DNA of 64,000 nucleotides from Betaproteobacteria bacterium. Lineage in GTDB: Bacteria; Pseudomonadota; Gammaproteobacteria; Burkholderiales; Burkholderiaceae_C. A program made the translations under genes and the position numbers. Positions 1 to 64,000 of this stretch are shown in pieces; the first letter of the stretch is position 1; the number at the start of each line of letters is the position of its first letter. A model generated the notes under the pieces. That model was given only the letters and a program-made list of their open reading frames with translations. It searched no databases and had not been told where the DNA came from. The stretch covers positions 5,266 to 69,265 of the forward strand of contig JANXLW010000158.1 in the NCBI GenBank assembly GCA_025354965.1, in the 5' to 3' direction.

Positions 1-395
<395 letters not shown>

Positions 396-436
396 GGCTA
401 ACTTTTCTAACGATTTTTCAAACTCTTGAATGACCA

Positions 437-469
437 AACCCGCAACGAACTTTTCGTTCATCGCGGGTT
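437..469 (-). terminator. Hairpin between dnaN and gyrB (possible attenuator/partial terminator)
   Basis: Inverted repeat AACCCGC...GCGGGTT with an inner GAAC/GTTC pair. Only a weak T tract follows on the minus strand. Confidence 0.3.
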
Positions 470-500
470 CGTGATTTGTATTGCTACAAATTTTTGGAGG

Positions 501-1607
501 CTAAATACGCATCGGCATCACCACGTATTTAAAAGTCGCGTTGTCAGGTATGGTGAACAAGGCCGAGCTGTTGCCGTCAGAGAGTTCCAGCTTGACCATT
601 TCCTGTGTCATGTTGGACAGTGCGTCAATCAGATAGGTCACATTGAAACCGATCTCGATACTGTCGCCGCCATAGTCAATATCCAACTCATCTACTGCTT
701 CTTCCTGCTCGGCGTTATTCGACGCCACACGCAGAGTACCGGGATCAATGTTCAAGCGTACGCCCTTGAACTTGTCACTGGTCAAAATGGCGGTACGCTG
801 CAACGTTGCCAGCAATGCGGCGCGCCCCAGTGTGATGCTGTTCTTGTGATTTTTGGGGATGACGCGGTTGTAGTCGGGGAACTTTCCTTCGACCAGCTTG
901 GTGACGAATTCCATGCCTTCAAAGCTGAACTTGGCCTGGTTGTTGGCAAACTGCATTTCAATTGCGCCTTGCGCATCGGACAGCAGACGTTGCAGCTCGA
1001 TGACGGTTTTGCGCGGCAATATAACCTCTTGTTTTGGTACGTCCACATCCAGGGTGGCCGAGGCAAAGGCCAGTCGATGGCCGTCGGTCGCCACCAAGCT
1101 TAGCTGTTTGCCCTCAGCCACAAACAAAATACCGTTGAGGTAATAGCGGATGTCATGCACTGCCATGGCAAACGACACTTGGCTCAGCAGATCTTTCAGG
1201 GTCTTTTGTGGTACGCTGAAAACGGGTCCAAAGTTGGCAGCCTCTTGCACTAGCGGAAAGTCTTCGGCAGCCATGGTTTGCAATGTGAACTTGCTTTTGC
1301 CGCCTTTGAGTATGAGTTTGGTCGCGTTCGATTCCAGCGACACGGTCTGATCGGCCGGCATGGTGCGCAGAATGTCAATCAGCTTGCGAGCGCCTACCGT
1401 CGTAGTGAATTCACCGACATCACCCTCCAGTTCAGCGCTAGTTCTGATCTGGATCTCAAGATCGCTGGTGGTAAGTTGTAAGGATGTGCCTGATTTCCGA
1501 ATCAAGACGTTGGCCAGGATGGGCAAAGTATGTCTGCGCTCAACAATACCGGCTACCGATTGCAGTACCGCTAGAACTTTGTCTTGTGTGGTTTTTAGGA
1601 CGATCAT
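501..1607 (-). CDS. dnaN: DNA polymerase III beta sliding clamp
   Basis: 368-aa ORF, MIVLKTTQDKVLAVLQSVAGIVERRHTLPILANVLI..., full-length clamp-like sequence directly downstream of dnaA. Confidence 0.97.
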   Translation of the reverse strand: MIVLKTTQDKVLAVLQSVAGIVERRHTLPILANVLIRKSGTSLQLTTSDLEIQIRTSAELEGDVGEFTTTVGARKLIDILRTMPADQTVSLESNATKLILKGGKSKFTLQTMAAEDFPLVQEAANFGPVFSVPQKTLKDLLSQVSFAMAVHDIRYYLNGILFVAEGKQLSLVATDGHRLAFASATLDVDVPKQEVILPRKTVIELQRLLSDAQGAIEMQFANNQAKFSFEGMEFVTKLVEGKFPDYNRVIPKNHKNSITLGRAALLATLQRTAILTSDKFKGVRLNIDPGTLRVASNNAEQEEAVDELDIDYGGDSIEIGFNVTYLIDALSNMTQEMVKLELSDGNSSALFTIPDNATFKYVVMPMRI

Positions 1608-1703
1608 GTCAACCTCTTAATAAATGTCTCTAGTTCAAATTAACAACGGACGGGAGTGCATTTGTTTCCATACCGCCATTTTCCACTTTATTTTTACCAG
1701 CTA

Positions 1704-3116
1704 TCAGCCTTTGAGTGTCTGTTCCAGCACGTGAAGTTGCTGATTCAATTCAGTCATTTGCTGACGTTCACCACCAATCTTGCGTACCGCGTGCAACACA
1801 GTGGTGTGGTCACGACCGCCAAACAACTCCCCAATTTCCGGGAGACTTTTTTGCGTTAGTTCCTTGGCCAGATACATCGCGATTTGACGCGGTCTGGCAA
1901 TGCTTGCGGGTCGCTTTTTGGAATACATGTCTGCAATTTTGATTTTGTAATAGTCAGCCACCGTTTTCTGGATGTTTTCAACCGAAATCTGTCGGTTCTG
2001 AATTGACAGCAAGTCGCGCAGCGCCTCACGGGCTAACAAGATGGAGATCTCTTTCTGATTGAAACGCGAGTACGCCAGAATCTTGCGCAAAGCTCCTTCC
2101 AATTCACGCACGTTTGAGCGCACATTCTTGGCGACGAAAAAGGCGACTTCTTCGGGCATCACAATGCCTTCAACCTGAGCCTTGGTGATCAGTATGGCAA
2201 CCCGCATTTCCAGTTCGGGTGGCTCAATGGCTACTGTAAGCCCTGAGTCAAAACGTGAAACGAGACGTTCATGTATATCCGCCAAGCCCTTCGGATAGGT
2301 GTCACTGGTCATCACAATGTGCGACTTCTTGGCCAGCAAAGCCTCGAACGCGTTAAAGAACTCTTCCTGGGTTCTCTCCTTGTTGGCAAAAAACTGCACG
2401 TCGTCAATCAGTAGCAAATCGAGTGAGTGGTAGCGCTCCTTGAATTCGTCAAATGTCTTGCGTTGATAGGCTTTAACCACATCCGAAACAAACTGCTCAG
2501 CGTGTATGTAGAGAACTTTGGCTGTTGGCATATCGGCCAGCAACCGGTTGCCCACCGCATGCATCAGATGGGTTTTGCCCAATCCAACACCGCCGTAAAT
2601 GAAAAGCGGGTTATACAAATGCCCTGGCATGCCCGCAACGTGCATCGCTGCGGCGCGCGCCATACGGTTGGCGGTTCCTTCAACCAGCGCTTCAAAGGTC
2701 AGCGCTGTATTGAGTCGGTTCTTGAAGCTATTGGGGGCTCGTTCTTCCCCTAACCCTGCCGAGTCTTCAATCGGCATCAGCTCTTCCGGCTGCTGGGACG
2801 AAAAGCTTCTGGGAATCGCTTCCCGAGGAGCAAGTGCTAACTCCACTTGAACAGATTGTCCGGAAAACCGACCCAGCAAACTGGCGATACGGGTGCTGTA
2901 CTGTGCCCTGACCCAATCCAGTTTGAACCGGTTAGCAACGAAAATTGTGACTTTGGTCAGGTCGTCAGTGACTTTGGCCGAAAGCGGTTTGATCCAGGTG
3001 TTGAACTGTTGCTCGGGGAGTTCCTGGGCCAATTGGTCGATGCAGGTTTGCCACAGGCTATGCCCGGCACCAAGACCGGTTGAATCCGGTTGGTCAAGGT
3101 AGTTTCCCTCTGTCAT
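1704..3116 (-). CDS. dnaA: Chromosomal replication initiator DnaA
   Basis: 470-aa ORF with AAA+ Walker [17 protein letters not shown] and the C-terminal DNA-binding helix region [14 protein letters not shown]...[11 protein letters not shown]. Confidence 0.98.
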
Positions 3117-3132
3117 TGTCTGTATCAGCTTC

Positions 3133-3141
3133 TGTGGATAG
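3133..3141. promoter_or_regulatory. DnaA box (8/9 match, TGTGGATAg)
   Basis: tgtggatag lies 17 nt upstream of the dnaA start codon region. Consensus is TTATCCACA/TGTGGATAA. Confidence 0.6.
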
Positions 3142-3181
3142 TTTTAAATTGCTGCACCTTGGATTGTAATTTATGAGGCAT

Positions 3182-3190
3182 TTATCCACA
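3182..3190. promoter_or_regulatory. DnaA box (9/9 match, TTATCCACA)
   Basis: Perfect ttatccaca in the dnaA/rpmH divergent spacer, in inverted orientation to the box at 3133. Confidence 0.7.
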
Positions 3191-3382
3191 AGGAGAAAAT
3201 CCGGGCCAACATTTGCCTTGACACCTCCTGCACTACAAGCTGTATGTAATGTAAGGTGTTGCCGGGATTAAGAAAGTTTGCGATAATCGACGGTTCCCCT
3301 GATTGTGTTGGGGGAGACCAGACAACGGCCCGCATCTACTGATTGGTGGTGGGCTGTCATTGAGCCCTTTAGGATTTTCAAA

Positions 3383-3517
3383 ATGAAACGCACTTACCAA
3401 CCTTCCAAGATTCGCCGGGCCCGCACTCACGGCTTCCTGGTTCGCATGAAAACTCGTGGCGGTCGTGCTGTGATTAACGCCCGTCGCGCCAAAGGCCGCA
3501 AGCGCCTGGCAGTCTGA
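3383..3517 (+). CDS. rpmH: 50S ribosomal protein L34
   Basis: [44 protein letters not shown], 44 aa. The internal ATG of track ORF 3305..3517 was chosen as the start. Confidence 0.97.
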
Positions 3518-3534
3518 TCCTCACGGTTCCAGCA

Positions 3535-4017
3535 GTGCGCACCTGCTTGCAGTTCTGGCGCCGCATCCAATTGAAGCGATTAACAACGCGGAGCCAGTTT
3601 CAGGCTGTACTGGCTGGCGGCATGGTAGCGCGCACGACCCATTTTGCATTGCATTGCGTTGCGCTGAACGGGCCTGTTGTTATCCGGAAAACTCTGAAAT
3701 CTTCAATCCTGCCGAAGCCGGAACTGTTTGGAGTGAAGGATGTGTGGATGGGCGCCATGGTTCCCAAGCGATGGGCCAAACGGGCAGTCACCCGCAATGC
3801 CATCAAACGACAAATTTACAGTGTGAGCGCAAGTTTTGAGTCTGCGCTTCCCAAGGCTGCGCATGTGCTTCGTTTGCGTGCCAGTTTCGACAGAACCGAA
3901 TTCCCCAGCGCTACTTCGCAACTGCTCAAAGCCACTGTTCGCAACGAATTGCTGCAACTGTTTGCCAGTGTGGTGGCGCGCCCATATTTACCCAATGCGA
4001 AGCTCGGTGCAACATGA
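3535..4017 (+). CDS. rnpA: Ribonuclease P protein component
   Basis: Follows rpmH. Basic protein with LTTRSQFQAVL...KRWAKRAVTRNAIKRQIY, typical of RnpA. The start is uncertain; an in-frame TTG at 3571 would give a more typical length. Confidence 0.8.
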   Translation: MRTCLQFWRRIQLKRLTTRSQFQAVLAGGMVARTTHFALHCVALNGPVVIRKTLKSSILPKPELFGVKDVWMGAMVPKRWAKRAVTRNAIKRQIYSVSASFESALPKAAHVLRLRASFDRTEFPSATSQLLKATVRNELLQLFASVVARPYLPNAKLGAT

Positions 4018-4286
4018 TTAGAGACGTGCTCATCAGCCTTGTCAGGGGCTATCGTCTGCTGTTGAGCCCTTGGTTGGGATCGTCATGCAGATTTGAGCCC
4101 ACTTGCTCAGTGTATTCAATGCAGGCCCTGCAGACGCATGGCGCCGCCGCTGGTTCTTATTTGACGCTGACGCGACTGGGTCGTTGCCATCCTTGGTGCG
4201 TGGGTGGTTCAGATCCTGTGCCTAGCGCAACTCCCCGGCTGTTTGCCCAGCTGACAACCTCTCCCACTGAAAAGAAGTCTTCATGA
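4014..4286 (+). CDS. yidD: Membrane protein insertion efficiency factor YidD
   Basis: RGYRLLLSPWLGSSCRFEPTCSVYSMQALQTHG...RCHPW motif. Overlaps rnpA and yidC by 4 nt each. Confidence 0.9.
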   Translation: MIRDVLISLVRGYRLLLSPWLGSSCRFEPTCSVYSMQALQTHGAAAGSYLTLTRLGRCHPWCVGGSDPVPSATPRLFAQLTTSPTEKKSS

Positions 4287-5995
4287 ACGATATTCGCCGC
4301 ACCATTTTGTGGGTGATTTTTGGTTTTTCCATGGTTTTGCTGTGGGACAAATGGCAGGTTTACAACGGACACAAGGCCACATTTTTTCCTGGTCCGGCTA
4401 GCACGACCGTCAACGCCAATCCGCCGTCAGCGCCGTCCAGTGTGCCAACGGTGGTTCCTGTTGCAAATTCGACGGCTAGCAGTGCCCAGATGCCTGGGCC
4501 AATCGGTCAATTGAACTCTGCGGTGAGCGCGACTGGCGTAGCTCACGAACGTTTTGTAGTGGCGACCGATGTGCTCAAACTGACGTTTGACACCGAGGGC
4601 GCTTCACTGGTGCAGACCGCGTTCATTAGGCACGTTGACATGAGTGACAAGAGCAAGAACTTTGTTTTGCTTGACGAAAATAAGGACCGTACCTATGTGG
4701 CGCAATCAGGCTTGATCGCGGGGGCCGCAGGGGGTACATTCCCAACGCATAAGACAGTCATGACGCTAGTTCCAGGTGAACACACATTAGTGGAAGGCAG
4801 CAAAGAACTGGTGATCCGATTTGAGTCACCCGAACTGGGTGGTGTCAAGTTGGTGAAAACTTTCACGTTGACGCGCGGTTCGTACGCGGTGGCAGTCAAA
4901 CATGAAGTGGTCAATCTGGGTGCGGTCGCAGTGTCCCCTCAGCTCTACCTGCAGTTGGTCCGTGATGGCAATAAGCCTTTGGGGGAATCTTCTTTTTATT
5001 CAACCTTTACCGGCCCAGCAATCTATACCGAGGCCAAGAAATACCAGAAAGTGGAATTTAAGGACATCGAAAACAACAAGGTGGATGTCGAAAAGACGGC
5101 TGAAAACGGCTATGTGGCTATGGTTCAGCATTATTTTGCCAGCGCGTGGTTATTGGGTGATGGCATCAAACGCGATTTATTCTTCCGTAAGGTTGACACC
5201 AATTTGTATGCCGTCGGCATGATCACTTCGCTAAACGATATTGCACCGGGCAGCAGTAAAACGATAGCTGCAACATTCTTTGCAGGTCCCCAGGAAGAAA
5301 AAGTGCTGGAATCGTTGGCAAATGGACTCGAGCTGGTCAAAGACTACGGTTGGCTCACAATTTTGGCCAAACCCTTGTACTGGTTGCTGGACAAACTGCA
5401 AACCTTAATCGGCAATTGGGGTTGGTCCATCATGGCCCTCGTTTTGCTGTTGAAAGCAGCCTTTTACTGGCTCAATGCCAAGGCTTACGCCAGCATGGCC
5501 AAGATGAAAGCCATCAATCCAAAGATAACTGAAATGCGGGAACGGCTGAAAGACAGTCCGCAGCAGATGCAGCAAGAGATGATGCGCATCTACCGGGAGG
5601 AAAAGGTCAATCCGATGGGTGGCTGTTTCCCGATCATGATCCAGATTCCAGTGTTCATCGCGTTGTACTGGGTGCTGTTGTCAAGCGTCGAAATGCGCAA
5701 TGCGCCCTGGGTGATGTGGATTCACGACCTTTCATCACCTGACCCTTTCTATATTCTGCCTATCGTCATGACTTTAACTACGGTGCTGCAAACAGCCCTT
5801 AACCCAGCACCGCCAGACCCTATGCAGGCCAAGATGATGTGGTTCATGCCGTTGGCGTTCAGTGTGATGTTCTTCTTCTTTCCGGCGGGACTGGTGTTGT
5901 ACTGGATCACCAATAACGTCTTGTCGATCGCGCAGCAGTGGGTCATCAACACTCGCATGGGTGTGCCACCGCAATTCAACTTGCCCAAGTTCTGA
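4283..5995 (+). CDS. yidC: Membrane protein insertase YidC
   Basis: 570-aa ORF with an N-terminal TM segment, a large periplasmic domain and a C-terminal Oxa1-like core ([19 protein letters not shown]...[13 protein letters not shown]). Confidence 0.96.
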
Positions 5996-6003
5996 GCCGG
6001 AGC

Positions 6004-7410
6004 GTGCTGCCGCGTCATCAGGATCCCATAGTAGCCATAGCCACCGCTCCCGGTCGAGGTGCGGTGGGCATTGTCCGGATCAGCGGGAGAAACCTTAAGG
6101 CGCTGATTGAGGGACTGTTTGCACGGCAATTGACACCCCGCGAGGCGACTTATCTACCCTTCCTTGATCACAGCGGGCAAGCGATCGATCGCGGGTTGGT
6201 GATTTATTTTCCAGCACCCTACTCGTTCACCGGCGAGGATGTTCTGGAGTTGCAGGCGCATGGTGGACCGGTCGTTTTGCAGCTCCTGCTGGCTCGTTGT
6301 ATGCAAGCCGGTGCAGAACCTGATCCCGTCAGTCACGCACCAAGGCTGTCGGGTATGCGAATCGCGCTGCCTGGTGAATTCAGCGAGCGCGCATTCCTCA
6401 ACGACAAGATTGATCTGGCGCAGGCAGAAGCAATTGCCGATCTGATTGATGCCAGCACCGAGCTCGCCGCCCGCAGCGCCAGTCTCTCCCTATCGGGTGC
6501 ATTCTCGAAAAAAATCCACGACCTGCGTGACACGCTGATTCAGTTGCGTATGTTGGTTGAAGCGACGCTGGACTTTCCAGAAGAGGAAATTGATTTCCTG
6601 CGCCAGGCAGACGCGTACGGCCAGCTATTGGAGTTGCAGCAGATCTTGAAAACCGTGTTGCAACAGGCCCACCAGGGCGCCCTGTTGCGCGACGGTATCT
6701 CGGTGGTGATTGCGGGCCAGCCCAACGCCGGTAAGTCATCCCTGCTAAACGCCTTGGCAGGCGCTGAACTGGCGATTGTCACTTCGATTGCCGGTACTAC
6801 CCGTGACAGGGTGCGGCAAACCATTCAAATCGAGGGCGTACCGGTACATGTGATTGACACTGCAGGCCTGCGCGAAAGCGCTGATGAGGTGGAAAAACTT
6901 GGTATCGCACGCGCCTGGGATGCCATCGCGACCGCTGATGTTGTTTTGTTTTTGCATGATCTGACCCGTTGCGAGGCGACAAATTACAAGTTGGATGACG
7001 CAGTGATTGCCAGATTACTAGCCCAAAAACTACCATCAAAAGTACCCATCATTGACATCTGGAACAAGGCCGATGCAGTGGAACCCACCAGCCGTGACCG
7101 GGGTCTGATTTTGTCGGCCAAAACCGGGGCTGGTCTGGATACTCTGCGCCACAACTTGCTTGAGTTAGCGGGTTGGCAGTCTGCACCGGAAGGTGTCTAC
7201 ATTTCCCGCGAGCGGCACCTACAAGCCTTGCGCCGGGCGGACATACATTTGATGCAAGCCAAAGTCCATTTGGCGGCCAACGCACGGGCGTTGGACCTGC
7301 TGGCGGAAGAACTTCGTTTGGCACAAAACGCTTTGAGTGAAATAACCGGCGAATTTACGTCCGATGATCTGCTGGGTGTAATTTTCTCGAAATTCTGTAT
7401 CGGGAAATGA
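6004..7410 (+). CDS. mnmE: tRNA modification GTPase MnmE (TrmE)
   Basis: [23 protein letters not shown]-terminus, G domain [14 protein letters not shown] / DTAGLR, C-terminal FCIGK. Start placed at the in-frame GTG 6004 just after the yidC stop; the track ORF begins at 5938 inside yidC. Confidence 0.93.
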
Positions 7411-7426
7411 GCTGTTCCGCTGCGCC

Positions 7427-7981
7427 TCAGTGTCCGGCGAAATCGATCAACGTGAAAAGCGGCAGACCAGAGGACTTGAGTTTGGCCGAGCCGCCAAGCT
7501 CCGGCAGATCGACAATGGCGGCCCCTTCGATCACTTGAGCCCCCAGTTTTTCGAGCAACTTCATGCCGGCCATCATGGTGCCGCCGGTGGCGATTAGGTC
7601 GTCGATCAGCAACACGCGGTCACCGGGCTTGACGGCATCAGTGTGCAACTCCACGGTGGCGCTGCCGTATTCCAGCTCGTAGGTCTCTTCTACTGTGGTG
7701 AACGGCAGCTTGCCTTTCTTGCGGATGGGAACGAAACCGACGTTCAGTTCGTAGGCAACCACAGCGCCCAAAATGAAGCCACGGGCATCAAGCCCGGCCA
7801 CAACATCGGGACGCATGGCAGGATCCATGTAGCGATGGACGAAAGCGTCTATCAGTACTCGAAATACCCTGGCTTCCTGCAGCAGCGGTGTGATGTCGCG
7901 AAACTGCACACCCGGAGCAGGCCAGTCAGGCACGGTACGTATGTGATCTCTGAGGTACTGGTTGACACTGAGGTTTTGCAT
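7427..7981 (-). CDS. apt: Adenine phosphoribosyltransferase
   Basis: 184 aa with the PRPP-binding motif [13 protein letters not shown]. Confidence 0.95.
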
Positions 7982-8048
7982 TGCGCGGGATGTTGGGGTT
8001 GGAGTCTGTATTGTGCATCGTGCCCGCTTTCTTGCCAGGGTTGACTAG

Positions 8049-10034
8049 TCAGCCTCTAAGCAATTTCTGCTCGGCCGAGGCCAATGTTTCGGACTTGCCT
8101 GACAGCACCAGCGTATCGCCATCCTCAATCAGCGGGTCTGTTGCAATCGACATGACCTTGCCGCCATGGCGCCGCAGGCTGACGATACGAACGTCCAGTC
8201 CGTGAACGCAAAGGTGGCTCAGAGGCTTGCCGATAGACTTGGCGCCCCGCGGCAACGTCAGTGACGACAGCCGCTCCTGATGGAGTTCGTCCAGTGAGTC
8301 GTCATCGGCCCCATGGAAGTAGCCACGAAGCAGGTTGTAGCGTGCATCGCGTTGATCCTGCACCATGCGAATCACGCGTCGCATGGGTACACCCACCAAT
8401 GCCAGCGCATGACTGGCCAGCATCAATGAGCCTTCAATCGCCTCCGGCACTACTTCTGTGGCGCCGGCATGCTGGAGTGCTTCCAGATCATGATCATCCT
8501 GGGTTCGCACAATGACAGGCACCTGCGGTGCATGGGCCCGCGTATGCGCCAGCACCTTCATGGCACCGGGGACTTCAAGATAGGTGATGACCACGGCACT
8601 GGCGCGGGCCAGACCTGCTGCGATCAGAGCTTGAAGGCGAGCGGCATCTCCGAAAACAACGGAGTCACCGGCGGCGGCGGCCTGGCGCACTCGGTCCGGG
8701 TCAAGATCAAGCGCGATGTAGGGAATACCTTCTAGTTCTAGCATGCGAGCCAGGTTCTGTCCGCAGCGGCCATACCCGCAAATAATCACATGCTTGTTCA
8801 CGTTGATTGACTTGCGGGCAATGCTTGTCATTTGCAGGGACTGTTGCAGCCATTCACTGCTCACCAACTTCATCACAATTCGGTTGCTGTACAAAATGAC
8901 GAATGGTGTGGCCAGCATCGACAGCACCATGCTGGCCAGTATTGGGTTTAGCAGGGTCGGAGGCACTAGCGCGTTGGTTTGGGCCAGTGTCAACAGGACA
9001 AATCCGAACTCGCCCGCCTGTGCGAGATAGAGTCCGGTGCGCAGAGAAACGCCTGAAGTGGCGCCCAATCCGCGTGCCAACGCCGCCACCAGTACGGCCT
9101 TGAACAATACTGGCAAAGTGATCAGCAAAAGCACCAGGGGCCATCTCTCCAGCACCAGGCGCCAGTCCAACATCATCCCGATGCTGATGAAAAACAGGCC
9201 CAGCAAAACATCGTGAAACGGCCGGATATCAGTCTCTACCTGTTGCTTGTATTGCGTCTCCGAGATCAGCATGCCTGCGATAAATGCCCCCAGCGCCAAG
9301 CTTAAGCCTGCCAGCTCGGTCAACCAGGCCAGACCCAATGTGATGAGCAGAAGATTGAGCACAAACAACTCTTCGCTTTTTCGCCGTGCCACCAGGGTCA
9401 GCCACCATCGGATCACAGTTGGCCCACCGACCAGCAGCAAAGCTATTAATACCGTTGCTTTGAGTGCCGCCAGCACCATCGTTTCGAACATCCGCTCGGC
9501 GCTAGCCCCGAGCGCTGGGATCAGTACCAACAGTGGGACCACAGCCAGATCCTGAAACAACAATATCCCCATGACCCGTTTGCCGTGTTCCGACTCCATT
9601 TCCAGCCGCTCAGTCATCAGTTTGACCACAATCGCCGTACTGCTCATGGCGAGCGCACCCGACAACGCGAGTGCCGTTTGCCATCCCATACCCCACAACT
9701 TTGGTGCAATAAGTGCCAACCCCATGGCGGCTGCCGTGGCCCCGAGCATCGTGAGCAGAACCTGGAAAAACCCCAATCCGAACACATGGTTGCGCATGGC
9801 GCGTAGTTTGGTCAAGTTGAACTCAAGCCCGATGACAAACATCAAGAAGACCACACCAAACTCGCCCAAGTGGCGCACACCATCGGCGTTCTTCGCCAGC
9901 GCCAGCGCATTGGGGCCGATCACTACCCCCACTGACAAATATCCCAGCATCGGGGGCAGCTTCAAGAAACGACAGGCGACCACACCCAGCACAGCGGCCA
10001 GTAGGTACAGCAATGTGAGTTCAAGCGGGCTCAT
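8049..10034 (-). CDS. Monovalent cation:proton antiporter-2 (CPA2) family protein with TrkA-N and TrkA-C domains (KefB/YbaL-like)
   Basis: 661 aa. About 390 aa of polytopic Na_H-exchanger-like membrane domain, then a Rossmann motif ICGYGRCG and a C-terminal TrkA-C-like segment. Confidence 0.88.
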   Translation of the reverse strand: MSPLELTLLYLLAAVLGVVACRFLKLPPMLGYLSVGVVIGPNALALAKNADGVRHLGEFGVVFLMFVIGLEFNLTKLRAMRNHVFGLGFFQVLLTMLGATAAAMGLALIAPKLWGMGWQTALALSGALAMSSTAIVVKLMTERLEMESEHGKRVMGILLFQDLAVVPLLVLIPALGASAERMFETMVLAALKATVLIALLLVGGPTVIRWWLTLVARRKSEELFVLNLLLITLGLAWLTELAGLSLALGAFIAGMLISETQYKQQVETDIRPFHDVLLGLFFISIGMMLDWRLVLERWPLVLLLITLPVLFKAVLVAALARGLGATSGVSLRTGLYLAQAGEFGFVLLTLAQTNALVPPTLLNPILASMVLSMLATPFVILYSNRIVMKLVSSEWLQQSLQMTSIARKSINVNKHVIICGYGRCGQNLARMLELEGIPYIALDLDPDRVRQAAAAGDSVVFGDAARLQALIAAGLARASAVVITYLEVPGAMKVLAHTRAHAPQVPVIVRTQDDHDLEALQHAGATEVVPEAIEGSLMLASHALALVGVPMRRVIRMVQDQRDARYNLLRGYFHGADDDSLDELHQERLSSLTLPRGAKSIGKPLSHLCVHGLDVRIVSLRRHGGKVMSIATDPLIEDGDTLVLSGKSETLASAEQKLLRG

Positions 10035-10078
10035 TCCCGGATACTAGCAAGTCGCGCCTTCATCTATAAAATGGCGCC

Positions 10079-11080
10079 ATGACAAGCAACGACAATGCCG
10101 CTCGAATCTCTCAGGCGGAGCAGGCAATACGCCTGGCACGGGACACCCTGGATATCGAGGCTGCGGCAGTTTTGGGTTTAAAGCAACACCTGGGGCAGTC
10201 GTTTGCCCGAGCAGTGGAGATGATGCTGGATGTGACTGGTCGCGTGGTAGTGATGGGGATGGGAAAGAGCGGCCATATCGGGCGCAAGATCGCGGCCACC
10301 CTGGCCTCAACCGGCACTCCAGCCATGTTTGTGCACCCGGCCGAGGCCAGTCATGGTGACCTCGGCATGATCACGCCTGTCGATCTTGTGCTAGCCATCT
10401 CGAACAGCGGTGAATCAGAAGAGTTGACTGCCATCCTGCCGGTGCTCAAGCGGATGGGCACACCCCTGATTGCCATGACTGGCAGGGCGGAATCGACCTT
10501 GTCCCGCCATGCGGACGTATTTCTTGACTGCGGGGTTGAGAAAGAAGCCTGCCCCCTGAATCTGGCTCCTACCGCAAGTACAACGGCGCAACTGGCACTG
10601 GGCGACGCGTTGGCCGTAGCCCTGCTTGATGCGCGTGGTTTCAAGGCTGAAGATTTTGCACGATCCCACCCTGGTGGCGCACTTGGGCGCAAGCTGCTAA
10701 CCCATGTCAGTGACGTTATGCGAAGCGGCGATAACGTGCCCAAGGTCGGACCACGGGCCAGTTTCACCGAGTTGATGCGGGAGATGAGCGTGAAGGGCTT
10801 GGGCGCTACGGCCATTGCGGATGAAAATTCGGCAGTGCTCGGGATTTTTACCGATGGCGACTTACGCCGCCTGGTTGAGAAAGGGATTGACTTGCGTAGC
10901 AGCACGGCGCAGCAGGTCATGCACGCCAATCCTCGCACCATTGCCAGCGACGCACTGGCCGTGGAAGCTGCCGAATTGATGGAGCAGCACTGCATCACCA
11001 GCGTGCTGGTGCTGGATAAGGCGGGTCGATTGTGCGGTGCTGTCAACAGCAATGACCTGATGCGTGCGAAGGTCATTTGA
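10079..11080 (+). CDS. kdsD: Arabinose-5-phosphate isomerase (SIS + tandem CBS)
   Basis: VVVMGMGKSGHIGRKIAATLASTGTPA SIS motif with a C-terminal CBS pair. Followed by kdsC-lptC. Confidence 0.93.
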   Translation: MTSNDNAARISQAEQAIRLARDTLDIEAAAVLGLKQHLGQSFARAVEMMLDVTGRVVVMGMGKSGHIGRKIAATLASTGTPAMFVHPAEASHGDLGMITPVDLVLAISNSGESEELTAILPVLKRMGTPLIAMTGRAESTLSRHADVFLDCGVEKEACPLNLAPTASTTAQLALGDALAVALLDARGFKAEDFARSHPGGALGRKLLTHVSDVMRSGDNVPKVGPRASFTELMREMSVKGLGATAIADENSAVLGIFTDGDLRRLVEKGIDLRSSTAQQVMHANPRTIASDALAVEAAELMEQHCITSVLVLDKAGRLCGAVNSNDLMRAKVI

Positions 11081-11622
11081 TGACTCCAAGCGTCAATTTT
11101 CCACCGGAATTGTTGCTCTTGGCACAGGACATCCGGGTGGTTTTCTTTGATGTCGATGGTGTCCTGACCGACGGTGGGCTGTACTTCACGGCATCGGGGG
11201 AAACCATCAAACGGTTTCATACGCTGGACGGTCACGGCCTCAAACTGCTAATGCGTGCCAACATTACGCCGGCGGTCATTACTGGGCGCGATTCAAAACC
11301 ACTGCGTTTGCGGCTTGCAGCTTTGGGCATTCAGCATGTGCATTACGGAACCGAAGACAAACGTCCCGCTGCCGAACAAACTCTTCAGGTTTTGGGGTTT
11401 GGCTGGGATCAGGCGGCGGCGATGGGAGACGACTGGGCAGATCTTGCTGTTATGCGGCAAAGTGCATTTGCTTGTGCTCCGAAAAATGCGCATAGCGAGG
11501 TTAAATCAATCTCGCACTACATCACCAGCGCTCGGGGTGGCGAAGGCGCCGTCAGGGAGTTGTGTGACCTATTGCTGATTGCCAGTGGCAGATATGCCGG
11601 ATTTCTTGCGGACAGCATGTAG
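11077..11622 (+). CDS. kdsC: 3-deoxy-D-manno-octulosonate 8-phosphate phosphatase
   Basis: HAD motif FFDVDGVLTDG...GDDWADL. 4-nt overlap with kdsD. Confidence 0.92.
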   Translation: MMTPSVNFPPELLLLAQDIRVVFFDVDGVLTDGGLYFTASGETIKRFHTLDGHGLKLLMRANITPAVITGRDSKPLRLRLAALGIQHVHYGTEDKRPAAEQTLQVLGFGWDQAAAMGDDWADLAVMRQSAFACAPKNAHSEVKSISHYITSARGGEGAVRELCDLLLIASGRYAGFLADSM

Positions 11623-12245
11623 TGATCAAGTTGTTACGCGCCTTGTGGGAGCGACTGTCGCTCTATCTTCCTGTCATTCTCATGGGCGTGCTGGCGCTTG
11701 GAACCTATTGGTTGGTGCGCAGCACTCCACTTTTTCTGCCCGCTGCTCAAGAGCAGCCAGCAAAGCACGAGGCTGACTATTTCATGCGCAAATTTTCAGT
11801 GAGAACTTTTGACGAATCGGGACGACTCAAAAGTGAAGTGTTTGGAGCGAATGCCCACCATTTTCCGGACACGGACACACTTGATGTCGATTTTGTTCGC
11901 ATTCGGTCGTTTAACGTCGACGGACGTTTGACGACTGCAACTGCGAGTCGTGCGCTGGTCAACGGAGATGCCTCCGAAGTGCAATTGATTGGCAATGCTC
12001 GGGTGGTGCGCGAGTCTGGAGTCAATAGTGCTGGACAGTCCCTCAAACGGATGGAATTTCGCAGCGAGTTTTTGCGTGTTTCTGTTGAAGCAGAGCGCCT
12101 CGAGTCGGATAAACCGGTGGAACTGATGCGCGGCGAGGATCGATTCACTGCTGACAAATTGGATTTCAACAACGTTGACCGCATTTTGCAACTCAAAGGC
12201 CGTGTCAAAGGCAGGTTGGTTCCTGACGCCTCCACCTCCAAATAG
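11622..12245 (+). CDS. lptC: LPS export system protein LptC
   Basis: 207 aa with a single N-terminal TM segment followed by a beta-jellyroll-like sequence. Occupies the canonical position after kdsC. Confidence 0.8.
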   Translation: MIKLLRALWERLSLYLPVILMGVLALGTYWLVRSTPLFLPAAQEQPAKHEADYFMRKFSVRTFDESGRLKSEVFGANAHHFPDTDTLDVDFVRIRSFNVDGRLTTATASRALVNGDASEVQLIGNARVVRESGVNSAGQSLKRMEFRSEFLRVSVEAERLESDKPVELMRGEDRFTADKLDFNNVDRILQLKGRVKGRLVPDASTSK

Positions 12246-12470
12246 TCAGCTAATTCTCAACATGCCGAACGATTAGCGTTTATCACCGCCGCATCGCGCG
12301 GGCTCTGCCAGCCTTTGGTTTGGTGTTTCCACCAAGCAGGATATGCGGTGGCCAAAGTGTTAAGGCCGCCCAATTGTCCAATTGATAAAGCCCTTGCCGG
12401 GTGAGCCCGAAAACCACGTGGCCCTCAGCAATGAATTGCTGCACTCTCGTGGAATTTGCTGACGAAATGA

Positions 12471-12503
12471 AAAAAGGGCCACAGGAGCCCCTTTTATTTT
12501 TGG
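12471..12503. terminator. Bidirectional rho-independent terminator between lptC and the RRM gene
   Basis: aaaaaGGGccacaggagCCCcttttattttt. The stem is flanked by an A run on one side and a T run on the other, so it is usable on both strands. Confidence 0.6.
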
Positions 12504-12526
12504 TTGGTGTATAGCTAGTCGAGTGC

Positions 12527-12952
12527 TTAGTAGCTGCTGCGACCACCGCCATAACCGCCGCCGCCGCCACTGCGACCACCGCCGGCGCCACCGCCGTAAC
12601 CACCGCCACCACCGCTACGGCCGCCACCAGCGCCACCGCCGTAACCACCACCACCGCCAGCGCCACCACCGAAGCCACCACCACCAGTGCGGGGAGGACG
12701 AGCTTCCATCGGACGGGCCTCGTTTACCACGAGGCCACGGCCACCATATTGTTGCCCGTTCATACCGCTGATTGCAGCTTGTGCCTCAGCGTCGCTGCCC
12801 ATTTCGACAAAGCCGAAGCCTTTGGAGCGGCCAGTGTCACGCTCCATCATGACTTTGGCGCTGGTAACGGTACCGTGTGCGGCAAATGCTTGCTGCAGGT
12901 CTTCGTCACGGAAAGTGTAGGGCAGGTTGCCCACGTAAAGTTTGTTGCCCAT
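12527..12952 (-). CDS. RRM-type RNA-binding protein with glycine-rich (GGY/RGG-like) tail
   Basis: RNP-2 LYVGNL and RNP-1 KGFGFVEM, then GGGGFGGGAGGGGGYGGGAGGGRSGGGGGYGGGAGGGRSGGGGGYGGGRSSY. Start set at MGNKLYVGNL, preceded by GAGGAG. Confidence 0.93.
   Translation of the reverse strand: MGNKLYVGNLPYTFRDEDLQQAFAAHGTVTSAKVMMERDTGRSKGFGFVEMGSDAEAQAAISGMNGQQYGGRGLVVNEARPMEARPPRTGGGGFGGGAGGGGGYGGGAGGGRSGGGGGYGGGAGGGRSGGGGGYGGGRSSY
12541..12690 (-). repeat. Imperfect in-frame tandem repeat encoding the Gly-rich tail
   Basis: A roughly 45-nt unit encoding GGGGGYGGGAGGGRS occurs twice, plus a truncated third copy. The copies differ at synonymous positions. Confidence 0.7.
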
Positions 12953-13281
12953 GAAAGGACTCCTCAAAATGACTCAAAACGCGATGGAGTCCAAAACCGC
13001 TATTAACCCGCAATCAACAAACCAATGTAGACTTAAAGCAGACGCGAAACTGACAAACACCGCAAACTTGTACAACCGATTTTCGGCAATACGGCTGCAT
13101 TATGCGTCAAGTTTTATTTTTTCACAAATTTCTTGGGCAAGCGTACACTGTTGCCAGACCCTTTAGCAAATAGTTGCGTCTTCATGGCGCCACAGGTTCA
13201 ACACCGGTTCTTGGTATTGCCCAAGGTCAGTTCCGACAAGCTTCACCGACGACAAACGGCAACAGATTTGCGGGAAGACTA

Positions 13282-14484
13282 CTACCAGTTCGCTTCTCGT
13301 TCTGGAGAGGCGCTAATCTTGTGAATAGACAGGTCGGCGCCATCGAATTCTTCTTCCTGACTCAAGCGCAACCCCATGCCGGCCTTGAGTACACCGTAAA
13401 CTGCCAAGCCTCCAACGACGGCCCAGATGACACCCAAAGCCGTCCCGATGAGTTGACCGCCAAGGTTCACACCTCCTAATCCGCCCATCGCCTTCGCGCC
13501 AAAAATGCCTGCTGCGATGCCTCCCCAGGTTCCGCATAATCCGTGCAACGGCCACACGCCTAACACGTCATCAATCTTCCATTTGTTTTGTGTCAGCGTA
13601 AACATGACGACAAAGATGGCGCCAGCGACGCAACCCACCACCAGCGCACCCAAAGGGTGCATAACATCGGAACCCGCGCATATGGCTACAAGCCCGGCTA
13701 GCGGGCCGTTGTGGACAAAGCCGGGGTCGTTCTTACCGACCAGCAATGCCATCAATGTGCCTCCGGCCATAGCCATCAAAGAGTTTACCGCTACCAAGCC
13801 CGAGATTTTGTTCAATGTTTGTGCGCTCATCACATTGAAGCCAAACCAGCCCACGGTAAGTACCCATGCCCCCAGAGCCAGAAATGGAATACTGGATGGA
13901 GGATGCGCAGAGATGGCCCCATCTTTGCGATAGCGGTTACTGCGGGCCCCTAAAAGGACCACAGCAGGCAGGGCAATCCAGCCGCCCAAGGCGTGGACCA
14001 CCACGCTACCGGCAAAATCATGGAACTCTTCACCGGTGATTTCTTTGATCCATGCCTGCACACCGAAGTGCTGGTTCCAAACGATGCCTTCGAAGAACGG
14101 ATAAATGAAACCCACGATTGCCGCTGTGGCCAGCAATTGCGGCCAGAATTTGGCTCTCTCGGCAATGCCGCCAGAGATAATCGCTGGAATAGCTGCTGCA
14201 AACGTCAGCAAAAAGAAAAACTTGACAAGCTCATAGCCGTTTTTGGCAGCTAACTGCTCGGCGCCTACGAAGAAGCTGGTGCTGTAGGCTACGGCGTATC
14301 CGATTGAAAAATAAACAACCGTTGACACGGAAAAGTCCACCAGAATCTTGACCAGCGCATTCACCTGATTTTTGCGGCGCACGGTGCCGAGCTCCAAAAA
14401 AGCGAAACCTGCGTGCATGGCCAGCACCATGACAGCGCCGAGAAGAATGAATAGGGTGTCTGTGCCCTGCTTTAGTGCTTCCAT
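13282..14484 (-). CDS. amtB: Ammonium transporter
   Basis: 400-aa polytopic protein with Amt-family sequence throughout (AGFAFLELGTVRRKN...HGLCGTWGGIAAG). Confidence 0.95.
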   Translation of the reverse strand: MEALKQGTDTLFILLGAVMVLAMHAGFAFLELGTVRRKNQVNALVKILVDFSVSTVVYFSIGYAVAYSTSFFVGAEQLAAKNGYELVKFFFLLTFAAAIPAIISGGIAERAKFWPQLLATAAIVGFIYPFFEGIVWNQHFGVQAWIKEITGEEFHDFAGSVVVHALGGWIALPAVVLLGARSNRYRKDGAISAHPPSSIPFLALGAWVLTVGWFGFNVMSAQTLNKISGLVAVNSLMAMAGGTLMALLVGKNDPGFVHNGPLAGLVAICAGSDVMHPLGALVVGCVAGAIFVVMFTLTQNKWKIDDVLGVWPLHGLCGTWGGIAAGIFGAKAMGGLGGVNLGGQLIGTALGVIWAVVGGLAVYGVLKAGMGLRLSQEEEFDGADLSIHKISASPEREANW

Positions 14485-14555
14485 GCGGACCTTTGGGGTG
14501 AAATTGGTTTAATTGGTGCGTAAACTGTGAAAAAACCAGAAACGCACCAAAGTGA

Positions 14556-14571
14556 AGCAAAAATCGAGCCA
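14556..14571 (-). promoter_or_regulatory. Sigma-54 (-24/-12) promoter of amtB
   Basis: The minus strand reads TGGCTCGATTTTTGCT. Against the consensus TGGCACG-N4-TTGCW it has exact spacing and one mismatch. It lies about 70 nt upstream of the amtB ATG. TGCAC half-sites lie upstream at 14598-14602 and 14681-14685. Confidence 0.6.
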
Positions 14572-14732
14572 AAGAGAGATTGGAAGCGCGCAAAACCGTG
14601 CAGATTACGCCCGCGGTCAGTAAGTTGAATCTATGAGGTTCAAGCTCGAAATCAGGTGTCTGGCCGGTGGACTGACCGTAGTGCAAACCTTCATCAAAGT
14701 AGGCATCTGGACTTCGATCTATACTTAACCGT

Positions 14733-14812
14733 TGCGCCGATTTGATCCAGGATTGCGGGCGCCGAAGCCGCAGAGCTTCGAAGTTCAGCTAAACACGGCC
14801 ACTGCATCAGGT
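14733..14812 (+). promoter_or_regulatory. metX leader RNA, candidate SAM-responsive element (SAM-II-like sequence blocks)
   Basis: GCGCCGAUUUGAUCCAGGAUUGCGGGCGCC...UUCAGCUAAACACGGCC. It contains GAUUU, UUGC and AGCUAAA blocks and a GCGCC/GGCGC helix. I could not convincingly draw the SAM-II pseudoknot by eye. Confidence 0.35.
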
Positions 14813-14850
14813 AACCCGGCCCCTCATTTCGAGTAGCCGGGTTTTTTTTA
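14813..14850 (+). terminator. Intrinsic terminator inside the metX leader (attenuator)
   Basis: AACCCGGC-ccctcatttcgagta-GCCGGGTT followed by T8, 54 nt upstream of the metX ATG. No upstream same-strand gene exists for it to terminate. Confidence 0.75.
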
Positions 14851-14903
14851 GACATTTTGAGACAAGTCACAGCCAAGCAGGCGCTGCCCCCGCACCGATT
14901 AAG

Positions 14904-16151
14904 ATGATTGCCACGCCAAAGTCCATGTTATTTGCCGACCCTTTGCCTTTGCAAAGCGGTGCGACTATTCGCGACTACTCGCTGAGTTTTGAAACGTATG
15001 GCACGCTCAATGCCGACAAATCCAACGTCGCGTTGATTTGCCATGCTTTGAATGCCTCACACCATGTTGCGGGCATCTATGCGGGACAAGACAAGTCCGA
15101 GGGCTGGTGGGACAACATGATTGGCCCAGGCAAGCCACTGGACACGAACAAGTTCTTCGTTATCGGCGTTAACAATCTCGGTTCCTGCTTCGGCTCCACC
15201 GGGCCTATGCATGTGAACCCCGATACCGGTCGGATTTACGGCGCCGATTTTCCTGTAGTCACGGTTGAGGACTGGGTTACCGCGCAGGCCCGTTTGCTGG
15301 ATGCCTTGGGTATCCAGACGCTGGCTGCAGTGATGGGCGGTTCTTTGGGCGGAATGCAGGCTTTGTCATGGGCGTTGCAGTATCCGGATCGAGTGCGCCA
15401 CGCCGTGGTGGTGGCCAGTGCTCCCAACTTGACGGCGGAGAACATTGCCTTTAATGAAGTGGCGCGCCGCGCCATCGTGACTGATCCGGATTTTCATGGC
15501 GGACATTTTTACGAACACGGCGTTATCCCAAAACGCGGTTTGCGCATCGCTCGCATGATTGGCCACATCACTTATCTCAGTGACGATGTCATGAACGAGA
15601 AGTTTGGGCGCCAATTGCGTGTTTTGACTGACGGCGATGATCTGGGTAACTACCTTTTTAGCACGCAAGAGGTCGAATTTCAGATCGAAAGCTACCTGAG
15701 ACATCAGGGCGACAAATTTGCCGAGTACTTTGATGCCAACACTTACCTGCTGATCACAAGAGCGCTCGACTACTTTGATCCGGCCCGCACCTACGGTGGT
15801 GACTTGAGCCATGCGCTGGCGCGCGCGACCTGCAAATTCTTGCTCGCTAGTTTTACCACCGACTGGCGGTTTGCTCCCAAACGCAGCCGCGAAATCGTTA
15901 AGGCGCTACTCGACAACCGGCGGGACGTAAGCTACGCCGAAATTGACGCGCCGCACGGACATGATGCCTTTTTGTTGGATGACGCGCGTTACATGGCTGT
16001 CATCAGATCTTATTTTGAGAACGTCGCCAAGGAAGTGGCAGCCACAGCGCCGGACCGCTCCCAGCAAGACACAGCTCCCTTGAGGGACAGCGCAGTACGC
16101 GAAGCGCTCTCGGAGAACGGCGTAGCCACAAGCGTGGGGGCAAGACTATGA
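14904..16151 (+). CDS. metX: Homoserine O-acyltransferase MetX (acetyl- or succinyl-transferring; paired with MetW)
   Basis: 415 aa, alpha/beta hydrolase with nucleophile elbow [11 protein letters not shown]-terminus [27 protein letters not shown] is typical of MetX. Confidence 0.93.
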
Positions 16152-16729
16152 GCGATCTTGCAACCATGAATGCCATTGCCCAGCGGGTGCCTGAAGGCTC
16201 ACGTGTGCTTGACCTGGGCTGCGGCGACGGCGCCATGTTGGCGTATCTGAAAAAAGAGCGTGGCTGTAACGGCTATGGTATTGAAATTGATGATGCCAAC
16301 ATGCTGGCATGCGTCAAGCGCGGTGTCAATGTCATCCAACTCAATCTGGATGAAGGCTTGTCACTGTTTGACGATGCTTCGTTCGACGTGGTGTTGCAAA
16401 TCGACACTCTCCAGCATCTGCGCAACGCCGAGGTGATGCTGCGTGAAACAGTGCGTGTTGGCCGCATCGGCATCGTCGCTTTTCCCAACTTTGCGCATTG
16501 GCCAAACCGCTTGAGCGTACTGCGCGGGCGCATGCCAGTCACCAGGCGTCTGCCCTACCAGTGGTACGACACGCCCAATATCCGGGTTGGAACGCACGCC
16601 GACCTCGCGCTACTGGCTCTGGGTAGCGGCCTGAAGGTGTTGGACAGCTTTGGCATCCAGGACGAACGGACGGTGCGCTTTGCGCCCAATTTGATGGCTG
16701 GCACATCTGTGTACGTCTTGTCACGGTAG
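16148..16729 (+). CDS. metW: Methionine biosynthesis protein MetW
   Basis: 193 aa with the SAM-MTase-like motif VLDLGCGDG. 4-nt overlap with metX. Confidence 0.9.
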
Positions 16730-16879
16730 GCGACACTCCAAACGTTATTTTGCTGGCGAGCAAAGTTATCCTGACTGTGCTAGATTTCGAAGGCCGGGGT
16801 ACCAGCTCCCCGGTCTCATACCCGCGAGGGTCTCAAGACGGTGTCCCGTCCAAATGCTGTGACCAAGAATGGATGACTT

Positions 16880-17719
16880 ATGGACACCGCAAAATCGAAT
16901 CTACTTTCGTCTTCTTTTTTCAGCACCCCCCACGCGTTGGCGCAGCAATTGCATTCACACGATGCACCACTGCTCATCGATGTGAGAAAAAGGGAATCGT
17001 TCATTGCCTCCGAATACACGCTGCCGGGAGCCTTGCGGCGTGACCCTTTGCTGCTTGACAGCTGGGCCCGCACACTACCAGACGCAACATTCGTACTGGT
17101 TTTTTGCGTCCATGGACAAGAGGTGAGCCAGAACACGGCGACGGCGCTGCGCCAGCTCGGCATCAACGCTTTGTTCCTGCAAGGCGGGATTGAGCAATGG
17201 CGTGCGCAGAACTTGCCCCTGGATGCCAAACCCGCTGGCGGCAGCACACGCTGGGTGACCCGCGAACGTCCCAAAATTGACCGCATTGCCTGCCCGTGGC
17301 TGGTGCGCCGTTTTGTCGACGCACAGGCGCAGTTTTTCTACGTGCCGCCGGCGCAAGTACGGACCCTGGCACAGACCGAAACCGCCACGCCGTATGACGT
17401 GAACGCTGACATTGCAGACACCCGCTTCACTCACGACGGCGCACTGTGCAGTTTTGATGCGTTCATCAAAATTTACCGTTTGGGCACCGACACTGCACTG
17501 GCCAAACTGGCCGTCATCGTGCGGGGGGCAGACACCGACCGGCCTGATCTCGCGCCTCAGGCCGCGGGCTTGTTGGCCGTCTCGCTGGGCATGTCGCACC
17601 GCCTGAAGGATGATCACACGATGCTGGAGACCATGATGCCTGTCTATGACGCCTTGTACGCCTGGTGTCGTGACACGGTTACAGGAACCGATGAAAAACA
17701 CAATTGGAAACCGGCATGA
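16880..17719 (+). CDS. Rhodanese domain fused to ChrB-C-type chromate resistance domain
   Basis: The N-terminal ~110 aa are rhodanese-like (PLLIDVRKRESF...VFCVHGQEVS). The C-terminal part (RWVTRERPKIDRIACPWLVRRFVD...FDAF) resembles the chromate-resistance ChrB C-domain. Overlaps chrA by 16 nt. Confidence 0.75.
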   Translation: MDTAKSNLLSSSFFSTPHALAQQLHSHDAPLLIDVRKRESFIASEYTLPGALRRDPLLLDSWARTLPDATFVLVFCVHGQEVSQNTATALRQLGINALFLQGGIEQWRAQNLPLDAKPAGGSTRWVTRERPKIDRIACPWLVRRFVDAQAQFFYVPPAQVRTLAQTETATPYDVNADIADTRFTHDGALCSFDAFIKIYRLGTDTALAKLAVIVRGADTDRPDLAPQAAGLLAVSLGMSHRLKDDHTMLETMMPVYDALYAWCRDTVTGTDEKHNWKPA

Positions 17720-19128
17720 GCACCCACCTTCCTGCTAAAACAGCGTCTGCCAGCGTCGTCGCAAAGCATCAGGCGGTATCTGCCGTGTCTTTTTTTGCGG
17801 CCCTGAAGTTTTGGCTCAAACTCGGTTTCATCAGCCTCGGTGGACCAGCTGGGCAGATTGCGATCATGCACCGCGAGCTGGTGGAGGAAAAGCGCTGGAT
17901 TTCCGAGAAGCGCTTCCTGCACGCCCTGAACTATTGCATGCTGCTGCCTGGCCCGGAGGCGCAGCAACTTGCCACCTACATTGGCTGGTTGATGCATCGC
18001 ACCTGGGGCGGCGTGGCGGCGGGAGTGTTGTTTGTGCTGCCCTCGCTTTTTATGTTGATTGGCTTGAGCTGGGTCTACGTAACCTTTGGCAACTTGCCCT
18101 GGGTGGCGGGGCTGCTGTATGGCATCAAACCGGCTGTGGCGGCGATCGTGGTGCAGGCGGTGCACCGCATTGGTTCAAAAGCATTGAAGAAACCATCGGT
18201 AGCCCCTGTGTTGTGGGCGGTCGCCACAATTAGTTTTATAGCAATTGCACTGCTGAACATCCCCTTTCCATGGGTGGTTCTGGCTGCGGCGCTCACGGGC
18301 TGGCTTGGACAGAGGTTTGCGCCCAAGCAATTTACGACCGATGGCCGGCATGGCTCCTCCAGCGCAGATGACGTGACACACAGGCCGACCCTCATTGACG
18401 ACGATACGCCGACACCGCCACACGCCCGTTTCAAAAAGTCGCGCTTGGCCGCCGTGTTGGCGGTGGGCGCACTGCTTTGGTTGTTGCCCATGGGTGGGCT
18501 TCTGGTCTGGCAGGGTTGGAGCGGCGCACTCACGCAAATGGGCTGGTTCTTTACCAAGGCGGCATTGCTGACGTTTGGCGGCGCCTACGCCGTGCTGCCC
18601 TACGTGTACCAGGGTGCGGTGGAACAATTTGCCTGGCTCACAGCGCCACAGATGATGGACGGGCTGGCCCTTGGAGAGACGACCCCAGGTCCGCTCATCA
18701 TGGTCGTGGCCTATGTTGGGTTTGTTGGTGGTTGGAGCAAGCAGGCGTTGGGGCCGGACGCACTGTTTCTGGGTGCCACAGTGGCCGCCACGGTGGTGAC
18801 GTGGTTCACTTTTTTGCCCTCATTCGTTTTCATCCTGGCGGGCGGCCCGTTGGTGGAGTCCACTCACGGCAGACTGCAGTTCACCGCACCGCTGACCGCA
18901 ATTACCGCGGCTGTGGTCGGCGTAATCGCCAGCCTCGCTTTGTTTTTCATAATGCACATCACCTACCGGTCGGGAGGTGGGGACAGATCGTTGTCACAGA
19001 TTGATTTCGCTTCAGTTGTCCTGACGGCTTTAGCCACACTCGCGCTTTTGCGCTACAAGCAGGGGGTGATTTCAGTAATTATTGCCTGCGCATTGGTTGG
19101 TTTGGTATGGCGACTGAACGGGCTCTGA
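17704..19128 (+). CDS. chrA: Chromate ion transporter (long, two-domain CHR family)
   Basis: 474 aa. Duplicated CHR halves with FGGPAGQIAIMHRELVEEKRW and TFGGAYAVLPYV signatures. Confidence 0.9.
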   Translation: METGMSTHLPAKTASASVVAKHQAVSAVSFFAALKFWLKLGFISLGGPAGQIAIMHRELVEEKRWISEKRFLHALNYCMLLPGPEAQQLATYIGWLMHRTWGGVAAGVLFVLPSLFMLIGLSWVYVTFGNLPWVAGLLYGIKPAVAAIVVQAVHRIGSKALKKPSVAPVLWAVATISFIAIALLNIPFPWVVLAAALTGWLGQRFAPKQFTTDGRHGSSSADDVTHRPTLIDDDTPTPPHARFKKSRLAAVLAVGALLWLLPMGGLLVWQGWSGALTQMGWFFTKAALLTFGGAYAVLPYVYQGAVEQFAWLTAPQMMDGLALGETTPGPLIMVVAYVGFVGGWSKQALGPDALFLGATVAATVVTWFTFLPSFVFILAGGPLVESTHGRLQFTAPLTAITAAVVGVIASLALFFIMHITYRSGGGDRSLSQIDFASVVLTALATLALLRYKQGVISVIIACALVGLVWRLNGL

Positions 19129-19398
19129 AGCAGACTTGCTTGTCGGCATAGGTCAGTAATTAGGCAAGGTGTCATCCTCAGAGCGAACCGACAGAACCTG
19201 TTGTACAAAGTTATTGAGGTTGTGCCTGCTTACAGTCTGAAGTTACAGGGTGCATGGGTAACGCGCCAGGCGCAAGTGAGCTGAAAATCCTTAGCAATTA
19301 AGCCTGTTGGACGAGTTGGCTTAGATCCTGGCTTTGGCGCTCTGCCCGGGCGTGGCATGATGAACTGTTGTTTTGATAGACCGCTCAAGGAGTCACAC

Positions 19399-20889
19399 AT
19401 GAATGCCAGAGTCCCCGAGTCGGCGCTAAATGCGGCGCAAGCACTAGGTCAGGTAAGCCGAGCCTGGGATGACGGTATCGTCGGCCAACTCAGTGACTAC
19501 ATAGCCATTCCCGCCAAGTCGCCCATGTTCGATTCCGATTGGGCACAAAACGGTTTTATTGACGCGGTTGTAAGCAATGCAGCCGCGTGGGTTGAAGCAC
19601 AGAAAGTTCAAGGTCTGACGCTCGAGATCATTCGGCTTGAGGGGCGAACGCCAGTATTGTTTTTTGAAGTTTTGCCTTCGACGGGGGCGGTTGGCGTCGA
19701 TGCAAAGCAGGCGACTTCCACAAACAGTGTGCTGATGTATGGTCACTTGGATAAACAACCGGAATTTACCGGCTGGCGGCATGATCTCGGCGCGTGGACG
19801 CCCAAATACGAAAATGGCAAGCTGTATGGCCGCGGCGGCGCAGATGACGGCTACGCTGTTTATGCCAGCATTGCCGCCATTCAGGCGATCAAGAGCCAGA
19901 ACTTGCCTCATCCACGAATCGTAGGCTTGATTGAAACTTGCGAAGAAAGTGGTTCCTATGATTTATTGCCCTATATAGATGCCCTGCGCACCCGTCTGGG
20001 TGACGTGGCGCTGGTGATTTGCCTGGATTCAGGTGCTGGCAACTATGATCAACTGTGGTTGACCAGCAGCCTGCGTGGCATGGCCAGCGGCGTATTGAAA
20101 GTGGAAATTCTGACCGAGGGCGTGCATTCGGGCGATGCCAGTGGTTTGGTACCGTCAAGCTTTCGCATCATGCGTCAGGTGCTGGACCGACTTGAAGACA
20201 GTGCCACCGGGCGCCTACTTCCAAACGCATTCCATTGTGAAGTGCCGGCAGATCGCCTGGCGCAGACCAAAGCGACAGCGGCGATTTTGGGTGATGAAGT
20301 GTTCAAGCGTTTCCCTTGGGCCCATTACGACTGTGCTGGCGCAAACACCTTTGCCCTACCCACCACCACCGACCCAATGCAGGCCTTGCTCAATCGCACC
20401 TGGGCGCCGACACTCAGCGTGACCGGGGCCGAGGGTTTGCCCGACTTTAAAAATGCGGGTAATGTGCTTCGACCCTATACCGCGTTCAAACTCAGTCTGC
20501 GTCTGCCGCCGCTTATTGACGCAGGCACTGCAACGCAACTGCTTAAAACCCTGCTCGAAGACAACGCACCGGACCAGGCGCGCGTCACGTTCGAGAGTTC
20601 GGGTTCTGCCACCGGCTGGAACGCGCCGGGCACCGCGCCGTGGTTCGAGCACGCATTGAACGCGGCGTCCCAAGCCTATTTTGGCGCGCCCTGCGGTTAC
20701 ATCGGCCAAGGTGGCACCATTCCGCTCATGAACATGCTGTCGACTGGTTTTCCAATGGCGCAAATGATGGTGTGCGGCGTGTTGGGACCGAAGAGCAATG
20801 CGCATGGTCCCAACGAGTTTTTGCACGTCCCTTTTGCCAAGAAATTGACCGCAGCTGTGGCCCAGGTCATCGTTCAAATGCCGCGATGA
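19399..20889 (+). CDS. M20-family dipeptidase/peptidase
   Basis: YGHLDKQP...GRGGADDGY...ETCEESGS metal-ligand blocks. Start set at the ATG preceded by AAGGAG. Confidence 0.85.
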   Translation: MNARVPESALNAAQALGQVSRAWDDGIVGQLSDYIAIPAKSPMFDSDWAQNGFIDAVVSNAAAWVEAQKVQGLTLEIIRLEGRTPVLFFEVLPSTGAVGVDAKQATSTNSVLMYGHLDKQPEFTGWRHDLGAWTPKYENGKLYGRGGADDGYAVYASIAAIQAIKSQNLPHPRIVGLIETCEESGSYDLLPYIDALRTRLGDVALVICLDSGAGNYDQLWLTSSLRGMASGVLKVEILTEGVHSGDASGLVPSSFRIMRQVLDRLEDSATGRLLPNAFHCEVPADRLAQTKATAAILGDEVFKRFPWAHYDCAGANTFALPTTTDPMQALLNRTWAPTLSVTGAEGLPDFKNAGNVLRPYTAFKLSLRLPPLIDAGTATQLLKTLLEDNAPDQARVTFESSGSATGWNAPGTAPWFEHALNAASQAYFGAPCGYIGQGGTIPLMNMLSTGFPMAQMMVCGVLGPKSNAHGPNEFLHVPFAKKLTAAVAQVIVQMPR

Positions 20890-21728
20890 ATAGTGACAGC
20901 ACGCTCTCAACGTTTGTCGCCATTGATGGCGAAAACCTTGCTATCCAGGATTGGCCGCTGGAGCCGGGAAAAGTTTTGCGGGGAGTGGTCCTTTTAGTGC
21001 ACGGCTTGGGCGAACACGCTGGCCGTTACGAACATGTGGCCAGTCGGCTAAATGAATGGGGATTTTCAGTGCGTGGCTATGACCAGTATGGACACGGCGA
21101 GTCAGGCGGACGACGCGGTGGTTTGCCCACTGAGACCCGCTTGCTGGACGATTTGACCGACATTGTCGATGCCACTCGCGCCCGCATGGGCAAGAAAACG
21201 CCACTCATTTTACTGGGACACAGTATGGGCGGATTGGTGGCTGCGCGCTTTGTGTCACTGTCAATTCGTCCGGTGGATGGGCTGGTAATGTCGTCTCCTG
21301 CGCTGGACGCTGGACTAAATTCCATCCAGAAATTGTTGCTGGCGGTGCTGCCGAGATTTGCCCCGAATTTGCGGATCGGCAATGGGCTGGACGTTTCCCT
21401 TATTTCACATGATCCGGCTACGGTAAGTGCTTACCGAGCTGACAAATTGGTACATGACCGAATTTCAATTCGGCTCGCCGGCTTCATTGCCAAAGGCGGG
21501 CCGGCCACGGTGGCGCTTGCCGCAGTCTGGAAGGTGCCAACTTTGCTGTTGTTCGCTGGCGCCGATAAATTGGTCAACCCAGCCGGCAGTCGTGTCTTTG
21601 CGGAGGCGGCCCCAAAGCAGGTTCTTACGGCACGCTGTTTTGAGCGCCTTTACCATGAGATATTTAATGAACTTAAGTCTGAGCCCGTTTTTGCGGCACT
21701 CAAGAAGTGGTTGGACTCGCGGTTTTAG
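20886..21728 (+). CDS. Alpha/beta hydrolase (lysophospholipase / monoacylglycerol lipase-like)
   Basis: HGLGEHAGRY and nucleophile GHSMGG. The start ATG overlaps the M20 stop (ATGA). The track ORF start at 20640 lies inside the M20 gene. Confidence 0.85.
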   Translation: MNSDSTLSTFVAIDGENLAIQDWPLEPGKVLRGVVLLVHGLGEHAGRYEHVASRLNEWGFSVRGYDQYGHGESGGRRGGLPTETRLLDDLTDIVDATRARMGKKTPLILLGHSMGGLVAARFVSLSIRPVDGLVMSSPALDAGLNSIQKLLLAVLPRFAPNLRIGNGLDVSLISHDPATVSAYRADKLVHDRISIRLAGFIAKGGPATVALAAVWKVPTLLLFAGADKLVNPAGSRVFAEAAPKQVLTARCFERLYHEIFNELKSEPVFAALKKWLDSRF

Positions 21729-22894
21729 GTCGCCAGAGCACGGCTGCGTTGTAACCTGAGCCACCAGAGCGACGCAGCCGTCAAAAACACCGGCACCAGC
21801 GAGCCGTAATTCAACAGCGTCCAGCCACTGGTGGTGACCAGTACGCCGGAGGAGAATGAACTCAAAGCCAGAGTGGCGAAAATAAAGAAGTTCAACGCGC
21901 CCTGTGCCCGGTCTTTTTCCTCCGGCGTGTAAGTTTGCAGGGACAGGGTCGTGCTGCCGGTGAACAGAAAATTCCAGCCCACACCCAATAAAAAAAGTGC
22001 GATCAGGAACTGGTGAAGATCAACACCTGAAAGTGCAACTGCTATGCACAGGGCGTTGAGTGCGACGCCGATTCCCATGATGGGCAGCGCGCCAAAGCGT
22101 TTGATTAAATGACCGGTAAAAAAGCCAGGTGCGAACATGCCAATCACATGCCATTCCAACACCAGTGCGACGTCGGAAAACGGTAGACTGCACTGCTGCA
22201 TGGCCAGTGGCGTAGCCGCCATAAGTAGATTCATCACGCCGTAGCCCAAGGCGCCAGTGACTGCCGCAACAATGAAGGTGGGTTGCCGCATGATCTCGGT
22301 TAAGCGTCGGCCACCAGACGCAGTTATTCTTGTCGCCGGCGGCGGGAAATCAATGAAAGCGAGTGCGATCATTGACAGCAGCGCAATCAGGCTCAAGGCA
22401 ATGTAGGCGCCGGCAAAAGGTACGCTCAACAGGGTACGGGTTTGTTGTGCCAGGTTGGGACCGAGAACCGCCCCAAGCAAGCCGCCGGCGGTTACCAGTG
22501 ACACGGCTTTCTCGCGCCACACAGGCATGGCAAGTTCGGCCGCGGCAAAGCGGTACAGGCCTGCATTGGCGTTGTAGTAACCGGCCAATAGCGTTGCCGT
22601 GCATAGCAGCCAGAAATTTTTGTCAAACACTGCATAGGCGCACAACAAAGCTGATATCAGCGCCACCAATAGACCCAGCTGAAAAGACCTCTTGCGTCCA
22701 AGACTTTGCTGTGTTTTGGCTACCAGTCCAGTGGACAGCGCACCGCCAACCACATATCCCATGACGGGCAGGGTAGCCATCCAGCCCAGTGGCGCCAGAC
22801 TTAAGCCGACCAAGCCGTTGATTGCGATAAAGGTGACGTTGTTGGTCAGGAAAAGTCCCTGGCAAATGGCCAGCAGCCAAAGATGTCGATTCAT
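21725..22894 (-). CDS. MFS transporter
   Basis: 389 aa, about 12 hydrophobic segments, MFS-like loop LGRKRSF. Confidence 0.8.
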   Translation of the reverse strand: MNRHLWLLAICQGLFLTNNVTFIAINGLVGLSLAPLGWMATLPVMGYVVGGALSTGLVAKTQQSLGRKRSFQLGLLVALISALLCAYAVFDKNFWLLCTATLLAGYYNANAGLYRFAAAELAMPVWREKAVSLVTAGGLLGAVLGPNLAQQTRTLLSVPFAGAYIALSLIALLSMIALAFIDFPPPATRITASGGRRLTEIMRQPTFIVAAVTGALGYGVMNLLMAATPLAMQQCSLPFSDVALVLEWHVIGMFAPGFFTGHLIKRFGALPIMGIGVALNALCIAVALSGVDLHQFLIALFLLGVGWNFLFTGSTTLSLQTYTPEEKDRAQGALNFFIFATLALSSFSSGVLVTTSGWTLLNYGSLVPVFLTAASLWWLRLQRSRALAT

Positions 22895-23017
22895 GGGGAG
22901 TCAGTGATGCAGTGTGAGGAATGAACTGAATTTTCGCTGCATTTTGATTTCTGCATTTGCGCTGCTGGTTGTGGCCGATGCATGCTGATTCGCCGGGCCC
23001 GGCCTTGCCTGGTTAAC

Positions 23018-23031
23018 TCGAATCAAGTTGA
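23018..23031 (+). promoter_or_regulatory. CRP/FNR-family box candidate upstream of ubiU
   Basis: TTGACttatGTCAT compared with the FNR consensus TTGAT-N4-ATCAA; the core TTGA-N6-TCA is kept. About 110-190 nt upstream of the possible ubiU starts. Confidence 0.35.
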
Positions 23032-23144
23032 CTTATGTCATAGAACTTGGGGATGAGGTCTGATAACTTCATACGCTGAAGCTTTGCCAGCTTGGCGAGC
23101 AGGCCACGGTATAGGGACCAAAATTGACCCACTCCGATCCTCCC

Positions 23145-24203
23145 ATGAATCCCATCGTTGACGGTTCCCTTGCGCCTGGGTTGAGGGCACCAGCTACAGG
23201 GTCGTTGGAGTTGGTCTGCCCGGCTGGAAGCCTGCCGGCGCTGAAAGCGGCTGTTGACCATGGTGCTGACTGCGTTTATCTGGGTTTTCGCGATGCCACC
23301 AACGCACGCAATTTTGCCGGACTCAATTTTGACGAGGCAGCTATCAACACCGGTATTCGCTACGCACATGACCGGGGACGCAAAGTTTTTGTGGCGCTCA
23401 ATACCTACCCCCAGGCAGCCAGCCCCGAGGTCTGGCGTAGCGCCGTTGACCGGGCTGCGCAGAGCGGGGTGGATGCAGTGATTTTGGCGGACCCGGGATT
23501 GATGCTGTACGCGGTAAAGCACTATCCGGATTTGCGACTTCACTTGTCGGTTCAGGGGTCTGCTACCAACTACGAGGCGCTCAATTTTTACTATCAACAC
23601 TTTGGCATTGCCCGCGCCGTGCTGCCACGCGTGCTGTCGCTGACCCAGGTGGAGCAGGTGCTGGAAAAGACTTCAGTTGAAATTGAGGTTTTTGGTTTTG
23701 GCAGTTTATGTGTGATGGTGGAAGGGCGATGTGCGCTCTCGAGCTATGTGACAGGCGAAGCGCCCAACACGAATGGGGTTTGTTCGCCGCCCAAAGCGGT
23801 TCGCTGGCAGGAAACGCCACAGGGGCGCGAATCACGTCTTAATGGTGTGCTAATCGATCGCTACAGCGACGGCGAAAACGCCGGCTATCCAACTCTGTGC
23901 AAGGGTCGTTTTGATGTCGGTGACGAAAAAAATTACTACGCCATCGAAGAACCCACCAGCCTCAACACGCTGGCACTGTTGCCTCAGTTGATGAAGATGG
24001 GTGTGCGGGCCATCAAGATTGAAGGTCGTCAGCGCAGCCCGGCCTATGTGGCGCAAGTTACCAAAGTGTGGCGCGAAGCGATTGACAGTTGCCGTGACAA
24101 CCCGCACCGTTACTCAGCAAAACCAGCCTGGATGAACGACCTGGACAAAGTTGCAGAAGGGCAACAGCACACACTGGGTGCTTACCATAGGCCGTGGAAA
24201 TGA
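23145..24203 (+). CDS. ubiU: U32-family protein UbiU (O2-independent ubiquinone hydroxylation)
   Basis: LELVCPAGSLPALKAAVDHGADCVYLGFRDATNARNFAGLNF closely parallels the E. coli UbiU/YhbU N-terminus. Cys cluster C..C..C plus TLCKG is present. The start is uncertain (TTG 23124, ATG 23145 or TTG 23205, all in frame). Confidence 0.85.
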   Translation: MNPIVDGSLAPGLRAPATGSLELVCPAGSLPALKAAVDHGADCVYLGFRDATNARNFAGLNFDEAAINTGIRYAHDRGRKVFVALNTYPQAASPEVWRSAVDRAAQSGVDAVILADPGLMLYAVKHYPDLRLHLSVQGSATNYEALNFYYQHFGIARAVLPRVLSLTQVEQVLEKTSVEIEVFGFGSLCVMVEGRCALSSYVTGEAPNTNGVCSPPKAVRWQETPQGRESRLNGVLIDRYSDGENAGYPTLCKGRFDVGDEKNYYAIEEPTSLNTLALLPQLMKMGVRAIKIEGRQRSPAYVAQVTKVWREAIDSCRDNPHRYSAKPAWMNDLDKVAEGQQHTLGAYHRPWK

Positions 24204-25111
24204 AGATGAAGCTCGCATTGGGACCGTTGCTGTACTACTGGCAGCGTGAGCTTGTATTGGGCTTCTATGAAACCATCGCTGCAACACCGGTGGACATTGT
24301 GTATCTCGGCGAGACGGTCTGCTCGCGTCGCCATGAATTGCGGCTGGCCGACTGGCTCGGCATTGCGGCGCGTTTGCGCGAGGCTGGCAAGGAAGTGGTT
24401 TTGTCCACCCAGGTGCTGATTGAGTCAGGCGCCGATGTGACAGTGTTGCACAAGATTTGCGCCAACGGTGAGTTTACGGTGGAGGCAAATGACATGGGGG
24501 CTGTTCATTGCCTGGAGGGCAGGGTCCCATTTGTGGCCGGTCCCCACCTCAATATTTACAACGCGCCGACACTGCAATGGATGGCGGGATTGGGGGCCAA
24601 ACGCTGGGTTATGCCGATCGAGATGGGGCGCGATGACCTGACCCTGATGCAACAGGATCGTCCGCCCGGTTTGGAAACAGAAGTCTTCGCCTATGGCCGT
24701 ATGCCGCTGGCGTTTTCCGCGCGCTGCTTTACCGCCCGTCACAGTAATCTGCCCAAGGATGACTGTCAGTTCAGTTGTCTGAGCCATGCCGATGGTTTGT
24801 TGATGCGAACGCGTGAAGACGAGGGGTTTTTGGTCCTCAATGGCACGCAAACTCAATCGGCGCGGGTGTACAACCTCCTGCCTGAAATGGACGATATGCG
24901 TAAGGCAGGTGTTGATGCCGTGCGTATCAGTCCACAATCCCGGCAAACCCCTGAAATAGTTGACCTATTCCATGGTGTATTGATGCACAGAATCTCGGCG
25001 CCCGATGCTATGCAGGCAATGGTGGGTATGATGCCAGACCAGTCGTGTAACGGCTATTGGTATGGCAAACCAGGGCTGGAGCAACTGGTGGACCAAGCTG
25101 TGCCGCCCTGA
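24200..25111 (+). CDS. ubiV: U32-family protein UbiV
   Basis: MKLALGPLLYYW N-terminus like E. coli UbiV/YhbV. Cys pattern VCSRR ... ARCFTARHSNLPKDDCQFSC (C-x12-C-x3-C). ATGA overlap with ubiU. Confidence 0.85.
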   Translation: MKMKLALGPLLYYWQRELVLGFYETIAATPVDIVYLGETVCSRRHELRLADWLGIAARLREAGKEVVLSTQVLIESGADVTVLHKICANGEFTVEANDMGAVHCLEGRVPFVAGPHLNIYNAPTLQWMAGLGAKRWVMPIEMGRDDLTLMQQDRPPGLETEVFAYGRMPLAFSARCFTARHSNLPKDDCQFSCLSHADGLLMRTREDEGFLVLNGTQTQSARVYNLLPEMDDMRKAGVDAVRISPQSRQTPEIVDLFHGVLMHRISAPDAMQAMVGMMPDQSCNGYWYGKPGLEQLVDQAVPP

Positions 25112-25181
25112 GACTTCGCTGGACAGATCTTCGTCGTGAAGCGCCAGGCGCTGCCCTCAACTGATTGAGAAGGATTTCAAT

Positions 25182-25655
25182 ATGCAAGTTAGCCCCTTTC
25201 TGCTGCCCAAACCGGTTGGAAATCTTTTGTCTTACTTGCCAGCCCATCCGGGTTCCTTGTTATTTGTGACAGGTTTGAATCTGGCGTTGGCGCGAAATTT
25301 GGCACCTGATGTTAAGCAAATGCTGTTAGGTAAAAAGATGCGTCTGCGTGTGACAGACGCCCAGTGGGCGTTTGACTTTGAGTGGTTGAATGACCGCTTT
25401 TGCGCATGCCAAAACAAGGATGCAGCGGACCTGACGATCAGCGCCAGCGCCTATGACTTTGTTCTGCTGGCGCGTCGCCAGGAAGACCCGGACACGCTGT
25501 TTTTCAGTCGCCGACTCTCCATGGAGGGCGATACAGAACTTGGCTTGCTTGTCAAGAATACGATTGATGCGATTGAACTACCAGTGCTCAGTTTTGAGCT
25601 GCTCAAACCAGCGCAGATGCTGGCGCGCATGAAGGCAAGACTGGCACAGCATTAA
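25182..25655 (+). CDS. ubiT: SCP2-domain lipid-binding protein UbiT
   Basis: 157 aa. SCP2-like sequence with the C-terminal FFSRRLSMEGDTELGLLVKN motif shared with YhbT/UbiJ SCP2 domains. Position directly after ubiUV. Confidence 0.75.
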   Translation: MQVSPFLLPKPVGNLLSYLPAHPGSLLFVTGLNLALARNLAPDVKQMLLGKKMRLRVTDAQWAFDFEWLNDRFCACQNKDAADLTISASAYDFVLLARRQEDPDTLFFSRRLSMEGDTELGLLVKNTIDAIELPVLSFELLKPAQMLARMKARLAQH

Positions 25656-25689
25656 GTTAGCCAGCCCAGACCTGCCGGAACCGCTCCTC

Positions 25690-26310
25690 GTGCACTTGGT
25701 CCAGACCTCTCTTCCCAAGCGGATCATCGTCGCCATCTCCGGCGCTAGCGGTGCTGTTTATGGTGTTCGCCTGTTGCAGATGTTGGCCGATCTGGGCAAC
25801 GTACAAACCCATTTGACAGTATCTGAAGCGGGTCTTTTGAATTTGCAGCAAGAGCAGGGCATGAACCGTGGCGATATCGAAGCATTGGCGCATGTGGTGC
25901 ACCCGGTGCACGATATCGGCGCGGTCATCGCCAGCGGTTCATTTCAATGCGACGGCATGGTCGTTGCGCCCTGCTCCATGCGGACATTGGCGGCGGTTGC
26001 GCACGGGTTGTCCGATAACCTGATTGCGCGTGCCGCCGACGTCATGCTGAAGGAGCGCCGTCGTCTGATTTTGGTGGTGCGCGAAACACCGTTGAATCTT
26101 GCCCATTTGCGCAATATGACCAGCGTGACAGAAATGGGTGGCATCATTTTTCCACCGGTGCCGAGTTTTTATCACCGACCACAGACGCTTGCCGATATGA
26201 TCGACCACACAGTGAGCCGGGTGATCGACTTACTAGGACTGCCGCAGCCGCACGCGCCGCGCTGGACGGGTCTGCTGCCCGCTGCGCCGATCGACCCCAG
26301 CGCCGAATAA
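25690..26310 (+). CDS. ubiX: Flavin prenyltransferase UbiX
   Basis: [23 protein letters not shown]...[14 protein letters not shown], the canonical UbiX/Pad1 sequence. Confidence 0.95.
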
Positions 26311-26317
26311 AAAAACC

Positions 26318-27802
26318 ATGGCTTACCGTGACTTGAGAGACTTCATCGCTCAACTGGAACATTTGGGTGAGCTCAAACGTGTTACCGCGACAGTCTCACC
26401 GTATTTGGAGATGACTGCCTTGTGCGACCGCGCTCTGCGCGCTGGCGGTCCCGCCCTGTTGTTTGAAAACCCGAGTGGTCACAGCGTGCCTGTGCTGGGA
26501 AACTTGTTTGGCACAACGCGTCGTGTCGCCATGGGGATGGGCGTGAGCGACGTCAGTGAATTGCGCCAGTTTGGCCAGGTGCTGGCGATGCTCAAGGAAC
26601 CTGAGGCACCCAAAGGGTTCAAGGATTTGATGGGCCTGGGCAACATGGTGAAAACGTTGTGGCACATGGCACCCAAGGAGCTGCGCAATGCCGCGTGTCA
26701 GGATGTGGTGTGGGACGGCAATGATGTTGACCTGGCACGCTTACCCGTTCAGCATTGCTGGCCCGGTGACGTGGCACCGCTGATAACCTGGGGCTTGGTC
26801 ATAACCAAAGGTCCGCACAAAGAGCGACAGAATCTTGGCATTTACCGGCAGCAGGTTTTGGCGCGCAACAAGGTCATCATGCGCTGGTTGGCGCAGCGCG
26901 GTGGCGCCCTCGATTTTCGCGAGCACTGTGCGCTCAATCCAGGCCAGCCCTATCCGGTGTGTGTGGCCCTGGGTGCCGACCCGGCAACGATTCTGGGGGC
27001 GGTGACGCCAGTGCCTGACAGTCTGTCGGAATACCAGTTTGCCGGGTTGCTGCGCGGTAGCCGGACCGAGCTGGTGAAAGCTTTGGGCAGCGAATTGCGA
27101 GTACCAGCCTCTGCTGAAATCGTTCTGGAAGGGCACATTTACCCGGATGTGTCGCACGCCAGCGGGTTCGAACACGCGCTGGAGGGCCCGTTTGGCGACC
27201 ACACCGGCTATTACAACGAGCAGGACTGGTTTCCGGTGTTCACCATCGATCGCATCACGATGCAGCGTGACCCTATTTACCACTCCACGTACACCGGTAA
27301 ACCGCCCGACGAGCCGGCCATGCTGGCGCTGGCCTTGAACGAGTTGTTTGTGCCGTTGTTGCAACGTCAATATCCCGAAATCACCGATTTTTACCTGCCG
27401 CCCGAGGGTTGCAGTTACCGCATGGCGGTAGTGCAAATCAAGAAGTCCTACCCCGGCCACGCGCGGCGCGTCATGTTTGGCATCTGGAGTTTTCTGCGCC
27501 AGTTCATGTACACCAAGTTCATTGTGGTGGTCGATGACGATGTCAATATCCGCGACTGGCAGGATGTGATCTGGGCCATCACCACGCGGGTTGACCCGAC
27601 ACGCGACACGCTGCTGGTGGACAGCACCCCGATCGACTATCTGGACTTTGCTTCACCCGTCAGCGGCTTGGGCAGCAAAATGGGACTGGACGCCACGAAC
27701 AAATGGCCCGGCGAAACCAGTCGCGAGTGGGGGCGCCCGATGCAGATGAGCGCCGAGGTGACAGCCAAAGTGGAGCAAGTTTGGCAGACTCTGGGTTTGT
27801 GA
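26318..27802 (+). CDS. ubiD: 4-hydroxy-3-polyprenylbenzoate decarboxylase UbiD
   Basis: 494 aa, [22 protein letters not shown]..., full-length UbiD-family sequence. Confidence 0.95.
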
Positions 27803-27834
27803 CGGTTATCGTCGCTTTACCGGAAAGGTAGCTC

Positions 27835-29109
27835 ATGGATTTCGAGTATTCGCCGCAGGTTCAGGCTTGGCGCCGGCGTTTGGAAGACTTCATCGAACGC
27901 TACGTATTGCCTTACAACGCCGCTTGGCATCTCTCAGTGTCGCAGGGCGTCTTTCCGCCACCATTCATGGAGGATCTCAAGGCGCTGGCCAAATCTGAAG
28001 GCCTATGGAATCTATTTCTACCCAGCCTGCACGACGATGAACCCGGTGTGCGCTTGAGCAATGTCGAATACGCACCCCTTGCTGAGATCATGGGTCGCTT
28101 GCCGTGGGCCTCAGAGGTGTTCAACTGCAGCGCGCCGGATACCGGCAATATGGAATTGCTGCATTTGTTTGCCACCCCTGAGCAAAACCAGCGCTGGCTG
28201 CGCCCGTTGCTGGATGGAGAGGTGCGTTCTGCATTCGCTATGTCCGAGCCCGACGTGGCTTCGTCGGATCCGACCAATTTGCAAACCCATGTGCGCCATC
28301 AGGACAACGAGTTGGTGCTCAATGGCCGCAAATGGTTTGTCACTGGCGCCGCGCACCCCAACTGCAAATTACTCATTGTGATGTGCCGCAGTGGCGACGA
28401 GGATGTCGGTAAGCACGCCCGGCACAGCATGGTGCTGGTGCCGATAGACACGCCCGGTGTCACACTGGTGCGCAATATTGCGATCATGCAGCACCACTCG
28501 CCCGAAGGGCATTGCGAAATTGTCTTCTCGAACGTGCGCGTGCCTGCAACGAATCTGCTGGGTCAGGAGGGTGCGGGCTTTGCCATGGCTCAGGCGCGCC
28601 TCGGTCCGGGGCGTATTCATCACTGTATGCGCACTATTGGCCAGTGCGAGCTGGCGTTGTCCATGATGTGTGATCGGACGCTGGAGCGCCACGTGTTTGG
28701 TAAATACTTGTCTGATTTCGCGAACGTGCAGGAGTGGATTGCAGAGTCGCGTCTGGAAATCGACCAGGCTCGACTGCTGGTGCTGCGAGCTGCCTGGCGG
28801 CTGGACCAAGGGAAACTCGCACAAGCCCGAGTTGACGTTTCAGCCATCAAAGTGGTGGCGGCGCGATTGCAGACCCGGGTGGTCAATCGCGCCATGCAAG
28901 TGTTTGGCGCCATGGGATTGTCACCCGACACGCCACTGGCCTATTTTTGGACCTGGGGCCGCGCCATGCAGTTGCTCGACGGCCCCGATGAGGTGCATTT
29001 GCGCACAATGGCTCGCCATGAACTGGATCTTGCCCGTCAATGTCGTGGCGCCACCGCGGCCTATTTCACGCTACCGGAGCAATTGCTGGCCGAGCCGCAC
29101 ATCCGCTAG
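27835..29109 (+). CDS. Acyl-CoA dehydrogenase family protein
   Basis: 424 aa. ACAD N/M/C domain order with the FAMSEPDVASSD motif, typical of the ACAD10/11-like subgroup. Confidence 0.85.
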   Translation: MDFEYSPQVQAWRRRLEDFIERYVLPYNAAWHLSVSQGVFPPPFMEDLKALAKSEGLWNLFLPSLHDDEPGVRLSNVEYAPLAEIMGRLPWASEVFNCSAPDTGNMELLHLFATPEQNQRWLRPLLDGEVRSAFAMSEPDVASSDPTNLQTHVRHQDNELVLNGRKWFVTGAAHPNCKLLIVMCRSGDEDVGKHARHSMVLVPIDTPGVTLVRNIAIMQHHSPEGHCEIVFSNVRVPATNLLGQEGAGFAMAQARLGPGRIHHCMRTIGQCELALSMMCDRTLERHVFGKYLSDFANVQEWIAESRLEIDQARLLVLRAAWRLDQGKLAQARVDVSAIKVVAARLQTRVVNRAMQVFGAMGLSPDTPLAYFWTWGRAMQLLDGPDEVHLRTMARHELDLARQCRGATAAYFTLPEQLLAEPHIR

Positions 29110-29132
29110 GTCCCTTATAAACGGGTTGTGTT

Positions 29133-29561
29133 TCAGGAGTTTGCGCGCTTTTTGAGCCAGCGCATCAGACCGCCGACTACTGGAAGCTTCTCGTACAGCT
29201 CTTCCGCAGCGTCCCAGTAGTCACGGTGCAAAGTGATACGACCTGCGTCGTCAAGCACCAGGTGCGAGCCACCCAATATGACCTGCTCCATACGCGGCTT
29301 AAATTGTCGAAAGAAAAATCGGAATTCCCAGGTCAGAAAACATTGCCGACCGTCAATGATCCGCTGGTCAATAACGAAGCGCGGTGCCTCCAACTGGAGG
29401 TACATGTGTCGGAAAATGCGCTGGATAGATGCCACACCCCGTACATCATTGAAAGGGTCTTTAAAGCGGGCATCGCTAGCGTAGAGCTTGTCCAGTTGTT
29501 CGACCCGCTCAGGGGTCAGTCCTTCGAACACTTGCACAATGGATTCAACGGTATTTTTCAT
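29133..29561 (-). CDS. NTF2/SnoaL-like fold protein (last gene of lipid-modification operon)
   Basis: MKNTVESIVQVFEGLTPERVEQLDKLYASDARFKDPFNDV... about 142 aa. The start overlaps the SDR stop (ATGA). Confidence 0.65.
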   Translation of the reverse strand: MKNTVESIVQVFEGLTPERVEQLDKLYASDARFKDPFNDVRGVASIQRIFRHMYLQLEAPRFVIDQRIIDGRQCFLTWEFRFFFRQFKPRMEQVILGGSHLVLDDAGRITLHRDYWDAAEELYEKLPVVGGLMRWLKKRANS

Positions 29562-30334
29562 GAGCGTGTGAAGCGCCGTGTTGCAAGAAAAGTTGCGCGA
29601 TAAGGCAGCAGCTTCAAGGCCTTCATCCAATAGGTGAAGCGTTTCGGGAAATGGATCTCAAACGCGCCGCGCGCCCAGCCGCGCAATATCTCCTGTGCTG
29701 CAGTCTCGGAGCTGATCAAAGCGGGCATTTTGAATTGATTTTGTGCCGTTAGCGGTGTATCGACAAATCCCGGGTTGACCAGGGACACGCCGATGCCGTG
29801 GTCTTTCAAATCCAGGTACAGTGCTTCGGCGAGGTTGATCAACGCCGCCTTGGTGGGGCCGTAGGCCAGGCTGCCGGGCAAACCGCTGTAGCCAGCAACG
29901 CTTGCTACCAGGCTGATATGCGCCGGTGACCCGGGACGTGACAAAAAGTATGGCACGACGGCATTCAACAGATGCAGCGCACCCACATAGTTGATCTCGC
30001 AGTGGCGCAACATCTCGGTCAAATCGAAGTTGGTGACGCTCATTTCGCGGTAATGGCCCGCACAGTAAACGACGCAGTCGAGGTCTCCCTTTGTCAACGC
30101 AATGCTGAAGGCGTTGTCGACACTTAGCTGGTCGGTGCTGTCCAGGGGCAGGCTTAGTGCACCAGGGTGTTCGGCCACAAATGAGTTCAATGCGTCGACG
30201 CTGCGGGCAGACACAAGCACCGAGGCACCCAGCGCGTGCAGTGCCGAGGCAGTAGCGCGGCCGATACCGGTGGAGGCGCCAACCAGCCATACTGTGCGGC
30301 CAGCCCAGTCTTTGATGGGTGGGTTCAAGGCCAT
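29558..30334 (-). CDS. Short-chain dehydrogenase/reductase
   Basis: Cofactor motif VWLVGASTGIGRA, catalytic YGPTKAA, 258 aa. Confidence 0.9.
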   Translation of the reverse strand: MALNPPIKDWAGRTVWLVGASTGIGRATASALHALGASVLVSARSVDALNSFVAEHPGALSLPLDSTDQLSVDNAFSIALTKGDLDCVVYCAGHYREMSVTNFDLTEMLRHCEINYVGALHLLNAVVPYFLSRPGSPAHISLVASVAGYSGLPGSLAYGPTKAALINLAEALYLDLKDHGIGVSLVNPGFVDTPLTAQNQFKMPALISSETAAQEILRGWARGAFEIHFPKRFTYWMKALKLLPYRATFLATRRFTRS

Positions 30335-30342
30335 AACTGCGC

Positions 30343-30888
30343 TTATCTTTTAGTAAACGACAGCGTCACTTCGCCTAGTCGCACGCCGAACTTGCTCATG
30401 CTCGCCCGGTTGAGCATCACCCGGTCATTCATCAGGTACATCCAGTCGTCAAACTGCACCTCGTAGACCTTCCCGTCTACCGGTAGCGCCATGGTGTATT
30501 GCCAGTTAAAGGCGTTACCGCGCTGCTGTCCCGTTGCATCACCCACGACATCGGCAGCCCGGCCGATATAGCGGCCATCGGCCAGTCGCTGCAAGTGCCA
30601 AATCCGTTTTTGCCGGGTGCCGTCGGCGTAATTGAAGTCTTCGTCGAGCAGGCCCTCATCACCTTGCCAGCTGCATTTCATCAGTACGCTGAAGCGCCTG
30701 ACGACCTTGCCGGAACGGTCAGTGAATACGCCGTAGGCGTCCAGGGTTCCGTTGAAAAAGTCGCGCAGTTCGAGTACCGGTACTTCATTCGCGTAATCAT
30801 TGATTTGCTGGGAGCTGCAGCCGACCAGTGCCGCGATCGCCGCGACGAGTGCCAGTGCGCGTGCAATCAGGCGTTTATGTTGGTTCAT
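30343..30888 (-). CDS. DUF3833-like lipoprotein
   Basis: MNQHKRLIARALALVAAIAALVGC with lipobox LVGC, then FFNGTLDAYGVFTDRSGKVVRRF...DDWMYLMND. The family assignment is from memory of DUF3833. Confidence 0.65.
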   Translation of the reverse strand: MNQHKRLIARALALVAAIAALVGCSSQQINDYANEVPVLELRDFFNGTLDAYGVFTDRSGKVVRRFSVLMKCSWQGDEGLLDEDFNYADGTRQKRIWHLQRLADGRYIGRAADVVGDATGQQRGNAFNWQYTMALPVDGKVYEVQFDDWMYLMNDRVMLNRASMSKFGVRLGEVTLSFTKR

Positions 30889-32172
30889 AGTGCTTTCAGT
30901 TGAATCCGAGGTTGAATGTTGAAGATGTAGAGCGTTCCAGCGGCGAGAGCCTTCAGTGCGCAAGGCAACAAGCAATAAGCTACGGTCAAAGCCTGTAAGG
31001 TATGAGGTTCGCGTGCGCCCGGGGCGTAACCCAACAGGCTTAGCATCGGCAGTGTCAGACCGGCAGCAAGAGCAAGATTAAGTTTTGCTGGCAAGGTTCC
31101 ACCAGCCAAAATATGCGCCTTCAGATTGACCATGACCGCCTGCATCCAGAATGACACCGGCAAGCAGCGCCCCCGGTAGCGCCAGGTCGCTACCCAGGGC
31201 GACTCCCGACAATGCACAGACGATTAGAAATAAGCCTGTGTCGCCTGCATGTAGCTGTGTCGCTCCAAGAAAGACAGTGATCGACAGGACCATCCCAATT
31301 AGCCAGCAACGCACCAGCCCCCAACGCTTGACACCCAGCAACCAGAGCGGCATCGACAACGCCCCGCAGACAAAGTAGCAGCCCAGGAATGCCGCCTGCA
31401 TAACCTCAGGCGCTTGCAGTTTGTCCTGAATAAAGAACAGCACCAGCGTCGCAGGCACAGCGCTGGCGATGCCGTTGAGCATGAACACCGCCAACAGGCG
31501 TCGAAAGGCGCTGATGCGCCAGGGATGCCAAACACTGTAAGCCGGTGCCTTCGAGCCGACAGTGCGGAGCACCCGCGAAACGGGGTGTACAGCCCTCGTC
31601 CAGCCCAGCCAGCCCAGCAGCAAACTGGCTGCAAACAGAGCCAGCATGGCGGTCTTACCGATTAGTGACGGGGTCAGCGCGGCCAGCACCACCCCGACCA
31701 GCCCCAAGCCTTCGCGCCAGAACACAATGCGACTACGCTGCGTCGCGTCGCCACCCAGCATGGCACCCCAGGATTGGTGCGCCACAGTGATTGCGCTGTA
31801 GGCGCTGTAAGTGACGATGAGCAATGCAGTTGCCCAAAGTAGCAAAGCCTCTGGTTCTCGGGTCGGCGGAAAGAATAAAAGCGCAAAACTGCCTGCCAGC
31901 ACAAGGGCGCAGATGCCGCAAAAAACCAGTACCGAGCGCAGCGAACGAGCATAGAGGTTGTCACACACCCGCCCGAGCAGGGGATCTGTTACAGCATCGA
32001 GCAGTCGCGTGCCGAGCAGTATCGCGCCCAATGCGTTCAGGGACACGCCAAACTCTCGTGCATAGAGATCTGGCAGCATCACATACAAAGGCAGGGCGCA
32101 AAAGGCCAGCGGAAAACTCATCAAACCGTATTTGAAGCCATCCAGCGGACTCAGCGTATATTTGGAAATCAT
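30885..32172 (-). pseudogene. MFS_2/GPH-type permease, interrupted by a +1 frameshift in an A4 run
   Basis: The 364-aa ORF (31078..32172) ends ...GAYFGWWNLASKT*. The C-terminal ~65 aa continue in another frame (AKLNLALAAGLTLPMLSLLGYAPG..., ORF 30885..31217). The junction is at agcAAAActt (31083-31086). The downstream frame keeps the ATGA coupling to the next gene. Confidence 0.75.
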
Positions 32173-32301
32173 GGGGCAGCGCTGCTATATCTCAACACTG
32201 GGTCGCCGCCCGCAAAGGCCGCCGGTCACCCGAGCCAAAGACAGCATCCGAGCGAAAGATGCGGCTAGCCGCTGTCAATGGAATAGAGACAACAAGCTGT
32301 T

Positions 32302-33550
32302 TCATGACAAAGGTTTTTGCAAGGTGTATTGCACCAGGTTGATGTCGCCGGACTCAAAAGCTGCTTCGCAATAGCTCAGGTAAAACTCCCAAATTCGCAT
32401 AAAGCGTTGGTCAAAACCCTGCAGCGCAATGTCAGCCTTGCGCTGCAGGAAAGCGTCACGCCAGCGTCTCAGGGTTTCGGCATAGTCCGCGCCAAAGAAA
32501 AACTCGTCTTGCACCAACAAGCCGGCGGCAACGGCCTGTCGGCGAAACTGATCGGGGCAAGGCAGGCAACCACCCGGAAAGATGTATTGCTGGATGAAGT
32601 CGGTCGACTTGATGTAGCGTGCGAACAAAGCATCGTCAATCACGATGCTCTGGATGCAAGCCAAGCCACCGGGTTTCAGCAGCCGACTAATCGTCTGGAA
32701 GTATTGTGGCCAGTAGGAACGACCTACGGCCTCGACCATCTCAATGGAACAAATGGCATCAAAAGGTTGGTCACGGATGTCCCGGTAGTCTTGCAGCCGC
32801 AGATCGGCGGTTTGTCGCGGGCCGGTGGCAACGCCCAGATTGTCCAGTCGTAAGTTGGCATACGCCAGTTGCTCGCGGCTCAAGGTCACACCAACGACCG
32901 AGGCACCGAATTGCCGGGTAGCTAATTCGGCCAGTGCGCCCCAACCGCACCCGATCACCCGGTCTGACTTTGGCCATTTGCAAGGCGCGCTGCACCTTGG
33001 CGTCTTGCGCCGCTCGCAACGACCGCGTCTGATCTCCATCAAACCAGGCCGAGGAGTAGTTCATGCTTTCGTCCAGCCAGAGCTGATAAAAGGTGTTGCC
33101 CAGGTCGTAATGTGCGTGGATGTTCTTGCGGCTGTTGGCGCGGCTATTGTGTTTAAGCAGGTGCTTGATCCGGTACAACAAACGACCCGCCCAGCTACCA
33201 AAAATCACATCATCGAGCTCGCGACGATTAGCCACAAACACCTTGAGTAATGCGCTCAGGTTAGGTGTGCACCAGTCGCCGGCGATGTAGCTTTCGGCAA
33301 AGCCGATATCGCCGGATTTCAGCGCGGCGCCAAAGACATTCCAGTTTTGCAAGGTAATTGAGGCGCTGGGGCTGGCTTGGCTGCCGGGGTTGTGTTGATG
33401 CGGATGTACGCCAAAACGGCGAACCGAACCGTCCGGCAATTGAATCGTCAAGTCGCCATGGCGTAAACGTTGCAGCAGCGCCAGCGCTGTGCGAGCACTG
33501 GCAGGTGCATCGTGAGGAAAGGAAAGGGGGGTGGCGATGGCGGTGTTCAT
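32302..33550 (-). pseudogene. Cyclopropane-fatty-acyl-phospholipid synthase-like SAM methyltransferase, frameshifted at the SAM-binding motif
   Basis: The N-terminal frame (32771..33550) reads correctly to ...QMAKVRPGDRV. The SAM motif IGCGWGALAELA and the rest (ORF 32302..33042) are in another frame. The junction is ccgggtgatcgggtgcgg at 32948-32965. Confidence 0.75.
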
Positions 33551-33584
33551 GAGTGATCAGTGTTCTGAGATAAAACTGGATGTG

Positions 33585-34376
33585 CTATCGGGTCACAAAA
33601 ACGTCAGGAGCTCGCGGTTTTTTGAAGAAGTTCACGTTTTTGAGCCAAAGCCGTGCAGCCTGCAGATGAATGTGAAAAACCACCCCCAACGTCAATGCCG
33701 GATAGCGCCAAAGCGCTTTGCGCAGTGAAGCTTTGGTTATGGCTTCCAACGTGCCGTTGACGCTGGTCTGTAGCAGCGGGCCATTGGCATCGTCATGGTC
33801 GATGCGGGCTACGGTTCTTTCCTGACCCGCTCGCATTGCGCGCATGAAGCGAAAGCGATAGCAGCCCTCGACCTGGCAGAACGGTGATACGTGAAATACC
33901 TTGGCTGCGCTTACTTCAACACCCCATTGCGGCTCATCGAGAAGGTAACAATGCCGTTCCCCAAAAGTGTTGTTGACCTCCACTACGATGGCCCGCAGGG
34001 AGCCACCCTGGTCGTTTGCAGCCCGATGGCAATACCAGAAGCTCACTGGTTTGAAGGTGTAGCCCAGCACGCGCGGATAACAATGCAACCAGATTTCACC
34101 GGTGGCGTCCGCAATGCCCTGGCCTGACAACATCTCGTCAAGCCAGCTCAGGGAGCCGCCTTGCTCTGGCGGACGGCCATCGCCATGGTCGCTGTCAAAA
34201 AAACTCAGTGCGGCAGACCGGTTGATCGCCAGTGGACCAATCTCGTCGCCAGTGTTATGTGCAAGCGTGCGCATCGGTAGTAACAGGAAATAGGTTGGAT
34301 AGGTGAAGGCGTTGTGCATCGGTCGAACACGCGTGTGTCGGACCTGCCCGAAGCCGATCAGGGGATCGTTTTTCAT
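33585..34376 (-). CDS. DUF1365 family protein
   Basis: 263 aa. GQVRHTRVRPMHNAFTYPTYFLLL...LSFFDSDHGDG...VFHIHLQAARLW, typical DUF1365 sequence. ATGA overlap with the upstream FAD gene. Confidence 0.8.
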   Translation of the reverse strand: MKNDPLIGFGQVRHTRVRPMHNAFTYPTYFLLLPMRTLAHNTGDEIGPLAINRSAALSFFDSDHGDGRPPEQGGSLSWLDEMLSGQGIADATGEIWLHCYPRVLGYTFKPVSFWYCHRAANDQGGSLRAIVVEVNNTFGERHCYLLDEPQWGVEVSAAKVFHVSPFCQVEGCYRFRFMRAMRAGQERTVARIDHDDANGPLLQTSVNGTLEAITKASLRKALWRYPALTLGVVFHIHLQAARLWLKNVNFFKKPRAPDVFVTR

Positions 34377-35707
34377 ACCAGTTCCCTCGCACCCATGCCG
34401 GCGTCACTCAGTAGCTGCCGGGCCGCCGCCAGTCCGGCCTTAAGTCCGTCTTCGTGAAAGCCATAGCCCATCCAGGCGCCGCAGAAGTAGCAGTCTTGTA
34501 GCCCTTGCAGCGCCGGTATCATCTTCTGCGCCGCAATGGCTGCCAGATCGAGCACCGGATGCTCATAGTCATAGACACCCAGGATAAGACTGGTGTCGAT
34601 CTCACGGATGGGATTGAGCGACACCACGACCGGTTGTTGCCACGGCAGGGGTTGTAGCCGGTTTATCAGGTAGTGCAGGCAAACACTGGCGTCTACTTCA
34701 TCACCAGTTGTCGACCGCTCGTAGTTCCAGGCTGCCCAGGCGAGCTTGCGGCTCGGCAACACCGAACTGTCGGTGTGCAGCACGGCTCGATTCGCGTGAT
34801 ATTTGATGGCGCCCAGGCTTTGCTGCTCCGGCAAAGTTGGTTCACGCAGCATCGCCAGTGCCTGATCAGAGTGGCTGGCGATGATGACCTTGTCAAATCG
34901 CTCACAGGTGCTGTCAGTACCAACGAGAACACCCGCATCTTGACCGTCGTTAGCAGACTTGCGTGTGATCTGGCGAACCCTTGTGTTCAGGCGCTTATCA
35001 GCGACTTTCGCGGTGATTTTCTTGACGTAGTGTTTGGCGCCGCCGTTAACGGTCCACCACTGGGGGCGCTGGCTGATCTGGATCAGGCCATGGTTATGAC
35101 AAAAGCGGATCATGGTGGAAACCGGAAAGCGCAGCATCTGTTCGGTTGGGCAACTCCAGATGCAGGCCATCATGGGCAGGAAATACCAGTCCCGAAACTC
35201 ACTGCTGAAGCGGTGCTCCAGTAAAAAGTCACCCAATTCCTGAGTTAGCTCGCTCTCGGTGCCACCTGAGGCGATGTGACTGGTAATCCGGTTGAACTGC
35301 AACAACTCGCGCAGCATGTTCAGAAAGCGCCAGTTAAGCAAATTGCGTCGCTGCGCAAACACCGTGTTCAAATTGCATCCGCTCCACTCCAATACCGACT
35401 GGCTGGTGGCATCGCTGGTCTGTACCGAAAATGACATATCGGACTTGGCAATGGGTACGCCCAATTCGGAGAACAGGCGGATCAGGTTCGGATAGGTCCG
35501 CTCATTCAGCACCAGGAAGCCGGTGTCAACACCTTGCGTGACCATGCCTAGCGGCGATGGCAATGTGACATCCACCGTGTGGGTGTGACCGCCAAAATAT
35601 GACCCTGTTTCAAACAGGGTCACTTGCGCCGCGTCCGCCAGCACGTGCGCTGCTGCCAAACCGGAGACGCCAGAGCCGATGATGGCTACTTTCATGGGTG
35701 TCGCCAA
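34373..35707 (-). CDS. NAD/FAD-binding oxidoreductase (amine oxidase / phytoene-desaturase-like fold)
   Basis: MKVAIIGSGVSGLAAAHVL dinucleotide motif. 444 aa. First gene of the operon. Confidence 0.85.
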   Translation of the reverse strand: MATPMKVAIIGSGVSGLAAAHVLADAAQVTLFETGSYFGGHTHTVDVTLPSPLGMVTQGVDTGFLVLNERTYPNLIRLFSELGVPIAKSDMSFSVQTSDATSQSVLEWSGCNLNTVFAQRRNLLNWRFLNMLRELLQFNRITSHIASGGTESELTQELGDFLLEHRFSSEFRDWYFLPMMACIWSCPTEQMLRFPVSTMIRFCHNHGLIQISQRPQWWTVNGGAKHYVKKITAKVADKRLNTRVRQITRKSANDGQDAGVLVGTDSTCERFDKVIIASHSDQALAMLREPTLPEQQSLGAIKYHANRAVLHTDSSVLPSRKLAWAAWNYERSTTGDEVDASVCLHYLINRLQPLPWQQPVVVSLNPIREIDTSLILGVYDYEHPVLDLAAIAAQKMIPALQGLQDCYFCGAWMGYGFHEDGLKAGLAAARQLLSDAGMGARELV

Positions 35708-35742
35708 AGCAGGAAAGTAAAAAATATAAAAATAGACTGGTT

Positions 35743-35776
35743 GGTCATAAAAGGACTATATAGTATTTTTATGACC
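35743..35776. promoter_or_regulatory. 34-bp near-perfect palindrome, candidate TetR operator
   Basis: GGTCATAAAAggACTATATAGTatTTTTATGACC. The outer 10-bp arms and the inner 10-bp core are perfectly symmetric. It sits centrally in the 107-bp AT-rich divergent spacer. Confidence 0.5.
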
Positions 35777-35814
35777 TTTGTATTTATATCAGAATCCAAA
35801 TTGACTACAATGCT

Positions 35815-36462
35815 TTGGTGAGCACCAGCAACGTCGTCAAAATATCATTCAGGGAGCAGATGCTGCAGGCGCGCGAAACCGCCATCATCCAGGCGGTTAA
35901 TCGCTTACTGGCCGAAAGAGGTTTTGAGGCCATGACGGTGGATCAAGTGGCTATCGAAGTAGGCATCGCCAAGGCCAGCCTGTATAAGCACTTTCCCAGC
36001 AAGGAGGATCTGGCAGCTGCGGCCATGGTCTGGGTTATGCGGCGCGCGCAAGCGTATTTGGCCACCCTCCCGTCTGATGCGTCACCGATGGACAATCTTC
36101 GTGCGGTTGTAGGCTGGACCATGGCCTTGAAGCTGGCTGGCGAAATGCCGTCCCTGCCCAGCCAGAACTCCAGCTTGCGTGCCGCGTTGGTCAGCAACAA
36201 GGACTATATGGACGGGCTGATGGAGGTAAGCGACATCTTGGGCGCATGGATCGAAGCGGCCCAGTCGCAAGGTGCGCTCAACGCGAAGTTGCCAGCCATT
36301 GCGGTCTTGTACACGATCTTTGCCCGTGCCTGCGATCCGGTGCTGGAGTTCCTGAAGATGGGCCAGCAATACAGCGATGAAGAGATCGTCGAGTTGGTGT
36401 TAAGCACATGTTTTGATGGGCTAGGCTCCCGCGCGAACTTCAGACAAGAAACAAACGGATAG
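35815..36462 (+). CDS. TetR family transcriptional regulator
   Basis: HTH TVDQVAIEVGIAKASLYKHFPSKEDL. 215 aa. Divergent from the operon. Confidence 0.9.
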   Translation: MVSTSNVVKISFREQMLQARETAIIQAVNRLLAERGFEAMTVDQVAIEVGIAKASLYKHFPSKEDLAAAAMVWVMRRAQAYLATLPSDASPMDNLRAVVGWTMALKLAGEMPSLPSQNSSLRAALVSNKDYMDGLMEVSDILGAWIEAAQSQGALNAKLPAIAVLYTIFARACDPVLEFLKMGQQYSDEEIVELVLSTCFDGLGSRANFRQETNG

Positions 36463-36669
36463 CTGCAAGGGCGGTACCAGCACGACGTACGCGCTGGCCG
36501 TTACCGTAGTAGATGCGGGCAACGGGTTTCCTGTTGCAGACCCTCCTTTGAATAGCTCCTATCAATCGCTTAGTCAAAAGCAATTGGCTTAAACGATTGC
36601 TTATCGCTACCATTCACTTCGATCTGATCGAAATTGTCTATCAGAGAAGCACTTAACAAACAGGAATTC

Positions 36670-37167
36670 ATGATGACTCAAACGCAACGTCCCGACATCA
36701 AAACCACGGCCAATTTGGAGGCTGCTTTTGCCGGCGAATCAATGGCGCATATCAAATACCGCTATTTTGCAAAATTGGCCCGTGAAATGGGTGATGAGGA
36801 TACGGCCCGCACCTTTGAAGAGACCGCGAGCCAGGAAATCTTGCACGCCTTTGGGCACCTGGATTTGCTTTACCCAAAGGCCGCCATGACACCTGCCAAA
36901 GCGCTGCAGATCGCGATTGATGGAGAAACCTATGAGTACACCGAGATGTACCCTGGTTTTCGCAAAATCGCCGAAGAAGAGGGCCAGGCGGCGGCGGTAG
37001 CAGAAATGAACGAGCAGATTAAAGAGAGCAAGTTGCACGCTGCTCAGTTCAGTGTGGTACTGGAAAAGGCTCAAAAGCGCTTTGCAGCGCTGGCCAAAGT
37101 GGAAGAGCGTCATGCCAAGCACTATCAGGCACAACTGGCCAGGGTGATAGCACCGGTGGCATCCTGA
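36670..37167 (+). CDS. Rubrerythrin-family diiron protein lacking a fused rubredoxin domain
   Basis: Ferritin-like four-helix signature: [38 protein letters not shown]. Start set at MMTQTQ. Confidence 0.85.
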
Positions 37168-37208
37168 GTTACCAGCCCATTCGAACAACATTTTTTGGAA
37201 AAACTGAC

Positions 37209-37373
37209 ATGAAAACCTATCTCTGCATTGTTTGTGGCTTTGTCTATGACGAGGCCACCGGTCGACCTGAAGACGGCATTGCGGCCGGTACCGCATGGGC
37301 TGATGTGCCCGATTCCTGGGCCTGCCCGGACTGTGGCGTGGCCAAGGCTGACTTCGAAACAGTCGAAATATGA
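37209..37373 (+). CDS. Rubredoxin (54 aa; below the ORF-track length cutoff)
   Basis: My translation is [54 protein letters not shown], with both CxxCG knuckles. The stop overlaps the reductase start (ATGA). Confidence 0.9.
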
Positions 37374-38599
37374 TTGTCACGCCTGCCACTTCCCCTGTCA
37401 TCATCATTGGCGCCGGTTTGGCGGGTTGGACCACAGCGCGCGAGTTTCGCAAGCTTGACGGCACCACACCGGTAACGATGATCACTGCGGACAGTGGTGA
37501 CTTTTATGCCAAACCCTCCTTGTCAAATGCATTTGCGCAGGGTCGCGTTCCTGCCCAACTGGTGAGTACACCGGCGGTCAGGATGGCAGACACGCTCAAG
37601 GTCACGTTACTTGCCCACACCGAGGTTCAGGCAATCCACCCGGCGAACAAGAAAATCACCACTTCACAGGGGGAGCTTGGTTACAGCCAGTTGGTGCTGG
37701 CAACTGGCGCGAAGCCGATCCGAGTCGCGGTGGGCGGCGACGCATCGGATCAGATACGGTCCATCAACTCGTTGACTGAATTTTCCGCGTTCCACGCGCG
37801 TTTGACGGGTTCGGGACGTAAAGTCAAGCATGTCCTGATCATGGGCGCTGGACTGATTGGTTGCGAGTTCGCCAACGACCTTGTCGGTTCCGGCTATGAC
37901 GTGACGGTGGTCGATCCGTCGCCCGCGCCGATTGCCGTGCTCTTGCCGCGGCAAGTCAGCGAGCAGTTGCGTGCAGCATTGACCGCATTGGGTGTGACGT
38001 GGCATTTCGGAGTGACCGTCAAGGAAGTTAGGGGTGCAATGGACAACCAGCAGCCAATAAATCCCGATTCAACCGTCACACCAATGCAGGTTGAGCTATC
38101 CAACGGGCATCTGGTGCACGCCGACTTGGTGTTGAGTGCGGTAGGTCTGAAGGCAGACACAACATTGGCCGAGGCCGCTGGTCTGATATGCGATCGTGGC
38201 GTGCTGGTTGACACAACCTTGCAGACCAGTGCATCATTTATCTATGCCTTGGGCGATGCCGCCCAGTACGCGGCGGGTAGCTGGGACGCTGACGGTGCAG
38301 TTACAGGCGGTCGAACGTTGCCCTACGTGCTGCCCGCTATGGGCGCCGCCAGGGCCTTGGCCGCCACCCTGGCAGGCAAGCCAAGCAAGGTGGTATTTCC
38401 ATTGATGCCAATAGTGATCAAGACTCCGGCGTTACCAATTGTGGTGGCGGCTCCGGCCACTGGCACACCCGGTGAATGGCGCAACCGTGAAACTGATCTT
38501 TGGCAGTTCCTCGACCAGCAAGAGAAAGTGCGCGGATTTGTGTTGACCGGAAACCAGACTATCCGGCGCGCAGAGCAGGCCAAACTGACGATTGCTTGA
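37370..38599 (+). CDS. NAD(P)H-dependent rubredoxin reductase-like FAD oxidoreductase
   Basis: [14 protein letters not shown] (FAD) and [14 protein letters not shown] (NADH) motifs. 409 aa. Coupled to rubredoxin. Confidence 0.85.
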
Positions 38600-38696
38600 G
38601 ATGCATCAATTAAAGCGCCAGCGCTGGGGTTTTGTAGCCGATGACTTGGCGCGCTACTGTTATGCTTCACGCTTTTCCAGATAGAGGATCCGGACG

Positions 38697-39401
38697 ATGA
38701 AAACCATAGTGTCGATTTGCCTGCTTGCGGTTACCCCATTTGCCACCTTTGTTTGGGCCGCCGACAAGCCTGCTCCCGCTGCCGTATCGGCTGCCACCAC
38801 CACCGTCTCGGGTGAGGTGCTGGAGGTGAAGGATGTCGAGATTTATACCTACCTTCGGCTCAAGACCAAGGACGGTGAGACTTGGGCGGCAGTAAGCAAG
38901 GCTCCGGTAGCGAAGGGTGCCAAGGTCACAATTGAAAATGTGACGGTCATGAACAACTTCGAAAGTAAGACCTTAAAAAAGACGTTTCCAACAATTCTCT
39001 TCGGCAACCTCGGTGGTACCGGCAAGGTCATGACTGGCGCTCCTGCCGGTTCAGTGGCGGTAACGGACAGTGCGCCAGTCAGCGTTCCCAAGGCCAGTGG
39101 TACCAACGCCCGTACTGTTGCCGAAGTCATGACCAAGACGGCCGAACTGAAGGATAAATCGGTCAAAGTGCGCGGTAAAGTTGTCAAGTACAACTCGGGG
39201 ATCATGGGGAAGAACTGGATTCATCTGCGTGACGGCACCGGTTCAGCTTCCGCCAACACGGATGACGTCCTGGTTACGACAATAACTCCCGCCAAGGTCG
39301 GGGACATCGTTACAGTCACCGGCGTTGTGCGAACCGACAAGGATTTTGGTTCAGGCTATTCCTACAAAGTACTGATCGAAGACGCGACGTTGCAGCCCTG
39401 A
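38697..39401 (+). CDS. Secreted protein with two OB-fold-like (BOF/YgiW-like) halves
   Basis: Signal peptide MKTIVSICLLAVTPFATFVWA/AD, then two related halves (GEVLEVKDVEIYTYLRLKTKDGE... and VKVRGKVVKYNSGIMGKNWIHLRDGTG...VGDIVTVTGVV). The fold call is by pattern only. Confidence 0.55.
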   Translation: MKTIVSICLLAVTPFATFVWAADKPAPAAVSAATTTVSGEVLEVKDVEIYTYLRLKTKDGETWAAVSKAPVAKGAKVTIENVTVMNNFESKTLKKTFPTILFGNLGGTGKVMTGAPAGSVAVTDSAPVSVPKASGTNARTVAEVMTKTAELKDKSVKVRGKVVKYNSGIMGKNWIHLRDGTGSASANTDDVLVTTITPAKVGDIVTVTGVVRTDKDFGSGYSYKVLIEDATLQP

Positions 39402-39422
39402 ACAAGCGTTCGAGTTACATCG

Positions 39423-40190
39423 TTAAAGCAATAGCAGCGCCGCCAGGGCACTCAATGCAGCAGTTTCAGCGCGTAGCACGCGCGGCCCAAGCGTAACCGG
39501 CAAAAAGCCGCAAACTAGAGCTGACTCTTCCTCTGCGTTGCTCAAGCCACCCTCTGGGCCAGATAGAAATGTCGCGGCGGCATCTGCGGTGGACAATCTG
39601 GTGATGGCTGCACTGAGGCTGGTGGTCTCGGGTCGCAGGGAAAGCAGCAAAGACGGTCTTGTTGGTGCGTCTGCGGTGAGTTGGATCGCGGACCACGCCT
39701 TGGCCCAGGTGGCAAACCCCATAACCTCATGAATTTGTGGTACCTGGTTTCCGCCACATTGCTCGCATGCCGCTACCGCCACACTTTGCCAATGTGCTAC
39801 TTTTTTACCCGCCCGCTCCCCTGAGAGGCGTAGCACGCTGCGCTCGGTTATCAAGGGACGGATGCTAGCCACGCCAAGTTCAGTCGCCTTTTCCACCAAC
39901 CAGTCCATGCGCTCATTGGCCGGCATGCCCACAACAAGGTGAACTCGCCTTGTTGGTTCACGCTCGACAGGCGAATGACGACCCACCTGTACTTGTACGT
40001 CACTTCGACCCATGCGCGTGATGGTTGCCTCAAATTCGCCCGTCACGCCGTCGTCGCCAGGCCCGCCATTGAACAGCGTGATGCTGTCACCGGGTTGCAA
40101 TCGCAGCACTTGCACGTGCCGAGCCGGGCCGGCCGGCAAGTCCAGAAACTCGCCAGTGGTGAGCCAAGTGGGGCAATAAAAACGAGGCAT
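39423..40190 (-). CDS. rsmE: 16S rRNA (uracil1498-N3)-methyltransferase
   Basis: MPRFYCP...HVQVLRLQPGDSITLFNG...SGPEGGLS, RsmE signatures. Confidence 0.9.
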   Translation of the reverse strand: MPRFYCPTWLTTGEFLDLPAGPARHVQVLRLQPGDSITLFNGGPGDDGVTGEFEATITRMGRSDVQVQVGRHSPVEREPTRRVHLVVGMPANERMDWLVEKATELGVASIRPLITERSVLRLSGERAGKKVAHWQSVAVAACEQCGGNQVPQIHEVMGFATWAKAWSAIQLTADAPTRPSLLLSLRPETTSLSAAITRLSTADAAATFLSGPEGGLSNAEEESALVCGFLPVTLGPRVLRAETAALSALAALLLL

Positions 40191-40271
40191 GAGGTAGTGC
40201 AAAAGTATGTCGATTTGCTATGCAATAGGTGGCGACTCGATAGCGCTGGCATTCATCGCAAAAAATAGCAA

Positions 40272-41360
40272 CTAATTTCTGCCGAAGGTATAGCTGCTCG
40301 CAGTTTCAATTCCCTCGACGCGCTCAATCAAGCGAAGTAGCGGTTTAAGTTCGCGGTAGCGCTCGCAGGTAGCACGTAGATAGTTGATAAAGCGTGGTGT
40401 ATCCGCCAGGTACTGCGGCTTGCCATCGCGCAGCGTGAGTCGGGCAAAAATGCCGGCCACTTTCAAGTGACGCTGCAGCCCCATCCAGTCGACTGCGCGG
40501 TAAAAATCACCAAAGTCGTGACCTACCGGCAGGCCGGCTTTTCGAGCCTTTTCCCAATAACGGATGGTGATATCAAGACAAAAATCCTCTTCCCAGCTCA
40601 GGAACGCATCGCGCATCAGACTGGCAATATCGTAAGTGATGGGGCCATACACCGCGTCCTGAAAATCCAGCACACCGAGGCACGCATGCTTGGCATCACC
40701 GGAGATCATTAGGTTTCTGGGCATAAAGTCGCGGTGCACATACACGCTGGGCCAGGCCAGATTGCGAGCAATGATGGTTTCAAAGGACTGGTCAAGTATG
40801 CGTCGCACGTCGCCATCGACTGCCACCCCCCGGTGGGCTGTCAGATACCAGGTGGGGAATAGTTCCAACTCGCGTCGCAACAGCGCTTCATCATAGGGCG
40901 GCAGCACACCAGGAACTGATGCTGTCTGCCACGCAATCAGCGCGTCAATGGCTTGCAGATACAGACTCTGGTTGGAGTGTGGCTGGCTCTGGTCAAGCAC
41001 CTGCATCATGGTTTGCGCACCCAAATCGGTGAGTAACATGAAGCCATTGTTTTTATCCCAAGCCAGCACCTGTGGCACGTTTACCCCGGCCTCCCGCATT
41101 AGCTGGGCCACTTTGACGAAGGGGTGACAGTCTTCCCTGTCGGTTGGCGCGTCCATGATAATGTAACTGCGGTGCGACGAATCAACGCGGAAATAGCGTC
41201 GAAAACTCGCGTCTGCCGAGGCATTACGCACCGAGTTGATAATCAGACCGTGGGCGCTTGCCTCCGCCGCCAGCCAGGCGTTGAATTCGACGGCGCGTCG
41301 TGCGTCGGACCAGACGGGAGCAATGACCGCAACGGATTCAGGATTCTTGGCTTGGCTCAT
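40272..41360 (-). CDS. Aminoglycoside-phosphotransferase-fold kinase, AmgK-like (anomeric MurNAc/GlcNAc kinase family)
   Basis: 362 aa with kinase motifs VHRDFMPRNLM and LDFQDA. Divergent from lptD, as for amgK in pseudomonads (recalled synteny). Confidence 0.7.
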   Translation of the reverse strand: MSQAKNPESVAVIAPVWSDARRAVEFNAWLAAEASAHGLIINSVRNASADASFRRYFRVDSSHRSYIIMDAPTDREDCHPFVKVAQLMREAGVNVPQVLAWDKNNGFMLLTDLGAQTMMQVLDQSQPHSNQSLYLQAIDALIAWQTASVPGVLPPYDEALLRRELELFPTWYLTAHRGVAVDGDVRRILDQSFETIIARNLAWPSVYVHRDFMPRNLMISGDAKHACLGVLDFQDAVYGPITYDIASLMRDAFLSWEEDFCLDITIRYWEKARKAGLPVGHDFGDFYRAVDWMGLQRHLKVAGIFARLTLRDGKPQYLADTPRFINYLRATCERYRELKPLLRLIERVEGIETASSYTFGRN

Positions 41361-41438
41361 GGATAATCCATTCTACAAACTTGACCGCTCTGGTGTTCGT
41401 TTTCAACCTGCCCAAATGATCGATACCACCTCTGCCCG

Positions 41439-43856
41439 ATGCGCCTTTTCCTGCATGATCTGAGATACAGGGCGACTCAGCTCCGTTTTTTCCGCAGGTC
41501 GGCCACCTGGCTGGGGTGGGCGTTGCTACAGGGAACGTCACTGAATGCCCAGATGGTTCCGATAGATGTGGCGCAGGTCACGCAGGCGCAGTTCGAACGG
41601 CCCCTAAAGAGCAGCTCGCTACTGCAAGAGCAGATAGCACCCACTTCGGGTGGCACCTTGCCGACGTTCGTCTATGGTGTGCGCATCTTTGGGCGGCCCG
41701 ACCTGGAAACCGTGGTGCAAGGGGATGCGGTGCTGCGCCGTCGCGACATGGTGATCAAGGCGTACCGACTGGATTATGACCAGCCCAGTGATTTGGCGAA
41801 AGCAAGTGGTAACGTTTTGGTCAACCGCGCAGGAAATGTGTATGCCGGACCGCTGCTTGAGCTAAAACTTGACACCTTTGAAGGCTTCTTCATTCAACCG
41901 CGTTACTTTTTTTTAAATAACGGGGCGCACGGCGAAGCTGATCGAGTTGATTTTATTGATGAGCAAAGGACGATCATCAGCAATGCCAGTTTCACTACTT
42001 GCCGCCGCTTGCCAGGACCGAGTTGGATGCCGGACTGGATTTTGCGTGCAACCACTATCCGCATGGACACCGAGGAAGATGTGGGCACGGCTGAAGGGGC
42101 ATTGCTAAGTTTCAAGGGAGTTCCTCTGTTACCCATTCCTTACCTGAGCTTTCCCCTGAGCGACCGGCGCAAATCAGGATTCTTGCCCCCCACTTTGGGA
42201 TTGGACAATGTCAACGGAGCGGAAGTCGCGGTTCCGTACTATTGGGATATTGCGCCTAACCGGGACGCGACCTTTACGCCCACGCTGATGAGTAAGCGGG
42301 GTCTCAATGTGGGCAGCGAGATGCGCTATCTCGAAGCGGATTACTCGGGTCAGTTGCGTCTGGACATCATGCTCGCGGATCAATTGCGAGACAGTAATCG
42401 CTGGGGCTTGGCATACACGCACCAGGCAACGATCAAAAACTCGCTAACCAATCACGTGACCGACGGCGATGCAGTGTTGAACCTCAACTTGAACCGCGTC
42501 AGTGATGACAATTATTGGCGCGACTTCACTCGCACATCAAGCTCGTTAACCCAGCGTCTGTTGTCCAATGATGCCTCGCTATCCTGGAGCCGCGGCAATT
42601 TCACTAACAGTGTGCGCACTCTGAAATGGCAAACCCTGCAAGATGTGACTGCACCCATTACGCCACCTTACGACCGAATGCCTCAGTTGGTTACTCGCTA
42701 CGACGGATATAACGGCGATGGGTTCAACTATTCCGTCACTGCGGACTACACCCGATTTCAAGCTGATGGCGCTCTTACTGGACAACCCAATGCCCAGCGT
42801 GCTTTCTCTATGATGCAGATCAGCCATCCTTGGACCGCGGCGGCCGGATTTATTTCGCCGAAGCTGCAGCTTCATGCCACCGTCTACCAGTTTGACACGT
42901 CTACTGGCAACGGCTCCGATACGGCAAATCGCATGCTGCCGACTTTTAGCCTGGACAGTGGTTTGGTATTTGAACGCGACACCAGTTATTTTGGCAAGGT
43001 TTTTCGCCAGACACTGGAACCCAGGGCTTTTTACGTCAACACGCCGTACCGCGACCAGAGCCAGTTGCCCAATTACGACTCGGGCGCCACTGATTTCAAC
43101 TTCGCCAGTGTCTACACAGAAAATGCGTTTGTCGGCAATGATCGAATTTCTGATAGCAACTTACTCACTTTGGGTGCGACAACACGTCTGTTGGATCCGA
43201 CATCGGGTGCGGAGGCTGCGCGATTTGGCATCGCGCAACGATTGCGTTTCAAAGATCAGAATGTAACTCTGCCGGGCGGCACAACGGTGGCTGATCGACT
43301 CAGCGACCTGTTATTGGGTGCGTCACTCAACTGGGATCCTAGTTGGGCTTTTGACTCTACCGTTCAGTTCAACCCGAAAACAGAGCAGTCAGTACGCTCT
43401 ACCATTGGCGCGCGTTACAACCCAAGCAATTACCGGACCGTGACGGCCGCTTATCGATACCAGCGAGATTCCAGTGAGCAGCTAGACGTCGGCTGGCAAT
43501 GGCCTCTCAACGACCTGTGGGGCGATAGAGGACAGGATCTGGGGTCTGGGGGGGGGCAGGGGATGGGTCGCTGGTACAGCGTGGGGCGCCTCAATTACAG
43601 TTTGAATGAAAGGAAATTGGTCGATGCCATCATTGGATTTGAGTACGATGCGGGTTGCTGGCTTGGTCGAGCGGTGCTTGAGCAGCTTCAGACCAGTACG
43701 TCTTCGGCGACCCAGCGAATCATGTTTCAACTAGAGTTTGTCGGATTCACACGTTTGGGCGTCAGCCCTTTGAAAACCTTGAAAGACAACATTGCAGGTT
43801 ACCAGTATCTGCGTGAGCCAATGAGCTCTCCCAGTCGTTTCAGTAATTACGAATAA
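41439..43856 (+). CDS. lptD: LPS assembly outer-membrane protein LptD
   Basis: 805 aa. OstA N-domain then a large beta-barrel. Followed by surA. The exact start is uncertain. Confidence 0.93.
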   Translation: MRLFLHDLRYRATQLRFFRRSATWLGWALLQGTSLNAQMVPIDVAQVTQAQFERPLKSSSLLQEQIAPTSGGTLPTFVYGVRIFGRPDLETVVQGDAVLRRRDMVIKAYRLDYDQPSDLAKASGNVLVNRAGNVYAGPLLELKLDTFEGFFIQPRYFFLNNGAHGEADRVDFIDEQRTIISNASFTTCRRLPGPSWMPDWILRATTIRMDTEEDVGTAEGALLSFKGVPLLPIPYLSFPLSDRRKSGFLPPTLGLDNVNGAEVAVPYYWDIAPNRDATFTPTLMSKRGLNVGSEMRYLEADYSGQLRLDIMLADQLRDSNRWGLAYTHQATIKNSLTNHVTDGDAVLNLNLNRVSDDNYWRDFTRTSSSLTQRLLSNDASLSWSRGNFTNSVRTLKWQTLQDVTAPITPPYDRMPQLVTRYDGYNGDGFNYSVTADYTRFQADGALTGQPNAQRAFSMMQISHPWTAAAGFISPKLQLHATVYQFDTSTGNGSDTANRMLPTFSLDSGLVFERDTSYFGKVFRQTLEPRAFYVNTPYRDQSQLPNYDSGATDFNFASVYTENAFVGNDRISDSNLLTLGATTRLLDPTSGAEAARFGIAQRLRFKDQNVTLPGGTTVADRLSDLLLGASLNWDPSWAFDSTVQFNPKTEQSVRSTIGARYNPSNYRTVTAAYRYQRDSSEQLDVGWQWPLNDLWGDRGQDLGSGGGQGMGRWYSVGRLNYSLNERKLVDAIIGFEYDAGCWLGRAVLEQLQTSTSSATQRIMFQLEFVGFTRLGVSPLKTLKDNIAGYQYLREPMSSPSRFSNYE
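43541..43567 (+). other. G-quadruplex-type motif with a G9 homopolymer inside lptD
   Basis: GGGGtctGGGGGGGGGcaGGGGatGGG encoding LGSGGGQGMG. Confidence 0.6.
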
Positions 43857-43862
43857 TCAATC

Positions 43863-45230
43863 ATGACCCATCGCCTTTTTCTTCTGAGCATCGCCAGTGT
43901 TGCTTTGCTTGCGTCCTTCACATCGCATGCACAGGGTTTGCGGCCGTCTGCCAGCACTGGAATTGGCGCGCCCGTTCTCCGCGTCCAGTCCGGCCCGCAG
44001 CTTCAGGCCGATTTCATCGTGGCTGTAGTCAATTCCGAGCCCATCACCAATAGCGAGGTGCAGTCGGAACTGCAACGAGTGCTGCAACAATTGACTCAAC
44101 AGCGCAGGGCTGTGCCGGACCGCAAAGAGCTGGAGCGCCAGGTTCTCGAGAGCCTTATCAATCAGAAGGTACAGCTTCAACTGGCGCGTGAGTCTGGTAT
44201 TCGTGTCGATGAGGCAGCGGTTGACCAGGCGCTACAAAACATCGCCCGCCAAAATCAGATGGACGTGGGCGAATTGCAGCGCCGGATTGCCGCCGAGGGT
44301 GGTGTCCTCAGCCAGTTTCGGGCTCAACTGCGGGACCAACTCATGCTGACCCGTTTGCGTGAGCGCGACGTCGAGCCACGCGTGCGAGTATCCGATCTTG
44401 AAGTCGACCAATACCTGCGCGAACAGCAGAACAATAAAGATCCCGCAGCCATTGAAATCAATCTGGCCCAGATACTGGTGAACGTGCCGGATGCGGCCAC
44501 CTCAGAGCAGATTTCGGCCCTGCAAGCCAAGGCCCAGCGCGCGCTGGATCGTGCCCGTGCCGGCGAAGACTTCGGCCTCCTGGTGGCGGAATTCTCGGAT
44601 GCCTCAGATCGCTCCAACGGAGGCCGGCTTGGTTTGCGTACAGCAGACCGCTATCCGCCATTGTTCATCGAGGCGACCCAATCCTTGGGCGTTGGGGAGC
44701 TCGCTGCGATAGTGCGCTCAGGCGCTGGCTTTCACGTACTTAAAGTAGTTGAAAAGAAAAGTGCTGGCATGCCTGCCATGACCACAACGCAGAGTCGGGC
44801 ACGACATATTCTGTTGCGTGTCAGCCCGCAATTGAGCGAGGCCGCCGCGCGCGACAAGTTGAACGAATTCAAGAAGCGCATCGTGGCCGGGCAGGCCGAT
44901 TTTGCGGCGCTGGCGCGGGAAAATTCCCAGGATGGCAGTGCCGCTCAGGGCGGCGACTTGGGGTGGGCCAATCCGGGCATGTTCGTGCCGGAGTTTGAGG
45001 AGGTTATGAACCGTCTTGTGCCGAGTCAAATCAGCGACCCGCTGGTGTCGCGCTTTGGCGTCCACCTAATTCAACTCGTTGAACGTCGCAGCGCCACGTT
45101 GAATCCGCGCGAGCAACGCGAGTCGGTGCGAGCCATGTTGCGGGAAAAAAAGCTTGACGAAGTCTACGTCAATTGGGCGCAGGAGCAGCGTGGCCGCGCT
45201 TACGTCGAACTGCGCGAGTCACCGCTATAA
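43863..45230 (+). CDS. surA: Periplasmic chaperone / peptidyl-prolyl isomerase SurA
   Basis: Signal peptide and two parvulin domains (GGRLGL..., GGDLGW...). 455 aa. Confidence 0.93.
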
Positions 45231-45247
45231 GGCCCAGCACCTACCAC

Positions 45248-46030
45248 ATGAAACACGTTCCTCGCAAACGGTTTGGACAGCATTTTCTGGCCGATAGCGG
45301 CATTGTTGAAACAATTGTCAATGAGATTGCACCCAAGCCGGGGCAGACTATGGTGGAAATCGGACCTGGTCTGGCGGCCCTGACACAGCCGTTGGTGGAG
45401 CGCCTGGGTCACCTCACAGTTATTGAGTTGGACCGCGACCTGGCGCAGCGCCTGCGCTCGCATCCGCAGCTTACCGTGATTGAATCTGATGTGCTGAAAG
45501 TGGACTTAGCCGAGCTTGCATGCTCCGCGGCGACCGCCAGCAACACAAAATTCAGAGTAGTTGGCAACTTACCCTACAACATCTCCACACCCATATTGTT
45601 TCATTTGCTGAAGTTTGTCGAAGTTATCGAAGACCAGCATTTCATGCTGCAAAAGGAAGTTGTCGACCGGATGGTGGCGAGCCCAGAGACCTCGGATTAT
45701 GGTCGTTTGAGCGTTATGTTGCAGTGGCGTTATTCCATGGAAAATATACTTTTGGTGCCGCCTGAGAGTTTCCAGCCGCCGCCGCGGGTTCACAGCGCAG
45801 TGGTGCGCATGGTGCCGCGCGAGGACCCGGCGGTCATTGATGTCACACTCTTGAGTGAACTTGTGCAAGTTGCCTTTAGTCAACGCCGCAAACTGATGCG
45901 CCATACGTTGGGCAAATGGCTTTTTGAGCGGGAATATCCAGGTGAGTTTGACGTCCAGCGTCGCGCTGAAGAAGTCCCGGTGACCGAATACCTGGCATTA
46001 GCAGAGCAAATTAGCAATGCCGGACATTAG
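45248..46030 (+). CDS. rsmA: 16S rRNA (adenine1518/1519-N6)-dimethyltransferase
   Basis: [14 protein letters not shown]...[10 protein letters not shown]...NLPYNISTP. Confidence 0.95.
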
Positions 46031-46046
46031 AGGACTCAATGCCAAG

Positions 46047-46079
46047 AAAAAAGCCCACCGCTTCACGTGGGCCTTTTCC
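46047..46079. terminator. Bidirectional intrinsic terminator (stronger on the minus strand)
   Basis: aaaaaaGCCCACcgcttcacGTGGGCcttttcc. On the minus strand the stem is followed by TTTTTT. Confidence 0.65.
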
Positions 46080-46297
46080 GATCAGTTGCCAGATAGTTCA
46101 GGCAGCAGTTAACCAATACCCTGCGTTGAATGGACTGCTCATGCGCAGCGCCAGTGGTGATATATCCAACAACTTATCGGTTGGCATTTTTTCTCCGGAT
46201 TCGGTAGTAAGTTCAATGCCGGATACTGCGCGGTTGCCAGTGTCCGTCCCATTTGCCTCGTTCGCCCGTTCTGCTTGGCTGTTTTGCGCAGAACGGG

Positions 46298-46786
46298 CTA
46301 CAGAAAAGAATAAAAACATCGGAACGGTATTTTGCGATCGCTCCAATAATCGGCGGCATCGCGAAAGATGTCGAGTAGCTGCTCACGTGCTTCTTTGTCG
46401 AACTTGGCGTTGGCAGGAATGTGTTCCAACACCACGATGAAGCCAGGCTGAGGGCCAGACTTGTGCAGCGGGTCTGTCATGCTGTCATAGAGTGCATCAA
46501 AATTCTTGCCAACATGCACCGACAACATGAACTGCTGACCGATCAGGTCCAAAACGTCTTGCTTGGTCTGGGCGTTAGCCAGATTGGCGTACAGAAAATG
46601 TTGACCCAGAGACCGGGCGGCATCCTGCAGCTCCTGAACCCTGAAGGCGCGGATTGACTGGACAATGTTTGGCCGTACGCCGCGAAGCGGCACGTCCGAC
46701 GTAGCACGCTGTGGCGCTGATAGTTCTTGATTAAGTGACATATTCATTCCCGCTTCACTTTTCAAAGTGACAAAATTAACACTCAT
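46298..46786 (-). CDS. Barstar-family ribonuclease inhibitor with ~45-aa N-terminal extension
   Basis: KQDVLDLIGQQF...GKNFDALYDSMTD...GFIVVLEHI matches the barstar pattern. The ATG overlaps the RNase stop (ATGA). Confidence 0.8.
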   Translation of the reverse strand: MSVNFVTLKSEAGMNMSLNQELSAPQRATSDVPLRGVRPNIVQSIRAFRVQELQDAARSLGQHFLYANLANAQTKQDVLDLIGQQFMLSVHVGKNFDALYDSMTDPLHKSGPQPGFIVVLEHIPANAKFDKEAREQLLDIFRDAADYWSDRKIPFRCFYSFL

Positions 46787-47175
46787 GGCACGATCTTGCG
46801 GAAGCTCGCGTAGTGATCATCAGAGTAAAAACAAATGTCCGGCGCCTTGGCTTGCCCTCCGCACACAATACGCCGGGCTCCCCGGTCGCGCGAACCCGGC
46901 GTCATGACGGTGTATTCGCGGTAGTAGCCCCGGTTTTGCGACGGCAGTAAGCGCTCACGGTTCGCAAAAACAAGGCCATCCTTTTCATGAGGAAACGGAC
47001 CACCCCGAAGGATCAGTTCATAGGCCTGGGCGCCATGCCTTGGTAAATCGGCCGCCGAAATCACGGCTAAAGTGCCGTCCGGTGCCGACCCCCGGGTCTG
47101 CACACCCGCGCTGGCAACAACCGCGCCCAGCAAAAATACGGCGACTACAAACTTGAGTCTTTTCAGGCACCACAT
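46783..47175 (-). CDS. Secreted guanyl-specific ribonuclease (RNase Sa / N1-T1-barnase superfamily)
   Basis: Signal peptide, then GGPFPHEKDGLVFANRERLLPSQNRGYYREYTVMTPGSRDRGARRIVCG...DDHYASF. This aligns nearly block for block with RNase Sa (GPFPYSQDGVVFQNRESVLP...YYHEYTVITPGARTRGTRRIICG...GDHYATF). Confidence 0.9.
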   Translation of the reverse strand: MWCLKRLKFVVAVFLLGAVVASAGVQTRGSAPDGTLAVISAADLPRHGAQAYELILRGGPFPHEKDGLVFANRERLLPSQNRGYYREYTVMTPGSRDRGARRIVCGGQAKAPDICFYSDDHYASFRKIVP

Positions 47176-47329
47176 GAAAGAATTCCCACAACACCGCAGG
47201 ATAACCCGACAAATTCAAGGCTCCGAGTGTCGCGCATTTATATGAAAAATGCAAGTGATTGCCTAAAAAATAGGCAGTAACTAACGAACCAATTGATTTG
47301 TGGGTGTGCGCTGACTTTGGATAAACTGA

Positions 47330-49639
47330 TTACCGAGTGGCGTTTGCATCGGCGACGGTCAATGCGGTCATATTGACGATCCGACGCACCGTAGCGCTAG
47401 CAGTCAAAATATGCACTGGTTTGGCTGCACCCAGCAATACCGGACCGATAGCAATATTGCCGCCAGCTGCAGTTTTCAGCAGGTTGTAAGCAATATTCGC
47501 AGCGTCAATATTGGGTAATACCAGCAGGTTGGCGTCACCCGATAGCGTGCTGTTGGGCATGAGGACAGCTCGTGCGTGACCGTCAAGTGCTACGTCACCG
47601 TGCATCTCGCCGTCGACCTCGAGCCAAGGGGTTTGAGTTCGCAACAAGTCCAATGTCTTTCGCATTTTGAGAGCGCTGGGTTGTCCACTGCTGCCAAAGT
47701 TGGAGTGGGACAGCAGGGCGGCCTTGGGGCGGATGCCAAATCGCATCATTTCCTCGGCCGCCATGGTGGTGATCTCGGCCAATTGTTCGGCAGTGGGATC
47801 GTAGTTGACATGCGTATCAACCAAAAATAACTGACGCTCCGGCAGCAGTACGCAATTCATGCAGGCATAGGTGTTGACGCCTGATCGCATGCCTATGACC
47901 TGATCCATGTATTGAAGGTGCATGGAAGTGCTGCCCCAGGTACCACAAATCAGTCCATCAACATCGCCCTTGTGCAGCAGCATCGCGCCTATAAGCGTCA
48001 AGCGTCGGCGCATTTCAATTTTGGCTACTTGAGCAGTCATGCCCTTGCGTTCGGTCATGCGGTGATAGGTTTGCCAGAAGTCCCGATACCGATGGTCTTG
48101 TTCAACGTTCACCACGTTGTAATCTTCATCTTGGCGCAGGCGCAGACCAAACTTTTCGATACGTTCGGCAATGACCAGCGGGCGACCGATAAGGGTTGGC
48201 AGGGCAAGTCCCTCGTCGACCACAATCTGGGCAGCGCGCAAGACGCGTTCTTCCTCGCCCTCGGCATACGCCACACGGTTTTTGACCCCAACTTTGGCGG
48301 CAGTAAAAATTGGTTTCATCACCGTGCCAGAGGCGTAGACAAAACTCTGCAACTTCTGCCTGTAGGCCTCCATGTCTTTGATGGGTCGCAACGCAACGCC
48401 GCTGTCCGCCGCGGCTTTGGCTACTGCCGGCGCGATTTTCATCATCAGGCGCGGATCAAATGGTTTGGGAATCAGGTACTCTGGCCCGAACGCCAACTGT
48501 TCGCCTGCATAGGCGGCTGCTACAACCTCACTTTGCTCGGCCTGTGCCAACTCGGCAATCGCGTGAACCGCCGCAATTTCCATTTCAATTGTGATTGTGG
48601 AGGCACCCGCATCCAGCGCTCCACGGAAAATGTAAGGGAAACAAAGTACGTTGTTGACCTGGTTGGGATAATCTGAGCGACCGGTGGCGATGATCGCATC
48701 GTCACGTACCGCCCTGACTTCTTCCGGTGAAATTTCTGGCGTTGGATTGGCCAGGGCAAATATCAGCGGGTTGACCGCCATTTTCTTCACCATGTCGGCC
48801 TTGAGCACCCCGCCCGCTGACAATCCCAGGAAAACGTCAGCCCCTTCAATGACTTCGCCCAGTGTGCGGGCCGAGGTGTTTTGGCTGAAAACGATCTTGT
48901 CGGCATCCATCAGCTCGGTGCGCCCTTCATAGACCACGCCAGCCAGATCCGTGACGTAAATGCTTTCGCGCGGAATACCTAACTTGACCAGCAACCCCAG
49001 ACAAGCCAACGCTGCCGCGCCGGCGCCAGACGTCACCAGCTTGATTTTCTTCGGGTCTTTGCCCACTACTTTAAGACCATTCAAAATAGCTGCGCCAACA
49101 CAGATGGCGGTGCCATGCTGGTCGTCATGGAACACTGGTATCTTCATGCGCTCGCGCAGTTTGCGCTCGACATAGAAGCAATCTGGCGCCTTGATATCTT
49201 CCAGGTTGATACCACCAAAAGTGGGTTCCAGCGACGCGATGATGTCGACCAGTTTGTCGAGGTCGTGCTTTTCGTTGATCTCGATGTCAAAAACATCGAT
49301 CCCGGCGAATTTCTTGAACAACACCGCCTTGCCCTCCATCACCGGTTTAGCTGCCAGCGGGCCAATGTCACCCAGTCCCAACACGGCAGTGCCGTTGGTA
49401 ATGACGGCGACCAGATTTCCGCGGCTGGTGTATTTGAAGGCGTTGTTGGGATCTTTGACTATTTCTTCACACGGTGCTGCGACACCGGGCGAATAGGCCA
49501 GTCCGAGGTCATGCTGGTTGACAAGCTGTTTAGTCGCAGCAATGCGTATTTTTCCAGGTGTCGGGAACTCGTGGTACTCGAGGGCGGCGCGACGCAACAC
49601 GGCGCGTTTATCTTCGGCGGTGGCGGTGGTATGGGGCAT
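47330..49639 (-). CDS. maeB: NADP-dependent malic enzyme (malic enzyme + phosphotransacetylase-like domain)
   Basis: About 769 aa. The N-terminal malic enzyme/NAD-binding part is followed by a PTA-like C-terminus. Start set at the ATG preceded by AGGAGA. Confidence 0.93.
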
Positions 49640-49827
49640 TTTTGTCTCCTGCTGCAATCAGTCTGACCGGTAGGACAGTCCGTCAGCGTCCATAGGAAAC
49701 GGAATTGTAGACTCTGACCCAGGAACCCCACCCACGGCAAAATATGACTCGGACGATCTTGTCAACCGGATGCCAAGCGGCCGGGGCGACGGTTATTGAA
49801 CGACGGTGTTCTCTGGGAATCGAATTT

Positions 49828-50727
49828 TCAAGCGGTCATCCTGAGGTTCACCAGGGTTATGCCAACCGCCACCATCAATAGAGAAATGACCAACTTCAGA
49901 GTAACTGGCTCACTGAGCCAGAACGCGCCAAACAGCAAGGCAAAGACGGGTGTGAGAAACACGAATGCCGAGATCCTGGTGGCCGGGTAACGTCCCAACA
50001 TCCACATCCAGGCAAGATAGCTGGCAAACGCACCGACCACAGTTTGCACCAGCAAAGAGCTGATGGCAAAGGTGCTGAACGTCCACACCCAGCGTTCGCC
50101 AAGCAGCAAAGACAGCGTCGGTAATACCGCAGCACTGACTCCCACCTGATACATCAGAAGCTTTTCCGGTGATACCTTCGCCAGCCGTGAGCTTCGAATG
50201 ACCACTGTGGTCAACCCCCAAAACATACCAGCGGCCAGCGCCAGCAAGTCACCTCGCCATTGATTTAAAGGACTGGTTGCGCCCATACCGTCCCGCATCG
50301 CAAGAACGACTGCCGCAAAAGCACATGTCAGACCCAGCCATTGCAATGGGCGAAGCCTTTCCGAAGTTACAAAAAGAGGCAGCAGTACTGCCACCCAGAA
50401 CGGTGAGGTATAGAGAAAAATGGTCAGGCGCGACGCTGCAGAAAACTGCAGCCCGGCGTAAAGGCAGGCAAATTCAAGCGCGAACAGAATGCCCGCCAGC
50501 GACCCCGCGAACAGTGTGCTGTCACGCTGGAACATTGGTACTTGTCGCCACAGACACCATAGCCAAAGCACAACGGTGGCGCCGGCAAAACGCACAGCAG
50601 CCTGAAATACCGGGGGAACCTCTGAAATGGTGGCTTTCACCAGCACCTGCTGGAAACCCCAGAACAGGCAGCATCCCAGTAGCATGGCAACGGCAAGTCC
50701 GTCAAGATGACTTTTGGGTGTTGTCAT
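49828..50727 (-). CDS. DMT-superfamily (EamA) transporter
   Basis: 299 aa, 10 hydrophobic segments, duplicated EamA halves. Confidence 0.85.
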   Translation of the reverse strand: MTTPKSHLDGLAVAMLLGCCLFWGFQQVLVKATISEVPPVFQAAVRFAGATVVLWLWCLWRQVPMFQRDSTLFAGSLAGILFALEFACLYAGLQFSAASRLTIFLYTSPFWVAVLLPLFVTSERLRPLQWLGLTCAFAAVVLAMRDGMGATSPLNQWRGDLLALAAGMFWGLTTVVIRSSRLAKVSPEKLLMYQVGVSAAVLPTLSLLLGERWVWTFSTFAISSLLVQTVVGAFASYLAWMWMLGRYPATRISAFVFLTPVFALLFGAFWLSEPVTLKLVISLLMVAVGITLVNLRMTA

Positions 50728-50763
50728 GCGCAGCTACTTTGCTTTACGGGTTGAACCGCCGAG

Positions 50764-51282
50764 TCACAAAGGATGTTCGGTGTAGAACTTGCCGCCATGA
50801 AACAACAAGGGTGAGGCGCCAGTACGATGTGCGCAGCGCTCTACTTCACCAACAAATATCACGTGATCGCCTTCAAAATAGCGGCTTCGGTTAAAGCATT
50901 CAAAAGTGGCCGCTGCGCCAGCCAGCAAAGGTGCGCCTTCGATACCCTGCTCGAACGCGACGTCGGCAAACCGGTCTACCCCCTTGGCGGCAAATCGCTT
51001 GGCGAGATTTATCTGGTCAGCGGCCAGAATGTTAATGGCGTAATGCGAGCCGGTGCTGAATGAAGCCAGCGATGCGGCTGCTCTGGCCAGACTCCACAGC
51101 ACCAGGGGCGGGCTGAGCGAGACGGAGTTGAAAGAGTTGGCGGTGAGGCCAACTAGCTTGCCACTGGAGGCGCGAGCTGTCACTATCGTTACGCCCGTGG
51201 CGAACATAGCCAGTGAGGTTCTAAACTCGGTTTGGGAAAAATTGGGGGCTTTTGCCCTGAGGCTCGAATCAAGCAAAGACAT
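50764..51282 (-). CDS. Flavin reductase-like (NAD(P)H-flavin oxidoreductase, HpaC/RutF fold)
   Basis: FRTSLAMFATGVTIVTA...LTANSFNSVSLSPPLVLWSL, 172 aa. Confidence 0.88.
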   Translation of the reverse strand: MSLLDSSLRAKAPNFSQTEFRTSLAMFATGVTIVTARASSGKLVGLTANSFNSVSLSPPLVLWSLARAAASLASFSTGSHYAINILAADQINLAKRFAAKGVDRFADVAFEQGIEGAPLLAGAAATFECFNRSRYFEGDHVIFVGEVERCAHRTGASPLLFHGGKFYTEHPL

Positions 51283-51291
51283 AAGCGCAAT

Positions 51292-51960
51292 TTACCCGAG
51301 TTTCGCTTCTGCCGCCTGCTGCATGGCCGCCAGTAAAGTAGCGGCATCCTGTGCGCCCGACACCGCTACTTTCTGGTTGAAGATGAAAAATGGCACGCCT
51401 GTGATGCCCCGGCTTCGAATATTCGCGTCCGCTGCCGCCACTGCCGCCAATTGGTCGGGGTTAGTTACAAAAGCGTGGGCCGTCGCGCCGTTCAGTCCCG
51501 CTTCTTCTGCAATATCGGTCAATACATGAGTGCTGCCAATGAAGCGGTTTTCTACAAAATAGGCCCTCAGCAAACGCTCCTTGATATCACAGCCATCTGC
51601 ATCACCCAACTGGGCGAATGCAAGCAGGGCGTGAGCCGCAAGAGTATTTGGCTGCAGCATGATGCCGTCAATATTGAGCGCCAGCCCTGTCGCCAGACCC
51701 GCAGTGCGCACGCGCTGGTAGATTTCGGCCGCGCGTTCAGGCCCACCAAATTTATCTTCCAGATATTGCTTGCGCGATACACCTTGGAGTGCCAAGTCGG
51801 GGTTGAGCTGAAACGGGTGCCAGCGGATCACGACTTTGGGAAGACTGGCTGCCTCCGGCAAGGTCAACGCCAACTCAAGTTTGCGCTTGCCGATATAACA
51901 CCAAGGACAGACAACGTCGGATACCACGTCAATGGCGAGGATGGGGGTGTTCATTGACAA
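51292..51960 (-). CDS. DsbA-family thiol oxidoreductase (FrnE / HCCA-isomerase-like)
   Basis: IDVVSDVVCPWCYIGKRKLE with a CPWC active site, 222 aa. Confidence 0.85.
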   Translation of the reverse strand: MSMNTPILAIDVVSDVVCPWCYIGKRKLELALTLPEAASLPKVVIRWHPFQLNPDLALQGVSRKQYLEDKFGGPERAAEIYQRVRTAGLATGLALNIDGIMLQPNTLAAHALLAFAQLGDADGCDIKERLLRAYFVENRFIGSTHVLTDIAEEAGLNGATAHAFVTNPDQLAAVAAADANIRSRGITGVPFFIFNQKVAVSGAQDAATLLAAMQQAAEAKLG

Positions 51961-52131
51961 ATTGTAGGTGGCATGGATGGCGTCTCGCTGCGCGCGCTGG
52001 AACCGCCCCCAAAAGAATGGTTCGACCAGGAATGCTTATTGACTGACTCAAGTCGAGGCAATCTCGCCACAAATGACGCGGGCCCGCGTGGCGGGCCCGA
52101 TCCAGCGCCATTTCGGCGCGTACTGAACAAT

Positions 52132-53247
52132 TTATGCCAGTAAACTGTCGGCGCTTACATAGGGGTAGCCCAAATCCCTAGCCACCGCTTCATAGGTAAC
52201 GTGCCCGTTGGCCACGTTCAAGCCGTTCTTCAAGTGCGGGTTGTCCTTGAGGGCTTGTTTCCAACCCTTGTCGGCCAGTGCCACAGCGTGTCCGATGGTG
52301 GCGTTGTTAAGTGCAAAAGTCGAGGTACGGGCTACCGCGCCAGGCATGTTGGCAACACAGTAGTGCACCACGCCGTCCACCACATAAGTCGGGTCGTCAT
52401 GGGTGGTCGCGTGCGAAGTCTCAAAGCAGCCGCCCTGGTCAATGGCTACGTCTACCACCACGGCACCTTTTTTCATGCGCGAAATCATGCTGCGTGTCAC
52501 TAGTTTGGGCGCGGCTGCGCCAGGAACCAAAACTCCACCGACCACCAAATCGGCGTCCAGCACGGCATCTTCCACACTTTGCGCGTTGGAATACACGGTG
52601 TTGATGCGATTGCCAAATATAAGATCCAACTGGCGTAGGCGGTCCACGCTCTTGTCCAGTACCGTTACCCGCGCGCCCATGCCCACTGCCATTTGCAATG
52701 CATGGGTGCCAACGACACCGGCACCAATGATGGCCACATGGGCCGCTGGCACACCGGGCACACCGCCCAACAGGATGCCCATGCCACCCTTTGATTTTTC
52801 CAGATGTGCGGCGCCCGCCTGCACCGCCATGCGTCCGGCAACTTCGCTCATTGGAGCCAGCAAAGGCAGGCCGCCACCGGGACCGGTGATAGTCTCGTAA
52901 GCGATGCAGACGGCCCCTGACTTGACGAGTGCAGCGGTCTGTTCCGGATCCGGTGCCAAATGCAAGTAGGTGTACAGAATCTGCCCGGGACGCAGCATCG
53001 CGCACTCTTGCGGTTGCGGCTCTTTGACCTTGACGATCATGTCGGCCTTGGCGAATACTTCTTTGGCATCCGCAGTCAGTTTGGCGCCCGCCGCCTTGTA
53101 TTGCTCGTCAGTCAGGCCAATGGCGGCTCCGGCTCCGGCTTGCACCAACACCTGATGACCATGGGTGGTAAGTTCACGCACGCTGGCTGGTGTGAGTCCA
53201 ACGCGGTATTCGTGATTCTTGATTTCTTTGGGTAGTCCGATCAGCAT
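52132..53247 (-). CDS. ald: Alanine dehydrogenase
   Basis: [20 protein letters not shown]...IIGAGVVG. Start set at the ATG preceded by GGAGA; the track ORF is extended to 53313. Confidence 0.93.
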
Positions 53248-53328
53248 GCTGTTCTCCAGGCTCATTGTTGTGAAAACGTGCAGTGTGATGCAAGACGCAC
53301 GTCCTGAAAACAATAATTAATATCTCAG

Positions 53329-53357
53329 TCGCTTCATTCAAAAATCTAATGAAGCGG
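53329..53357 (-). terminator. Hairpin between mmsA and ald (possible internal attenuator)
   Basis: CGCTTCATT-caaaaatct-AATGAAGCG, a 9-bp stem with no clear U tract. Confidence 0.3.
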
Positions 53358-53403
53358 TCCGAACCGGGTGCCGAGTTTCAACTCGCGGTCTCTGATGAAT
53401 TGC

Positions 53404-54909
53404 TCAGCGGTTGGTCGGAAAGCTGAACACTGCGCCCTCGCGCACGCCGGCAGACGGCCAGCGCTGGGTGATGGTTTTGCGCTTGGTATAAAAGCGTACA
53501 GCGTCGGGGCCATAAGCCGACAAGTCGCCAAAAAGCGAACGCTTCCAGCCGCCAAAAGAGTGGTAGGCCACAGGTACCGGCAGCGGTACGTTAACGCCCA
53601 CCATGCCAACCAGAATGTTGTCGCTGAAGTATCTTGCCGCTTCGCCGTCACGGGTAAAGATGCAGGTGCCGTTGCCATATTCATGAGCGTCGATCAAGCT
53701 CATCGCTTCTTGCAGGGTCTTCACCCGCATCACGCCCAGCACCGGGCCAAAGATTTCTTCCTGATAGATTTTCATGCCTGGTTTGACGTGATCAAACAGG
53801 CAAGCGCCCAAAAAGTAGCCAGCCTCATGGCCGAGTACTTTGACGCCGCGGCCATCCACCACCAGGGTTGCGCCTTCGGCAACTCCCTGGTCGACAAAGC
53901 CTTTGACCTTGTCGAAATGCGCTTGCGTGACCAGTGGGCCCATGTCATTTCCGGCGTCGATACCGGGGCCAACTTTCATCTTTGCAATCTCGACCTTCAG
54001 GCCCGCCACCACAGCGTCGGCGGTGGCGTCGCCCACTGCCACCACCAGCGGAATGGCCATGCAGCGCTCGCCACAGGAACCATAGGCAGCGCCCATCAAG
54101 GCGCTCACGGCGTTGGGAACGTCGGCATCCGGCATCACCACCGCGTGGTTCTTGGCACCGCCTAGTGCCTGAACCCGCTTGCCATTGGCGCAACCGGTGG
54201 CGTAGATGTACTCGGCTATCGGCGTCGAGCCGACAAAACTGATGGCCTGCACGCGTTTGTCGGCCAGCAGTGTGTCCACTGCCTCCTTGTCGCCGTGCAC
54301 CACGTTGAGCACACCGGGCGGTAATCCGGCTTGCAGCGCCAGTTGCGCCACCAGCAGCGCGCTGCTGGGATCACGCTCGGACGGCTTGAGAACAAATGTA
54401 TTGCCGCAAGTCACCGCCATGGGCCACATCCACAATGGCACCATGACCGGGAAGTTGAACGGCGTAATGCCGGCGGTGACTCCCAGTGCCTGAAACTCGC
54501 TCCATGAGTCCATTGACGGGCCAACGTTTTTACTGTGTTCACCTTTGAGCAACTCCGGCGCGTAGCTGGCGTACTCAACGTTTTCAATACCTCGTTGCAG
54601 CTCACCCATTGAATCACTCAGCACTTTGCCGTGTTCGGCGGTGACGAGAGCGCAAATTGCTTCAGCGTTATCTTCCAGCAAATTTTTTAGTTTGCTCATA
54701 ACACGCGCGCGCTTCAGCGGTGGCGTGGCGCGCCAGGCCGGATAGGCCGCCTGCGCGCAGGCAATGGCTTGTTCGACGGTGGCTTTGTCAGCCAGCAGTA
54801 GCTGCTTTTCCGCTTGGCCAGTGGCCGGGTTGAAGACGTCCTGCGAACGGCTGCCGCCAGCCACCAGCTTGCCGTTAATCAGATGTTGAATCAAGGGGAG
54901 AGTTTGCAT
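53404..54909 (-). CDS. mmsA: CoA-acylating methylmalonate/malonate-semialdehyde dehydrogenase
   Basis: ALDH family. MQTLPLIQHLINGKLV..., catalytic region GERCMAI, about 501 aa. Confidence 0.9.
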   Translation of the reverse strand: MQTLPLIQHLINGKLVAGGSRSQDVFNPATGQAEKQLLLADKATVEQAIACAQAAYPAWRATPPLKRARVMSKLKNLLEDNAEAICALVTAEHGKVLSDSMGELQRGIENVEYASYAPELLKGEHSKNVGPSMDSWSEFQALGVTAGITPFNFPVMVPLWMWPMAVTCGNTFVLKPSERDPSSALLVAQLALQAGLPPGVLNVVHGDKEAVDTLLADKRVQAISFVGSTPIAEYIYATGCANGKRVQALGGAKNHAVVMPDADVPNAVSALMGAAYGSCGERCMAIPLVVAVGDATADAVVAGLKVEIAKMKVGPGIDAGNDMGPLVTQAHFDKVKGFVDQGVAEGATLVVDGRGVKVLGHEAGYFLGACLFDHVKPGMKIYQEEIFGPVLGVMRVKTLQEAMSLIDAHEYGNGTCIFTRDGEAARYFSDNILVGMVGVNVPLPVPVAYHSFGGWKRSLFGDLSAYGPDAVRFYTKRKTITQRWPSAGVREGAVFSFPTNR

Positions 54910-54922
54910 AAATCGGCGGGCT

Positions 54923-56272
54923 TCAGGCTGTTTGGTTGATGGATTCGCCCAGCGCATTGATCAGGCTGTCGATCTGGACCGGGGTCGTGATGAAGGGCGG
55001 TGCAAGCTGAATGGTATCGCCACCGTATCTCACATAAAAGCCTTTTTTCAGCATGGTCATGGCAATTTCGTAGGGCCTGCGGGCTGGCTCGCCCGGCAAG
55101 GAATCAATGGTAAAGCCTGCGGCCAGACCATAGTTGCGAATATCGGCGACATGTTTTACACCTTTGAGACTGTGCACGGCATTCTCAAAGTACGGTGACA
55201 GCTGTTTGACCCGCTCCACCATGTTTTCCCGTACCAAAATGTCCAGCGTGGCCAACCCAGCCGCGCATGGCACCGGGTGTGCCGAGTAGGTGTAGCCGTG
55301 AATAAATTCCAGCATGTAGTCCGGCCCGCCCTGCGCCATGAAGGTGTCGTAAATGTCCTTCTTTGCCAGCACCGCGCCCAATGGCTGCGCACCGTTGGTG
55401 ATTTGCTTGGCAACATTCATGATGTCAGGCGTTACACCAAAGGCCTCGGCGCCTGTGTAAGCCCCCATGCGCCCAAAACCGGTGATGACCTCATCAAAGA
55501 TCAACAGGATGTTATTGGCGGTGCAAATGTCGCGCAGGCGCTGCAAGTAGCCTTTGGGAGGAATCACCACACCAGCCGAACCGGACATGGGCTCGACGAT
55601 GACGGCGGCAATGTTGCTGGCATCGTGCAGCGCAATCAGCTTGAGCAAGTCGTCGGCCAGCTCCACACCCTTGTCCGGCATGCCACGGATAAACGATCTG
55701 GCAGGCGGCTGCGTGTGCGGCAGATGATCTGCTGCAATGCCCTGGCCAAATGTTTTGCGGTTGGCCCCAATGCCACCCACCGAGATGCCACCAAAGTTGA
55801 CGCCGTGATAACCTTTTTCGCGCCCGATCAACAGGCTTTTGCTTGCCAGACCCTTGGCGCGCCAATATGCGCGGGCCATTTTTAGCGAAGTGTCAGCCGA
55901 CTCGGAGCCTGAGCCGGTGAAAAACACATAGTCCAGCCCGGCTGGTGTCAGCTCTTTAAGTTTGTTTGCCAGCGCAAATGACAACGGGTGACCGTACTGA
56001 AATGCAGGCGAATAGTCCAGTGTGGCCATCTGGTGGCTCACCGCATCAGTAATTTCCGTGCGCCCATGACCCAGACCGCAGCACCACAGACCAGACAAAC
56101 CGTCAAAAATCTGCTTGCCATGGATATCTGTGTAGTAACAGCCCTTGGCGCTTGCCATCATGCGCGGATTGCTCTTGAAGTTGCGGTTGCCGGTGTACGG
56201 CATCCAGTGCGCGTCGAGCCATGCAGCATCGGTGCGAGTGGGAGCCAGATGTTTGGCGTCGTTCATGTCCAT
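54923..56272 (-). CDS. Class-III omega-amino acid (beta-alanine):pyruvate aminotransferase
   Basis: About 449 aa. HWMPYTGNRNFKSNP...FTGSGSE...DEVITGFGR, typical of omega-transaminases. Start ATG preceded by AGGAGA. Confidence 0.88.
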   Translation of the reverse strand: MDMNDAKHLAPTRTDAAWLDAHWMPYTGNRNFKSNPRMMASAKGCYYTDIHGKQIFDGLSGLWCCGLGHGRTEITDAVSHQMATLDYSPAFQYGHPLSFALANKLKELTPAGLDYVFFTGSGSESADTSLKMARAYWRAKGLASKSLLIGREKGYHGVNFGGISVGGIGANRKTFGQGIAADHLPHTQPPARSFIRGMPDKGVELADDLLKLIALHDASNIAAVIVEPMSGSAGVVIPPKGYLQRLRDICTANNILLIFDEVITGFGRMGAYTGAEAFGVTPDIMNVAKQITNGAQPLGAVLAKKDIYDTFMAQGGPDYMLEFIHGYTYSAHPVPCAAGLATLDILVRENMVERVKQLSPYFENAVHSLKGVKHVADIRNYGLAAGFTIDSLPGEPARRPYEIAMTMLKKGFYVRYGGDTIQLAPPFITTPVQIDSLINALGESINQTA

Positions 56273-56395
56273 AGTGTCTCCTTCATGGGGGAAAAAATTG
56301 GCTGGCGCCCTGATTGCAAAGCTGCGCTCGCATCGACTACTGGTGCTCGAAAGCACTCTTGCGATAGTGATCGATTCTGTTACTCTCATAAATGT

Positions 56396-56417
56396 ATAAC
56401 TATCACTACTAAGTTAT
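56396..56417. promoter_or_regulatory. LysR-type T-N11-A box candidate
   Basis: ATAACtatcactactaaGTTAT in the divergent spacer between the aminotransferase operon and the LysR gene. Confidence 0.35.
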
Positions 56418-56465
56418 CATTTTATGCAAGTAAAAAGTCGAGCTGCTTTGGGACAGTTAAGCGAT

Positions 56466-57347
56466 ATGGACATTCGCCTACTGCGTGTGTTCAAAAGCGT
56501 GGTTGAGTGTGGGGGCATGGCGGCGGCCGAGCTGGAGCTCAACATTGGTACCTCAACTGTCAGTCGCCATGTCAAGGATCTGGAAACCCGTCTCGGTTTG
56601 ACGCTGTGTCGGCGCGGTCGCTCAGGCTTTGCTTTGACAGTGGAAGGCGAGCGAATCTATGCTGAGACCCTGCGCCTGCTGGCCGGCGCCGACGCGTTTC
56701 GTGCCAGTGTTGATGAAATTCACCGTCGCATGGGTGGGCAGCTAAATATCGCAGTGTTTGACAAAACTGCCAGCAATCCAGCCGCCCGCCTCGGCACGGC
56801 TATTGCCCTATTTTCGGAGCTTGCACCCGAGGTGAACCTGCACTTGTTTGTAGCCCCGCTCAATACCATTGAGCGCGGTGTTATCGATGGGCAGTTTCAA
56901 GTGGGGGTGATTCCGGGGCACCGTAGCTCAGAGACCTTGGCATACCAGGAGCTGTTCGACGAGACCATGCTGCTGTATTGTGGTGAGCAACATGCGCTGT
57001 TCACGGCTGAGTCAGCTGATATGAATTGGGAAGATTTGCGGTCGTACAACTTCACAGGTCTGGGCTATCACTCGCCCAACATGGAAATCAGTCAGCAACA
57101 ACGATTGACACGCAAGGCCACGGGCTACGACCAAGAATCAATTGCCACGCTAATACTGTCGGGCAAATACTTGGGATTTTTACCAGACCATTACGCGCAG
57201 GCCTTTGTGCTGAGTGGCCGCATGCGCGCTGTCAATCCGATATTGTTTCATTACGCGTGCAGCTTTTTCAGCATCGTGAGGCACTCTCCTCAGCCGTCCA
57301 GGGTGACGCGTGCATTTCAGGACTGCTTAGTGCAGGTCCACAGCTAA
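56466..57347 (+). CDS. LysR family transcriptional regulator (divergent from aminotransferase operon; BauR-like position)
   Basis: MDIRLLRVFKSVVECGGMAAAELELNIGTSTVSRHVKDLE HTH. Confidence 0.9.
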   Translation: MDIRLLRVFKSVVECGGMAAAELELNIGTSTVSRHVKDLETRLGLTLCRRGRSGFALTVEGERIYAETLRLLAGADAFRASVDEIHRRMGGQLNIAVFDKTASNPAARLGTAIALFSELAPEVNLHLFVAPLNTIERGVIDGQFQVGVIPGHRSSETLAYQELFDETMLLYCGEQHALFTAESADMNWEDLRSYNFTGLGYHSPNMEISQQQRLTRKATGYDQESIATLILSGKYLGFLPDHYAQAFVLSGRMRAVNPILFHYACSFFSIVRHSPQPSRVTRAFQDCLVQVHS

Positions 57348-57532
57348 GGCTTCGCGCACTCGTCAAATCGCCGCGCTCACCAGAGTGAGTCGCAGCTGTG
57401 AGAGTTCTACTCGAATCCTTTTTACCAGAGTCATGGGCGGTGAACCGAGCTTTTGATATTTCGCTATGGCGTGCATCTTTTGTAACTGAAAAGTAAAATT
57501 CAACTTTATGAGAGAACATCAGATCTTCTTAT

Positions 57533-58441
57533 ATGAGCACTTTTGACCCCAACGCACTGGAGTGTCTCGCGGCCATTGTGGAGGAAGGGGGTTTTGAGCG
57601 CGCAGCAGTGCGCCTCTCCATCACCCAGTCAGCGGTGTCGCAGCGCTTGCGCTCGCTGGAGGTTCAGGTTGGCACCGTGCTAATCGTACGCAGTCGCCCT
57701 CTGCGGGCCACCTCTGCGGGTCGTCTGCTACTCAAGCATGCGATGCAGATGCGACTGCTCAGGGCAGACCTGGAGCGCGATCTGAAAGATGTGGCACCCG
57801 GCGCTTCGGGAAGTGGTGGTGATGAGGAGCGAATTTCAATTGCCATCAACGCGGACAGCATCGCCACCTGGGCTTTGCCGGCGCTCACCCGGTTGGCCCG
57901 ACAGGGCTTGGGTCTGGAGATCATTACCGATGACCAGGATTTCACCATCGAGTGGCTGCGTGAGGGTAAGGTGTTGGGATGTGTCACAACTCTCAAGCAG
58001 GCTTTGCGCAGTTGCAAAATGGTGCCATTGGGCGCTATGCGCTACGTTGCGGTAGCCGAAGCAGTCTACGCGTCTGAGCACTGTTCCGAGGGCTTGTCGC
58101 CCTACAACTTTCGCAAAGTGCCCTTCATTGCCTTTAACCGCAAGGACGATTTGCAGTCCGAGTTCATCGGGCGCGCCTTCAATCTCAAGCACGTCGCATT
58201 GAGTCAGTTGTACGTGCCCAGTTCGGAGGGTCAGGTGCGCGCTGTTCTGGCTGGTTGGGGTGTCAGCGTCGTGCCAGAGCTACAGGTTCGTGAACATCTG
58301 CAGGATGGGCGTCTGGTGGACGTCGCGCCAGGCAAGGCGCTGCCGGTCGCACTCTACTGGCACTGCTGGAATCTGGACTCGGTGGTCCTGGACGGCCTCA
58401 CAGGTGCTCTAACGGCCGCTGCAGCAATGTCGCTAGCCTAG
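57533..58441 (+). CDS. LysR family regulator of the ArgP/IciA/LysG subtype
   Basis: LECLAAIVEEGGFERAAVRLSITQSAVSQRLRSLE...ATSAGRLLL, 302 aa. Confidence 0.85.
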   Translation: MSTFDPNALECLAAIVEEGGFERAAVRLSITQSAVSQRLRSLEVQVGTVLIVRSRPLRATSAGRLLLKHAMQMRLLRADLERDLKDVAPGASGSGGDEERISIAINADSIATWALPALTRLARQGLGLEIITDDQDFTIEWLREGKVLGCVTTLKQALRSCKMVPLGAMRYVAVAEAVYASEHCSEGLSPYNFRKVPFIAFNRKDDLQSEFIGRAFNLKHVALSQLYVPSSEGQVRAVLAGWGVSVVPELQVREHLQDGRLVDVAPGKALPVALYWHCWNLDSVVLDGLTGALTAAAAMSLA

Positions 58442-58517
58442 CACGCAACATGCGTTACATCCGGGGTAGTGCAGGGCGTTATGCTGTGGTCCTTTCCAGG
58501 TATTCAGAGGTATCAAG

Positions 58518-58931
58518 ATGAGATTTAAGTTAGTCAGATCACTGTTGACGAGCGCGCTGTTCGCCGTTGCGGCTGCCAGTGTGTCGTTATCTTATGCTGG
58601 CACGCCTTCAGCAGCTGATGTCAAGCAGGTCGCAACGATGCAAAGCAGCGGCGCTCTATTGCTGGATGTTCGTGAAGCAGATGAATATGCGCAGGGACAT
58701 GCTCCTGGGGCCATATTGATTCCGCTGGGTCAGTTGGACCAGCGCCTGACTGAAATTGCACGCTATAAGAATCAGCCGGTTGCGCTAATTTGCCGTTCCG
58801 GAAAACGGTCGGCGAAGGCGCAAAAGCTGCTTGAACAAGCTGGTTTTAGCGCTACATTTAATGTCGAAGGTGGCATGATTGCCTGGCAAAAGTCGGGTTT
58901 GCCGGTTGTCTTGGGAGCGACGCCACGTTAG
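58518..58931 (+). CDS. Periplasmic single-domain rhodanese (PspE-like sulfurtransferase)
   Basis: Signal peptide and active-site loop LICRSGKRS, 137 aa. Confidence 0.88.
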   Translation: MRFKLVRSLLTSALFAVAAASVSLSYAGTPSAADVKQVATMQSSGALLLDVREADEYAQGHAPGAILIPLGQLDQRLTEIARYKNQPVALICRSGKRSAKAQKLLEQAGFSATFNVEGGMIAWQKSGLPVVLGATPR

Positions 58932-59350
58932 CGAACCAGTAACACTGGCACTTTGCAATGTGCCAGAACCTGTGTCGCGACCGAGCCCATCACCAGGTTG
59001 ACCAAGGTGCCGTGTCCATGCGAGCCCATCATCAACAGGTCGAATTTTGCTTTGTCGGCCAACTCGGCAATCCGTTCGCCCGCGTGACCGCATTTCCAGC
59101 TACTCTTGGCGTCAATGCCATGGCGAAGCAGGAACTTGGACACTGGTGCCAGCACCTTTTCAGCTTCTTCAGCATAGTACTTATCCACAATTTCCTTGCC
59201 CACGGCGGCCCTTGCGCGCGGTGGCAAAACGGGCTGGACGGTGAACACTGTGTAGTCGTTGCGGGCAGTAAATAACTCATCGTGAGTGGCAAGGTACGCC
59301 AACATTTTTTTTGTGTATGGACTGCCGTCTACAGCAAGAAGAATTTTCAT
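58928..59350 (-). CDS. Universal stress protein (UspA family)
   Basis: MKILLAVDGSPYTKK...LMMGSHGHGTLVNLVMGSVATQVLAHCKVPVLLVR. Internal ATG of track ORF 58928..59614. Confidence 0.9.
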   Translation of the reverse strand: MKILLAVDGSPYTKKMLAYLATHDELFTARNDYTVFTVQPVLPPRARAAVGKEIVDKYYAEEAEKVLAPVSKFLLRHGIDAKSSWKCGHAGERIAELADKAKFDLLMMGSHGHGTLVNLVMGSVATQVLAHCKVPVLLVR

Positions 59351-59399
59351 TCTGGGCCTCATCTGCAAAATGCCAGTGTACTCAAGACCCTGGCCGAGC

Positions 59400-60242
59400 T
59401 CATAGCTCAATGCAATTGGCGGCCTGGAAAGCTGTCTGTTCGTTTTTTCTTGCGTAGCCCAACGGGTTGGCAATGACTCGGCATCCATGCTTGGCATAGT
59501 CGCTCGGCGCATGCAGGTGACCATGTAACCAAAGCTGGGCGCATGGCAACAAGTGGTCCAGTGCATTGCAAAATCCTGCGGTACCGGGCTTAAGTCCATA
59601 GCGCGGATCAGCACTCAAAAGGCTGGGCGCGAAATGCGTCACCACGACGGTGGTACCGCAAAACGGCTCAGCCAAAGCCTTCACCAACCAGTCCTGGCAT
59701 AGCAGGGCCTGCGCACGCACGGCCTCAGCCAGCATGGGTGAACCGTGTCGTGTAGTGCCGGTTTTTTTGAGGTAGTAGTTGGCCGCCCGAAACGCCTTGT
59801 CGCGTGCCTGCAGCTGTTGCGCAAGCAGCCCCCCTGTCGGGAAATTGTCTGCGGACTCGGGCGGTCCCAGCGCGTCAAAATCACTCCACAAGGTGGTGCC
59901 AACAAAGCGAATCTCATCGCCCTGTGTGCCAGGGTACGTCACAACTTCTCTATCGAGCCAGCTGATACCCAGACGTTCGCATGTTTCATGCAGACGCGCG
60001 TGCGCCACATCAAAGTCAAGTCCGTCGTACTCGTGGTTGCCGGGAACAAACAGTACCGGTGTGGGCCAGCTACTTTTTGGTGAAAAGCGGGCCAGGCCAA
60101 AGTCCTTATCCAGCAACAGGGAACCGACCTGGTAAGAACCAATATCTCCGGCCAGCACCAGCAGGTCGGCGCCTGGTGCTACCGTGGCCCTCCAATGCGG
60201 ATGAACTTCCAGGTGCAGGTCTGACAGGAGTTGAATTTTCAT
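59400..60242 (-). CDS. Calcineurin-like metallophosphoesterase
   Basis: MKIQLLSDLHLE...LAGDIG...VPGNHE...LHGHLH motifs. Internal ATG of track ORF 59400..60347. Confidence 0.85.
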   Translation of the reverse strand: MKIQLLSDLHLEVHPHWRATVAPGADLLVLAGDIGSYQVGSLLLDKDFGLARFSPKSSWPTPVLFVPGNHEYDGLDFDVAHARLHETCERLGISWLDREVVTYPGTQGDEIRFVGTTLWSDFDALGPPESADNFPTGGLLAQQLQARDKAFRAANYYLKKTGTTRHGSPMLAEAVRAQALLCQDWLVKALAEPFCGTTVVVTHFAPSLLSADPRYGLKPGTAGFCNALDHLLPCAQLWLHGHLHAPSDYAKHGCRVIANPLGYARKNEQTAFQAANCIEL

Positions 60243-60295
60243 CTGTACAGCGCGCGTGGGATTGCCAGTCGGTAAAGGGTTCCAATCGGCCAAGG

Positions 60296-61252
60296 TCAGA
60301 CAACAAATGCTGATTTCGCCACCGTCGATATCGTGGTGCGCAGCCAATTGTGGGCGCTGACGCCGTGAAACCGGTGGTGCCAGAGGGCGTCCACATGGAC
60401 CGTGGGCACCGCAAATGGAAGTTCCCGCAGCACCAATTGATCAGGGATTCCTGTGACGTTCACAAAATGACGTGGCAAGACTGTCAGCAGGTCGGAGTGA
60501 GCAACCACCTTGCCTGCGGTAAAAAACTGATTGACCGTCAGCACGATGCGGCGCTCGCGCCGGTGCAGAGCCAGCGCTTCATCGACAAAACCAAATGGGC
60601 GACCGGAGAAGCTGACAAGCAAATGGCGGGCGGCGCAATAGCGATCCAGAGTCAAGGGTCCTTTGGCCAACGGGTGGTGGCGACCCATGACGCAAACATA
60701 TTCACCGGCATACAGCCTTTGATGGGTGAATGCGACAGCTTCGCCAGCCTGGGCTCGGGCTGTTAAATCAGCGAAGACTGCCGGAAAGTAGCCAATGGCG
60801 AGATCAATAATTTCTTCGTCAAGCAGGCGGCGCGGATCGCGGGTGGTCAGGGGCACAACGCGGATCGAGACACCCGGCGCGTCGCGATCCATGACGGTGA
60901 TCAATCCGGGGATCAACTCGGCAGCCGTGGCGTCGGCCATCGCCAAAACAAATGTGGTGTTGGCCTGCTTTGGAACGAAGCTGCTTGGAGTCAATACCTC
61001 TTGCAGCTGGCGAAGGGATTCGCGCACGGCAGGCCACAGGGCAAGTGCTCGCGGCGTCGGCGCCATGGACTGACCGCTGCGTTTGATTAGTTCGTCACCC
61101 ATGGCCTCCCGAAACCTGCGCAAAGCATTGCTGACCGCGGGCTGGGTGAGTGAAAGTTTCTGCGCCGCCCGGGTCAAGCTGCGCTGTGTCATGACTTCGT
61201 CGAAAACCCGCAGCAAATTGAGATCAAGCGCACGGAAATTGACGTCGTTCAT
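60296..61252 (-). CDS. LysR family transcriptional regulator
   Basis: LDLNLLRVFDEVMTQRSLTRAAQKLSLTQPAVSNALRRFRE, 318 aa. Confidence 0.9.
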   Translation of the reverse strand: MNDVNFRALDLNLLRVFDEVMTQRSLTRAAQKLSLTQPAVSNALRRFREAMGDELIKRSGQSMAPTPRALALWPAVRESLRQLQEVLTPSSFVPKQANTTFVLAMADATAAELIPGLITVMDRDAPGVSIRVVPLTTRDPRRLLDEEIIDLAIGYFPAVFADLTARAQAGEAVAFTHQRLYAGEYVCVMGRHHPLAKGPLTLDRYCAARHLLVSFSGRPFGFVDEALALHRRERRIVLTVNQFFTAGKVVAHSDLLTVLPRHFVNVTGIPDQLVLRELPFAVPTVHVDALWHHRFHGVSAHNWLRTTISTVAKSAFVV

Positions 61253-61379
61253 CGCAGTAACTCATCACCATTATGAATATATTTAATCACAAAAATAAAG
61301 TTGAAGCATATTAGAGTAAACCCTAATATAACAATAAGCTCCAGCCTCTCGGGTCGGTTATCAATAGAAGGATTCCATC

Positions 61380-61799
61380 ATGGCCAGTTTCGTTCACCCC
61401 AGTTTGCCTACGCCGCAACCGAACGCAAAGCGGTTTGCGTCCGCGCGCGAATTGACGCACTCAATGCGCTTGGCGTTTGACAAAACCAGGGGCTTGAGCG
61501 TCATGTTGCAGCTTGCCATGGTGTCGGCTCTGGTAGTTGTGGCAGATCAGCTGATTGATACTTGGGCTGACGGCCATCTGCTGGCTGCCTGGGTTGCCTT
61601 GTGGTTGATTGGCTTTGCCGCGCTGGCCTACTTCAGTGGCGCAGCGCGCAAATTGGTGGGCGCTGCAATCAACGCCGGCAACGCCTGGTCCGAGCGAATC
61701 GCCAAAGCCAGGGCCGATGAGCGCCTGTGGGCCATTGCCAAAGCTGATCCACGCGTGATGGCCGACTTGAACGCAGCCAGGTCGCGCAGCGAACGTTGA
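61380..61799 (+). CDS. Hypothetical two-TM membrane protein
   Basis: 139-aa ORF divergent from the LysR gene. Two hydrophobic helices, then a charged C-terminus ARADERLWAIAKADPRVMADL. I recognise no family. Confidence 0.5.
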   Translation: MASFVHPSLPTPQPNAKRFASARELTHSMRLAFDKTRGLSVMLQLAMVSALVVVADQLIDTWADGHLLAAWVALWLIGFAALAYFSGAARKLVGAAINAGNAWSERIAKARADERLWAIAKADPRVMADLNAARSRSER

Positions 61800-61842
61800 T
61801 ACAGCGGCGCGACGCCATCGAATTATTGCCTGCACTTTGAAC

Positions 61843-61871
61843 AAAGAAGCCACCGAACTGGTGGCTTCTTT
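61843..61871. terminator. Perfect 12-bp stem hairpin between convergent ORFs
   Basis: AAAGAAGCCACC-gaact-GGTGGCTTCTTT. There is no long U tract on either strand. Confidence 0.4.
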
Positions 61872-61901
61872 GCACCCTGAGAGACTCAGGTAACGGGCCG
61901 G

Positions 61902-62042
61902 TCAGGCCATCGAAACCGCTATAAAAGCCAGTAAAAACATCAGCACGCCACCCACCACTGGCAACACCAGCGGCATGGAAGAAACAATAGATTCCACGGC
62001 GTCCGGGGCCTGGCTGTTTACTTCGGGAGCGGGGCTAGACAT
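61902..62042 (-). CDS. Candidate 46-aa small membrane protein (not in ORF track)
   Basis: My translation is MSSPAPEVNSQAPDAVESIVSSMPLVLPVVGGVLMFLLAFIAVSMA. AAGGA lies 8 nt upstream of the ATG. It has one hydrophobic helix. Confidence 0.3.
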   Translation of the reverse strand: MSSPAPEVNSQAPDAVESIVSSMPLVLPVVGGVLMFLLAFIAVSMA

Positions 62043-62161
62043 AGGGATTCCTTGAGTTTGCAGATTCGCGATGTCTGAATTCTACCCATGTCGCTACAGT
62101 CTGGCGCGTCACAGCGCAAGTCGTTGATTTGGTCAGCAGTTTTTACTGGACCCGTTGCGTT

Positions 62162-62449
62162 TCAAGCCCAGCCAACTGAAATTGGGCGATCACATCGGCA
62201 ACGTGCTGGCGCACACCATGCCGCGCTCATCGTGATCACACCACGCTGGGGCTCCGGTACGCTCAATTGCACCAGTTTGTTGCTGGCGCCGTGTTCCTTG
62301 AAGGAAGCGGTGAACAGCTGATTTAGGAATTTCAGATACACCTGCGCACCCGTGATGTCCGAAAGGGTTCTCAATGTGACGCAGGGCTTTCGCAGCAGTT
62401 GCCCCTGCAAGCGCGTAGCAGCCAGTTCAATATCCGCTGGTTCAGTCAT
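62162..62449 (-). pseudogene. N-terminal remnant of a PLP-dependent threonine/serine dehydratase
   Basis: MTEPADIELAATRLQGQLLRKPCVTLRTLSDITGAQVYLKFLNQLFTASFKEHGASNKLVQL...RGVITMSAA matches the TPL...VYLK.E..Q.TGSFK.RGA.NKL...RGVI.ASAGNH pattern. Similarity is then lost and the ORF ends after 95 codons; the remaining 200+ codons are absent. Confidence 0.65.
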
Positions 62450-62510
62450 GAGGGAATTGTCTATCCGAAAGCAAAAACACCTCGGTGTTTTTGCATCTAC
62501 TTTTACCTGC

Positions 62511-63380
62511 TCAGTATCTGCGTGTGCCCAGCATCGCCGCGCCAATGATCATGGCCGCAGCAACTGCGATGTTCCAGCTCAGGGGACGCTGCGTGACCAG
62601 CATCAGCAACACGGTGGATGTCAGCGGTGTCAGGTAACTCAGAATGCCAATATGGCGCACATCGCCCAGTTTCAGGGCCTTGTCCCACAGAAAAAATGCC
62701 GCACCCAAAGGCCCCAGGCCCATGCTGACCAACAGCAACCAGTCATTCGCGCTCAGATTCACGGATGGCTCAAGGGCTGCGTGGCAAATCAGAGACAGCG
62801 CGCCAGAGATCAGGCCAAATAGGCCGATTGCTGCGGTTGGGAAGCCTTTGCCGGTTAAGGCGCCACGTTTGGTTTGCAATGAATAGTTGGCCCAGATAAA
62901 GGCTGAGCCCAACGCCAGCAGGTAACCCAGAAGTGGCGTCCAAGAGGTCCCGCCGATCGCCAGGGTGGCAGATTCCCGGCCACCCAGAATTGCAATCGCC
63001 GCACCGGCAAAGCCCAGCGTCGCTGCGACGACATGAACAGCACGCAGTTTGAGGCCATCCAGGTACAGTGGTGTCAACACCACAATCAGCAAAGGCCACA
63101 AGTAGTTGACCAGATTCACCTCAACTGCCGACGCAATGCGCAAGCCGATGAACAGAAAAAAGTGATAGCCAAACAAAGTGAACACGCCTAATCCCAAGGT
63201 ACTCGGCCTGATTTGCCAAAGACGTGAGGCATTGAACAGATAGGGCCAGGACAGCACGCTACCAACCATCAACGCCACACCTGTCAGCAAAAACGGCGGC
63301 ACATGCTTGAGCGAGACACCCAGTGTCGCGAGGGATGCCCATAGGGCAATCGCAGCAAGCGCATACAGATTAGCTTTCAT
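62511..63380 (-). CDS. DMT-superfamily (EamA) transporter
   Basis: 289 aa, 10 hydrophobic segments. Confidence 0.85.
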   Translation of the reverse strand: MKANLYALAAIALWASLATLGVSLKHVPPFLLTGVALMVGSVLSWPYLFNASRLWQIRPSTLGLGVFTLFGYHFFLFIGLRIASAVEVNLVNYLWPLLIVVLTPLYLDGLKLRAVHVVAATLGFAGAAIAILGGRESATLAIGGTSWTPLLGYLLALGSAFIWANYSLQTKRGALTGKGFPTAAIGLFGLISGALSLICHAALEPSVNLSANDWLLLVSMGLGPLGAAFFLWDKALKLGDVRHIGILSYLTPLTSTVLLMLVTQRPLSWNIAVAAAMIIGAAMLGTRRY

Positions 63381-63485
63381 GAGTTGGTACTGTCAGTCAG
63401 GGCGATGGTCGCTCGATGGGGGTTGCAAGGGTTTGGCCGTTGCCCCGGGGTGCACCGGCAACGACCCGAAAAAGAAAGACACAGA

Positions 63486-64000
63486 TCAGACAGATGGGGA
63501 ACTGAACGCGTGCTTGGCTTGGCTGTCGGCATGGTAACTGGAGCGCACCATGGCGCCTACTGCGGCATGCTTGAAACCCATTTCATAGGCTTTTGACTCG
63601 AACATCTTGAAGGTGTCGGGATGCACATAGCGTTTGACGGTCAAATGGGAGGTCGAAGGCGCCAGGTACTGACCGATGGTCAGCATCTCGATGCCATGCG
63701 CGCGCATGTCACGCATCACGTCCAGAATTTCGTCGTCAGTTTCGCCCAGGCCCACCATCAGGCCGCTCTTGGTGGGCACGTTCGGGAACAGGGCTTTGAA
63801 TTTTCTCAGCAGGTTCAGTGAAAACTGGTAGTCACTGCCGGGGCGCGCCTCTCTGTAAAGGCGCGCTATGGTTTCCAGGTTGTGGTTCATCACATCAGGC
63901 GGCGCAGCTTTCAATATTTCCAGCGCCCGGTCGTCACGGCCGCGGAAATCAGGCACCAGAATTTCGATTTGTGTCAGGGGCGATAGCTCGCGCGTCTTGC
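63486..64000 (-). CDS. lipA: Lipoyl synthase, C-terminal part (gene continues past the right edge)
   Basis: ...[27 protein letters not shown]...[16 protein letters not shown]...[18 protein letters not shown]. The reading frame is open to the window end. Confidence 0.93.

Follow-up and report, generated by a model that had tools for sequence, protein, structure and literature searches.

A recently pseudogenised regulatory variant of a known proteobacterial lipid-modification operon, divergent from a TetR-family gene

Does this locus encode a larger, undescribed lipid system or a variant of one already known, and can the copy found here still work? We analysed a 64-kb stretch of DNA (the window), in which the operon and the TetR region occupy positions 29133-36462. 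The operon lies on the minus strand, where Pfam profiles matched, in order, FAD/Amino_oxidase, DUF1365, CMAS, MFS_2, DUF3833, SDR and SnoaL_2, and a TetR_N gene is encoded divergently on the plus strand. No gene had an NCBIfam match above the cutoff. A first-pass annotation had assigned every gene to the correct family, and the divergent TetR gene and the ATGA overlaps that it listed at 34373-34376, 30885-30888 and 29558-29561 were all found at the locus, as was a fourth overlap at 32302-32305. It had also described seven same-strand genes. The families and their order hold, but the CMAS and MFS_2 genes are each split over two frames and an eighth gene has been deleted. It overlooked that the window copy cannot work as encoded, with the methylase and permease broken and the chalcone-isomerase-like (CHI-like) gene lost. 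Of eight genes, five are intact, two have become pseudogenes and one is deleted. The ancestral local operon had eight genes, namely FAD, DUF1365, CMAS, a periplasmic CHI-like protein, MFS_2, DUF3833, SDR and NTF2-like, and four close relatives (L087-L090) carry this eight-gene operon intact at 89-92% nucleotide identity.

The first gene, for a UfaD-like FAD-dependent oxidoreductase (34373-35707, minus strand), is intact (Amino_oxidase, E=2e-16; NAD_binding_8, 3.7e-10). Its start is probably ATG 35695, giving 440 aa as in the relatives; over these 440 aa the protein is 91% identical to that of L087, and its best solved relative was LkcE (2e-29). The DUF1365 gene of the UfaO family (33585-34376, minus strand, 263 aa, E=1.4e-72) is also intact, and its AF2 model (pLDDT 66) gave no confident PDB fold match. 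The CMAS pseudogene for a CFA-synthase-like SAM methyltransferase (32302-33550), the remnant of a Chalcone_3 (CHI-like) gene (32131-32305) and the MFS_2/GPH-family permease pseudogene (30885-32172) follow on the same strand. The best solved relatives of the permease profile were MFSD2A (3.9e-12) and MelB (1.9e-11). The DUF3833 lipoprotein gene (30343-30888, minus strand, 181 aa from ATG 30888, E=8.7e-71) is intact, with the lipobox LVGC already picked out in the first-pass annotation and a Cys24 that was invariant in alignment A3. A sequence search found no solved relative of this protein, and a single-sequence structure model was all-beta at low confidence (pLDDT 49). The intact SDR gene (29558-30334, minus strand, 258 aa, adh_short E=1.5e-33) overlaps with its stop the start of the SnoaL_2/NTF2-like gene (29133-29561, minus strand, 142 aa from ATG 29561, E=1.6e-12). 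The latter is intact and 92% identical to its L087 orthologue in a single frame, and its protein has no signal peptide. A profile of four orthologues weakly matched ketosteroid isomerase and limonene-1,2-epoxide hydrolase (E=1e-6 to 1e-4).

We mapped the lesions against the intact relatives L087-L090. The CMAS gene runs in the frames 33550-32771 and 33042-32302, with Pfam CMAS positions 3-66 in one and 69-272 in the other. The lesion is a 14-nt deletion at 32948-32955 inside the SAM-binding motif GDRVLEIGCGWG (L087: GATAGGTTGCTGGAGATCGGCTGC; window: GATCGGGTGC), and the 36-nt motif was kept in 69 of 69 orthologues. The permease gene is split into frames 32172-31078 (364 aa) and 31217-30885 (about 70 aa) by a +1 frameshift, with AAAA at 31084-31087 compared to AAA in the relatives (GCCAGCAAAACTTAAT in the window, GCCAGCAAACTTAAC in the relatives); it is intact at 428 aa in L087-L090. 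The remnant of the eighth gene sits in the 129-bp gap between CMAS and MFS_2. It keeps ATG 32305 and about 12 recognisable codons (MKQLVVSIPLTAAS, compared to MKKMAVGLLLTG in L090), with about 435 nt missing: L090 1894-2485 is replaced by window 32131-32287. The Chalcone_3 protein of the relatives bears a signal peptide.

Two frameshifts and a missing gene could also be sequencing or assembly errors in an operon that is intact in the organism. The permease lesion is one surplus base in an A-run, which is a common error type, and broken and intact genes have equally low dN/dS. An independent assembly made with a different assembler (Logan, SRR20627849) was 100% identical over 4776 nt, both frameshifts included, and has all three lesions in identical form; it probably comes from the same sample as the window, so errors in the reads themselves would be common to both. 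However, neither the 14-nt CMAS deletion nor the loss of about 435 nt, whose flanks have diverged, is a homopolymer error, and the remaining 14 genes shared with the relatives were all intact in a single frame. We regard errors as a very improbable explanation. The operon has been pseudogenised in this genome, and recently so, as dN/dS relative to the relatives was 0.07-0.29 for all operon genes, the broken ones included. With frameshifts in the methylase and permease genes and without a CHI-like gene, the window locus cannot support the pathway on its own. There is no second methylase copy within the 64 kb; one elsewhere in the genome, as in Rhodobacter sphaeroides, could sustain some of the pathway.

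Across 62 Comamonadaceae/Burkholderiales loci we counted CMAS in 60, the CHI-like family in 58, MFS_2 in 58, DUF3833 in 58, SDR in 62 and SnoaL in 48. All six downstream families were present together in 43 of the 62, and the gene order recurs there, which is more than chance would give. ChrR-sigmaE or MerR/B12 regulators govern the full gene set where it is found again in beta-, gamma- and alphaproteobacteria, and subsets adjoin ChrR/sigma or MerR regulators in Pseudoalteromonas, Paracoccus, Azospirillum and Burkholderia. According to its annotation, plasmid pAZKH of Azoarcus sp. KH32C (AZKH_RS26020-25985) carries the identical eight genes in the same order (FAD, DUF1365, CFA-family, chalcone-isomerase family, MFS, DUF3833, SDR, NTF2). 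There all genes are intact, the divergent regulator is a 300-aa MerR-family protein, and the TAC-N6-GT site described below is absent upstream of FAD.

The operon RSP1091-RSP1087 of Rhodobacter (Cereibacter) sphaeroides encodes UfaD, UfaO, the GPH-family symporter RSP1089, the hypothetical protein RSP1088 and the SDR RSP1087, each of which depends on sigmaE and responds to singlet oxygen by induction (PMC7074977 Table 1; PMC5507510 Table 2). The FAD oxidoreductase, DUF1365, MFS_2/GPH permease and SDR genes follow each other in the same relative order as in the window, where the SDR is the positional counterpart of RSP1087 (PMC7074977 Table 1). RSP1088 (186 aa) occupies the DUF3833 slot and is likened to that protein by position; it has been called a lipoprotein only via its match to PSPTO_2515 of Pseudomonas syringae (PMC7074977 Table 1; PMC5507510 Table 2). 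In both organisms the core chemistry would act on phospholipid acyl chains, and no role has been assigned to the accessory genes (PMC7380195; PMC7074977; PMC5507510). The R. sphaeroides operon is divergent from rpoE-chrR, whereas the window operon faces away from a TetR gene and has a predicted operator of its own. The methylase is unlinked in R. sphaeroides (RSP2144), whereas the window CMAS gene is in the operon but broken, and the window lineage additionally has the CHI-like and NTF2-like genes. In Rhodopseudomonas palustris RPA2571-RPA2568 (ufaD-ufaO-ufaM-RPA2568) the FAD desaturase, DUF1365 and CMAS-type methylase genes stand in the same order in one operon; unlike ufaM, the window methylase is a pseudogene. 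P. syringae DC3000 has an SDR, FAD, DUF1365-type and cfa gene in a single stress-induced transcription unit, PSPTO_1121-1114 (phrB ... SDR, amine oxidase, hypothetical, cfa), under the PSPTO_1043/ChrR-like pair (PMC5507510), which shows that in gammaproteobacteria the core is accompanied by the accessory SDR. This unit is linked to a photolyase gene, with an ECF sigma factor in control and no TetR protein involved, and the lipoprotein homologue lies apart from it.

The first-pass annotation had proposed a larger, undescribed system that would modify the lipid product further or move it across the inner membrane. In the version weighed here all seven genes would be functional, with the SDR and NTF2-like enzymes acting on the lipid after its furan-type modification and the permease and exported lipoprotein carrying it across that membrane. 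The accessory genes are indeed tightly coupled, conserved across three proteobacterial classes and under purifying selection (dN/dS 0.1-0.29). Their predicted locations span the envelope, from the inner-membrane MFS_2 permease to the CHI-like protein with its signal peptide and the lipobox DUF3833 protein; MFSD2A, a lysolipid transporter, and MelB match the permease profile equally well, and the NTF2-like protein has similarity to ketosteroid isomerase and epoxide hydrolase. The composition of RSP1091-1087 speaks against an undescribed system, as does the place of RSP1087 and RSP1088 in a conserved eight-gene core regulon since 2008 (PMC7074977; PMC5507510), and single in-frame deletions of RSP1087, RSP1088 and RSP1089 left the phospholipid fatty-acid profile unchanged (PMC7380195). 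With the permease and methylase broken and the CHI-like gene lost, nothing is being moved here. We consider such a system unlikely. The assertion that described parallels stop at the third gene fails on the permease, RSP1088 and the SDR. What stands is that the permease, lipoprotein, SDR and NTF2-like protein have no known biochemical role; this is the sole gap, and it is an old question, not a new one.

The locus is instead a regulatory variant of a known system. With a probability of roughly 0.7 we read it as the Comamonadaceae version of the proteobacterial photo-oxidative-stress lipid operon, TetR-repressed and recently pseudogenised here. Such an operon would modify membrane fatty acids against light and oxygen damage. 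The core enzymes would be of the UfaM type (a CFA-synthase-like methylase), the UfaD type (an FAD desaturase) and the UfaO type (a DUF1365 oxygenase); acting on phospholipid acyl chains, they would together yield methylated, diunsaturated and furan fatty acids. The link from this trio to the furan fatty acid chemistry of UfaD, UfaO and UfaM, already drawn in the first pass, is sound; the activities of all three have been shown experimentally, and UfaO carries a DUF1365 domain in both R. palustris and R. sphaeroides (PMC7380195). The Comamonadaceae CMAS protein is likened to UfaM, rather than to FufM or a true CFA synthase, solely by family and gene order. The putative product, a furan or another methylated or oxygenated acyl chain, likewise follows from family membership and the order shared with ufaD-ufaO-ufaM.

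The new part, and the operon's only unusual feature, is the putative TetR control with its conserved predicted binding site. The TetR-family gene (35818-36462, plus strand, TetR_N 3.7e-15) begins at GTG 35818, which corresponds to the ATG of the relatives. The spacer of 107 bp reported earlier is correct between the longest open reading frames; between the starts used by the relatives (ATG 35695, GTG 35818) it is 122 bp. The reported palindrome GGTCATAAAAGGACTAT/ATAGTATTTTTATGACC is present at 35743-35776 (34 bp, 15/17 complementary). Within or adjoining it are two inverted repeats of the TAC-N6-GT type, GACTGGTTGGTC at 35735-35746 and GACTATATAGTA at 35754-35765, which make up a predicted operator region at 35735-35776. 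Thirteen TetR-linked intergenic regions, 43% identical elsewhere, all keep the TAC..GT positions of both sites, and the dual-site pattern matched only this position in 34 loci. A perfect 12-mer stood upstream of FAD in 40 of 71 loci compared to 0.45 expected (about 90-fold enrichment) and was absent in 31. The TetR protein most likely represses transcription by binding the two repeats, which are spaced by about 20 bp and lie past the promoter region, ahead of the first gene. A ligand would release it; DesT and FabR are lipid-sensing members of the family. The N-terminal HTH, the divergent layout and the duplicate short inverted repeats in the common spacer are as in other divergently encoded TetR-family repressors, and a TetR protein in place of an ECF sigma/anti-sigma pair is, as first proposed, the likely local regulator.

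The TetR gene adjoins the operon in L001, L002, L007, L009-011, L016, L018, L024, L025, L027, L060, L087-093 and L098-099. In 31 Comamonadaceae loci that lack a TetR neighbour, a matching site precedes the operon too; in several of these loci a LitR-like gene is found instead. No motif was found upstream of FAD in non-Comamonadaceae clusters. Another regulator (MerR/B12 LitR-like or a global factor) might thus bind the repeats, with the TetR protein unrelated or regulating the downstream rubrerythrin-rubredoxin genes. Rubredoxin genes follow TetR on the same strand in the window and in L090-092, but this linkage is absent in L002 and degraded in L087-089. The motif lies exactly between the divergent genes in every TetR-linked locus, the classical TetR layout, these loci are without LitR and GPx genes, and the MerR-linked Azoarcus cluster lacks the motif. 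An orthologous TetR gene elsewhere in the genome would account for the motif-bearing loci without a neighbouring one. We regard control by another regulator as quite improbable and retain the TetR protein as the putative repressor. Unlike the usual divergent repressor, it is sometimes encoded away from the operon: orthologues at 76-95% identity are abundant, and those of Rhodoferax saidenbachensis and an abundant uncultured lineage (78-80% identity) have no such operon beside them. It may therefore have other targets or act in trans. Its best solved relative was AefR of P. syringae (PDB 3cdl), with a weak similarity (E=9e-9) that falls mostly in the DNA-binding half.

The minus-strand gene run at 29133-35707 encodes, in this order, an FAD/amine-oxidase-type protein, a DUF1365 protein, a CFA-synthase-like SAM methyltransferase (CMAS), an MFS_2 permease, a DUF3833 protein, an SDR and a SnoaL_2/NTF2-like protein, as assigned with Pfam. 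A TetR_N gene (35815/35818-36462, plus strand, Pfam) lies divergently to it. Order and families agree with the seven-gene run described in the first-pass annotation, but two of the seven genes, CMAS and MFS_2, are broken. The DUF1365 gene matches PF07103 at profile positions 3-234 of 235 (E=1.4e-72). It is overlapped by 4 nt by the FAD gene, which carries Amino_oxidase and NAD_binding_8 domains, and the MFS_2, DUF3833 (with lipobox) and adh_short genes follow downstream in the same strand run. All three ATGA overlaps reported earlier are present in the sequence and we found a fourth one at 32302-32305. The 34-bp palindrome was located at 35743-35776 and is complementary at 15 of 17 positions. 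The spacer between the TetR gene and the operon is also present, though not with the 107 bp initially assigned to it: comparison with relatives places the real starts at ATG 35695 and GTG 35818 and thus gives a length of 122 bp. None of nine proteins reached the cutoff of any NCBIfam model. Rfam returned no RNA family in the window, and Rfam together with tblastn queries returned no further operon-related genes in the 64 kb. The flanks (25690-29109 and 39423-46033) contain ordinary housekeeping genes whose synteny is conserved with the relatives: a UbiX-like flavoprotein, UbiD, an acyl-CoA dehydrogenase, an RsmE-like methyltransferase, an APH-type kinase, LptD, SurA and RsmA.

The reading frames show three lesions. 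In CMAS a 14-nt deletion within the SAM-binding motif GDRVLEIGCGWG causes a frameshift, and Pfam positions 3-66 and 69-272 fall in different frames. All orthologues retrieved (69/69) encode the motif G-x-R/K-[VIL]-L-E-[ILV]-GCGWG in 36 nt; the lesion site in the window reads CCGGGTGATCGGGTGCGGTTGG. The permease gene has one additional A in GCCAGCAAA(A)CTTAA, and its last ~70 residues are in another frame than the first 364. Of the gene for a CHI-like (Chalcone_3) protein ~435 nt are gone, leaving an ATG that overlaps the CMAS stop and ~12 codons. Programmed frameshifting was rejected, as the CMAS lesion deletes motif residues and 69/69 orthologues are in frame. None of the other 14 genes common to the window and L087, a contig of a close relative, has a frame break, so the lesions are operon-specific and do not point to poor sequence quality. 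The Logan assembly of run SRR20627849 matches window positions 29302-34077 at 100% identity, both frameshifts included. Measured against its relatives, the window has a dN/dS of 0.07-0.29 for every operon gene, the broken ones too, indicating that the family is under purifying selection and that the decay in the window is recent. Judged from its sequence, the window locus is an eight-gene operon in recently pseudogenised form. With CMAS frameshifted we encountered no functional UfaM-type methylase in the operon of the window, and there is no second CMAS gene within the 64 kb. The first-pass annotation overlooked this pseudogene state; its observation was otherwise largely correct.

The proteins nearest to those of the window come from Comamonadaceae, e.g. 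Rhodoferax and Polaromonas. A search with the TetR protein yielded the contigs of close relatives: the NCBI MAGs GCA_005795805.1 (L087) and GCA_037141865.1 (L089) and the ENA assembly ERZ27300037 (L088), each with ~89% nucleotide identity to the window, and a contig of JGI metagenome 3300045970 (L090) with ~92%. All four have the same synteny as the window: UbiX-UbiD-acyl-CoA dehydrogenase, the operon, TetR and, further on, LptD-SurA-RsmA. Their eight intact genes encode proteins of 440 (FAD), 263 (DUF1365), 420 (CMAS), 182 (Chalcone_3), 428 (MFS_2), 181 (DUF3833), 258 (SDR) and 142 aa (SnoaL_2), where the completeness of the SDR and SnoaL_2 genes rests on L087-L089, as the L090 contig stops inside the SDR gene. 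In the FAD gene the window is close to L090 (dS 0.13) and L090 further from L087 (0.40); in the DUF1365 gene it is the other way round, with a dS of 0.39 for window versus L090 and of 0.06 for L090 versus L087. Such a mosaic of synonymous divergence along the operon suggests recombination between lineages inside it.

We then compared the gene set with the known pathway of furan fatty acid synthesis. UfaM (RSP2144 of R. sphaeroides) methylates vaccenate on phospholipids, UfaD (RSP1091) then desaturates the product and UfaO (RSP1090, with a DUF1365 domain) closes the furan ring using O2 (Lemke et al. 2020, PMC7380195). The three genes of R. palustris lie in a single operon, ufaD-ufaO-ufaM (RPA2571-2569), and are necessary and sufficient (PMC7380195). 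The window has the same order of FAD and DUF1365 genes as RSP1091-1090 and RPA2571-2570 (PMC7380195), the likeness to UfaD being one of domains and order. The proposed link of the FAD/DUF1365/CMAS core to furan fatty acids seems right, with a DUF1365 gene of UfaO type and an FAD gene of UfaD type. The methylase of the cluster scores 260 bits against the NCBIfam CFA-synthase models, for which the cutoff is 400. The R. sphaeroides operon goes on with RSP1089 (a GPH-family sugar/cation symporter), RSP1088 (hypothetical) and RSP1087 (SDR), all three RpoE-dependent and induced by singlet oxygen (PMC7074977 Table 1), and RSP1088 has been paired with a P. syringae lipoprotein (PMC5507510 Table 2). 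With the RSP1091-1087 operon the window thus shares a GPH/MFS_2 permease, a small hypothetical protein or lipoprotein and an SDR beside the core; we infer that RSP1088 is the DUF3833 equivalent. The four downstream genes had been regarded as unexplained and as having no described parallel. The former still applies to their function, but three of the four have a direct parallel in RSP1089, RSP1088 and RSP1087, genetics included: in-frame deletion of any one of these left the fatty-acid profile unchanged (PMC7380195). Dufour et al. 2008, as cited in PMC5507510 and PMC3546557, described a core regulon; according to PMC5507510 it comprises the eight genes rpoE, chrR, phrB, cfaS, RSP1087, RSP1088, RSP1090 and RSP1091 and is conserved in 45 of 73 species. 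The question of the accessory genes dates from 2008 and single deletions gave no answer to it; our literature search found no later paper that gives genes of the RSP1087-1089 type a function. Contrary to what had been assumed, the gene association itself is not novel, since the composition of RSP1091-1087 is published (PMC7074977, PMC5507510). The locus is a regulatory variant of a known system and, with core chemistry and neighbourhood already in the literature, adds little as a new one.

To study the spread of the gene set we searched 80 species-representative loci, with DUF1365 as anchor, for the window proteins by tblastn; 62 of the loci were long enough downstream. Among these 62 we detected CMAS in 60, the CHI-like gene in 58, MFS_2 in 58, DUF3833 in 58, the SDR in 62 and SnoaL in 48, and all six together in 43. 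Clusters beyond Comamonadaceae were taken from annotated plasmid and chromid records. In Azoarcus sp. KH32C all eight genes recur in unchanged order beside a MerR-family gene. In Pseudoalteromonas we observed sigma, ChrR, photolyase, NTF2, SDR, FAD, DUF1365, CFA, DUF2878, CHI-like and DUF3833 genes. Paracoccus has a sigma/anti-sigma pair divergent from fasciclin, FAD, DUF1365, CFA, MFS, SDR and TspO genes, Azospirillum has ChrR and sigma divergent from FAD, DUF1365, CFA and DUF3833 with NTF2 and SDR convergent, and Burkholderia has a sigma/anti-sigma pair with lipocalin, FAD, DUF1365, CFA and CHI-like genes. The downstream families thus co-occur with the DUF1365/CFA/FAD core both in the 62 loci and in the other clusters, and a neighbourhood found in so many genomes is common and already annotated.

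For the accessory proteins, the full eight-gene set now defined has predicted cytoplasmic, inner-membrane, periplasmic and lipoprotein members. CHI-like proteins start with a signal-like sequence and the lipobox cysteine of DUF3833 is invariant. The permease profile matched MFSD2A, a lysophosphatidylcholine symporter (3.9e-12), about as well as MelB (1.9e-11), and the NTF2-like profile gave weak matches to ketosteroid isomerase and limonene epoxide hydrolase. Among the proteins with a CHI fold are fatty-acid-binding proteins of plants. Sequence searches of the PDB returned no match for DUF1365, DUF3833, the CHI-like protein or the permease, the last searched as a single sequence. Structure prediction gave no usable fold assignment for DUF3833 and DUF1365: the AF2 model of DUF3833, built without an alignment, had a pLDDT of 49 and was left out of the fold search, and that of DUF1365 (20 sequences, pLDDT 66) had no match to the PDB at E<=0.001 in Foldseek, only weak calycin/FABP-like similarity with a best TM-score of 0.39, to which we give no weight. 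The signal-like sequences, the lipobox cysteine, the profile matches and the CHI fold are compatible with accessory proteins that would handle a lipid or a lipid-oxidation product across the envelope.

The TetR protein has its HTH at residues 24-70 (PF00440, TetR_N, E=3.7e-15). We aligned the spacers of 13 loci with a divergent TetR gene, window included. Although these spacers are on average 43% identical, two sites ~20 bp from each other keep their TAC and GT in every one of them, with the consensus AATACTGTATAGTC ... (G/T)ACCAATnGGTA. The candidate operator sites in the window are 35754-35765, on which the 34-bp palindrome is centred, and 35735-35746. A strict dual-site pattern was matched in 34 loci and in each of them at no place other than shortly before the FAD gene; as the two sites together form a near-palindrome, several of these loci gave matches on both strands. 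Of 71 loci, 40 have the perfect 12-mer TACYN4RGTM no more than 370 bp upstream of FAD, compared to 0.45 expected from a background rate of 0.017 per kb per strand. In the window alone single 12-mer matches are not enriched (3 versus 3.9 expected, not significant), so the case for the operator is built on comparison between loci. The Azoarcus, Pseudoalteromonas, Paracoccus, Azospirillum and Burkholderia clusters all lack the site upstream of FAD. No ChrR-type anti-sigma/ECF sigma pair was encountered next to the window operon, where TetR is the sole adjacent regulator in the 64 kb, unlike in the Paracoccus, Azospirillum, Pseudoalteromonas and Burkholderia clusters. On the strength of the conserved inverted repeats, the suggestion that a TetR controls the operon in place of an ECF sigma pair would seem to be right.

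The TetR gene does not always lie next to the operon. Among the at least 120 clusters listed, its orthologues are 76-95% identical; of the lineages looked up, four have the gene adjoining the operon and two, Rhodoferax saidenbachensis and an abundant uncultured lineage in which it follows a LysR gene, have it elsewhere. In two such loci, L096 (R. saidenbachensis, 10001-10618) and L097 (9001-9624), orthologues with 78-80% identity stand in the arrangement LysR - FAD protein - LysR - TetR; the surrounding 9-10 kb contain no furan-type operon, and an operator-like site is likewise absent from the vicinity. There is no adjacent TetR gene in 31 of the 40 loci with a perfect 12-mer; Rhodoferax lacus (L066) is an example of a motif-bearing locus of this kind. 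The simplest reading is that one TetR would regulate the operon across the family, encoded adjacent to it or elsewhere. Among 64 loci without adjacent TetR, 37 carry a same-strand glutathione peroxidase gene immediately upstream, and in such loci the TAC-N6-GT site lies between this gene and FAD. The peroxidase bears a signal peptide (e.g. L030 7840-8478, L047 6951-8603). A divergent MerR/B12-binding (LitR/CarH-like) regulator occurs in 13 of the 64, and light-dependent control may thus be layered onto TetR-type control in these genomes.

Taken further, these patterns allow a wider reading, to which we assign a probability of only about one in five. In Comamonadaceae, TetR with its dual TAC-N6-GT operator would have replaced both sigmaE-ChrR, which responds to singlet oxygen, and LitR, which responds to light; acting in cis or in trans, it would sense a signal derived from lipids, for example an oxidised or furan acyl chain. 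The five accessory proteins (permease, periplasmic CHI-like protein, DUF3833 lipoprotein, SDR and NTF2-like enzyme) would make up a route across the envelope by which oxidised products of the sacrificial lipids are removed, repaired or relocated. If so, their function would escape whole-cell FAME profiles of single R. sphaeroides mutants. Independently of this wider reading, the conserved TetR/operator pair would be a third regulatory solution for the stress-lipid operon, after ChrR-sigmaE and MerR/B12, and would make deletion of TetR a simple handle to switch the operon on in cultivable Comamonadaceae. Polaromonas sp. CF318 (L027) and Polaromonas sp. CT11-55 (L025) are cultivable relatives whose operon is intact and TetR-linked. 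The conserved operator and the list of intact relatives are the most useful by-products for the accessory-gene question.

Other characteristics concern the surroundings of the TetR gene. At 35783-35811 (plus strand) there are sigma-70-like hexamers, TTTATA-17-TACAAT, that end 7 nt before the GTG at 35818. A promoter at this place would yield a leaderless or nearly leaderless TetR mRNA; in the scanned region, hexamers as good as these are no more frequent than chance predicts. After TetR follow, on the plus strand, rubrerythrin (36634-37167), rubredoxin (37209-37373) and a rubredoxin reductase with an Rbx_binding domain (37370-38599). We rejected rubredoxin and its reductase as a dedicated electron donor of the operon because the linkage is not conserved. 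In L090-L092 rubredoxin comes directly after TetR with no rubrerythrin, and in L087-L089 only an Rbx_binding remnant of 64-85 aa is left. A conserved 286-aa ferritin-like protein with weak FA_desaturase_2/AurF matches is encoded near the operon in 24 loci of Comamonadaceae (e.g. L030 6786-7646, L015 7562-8425), which may be mere conserved synteny.

Two further TetR-linked copies of the operon look damaged. In L098 the SDR is cut to 114 aa (2006-2350) and in L099 the MFS, DUF3833 and CMAS/DUF1365 genes are split or fused, though the sequence quality of L099 is doubtful as its GDT1 gene is split as well. If loss recurs among such copies, this would point to some habitats in which the operon is dispensable. 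The window copy is a poor experimental subject, yet a clean example of this dispensability in some lineages.
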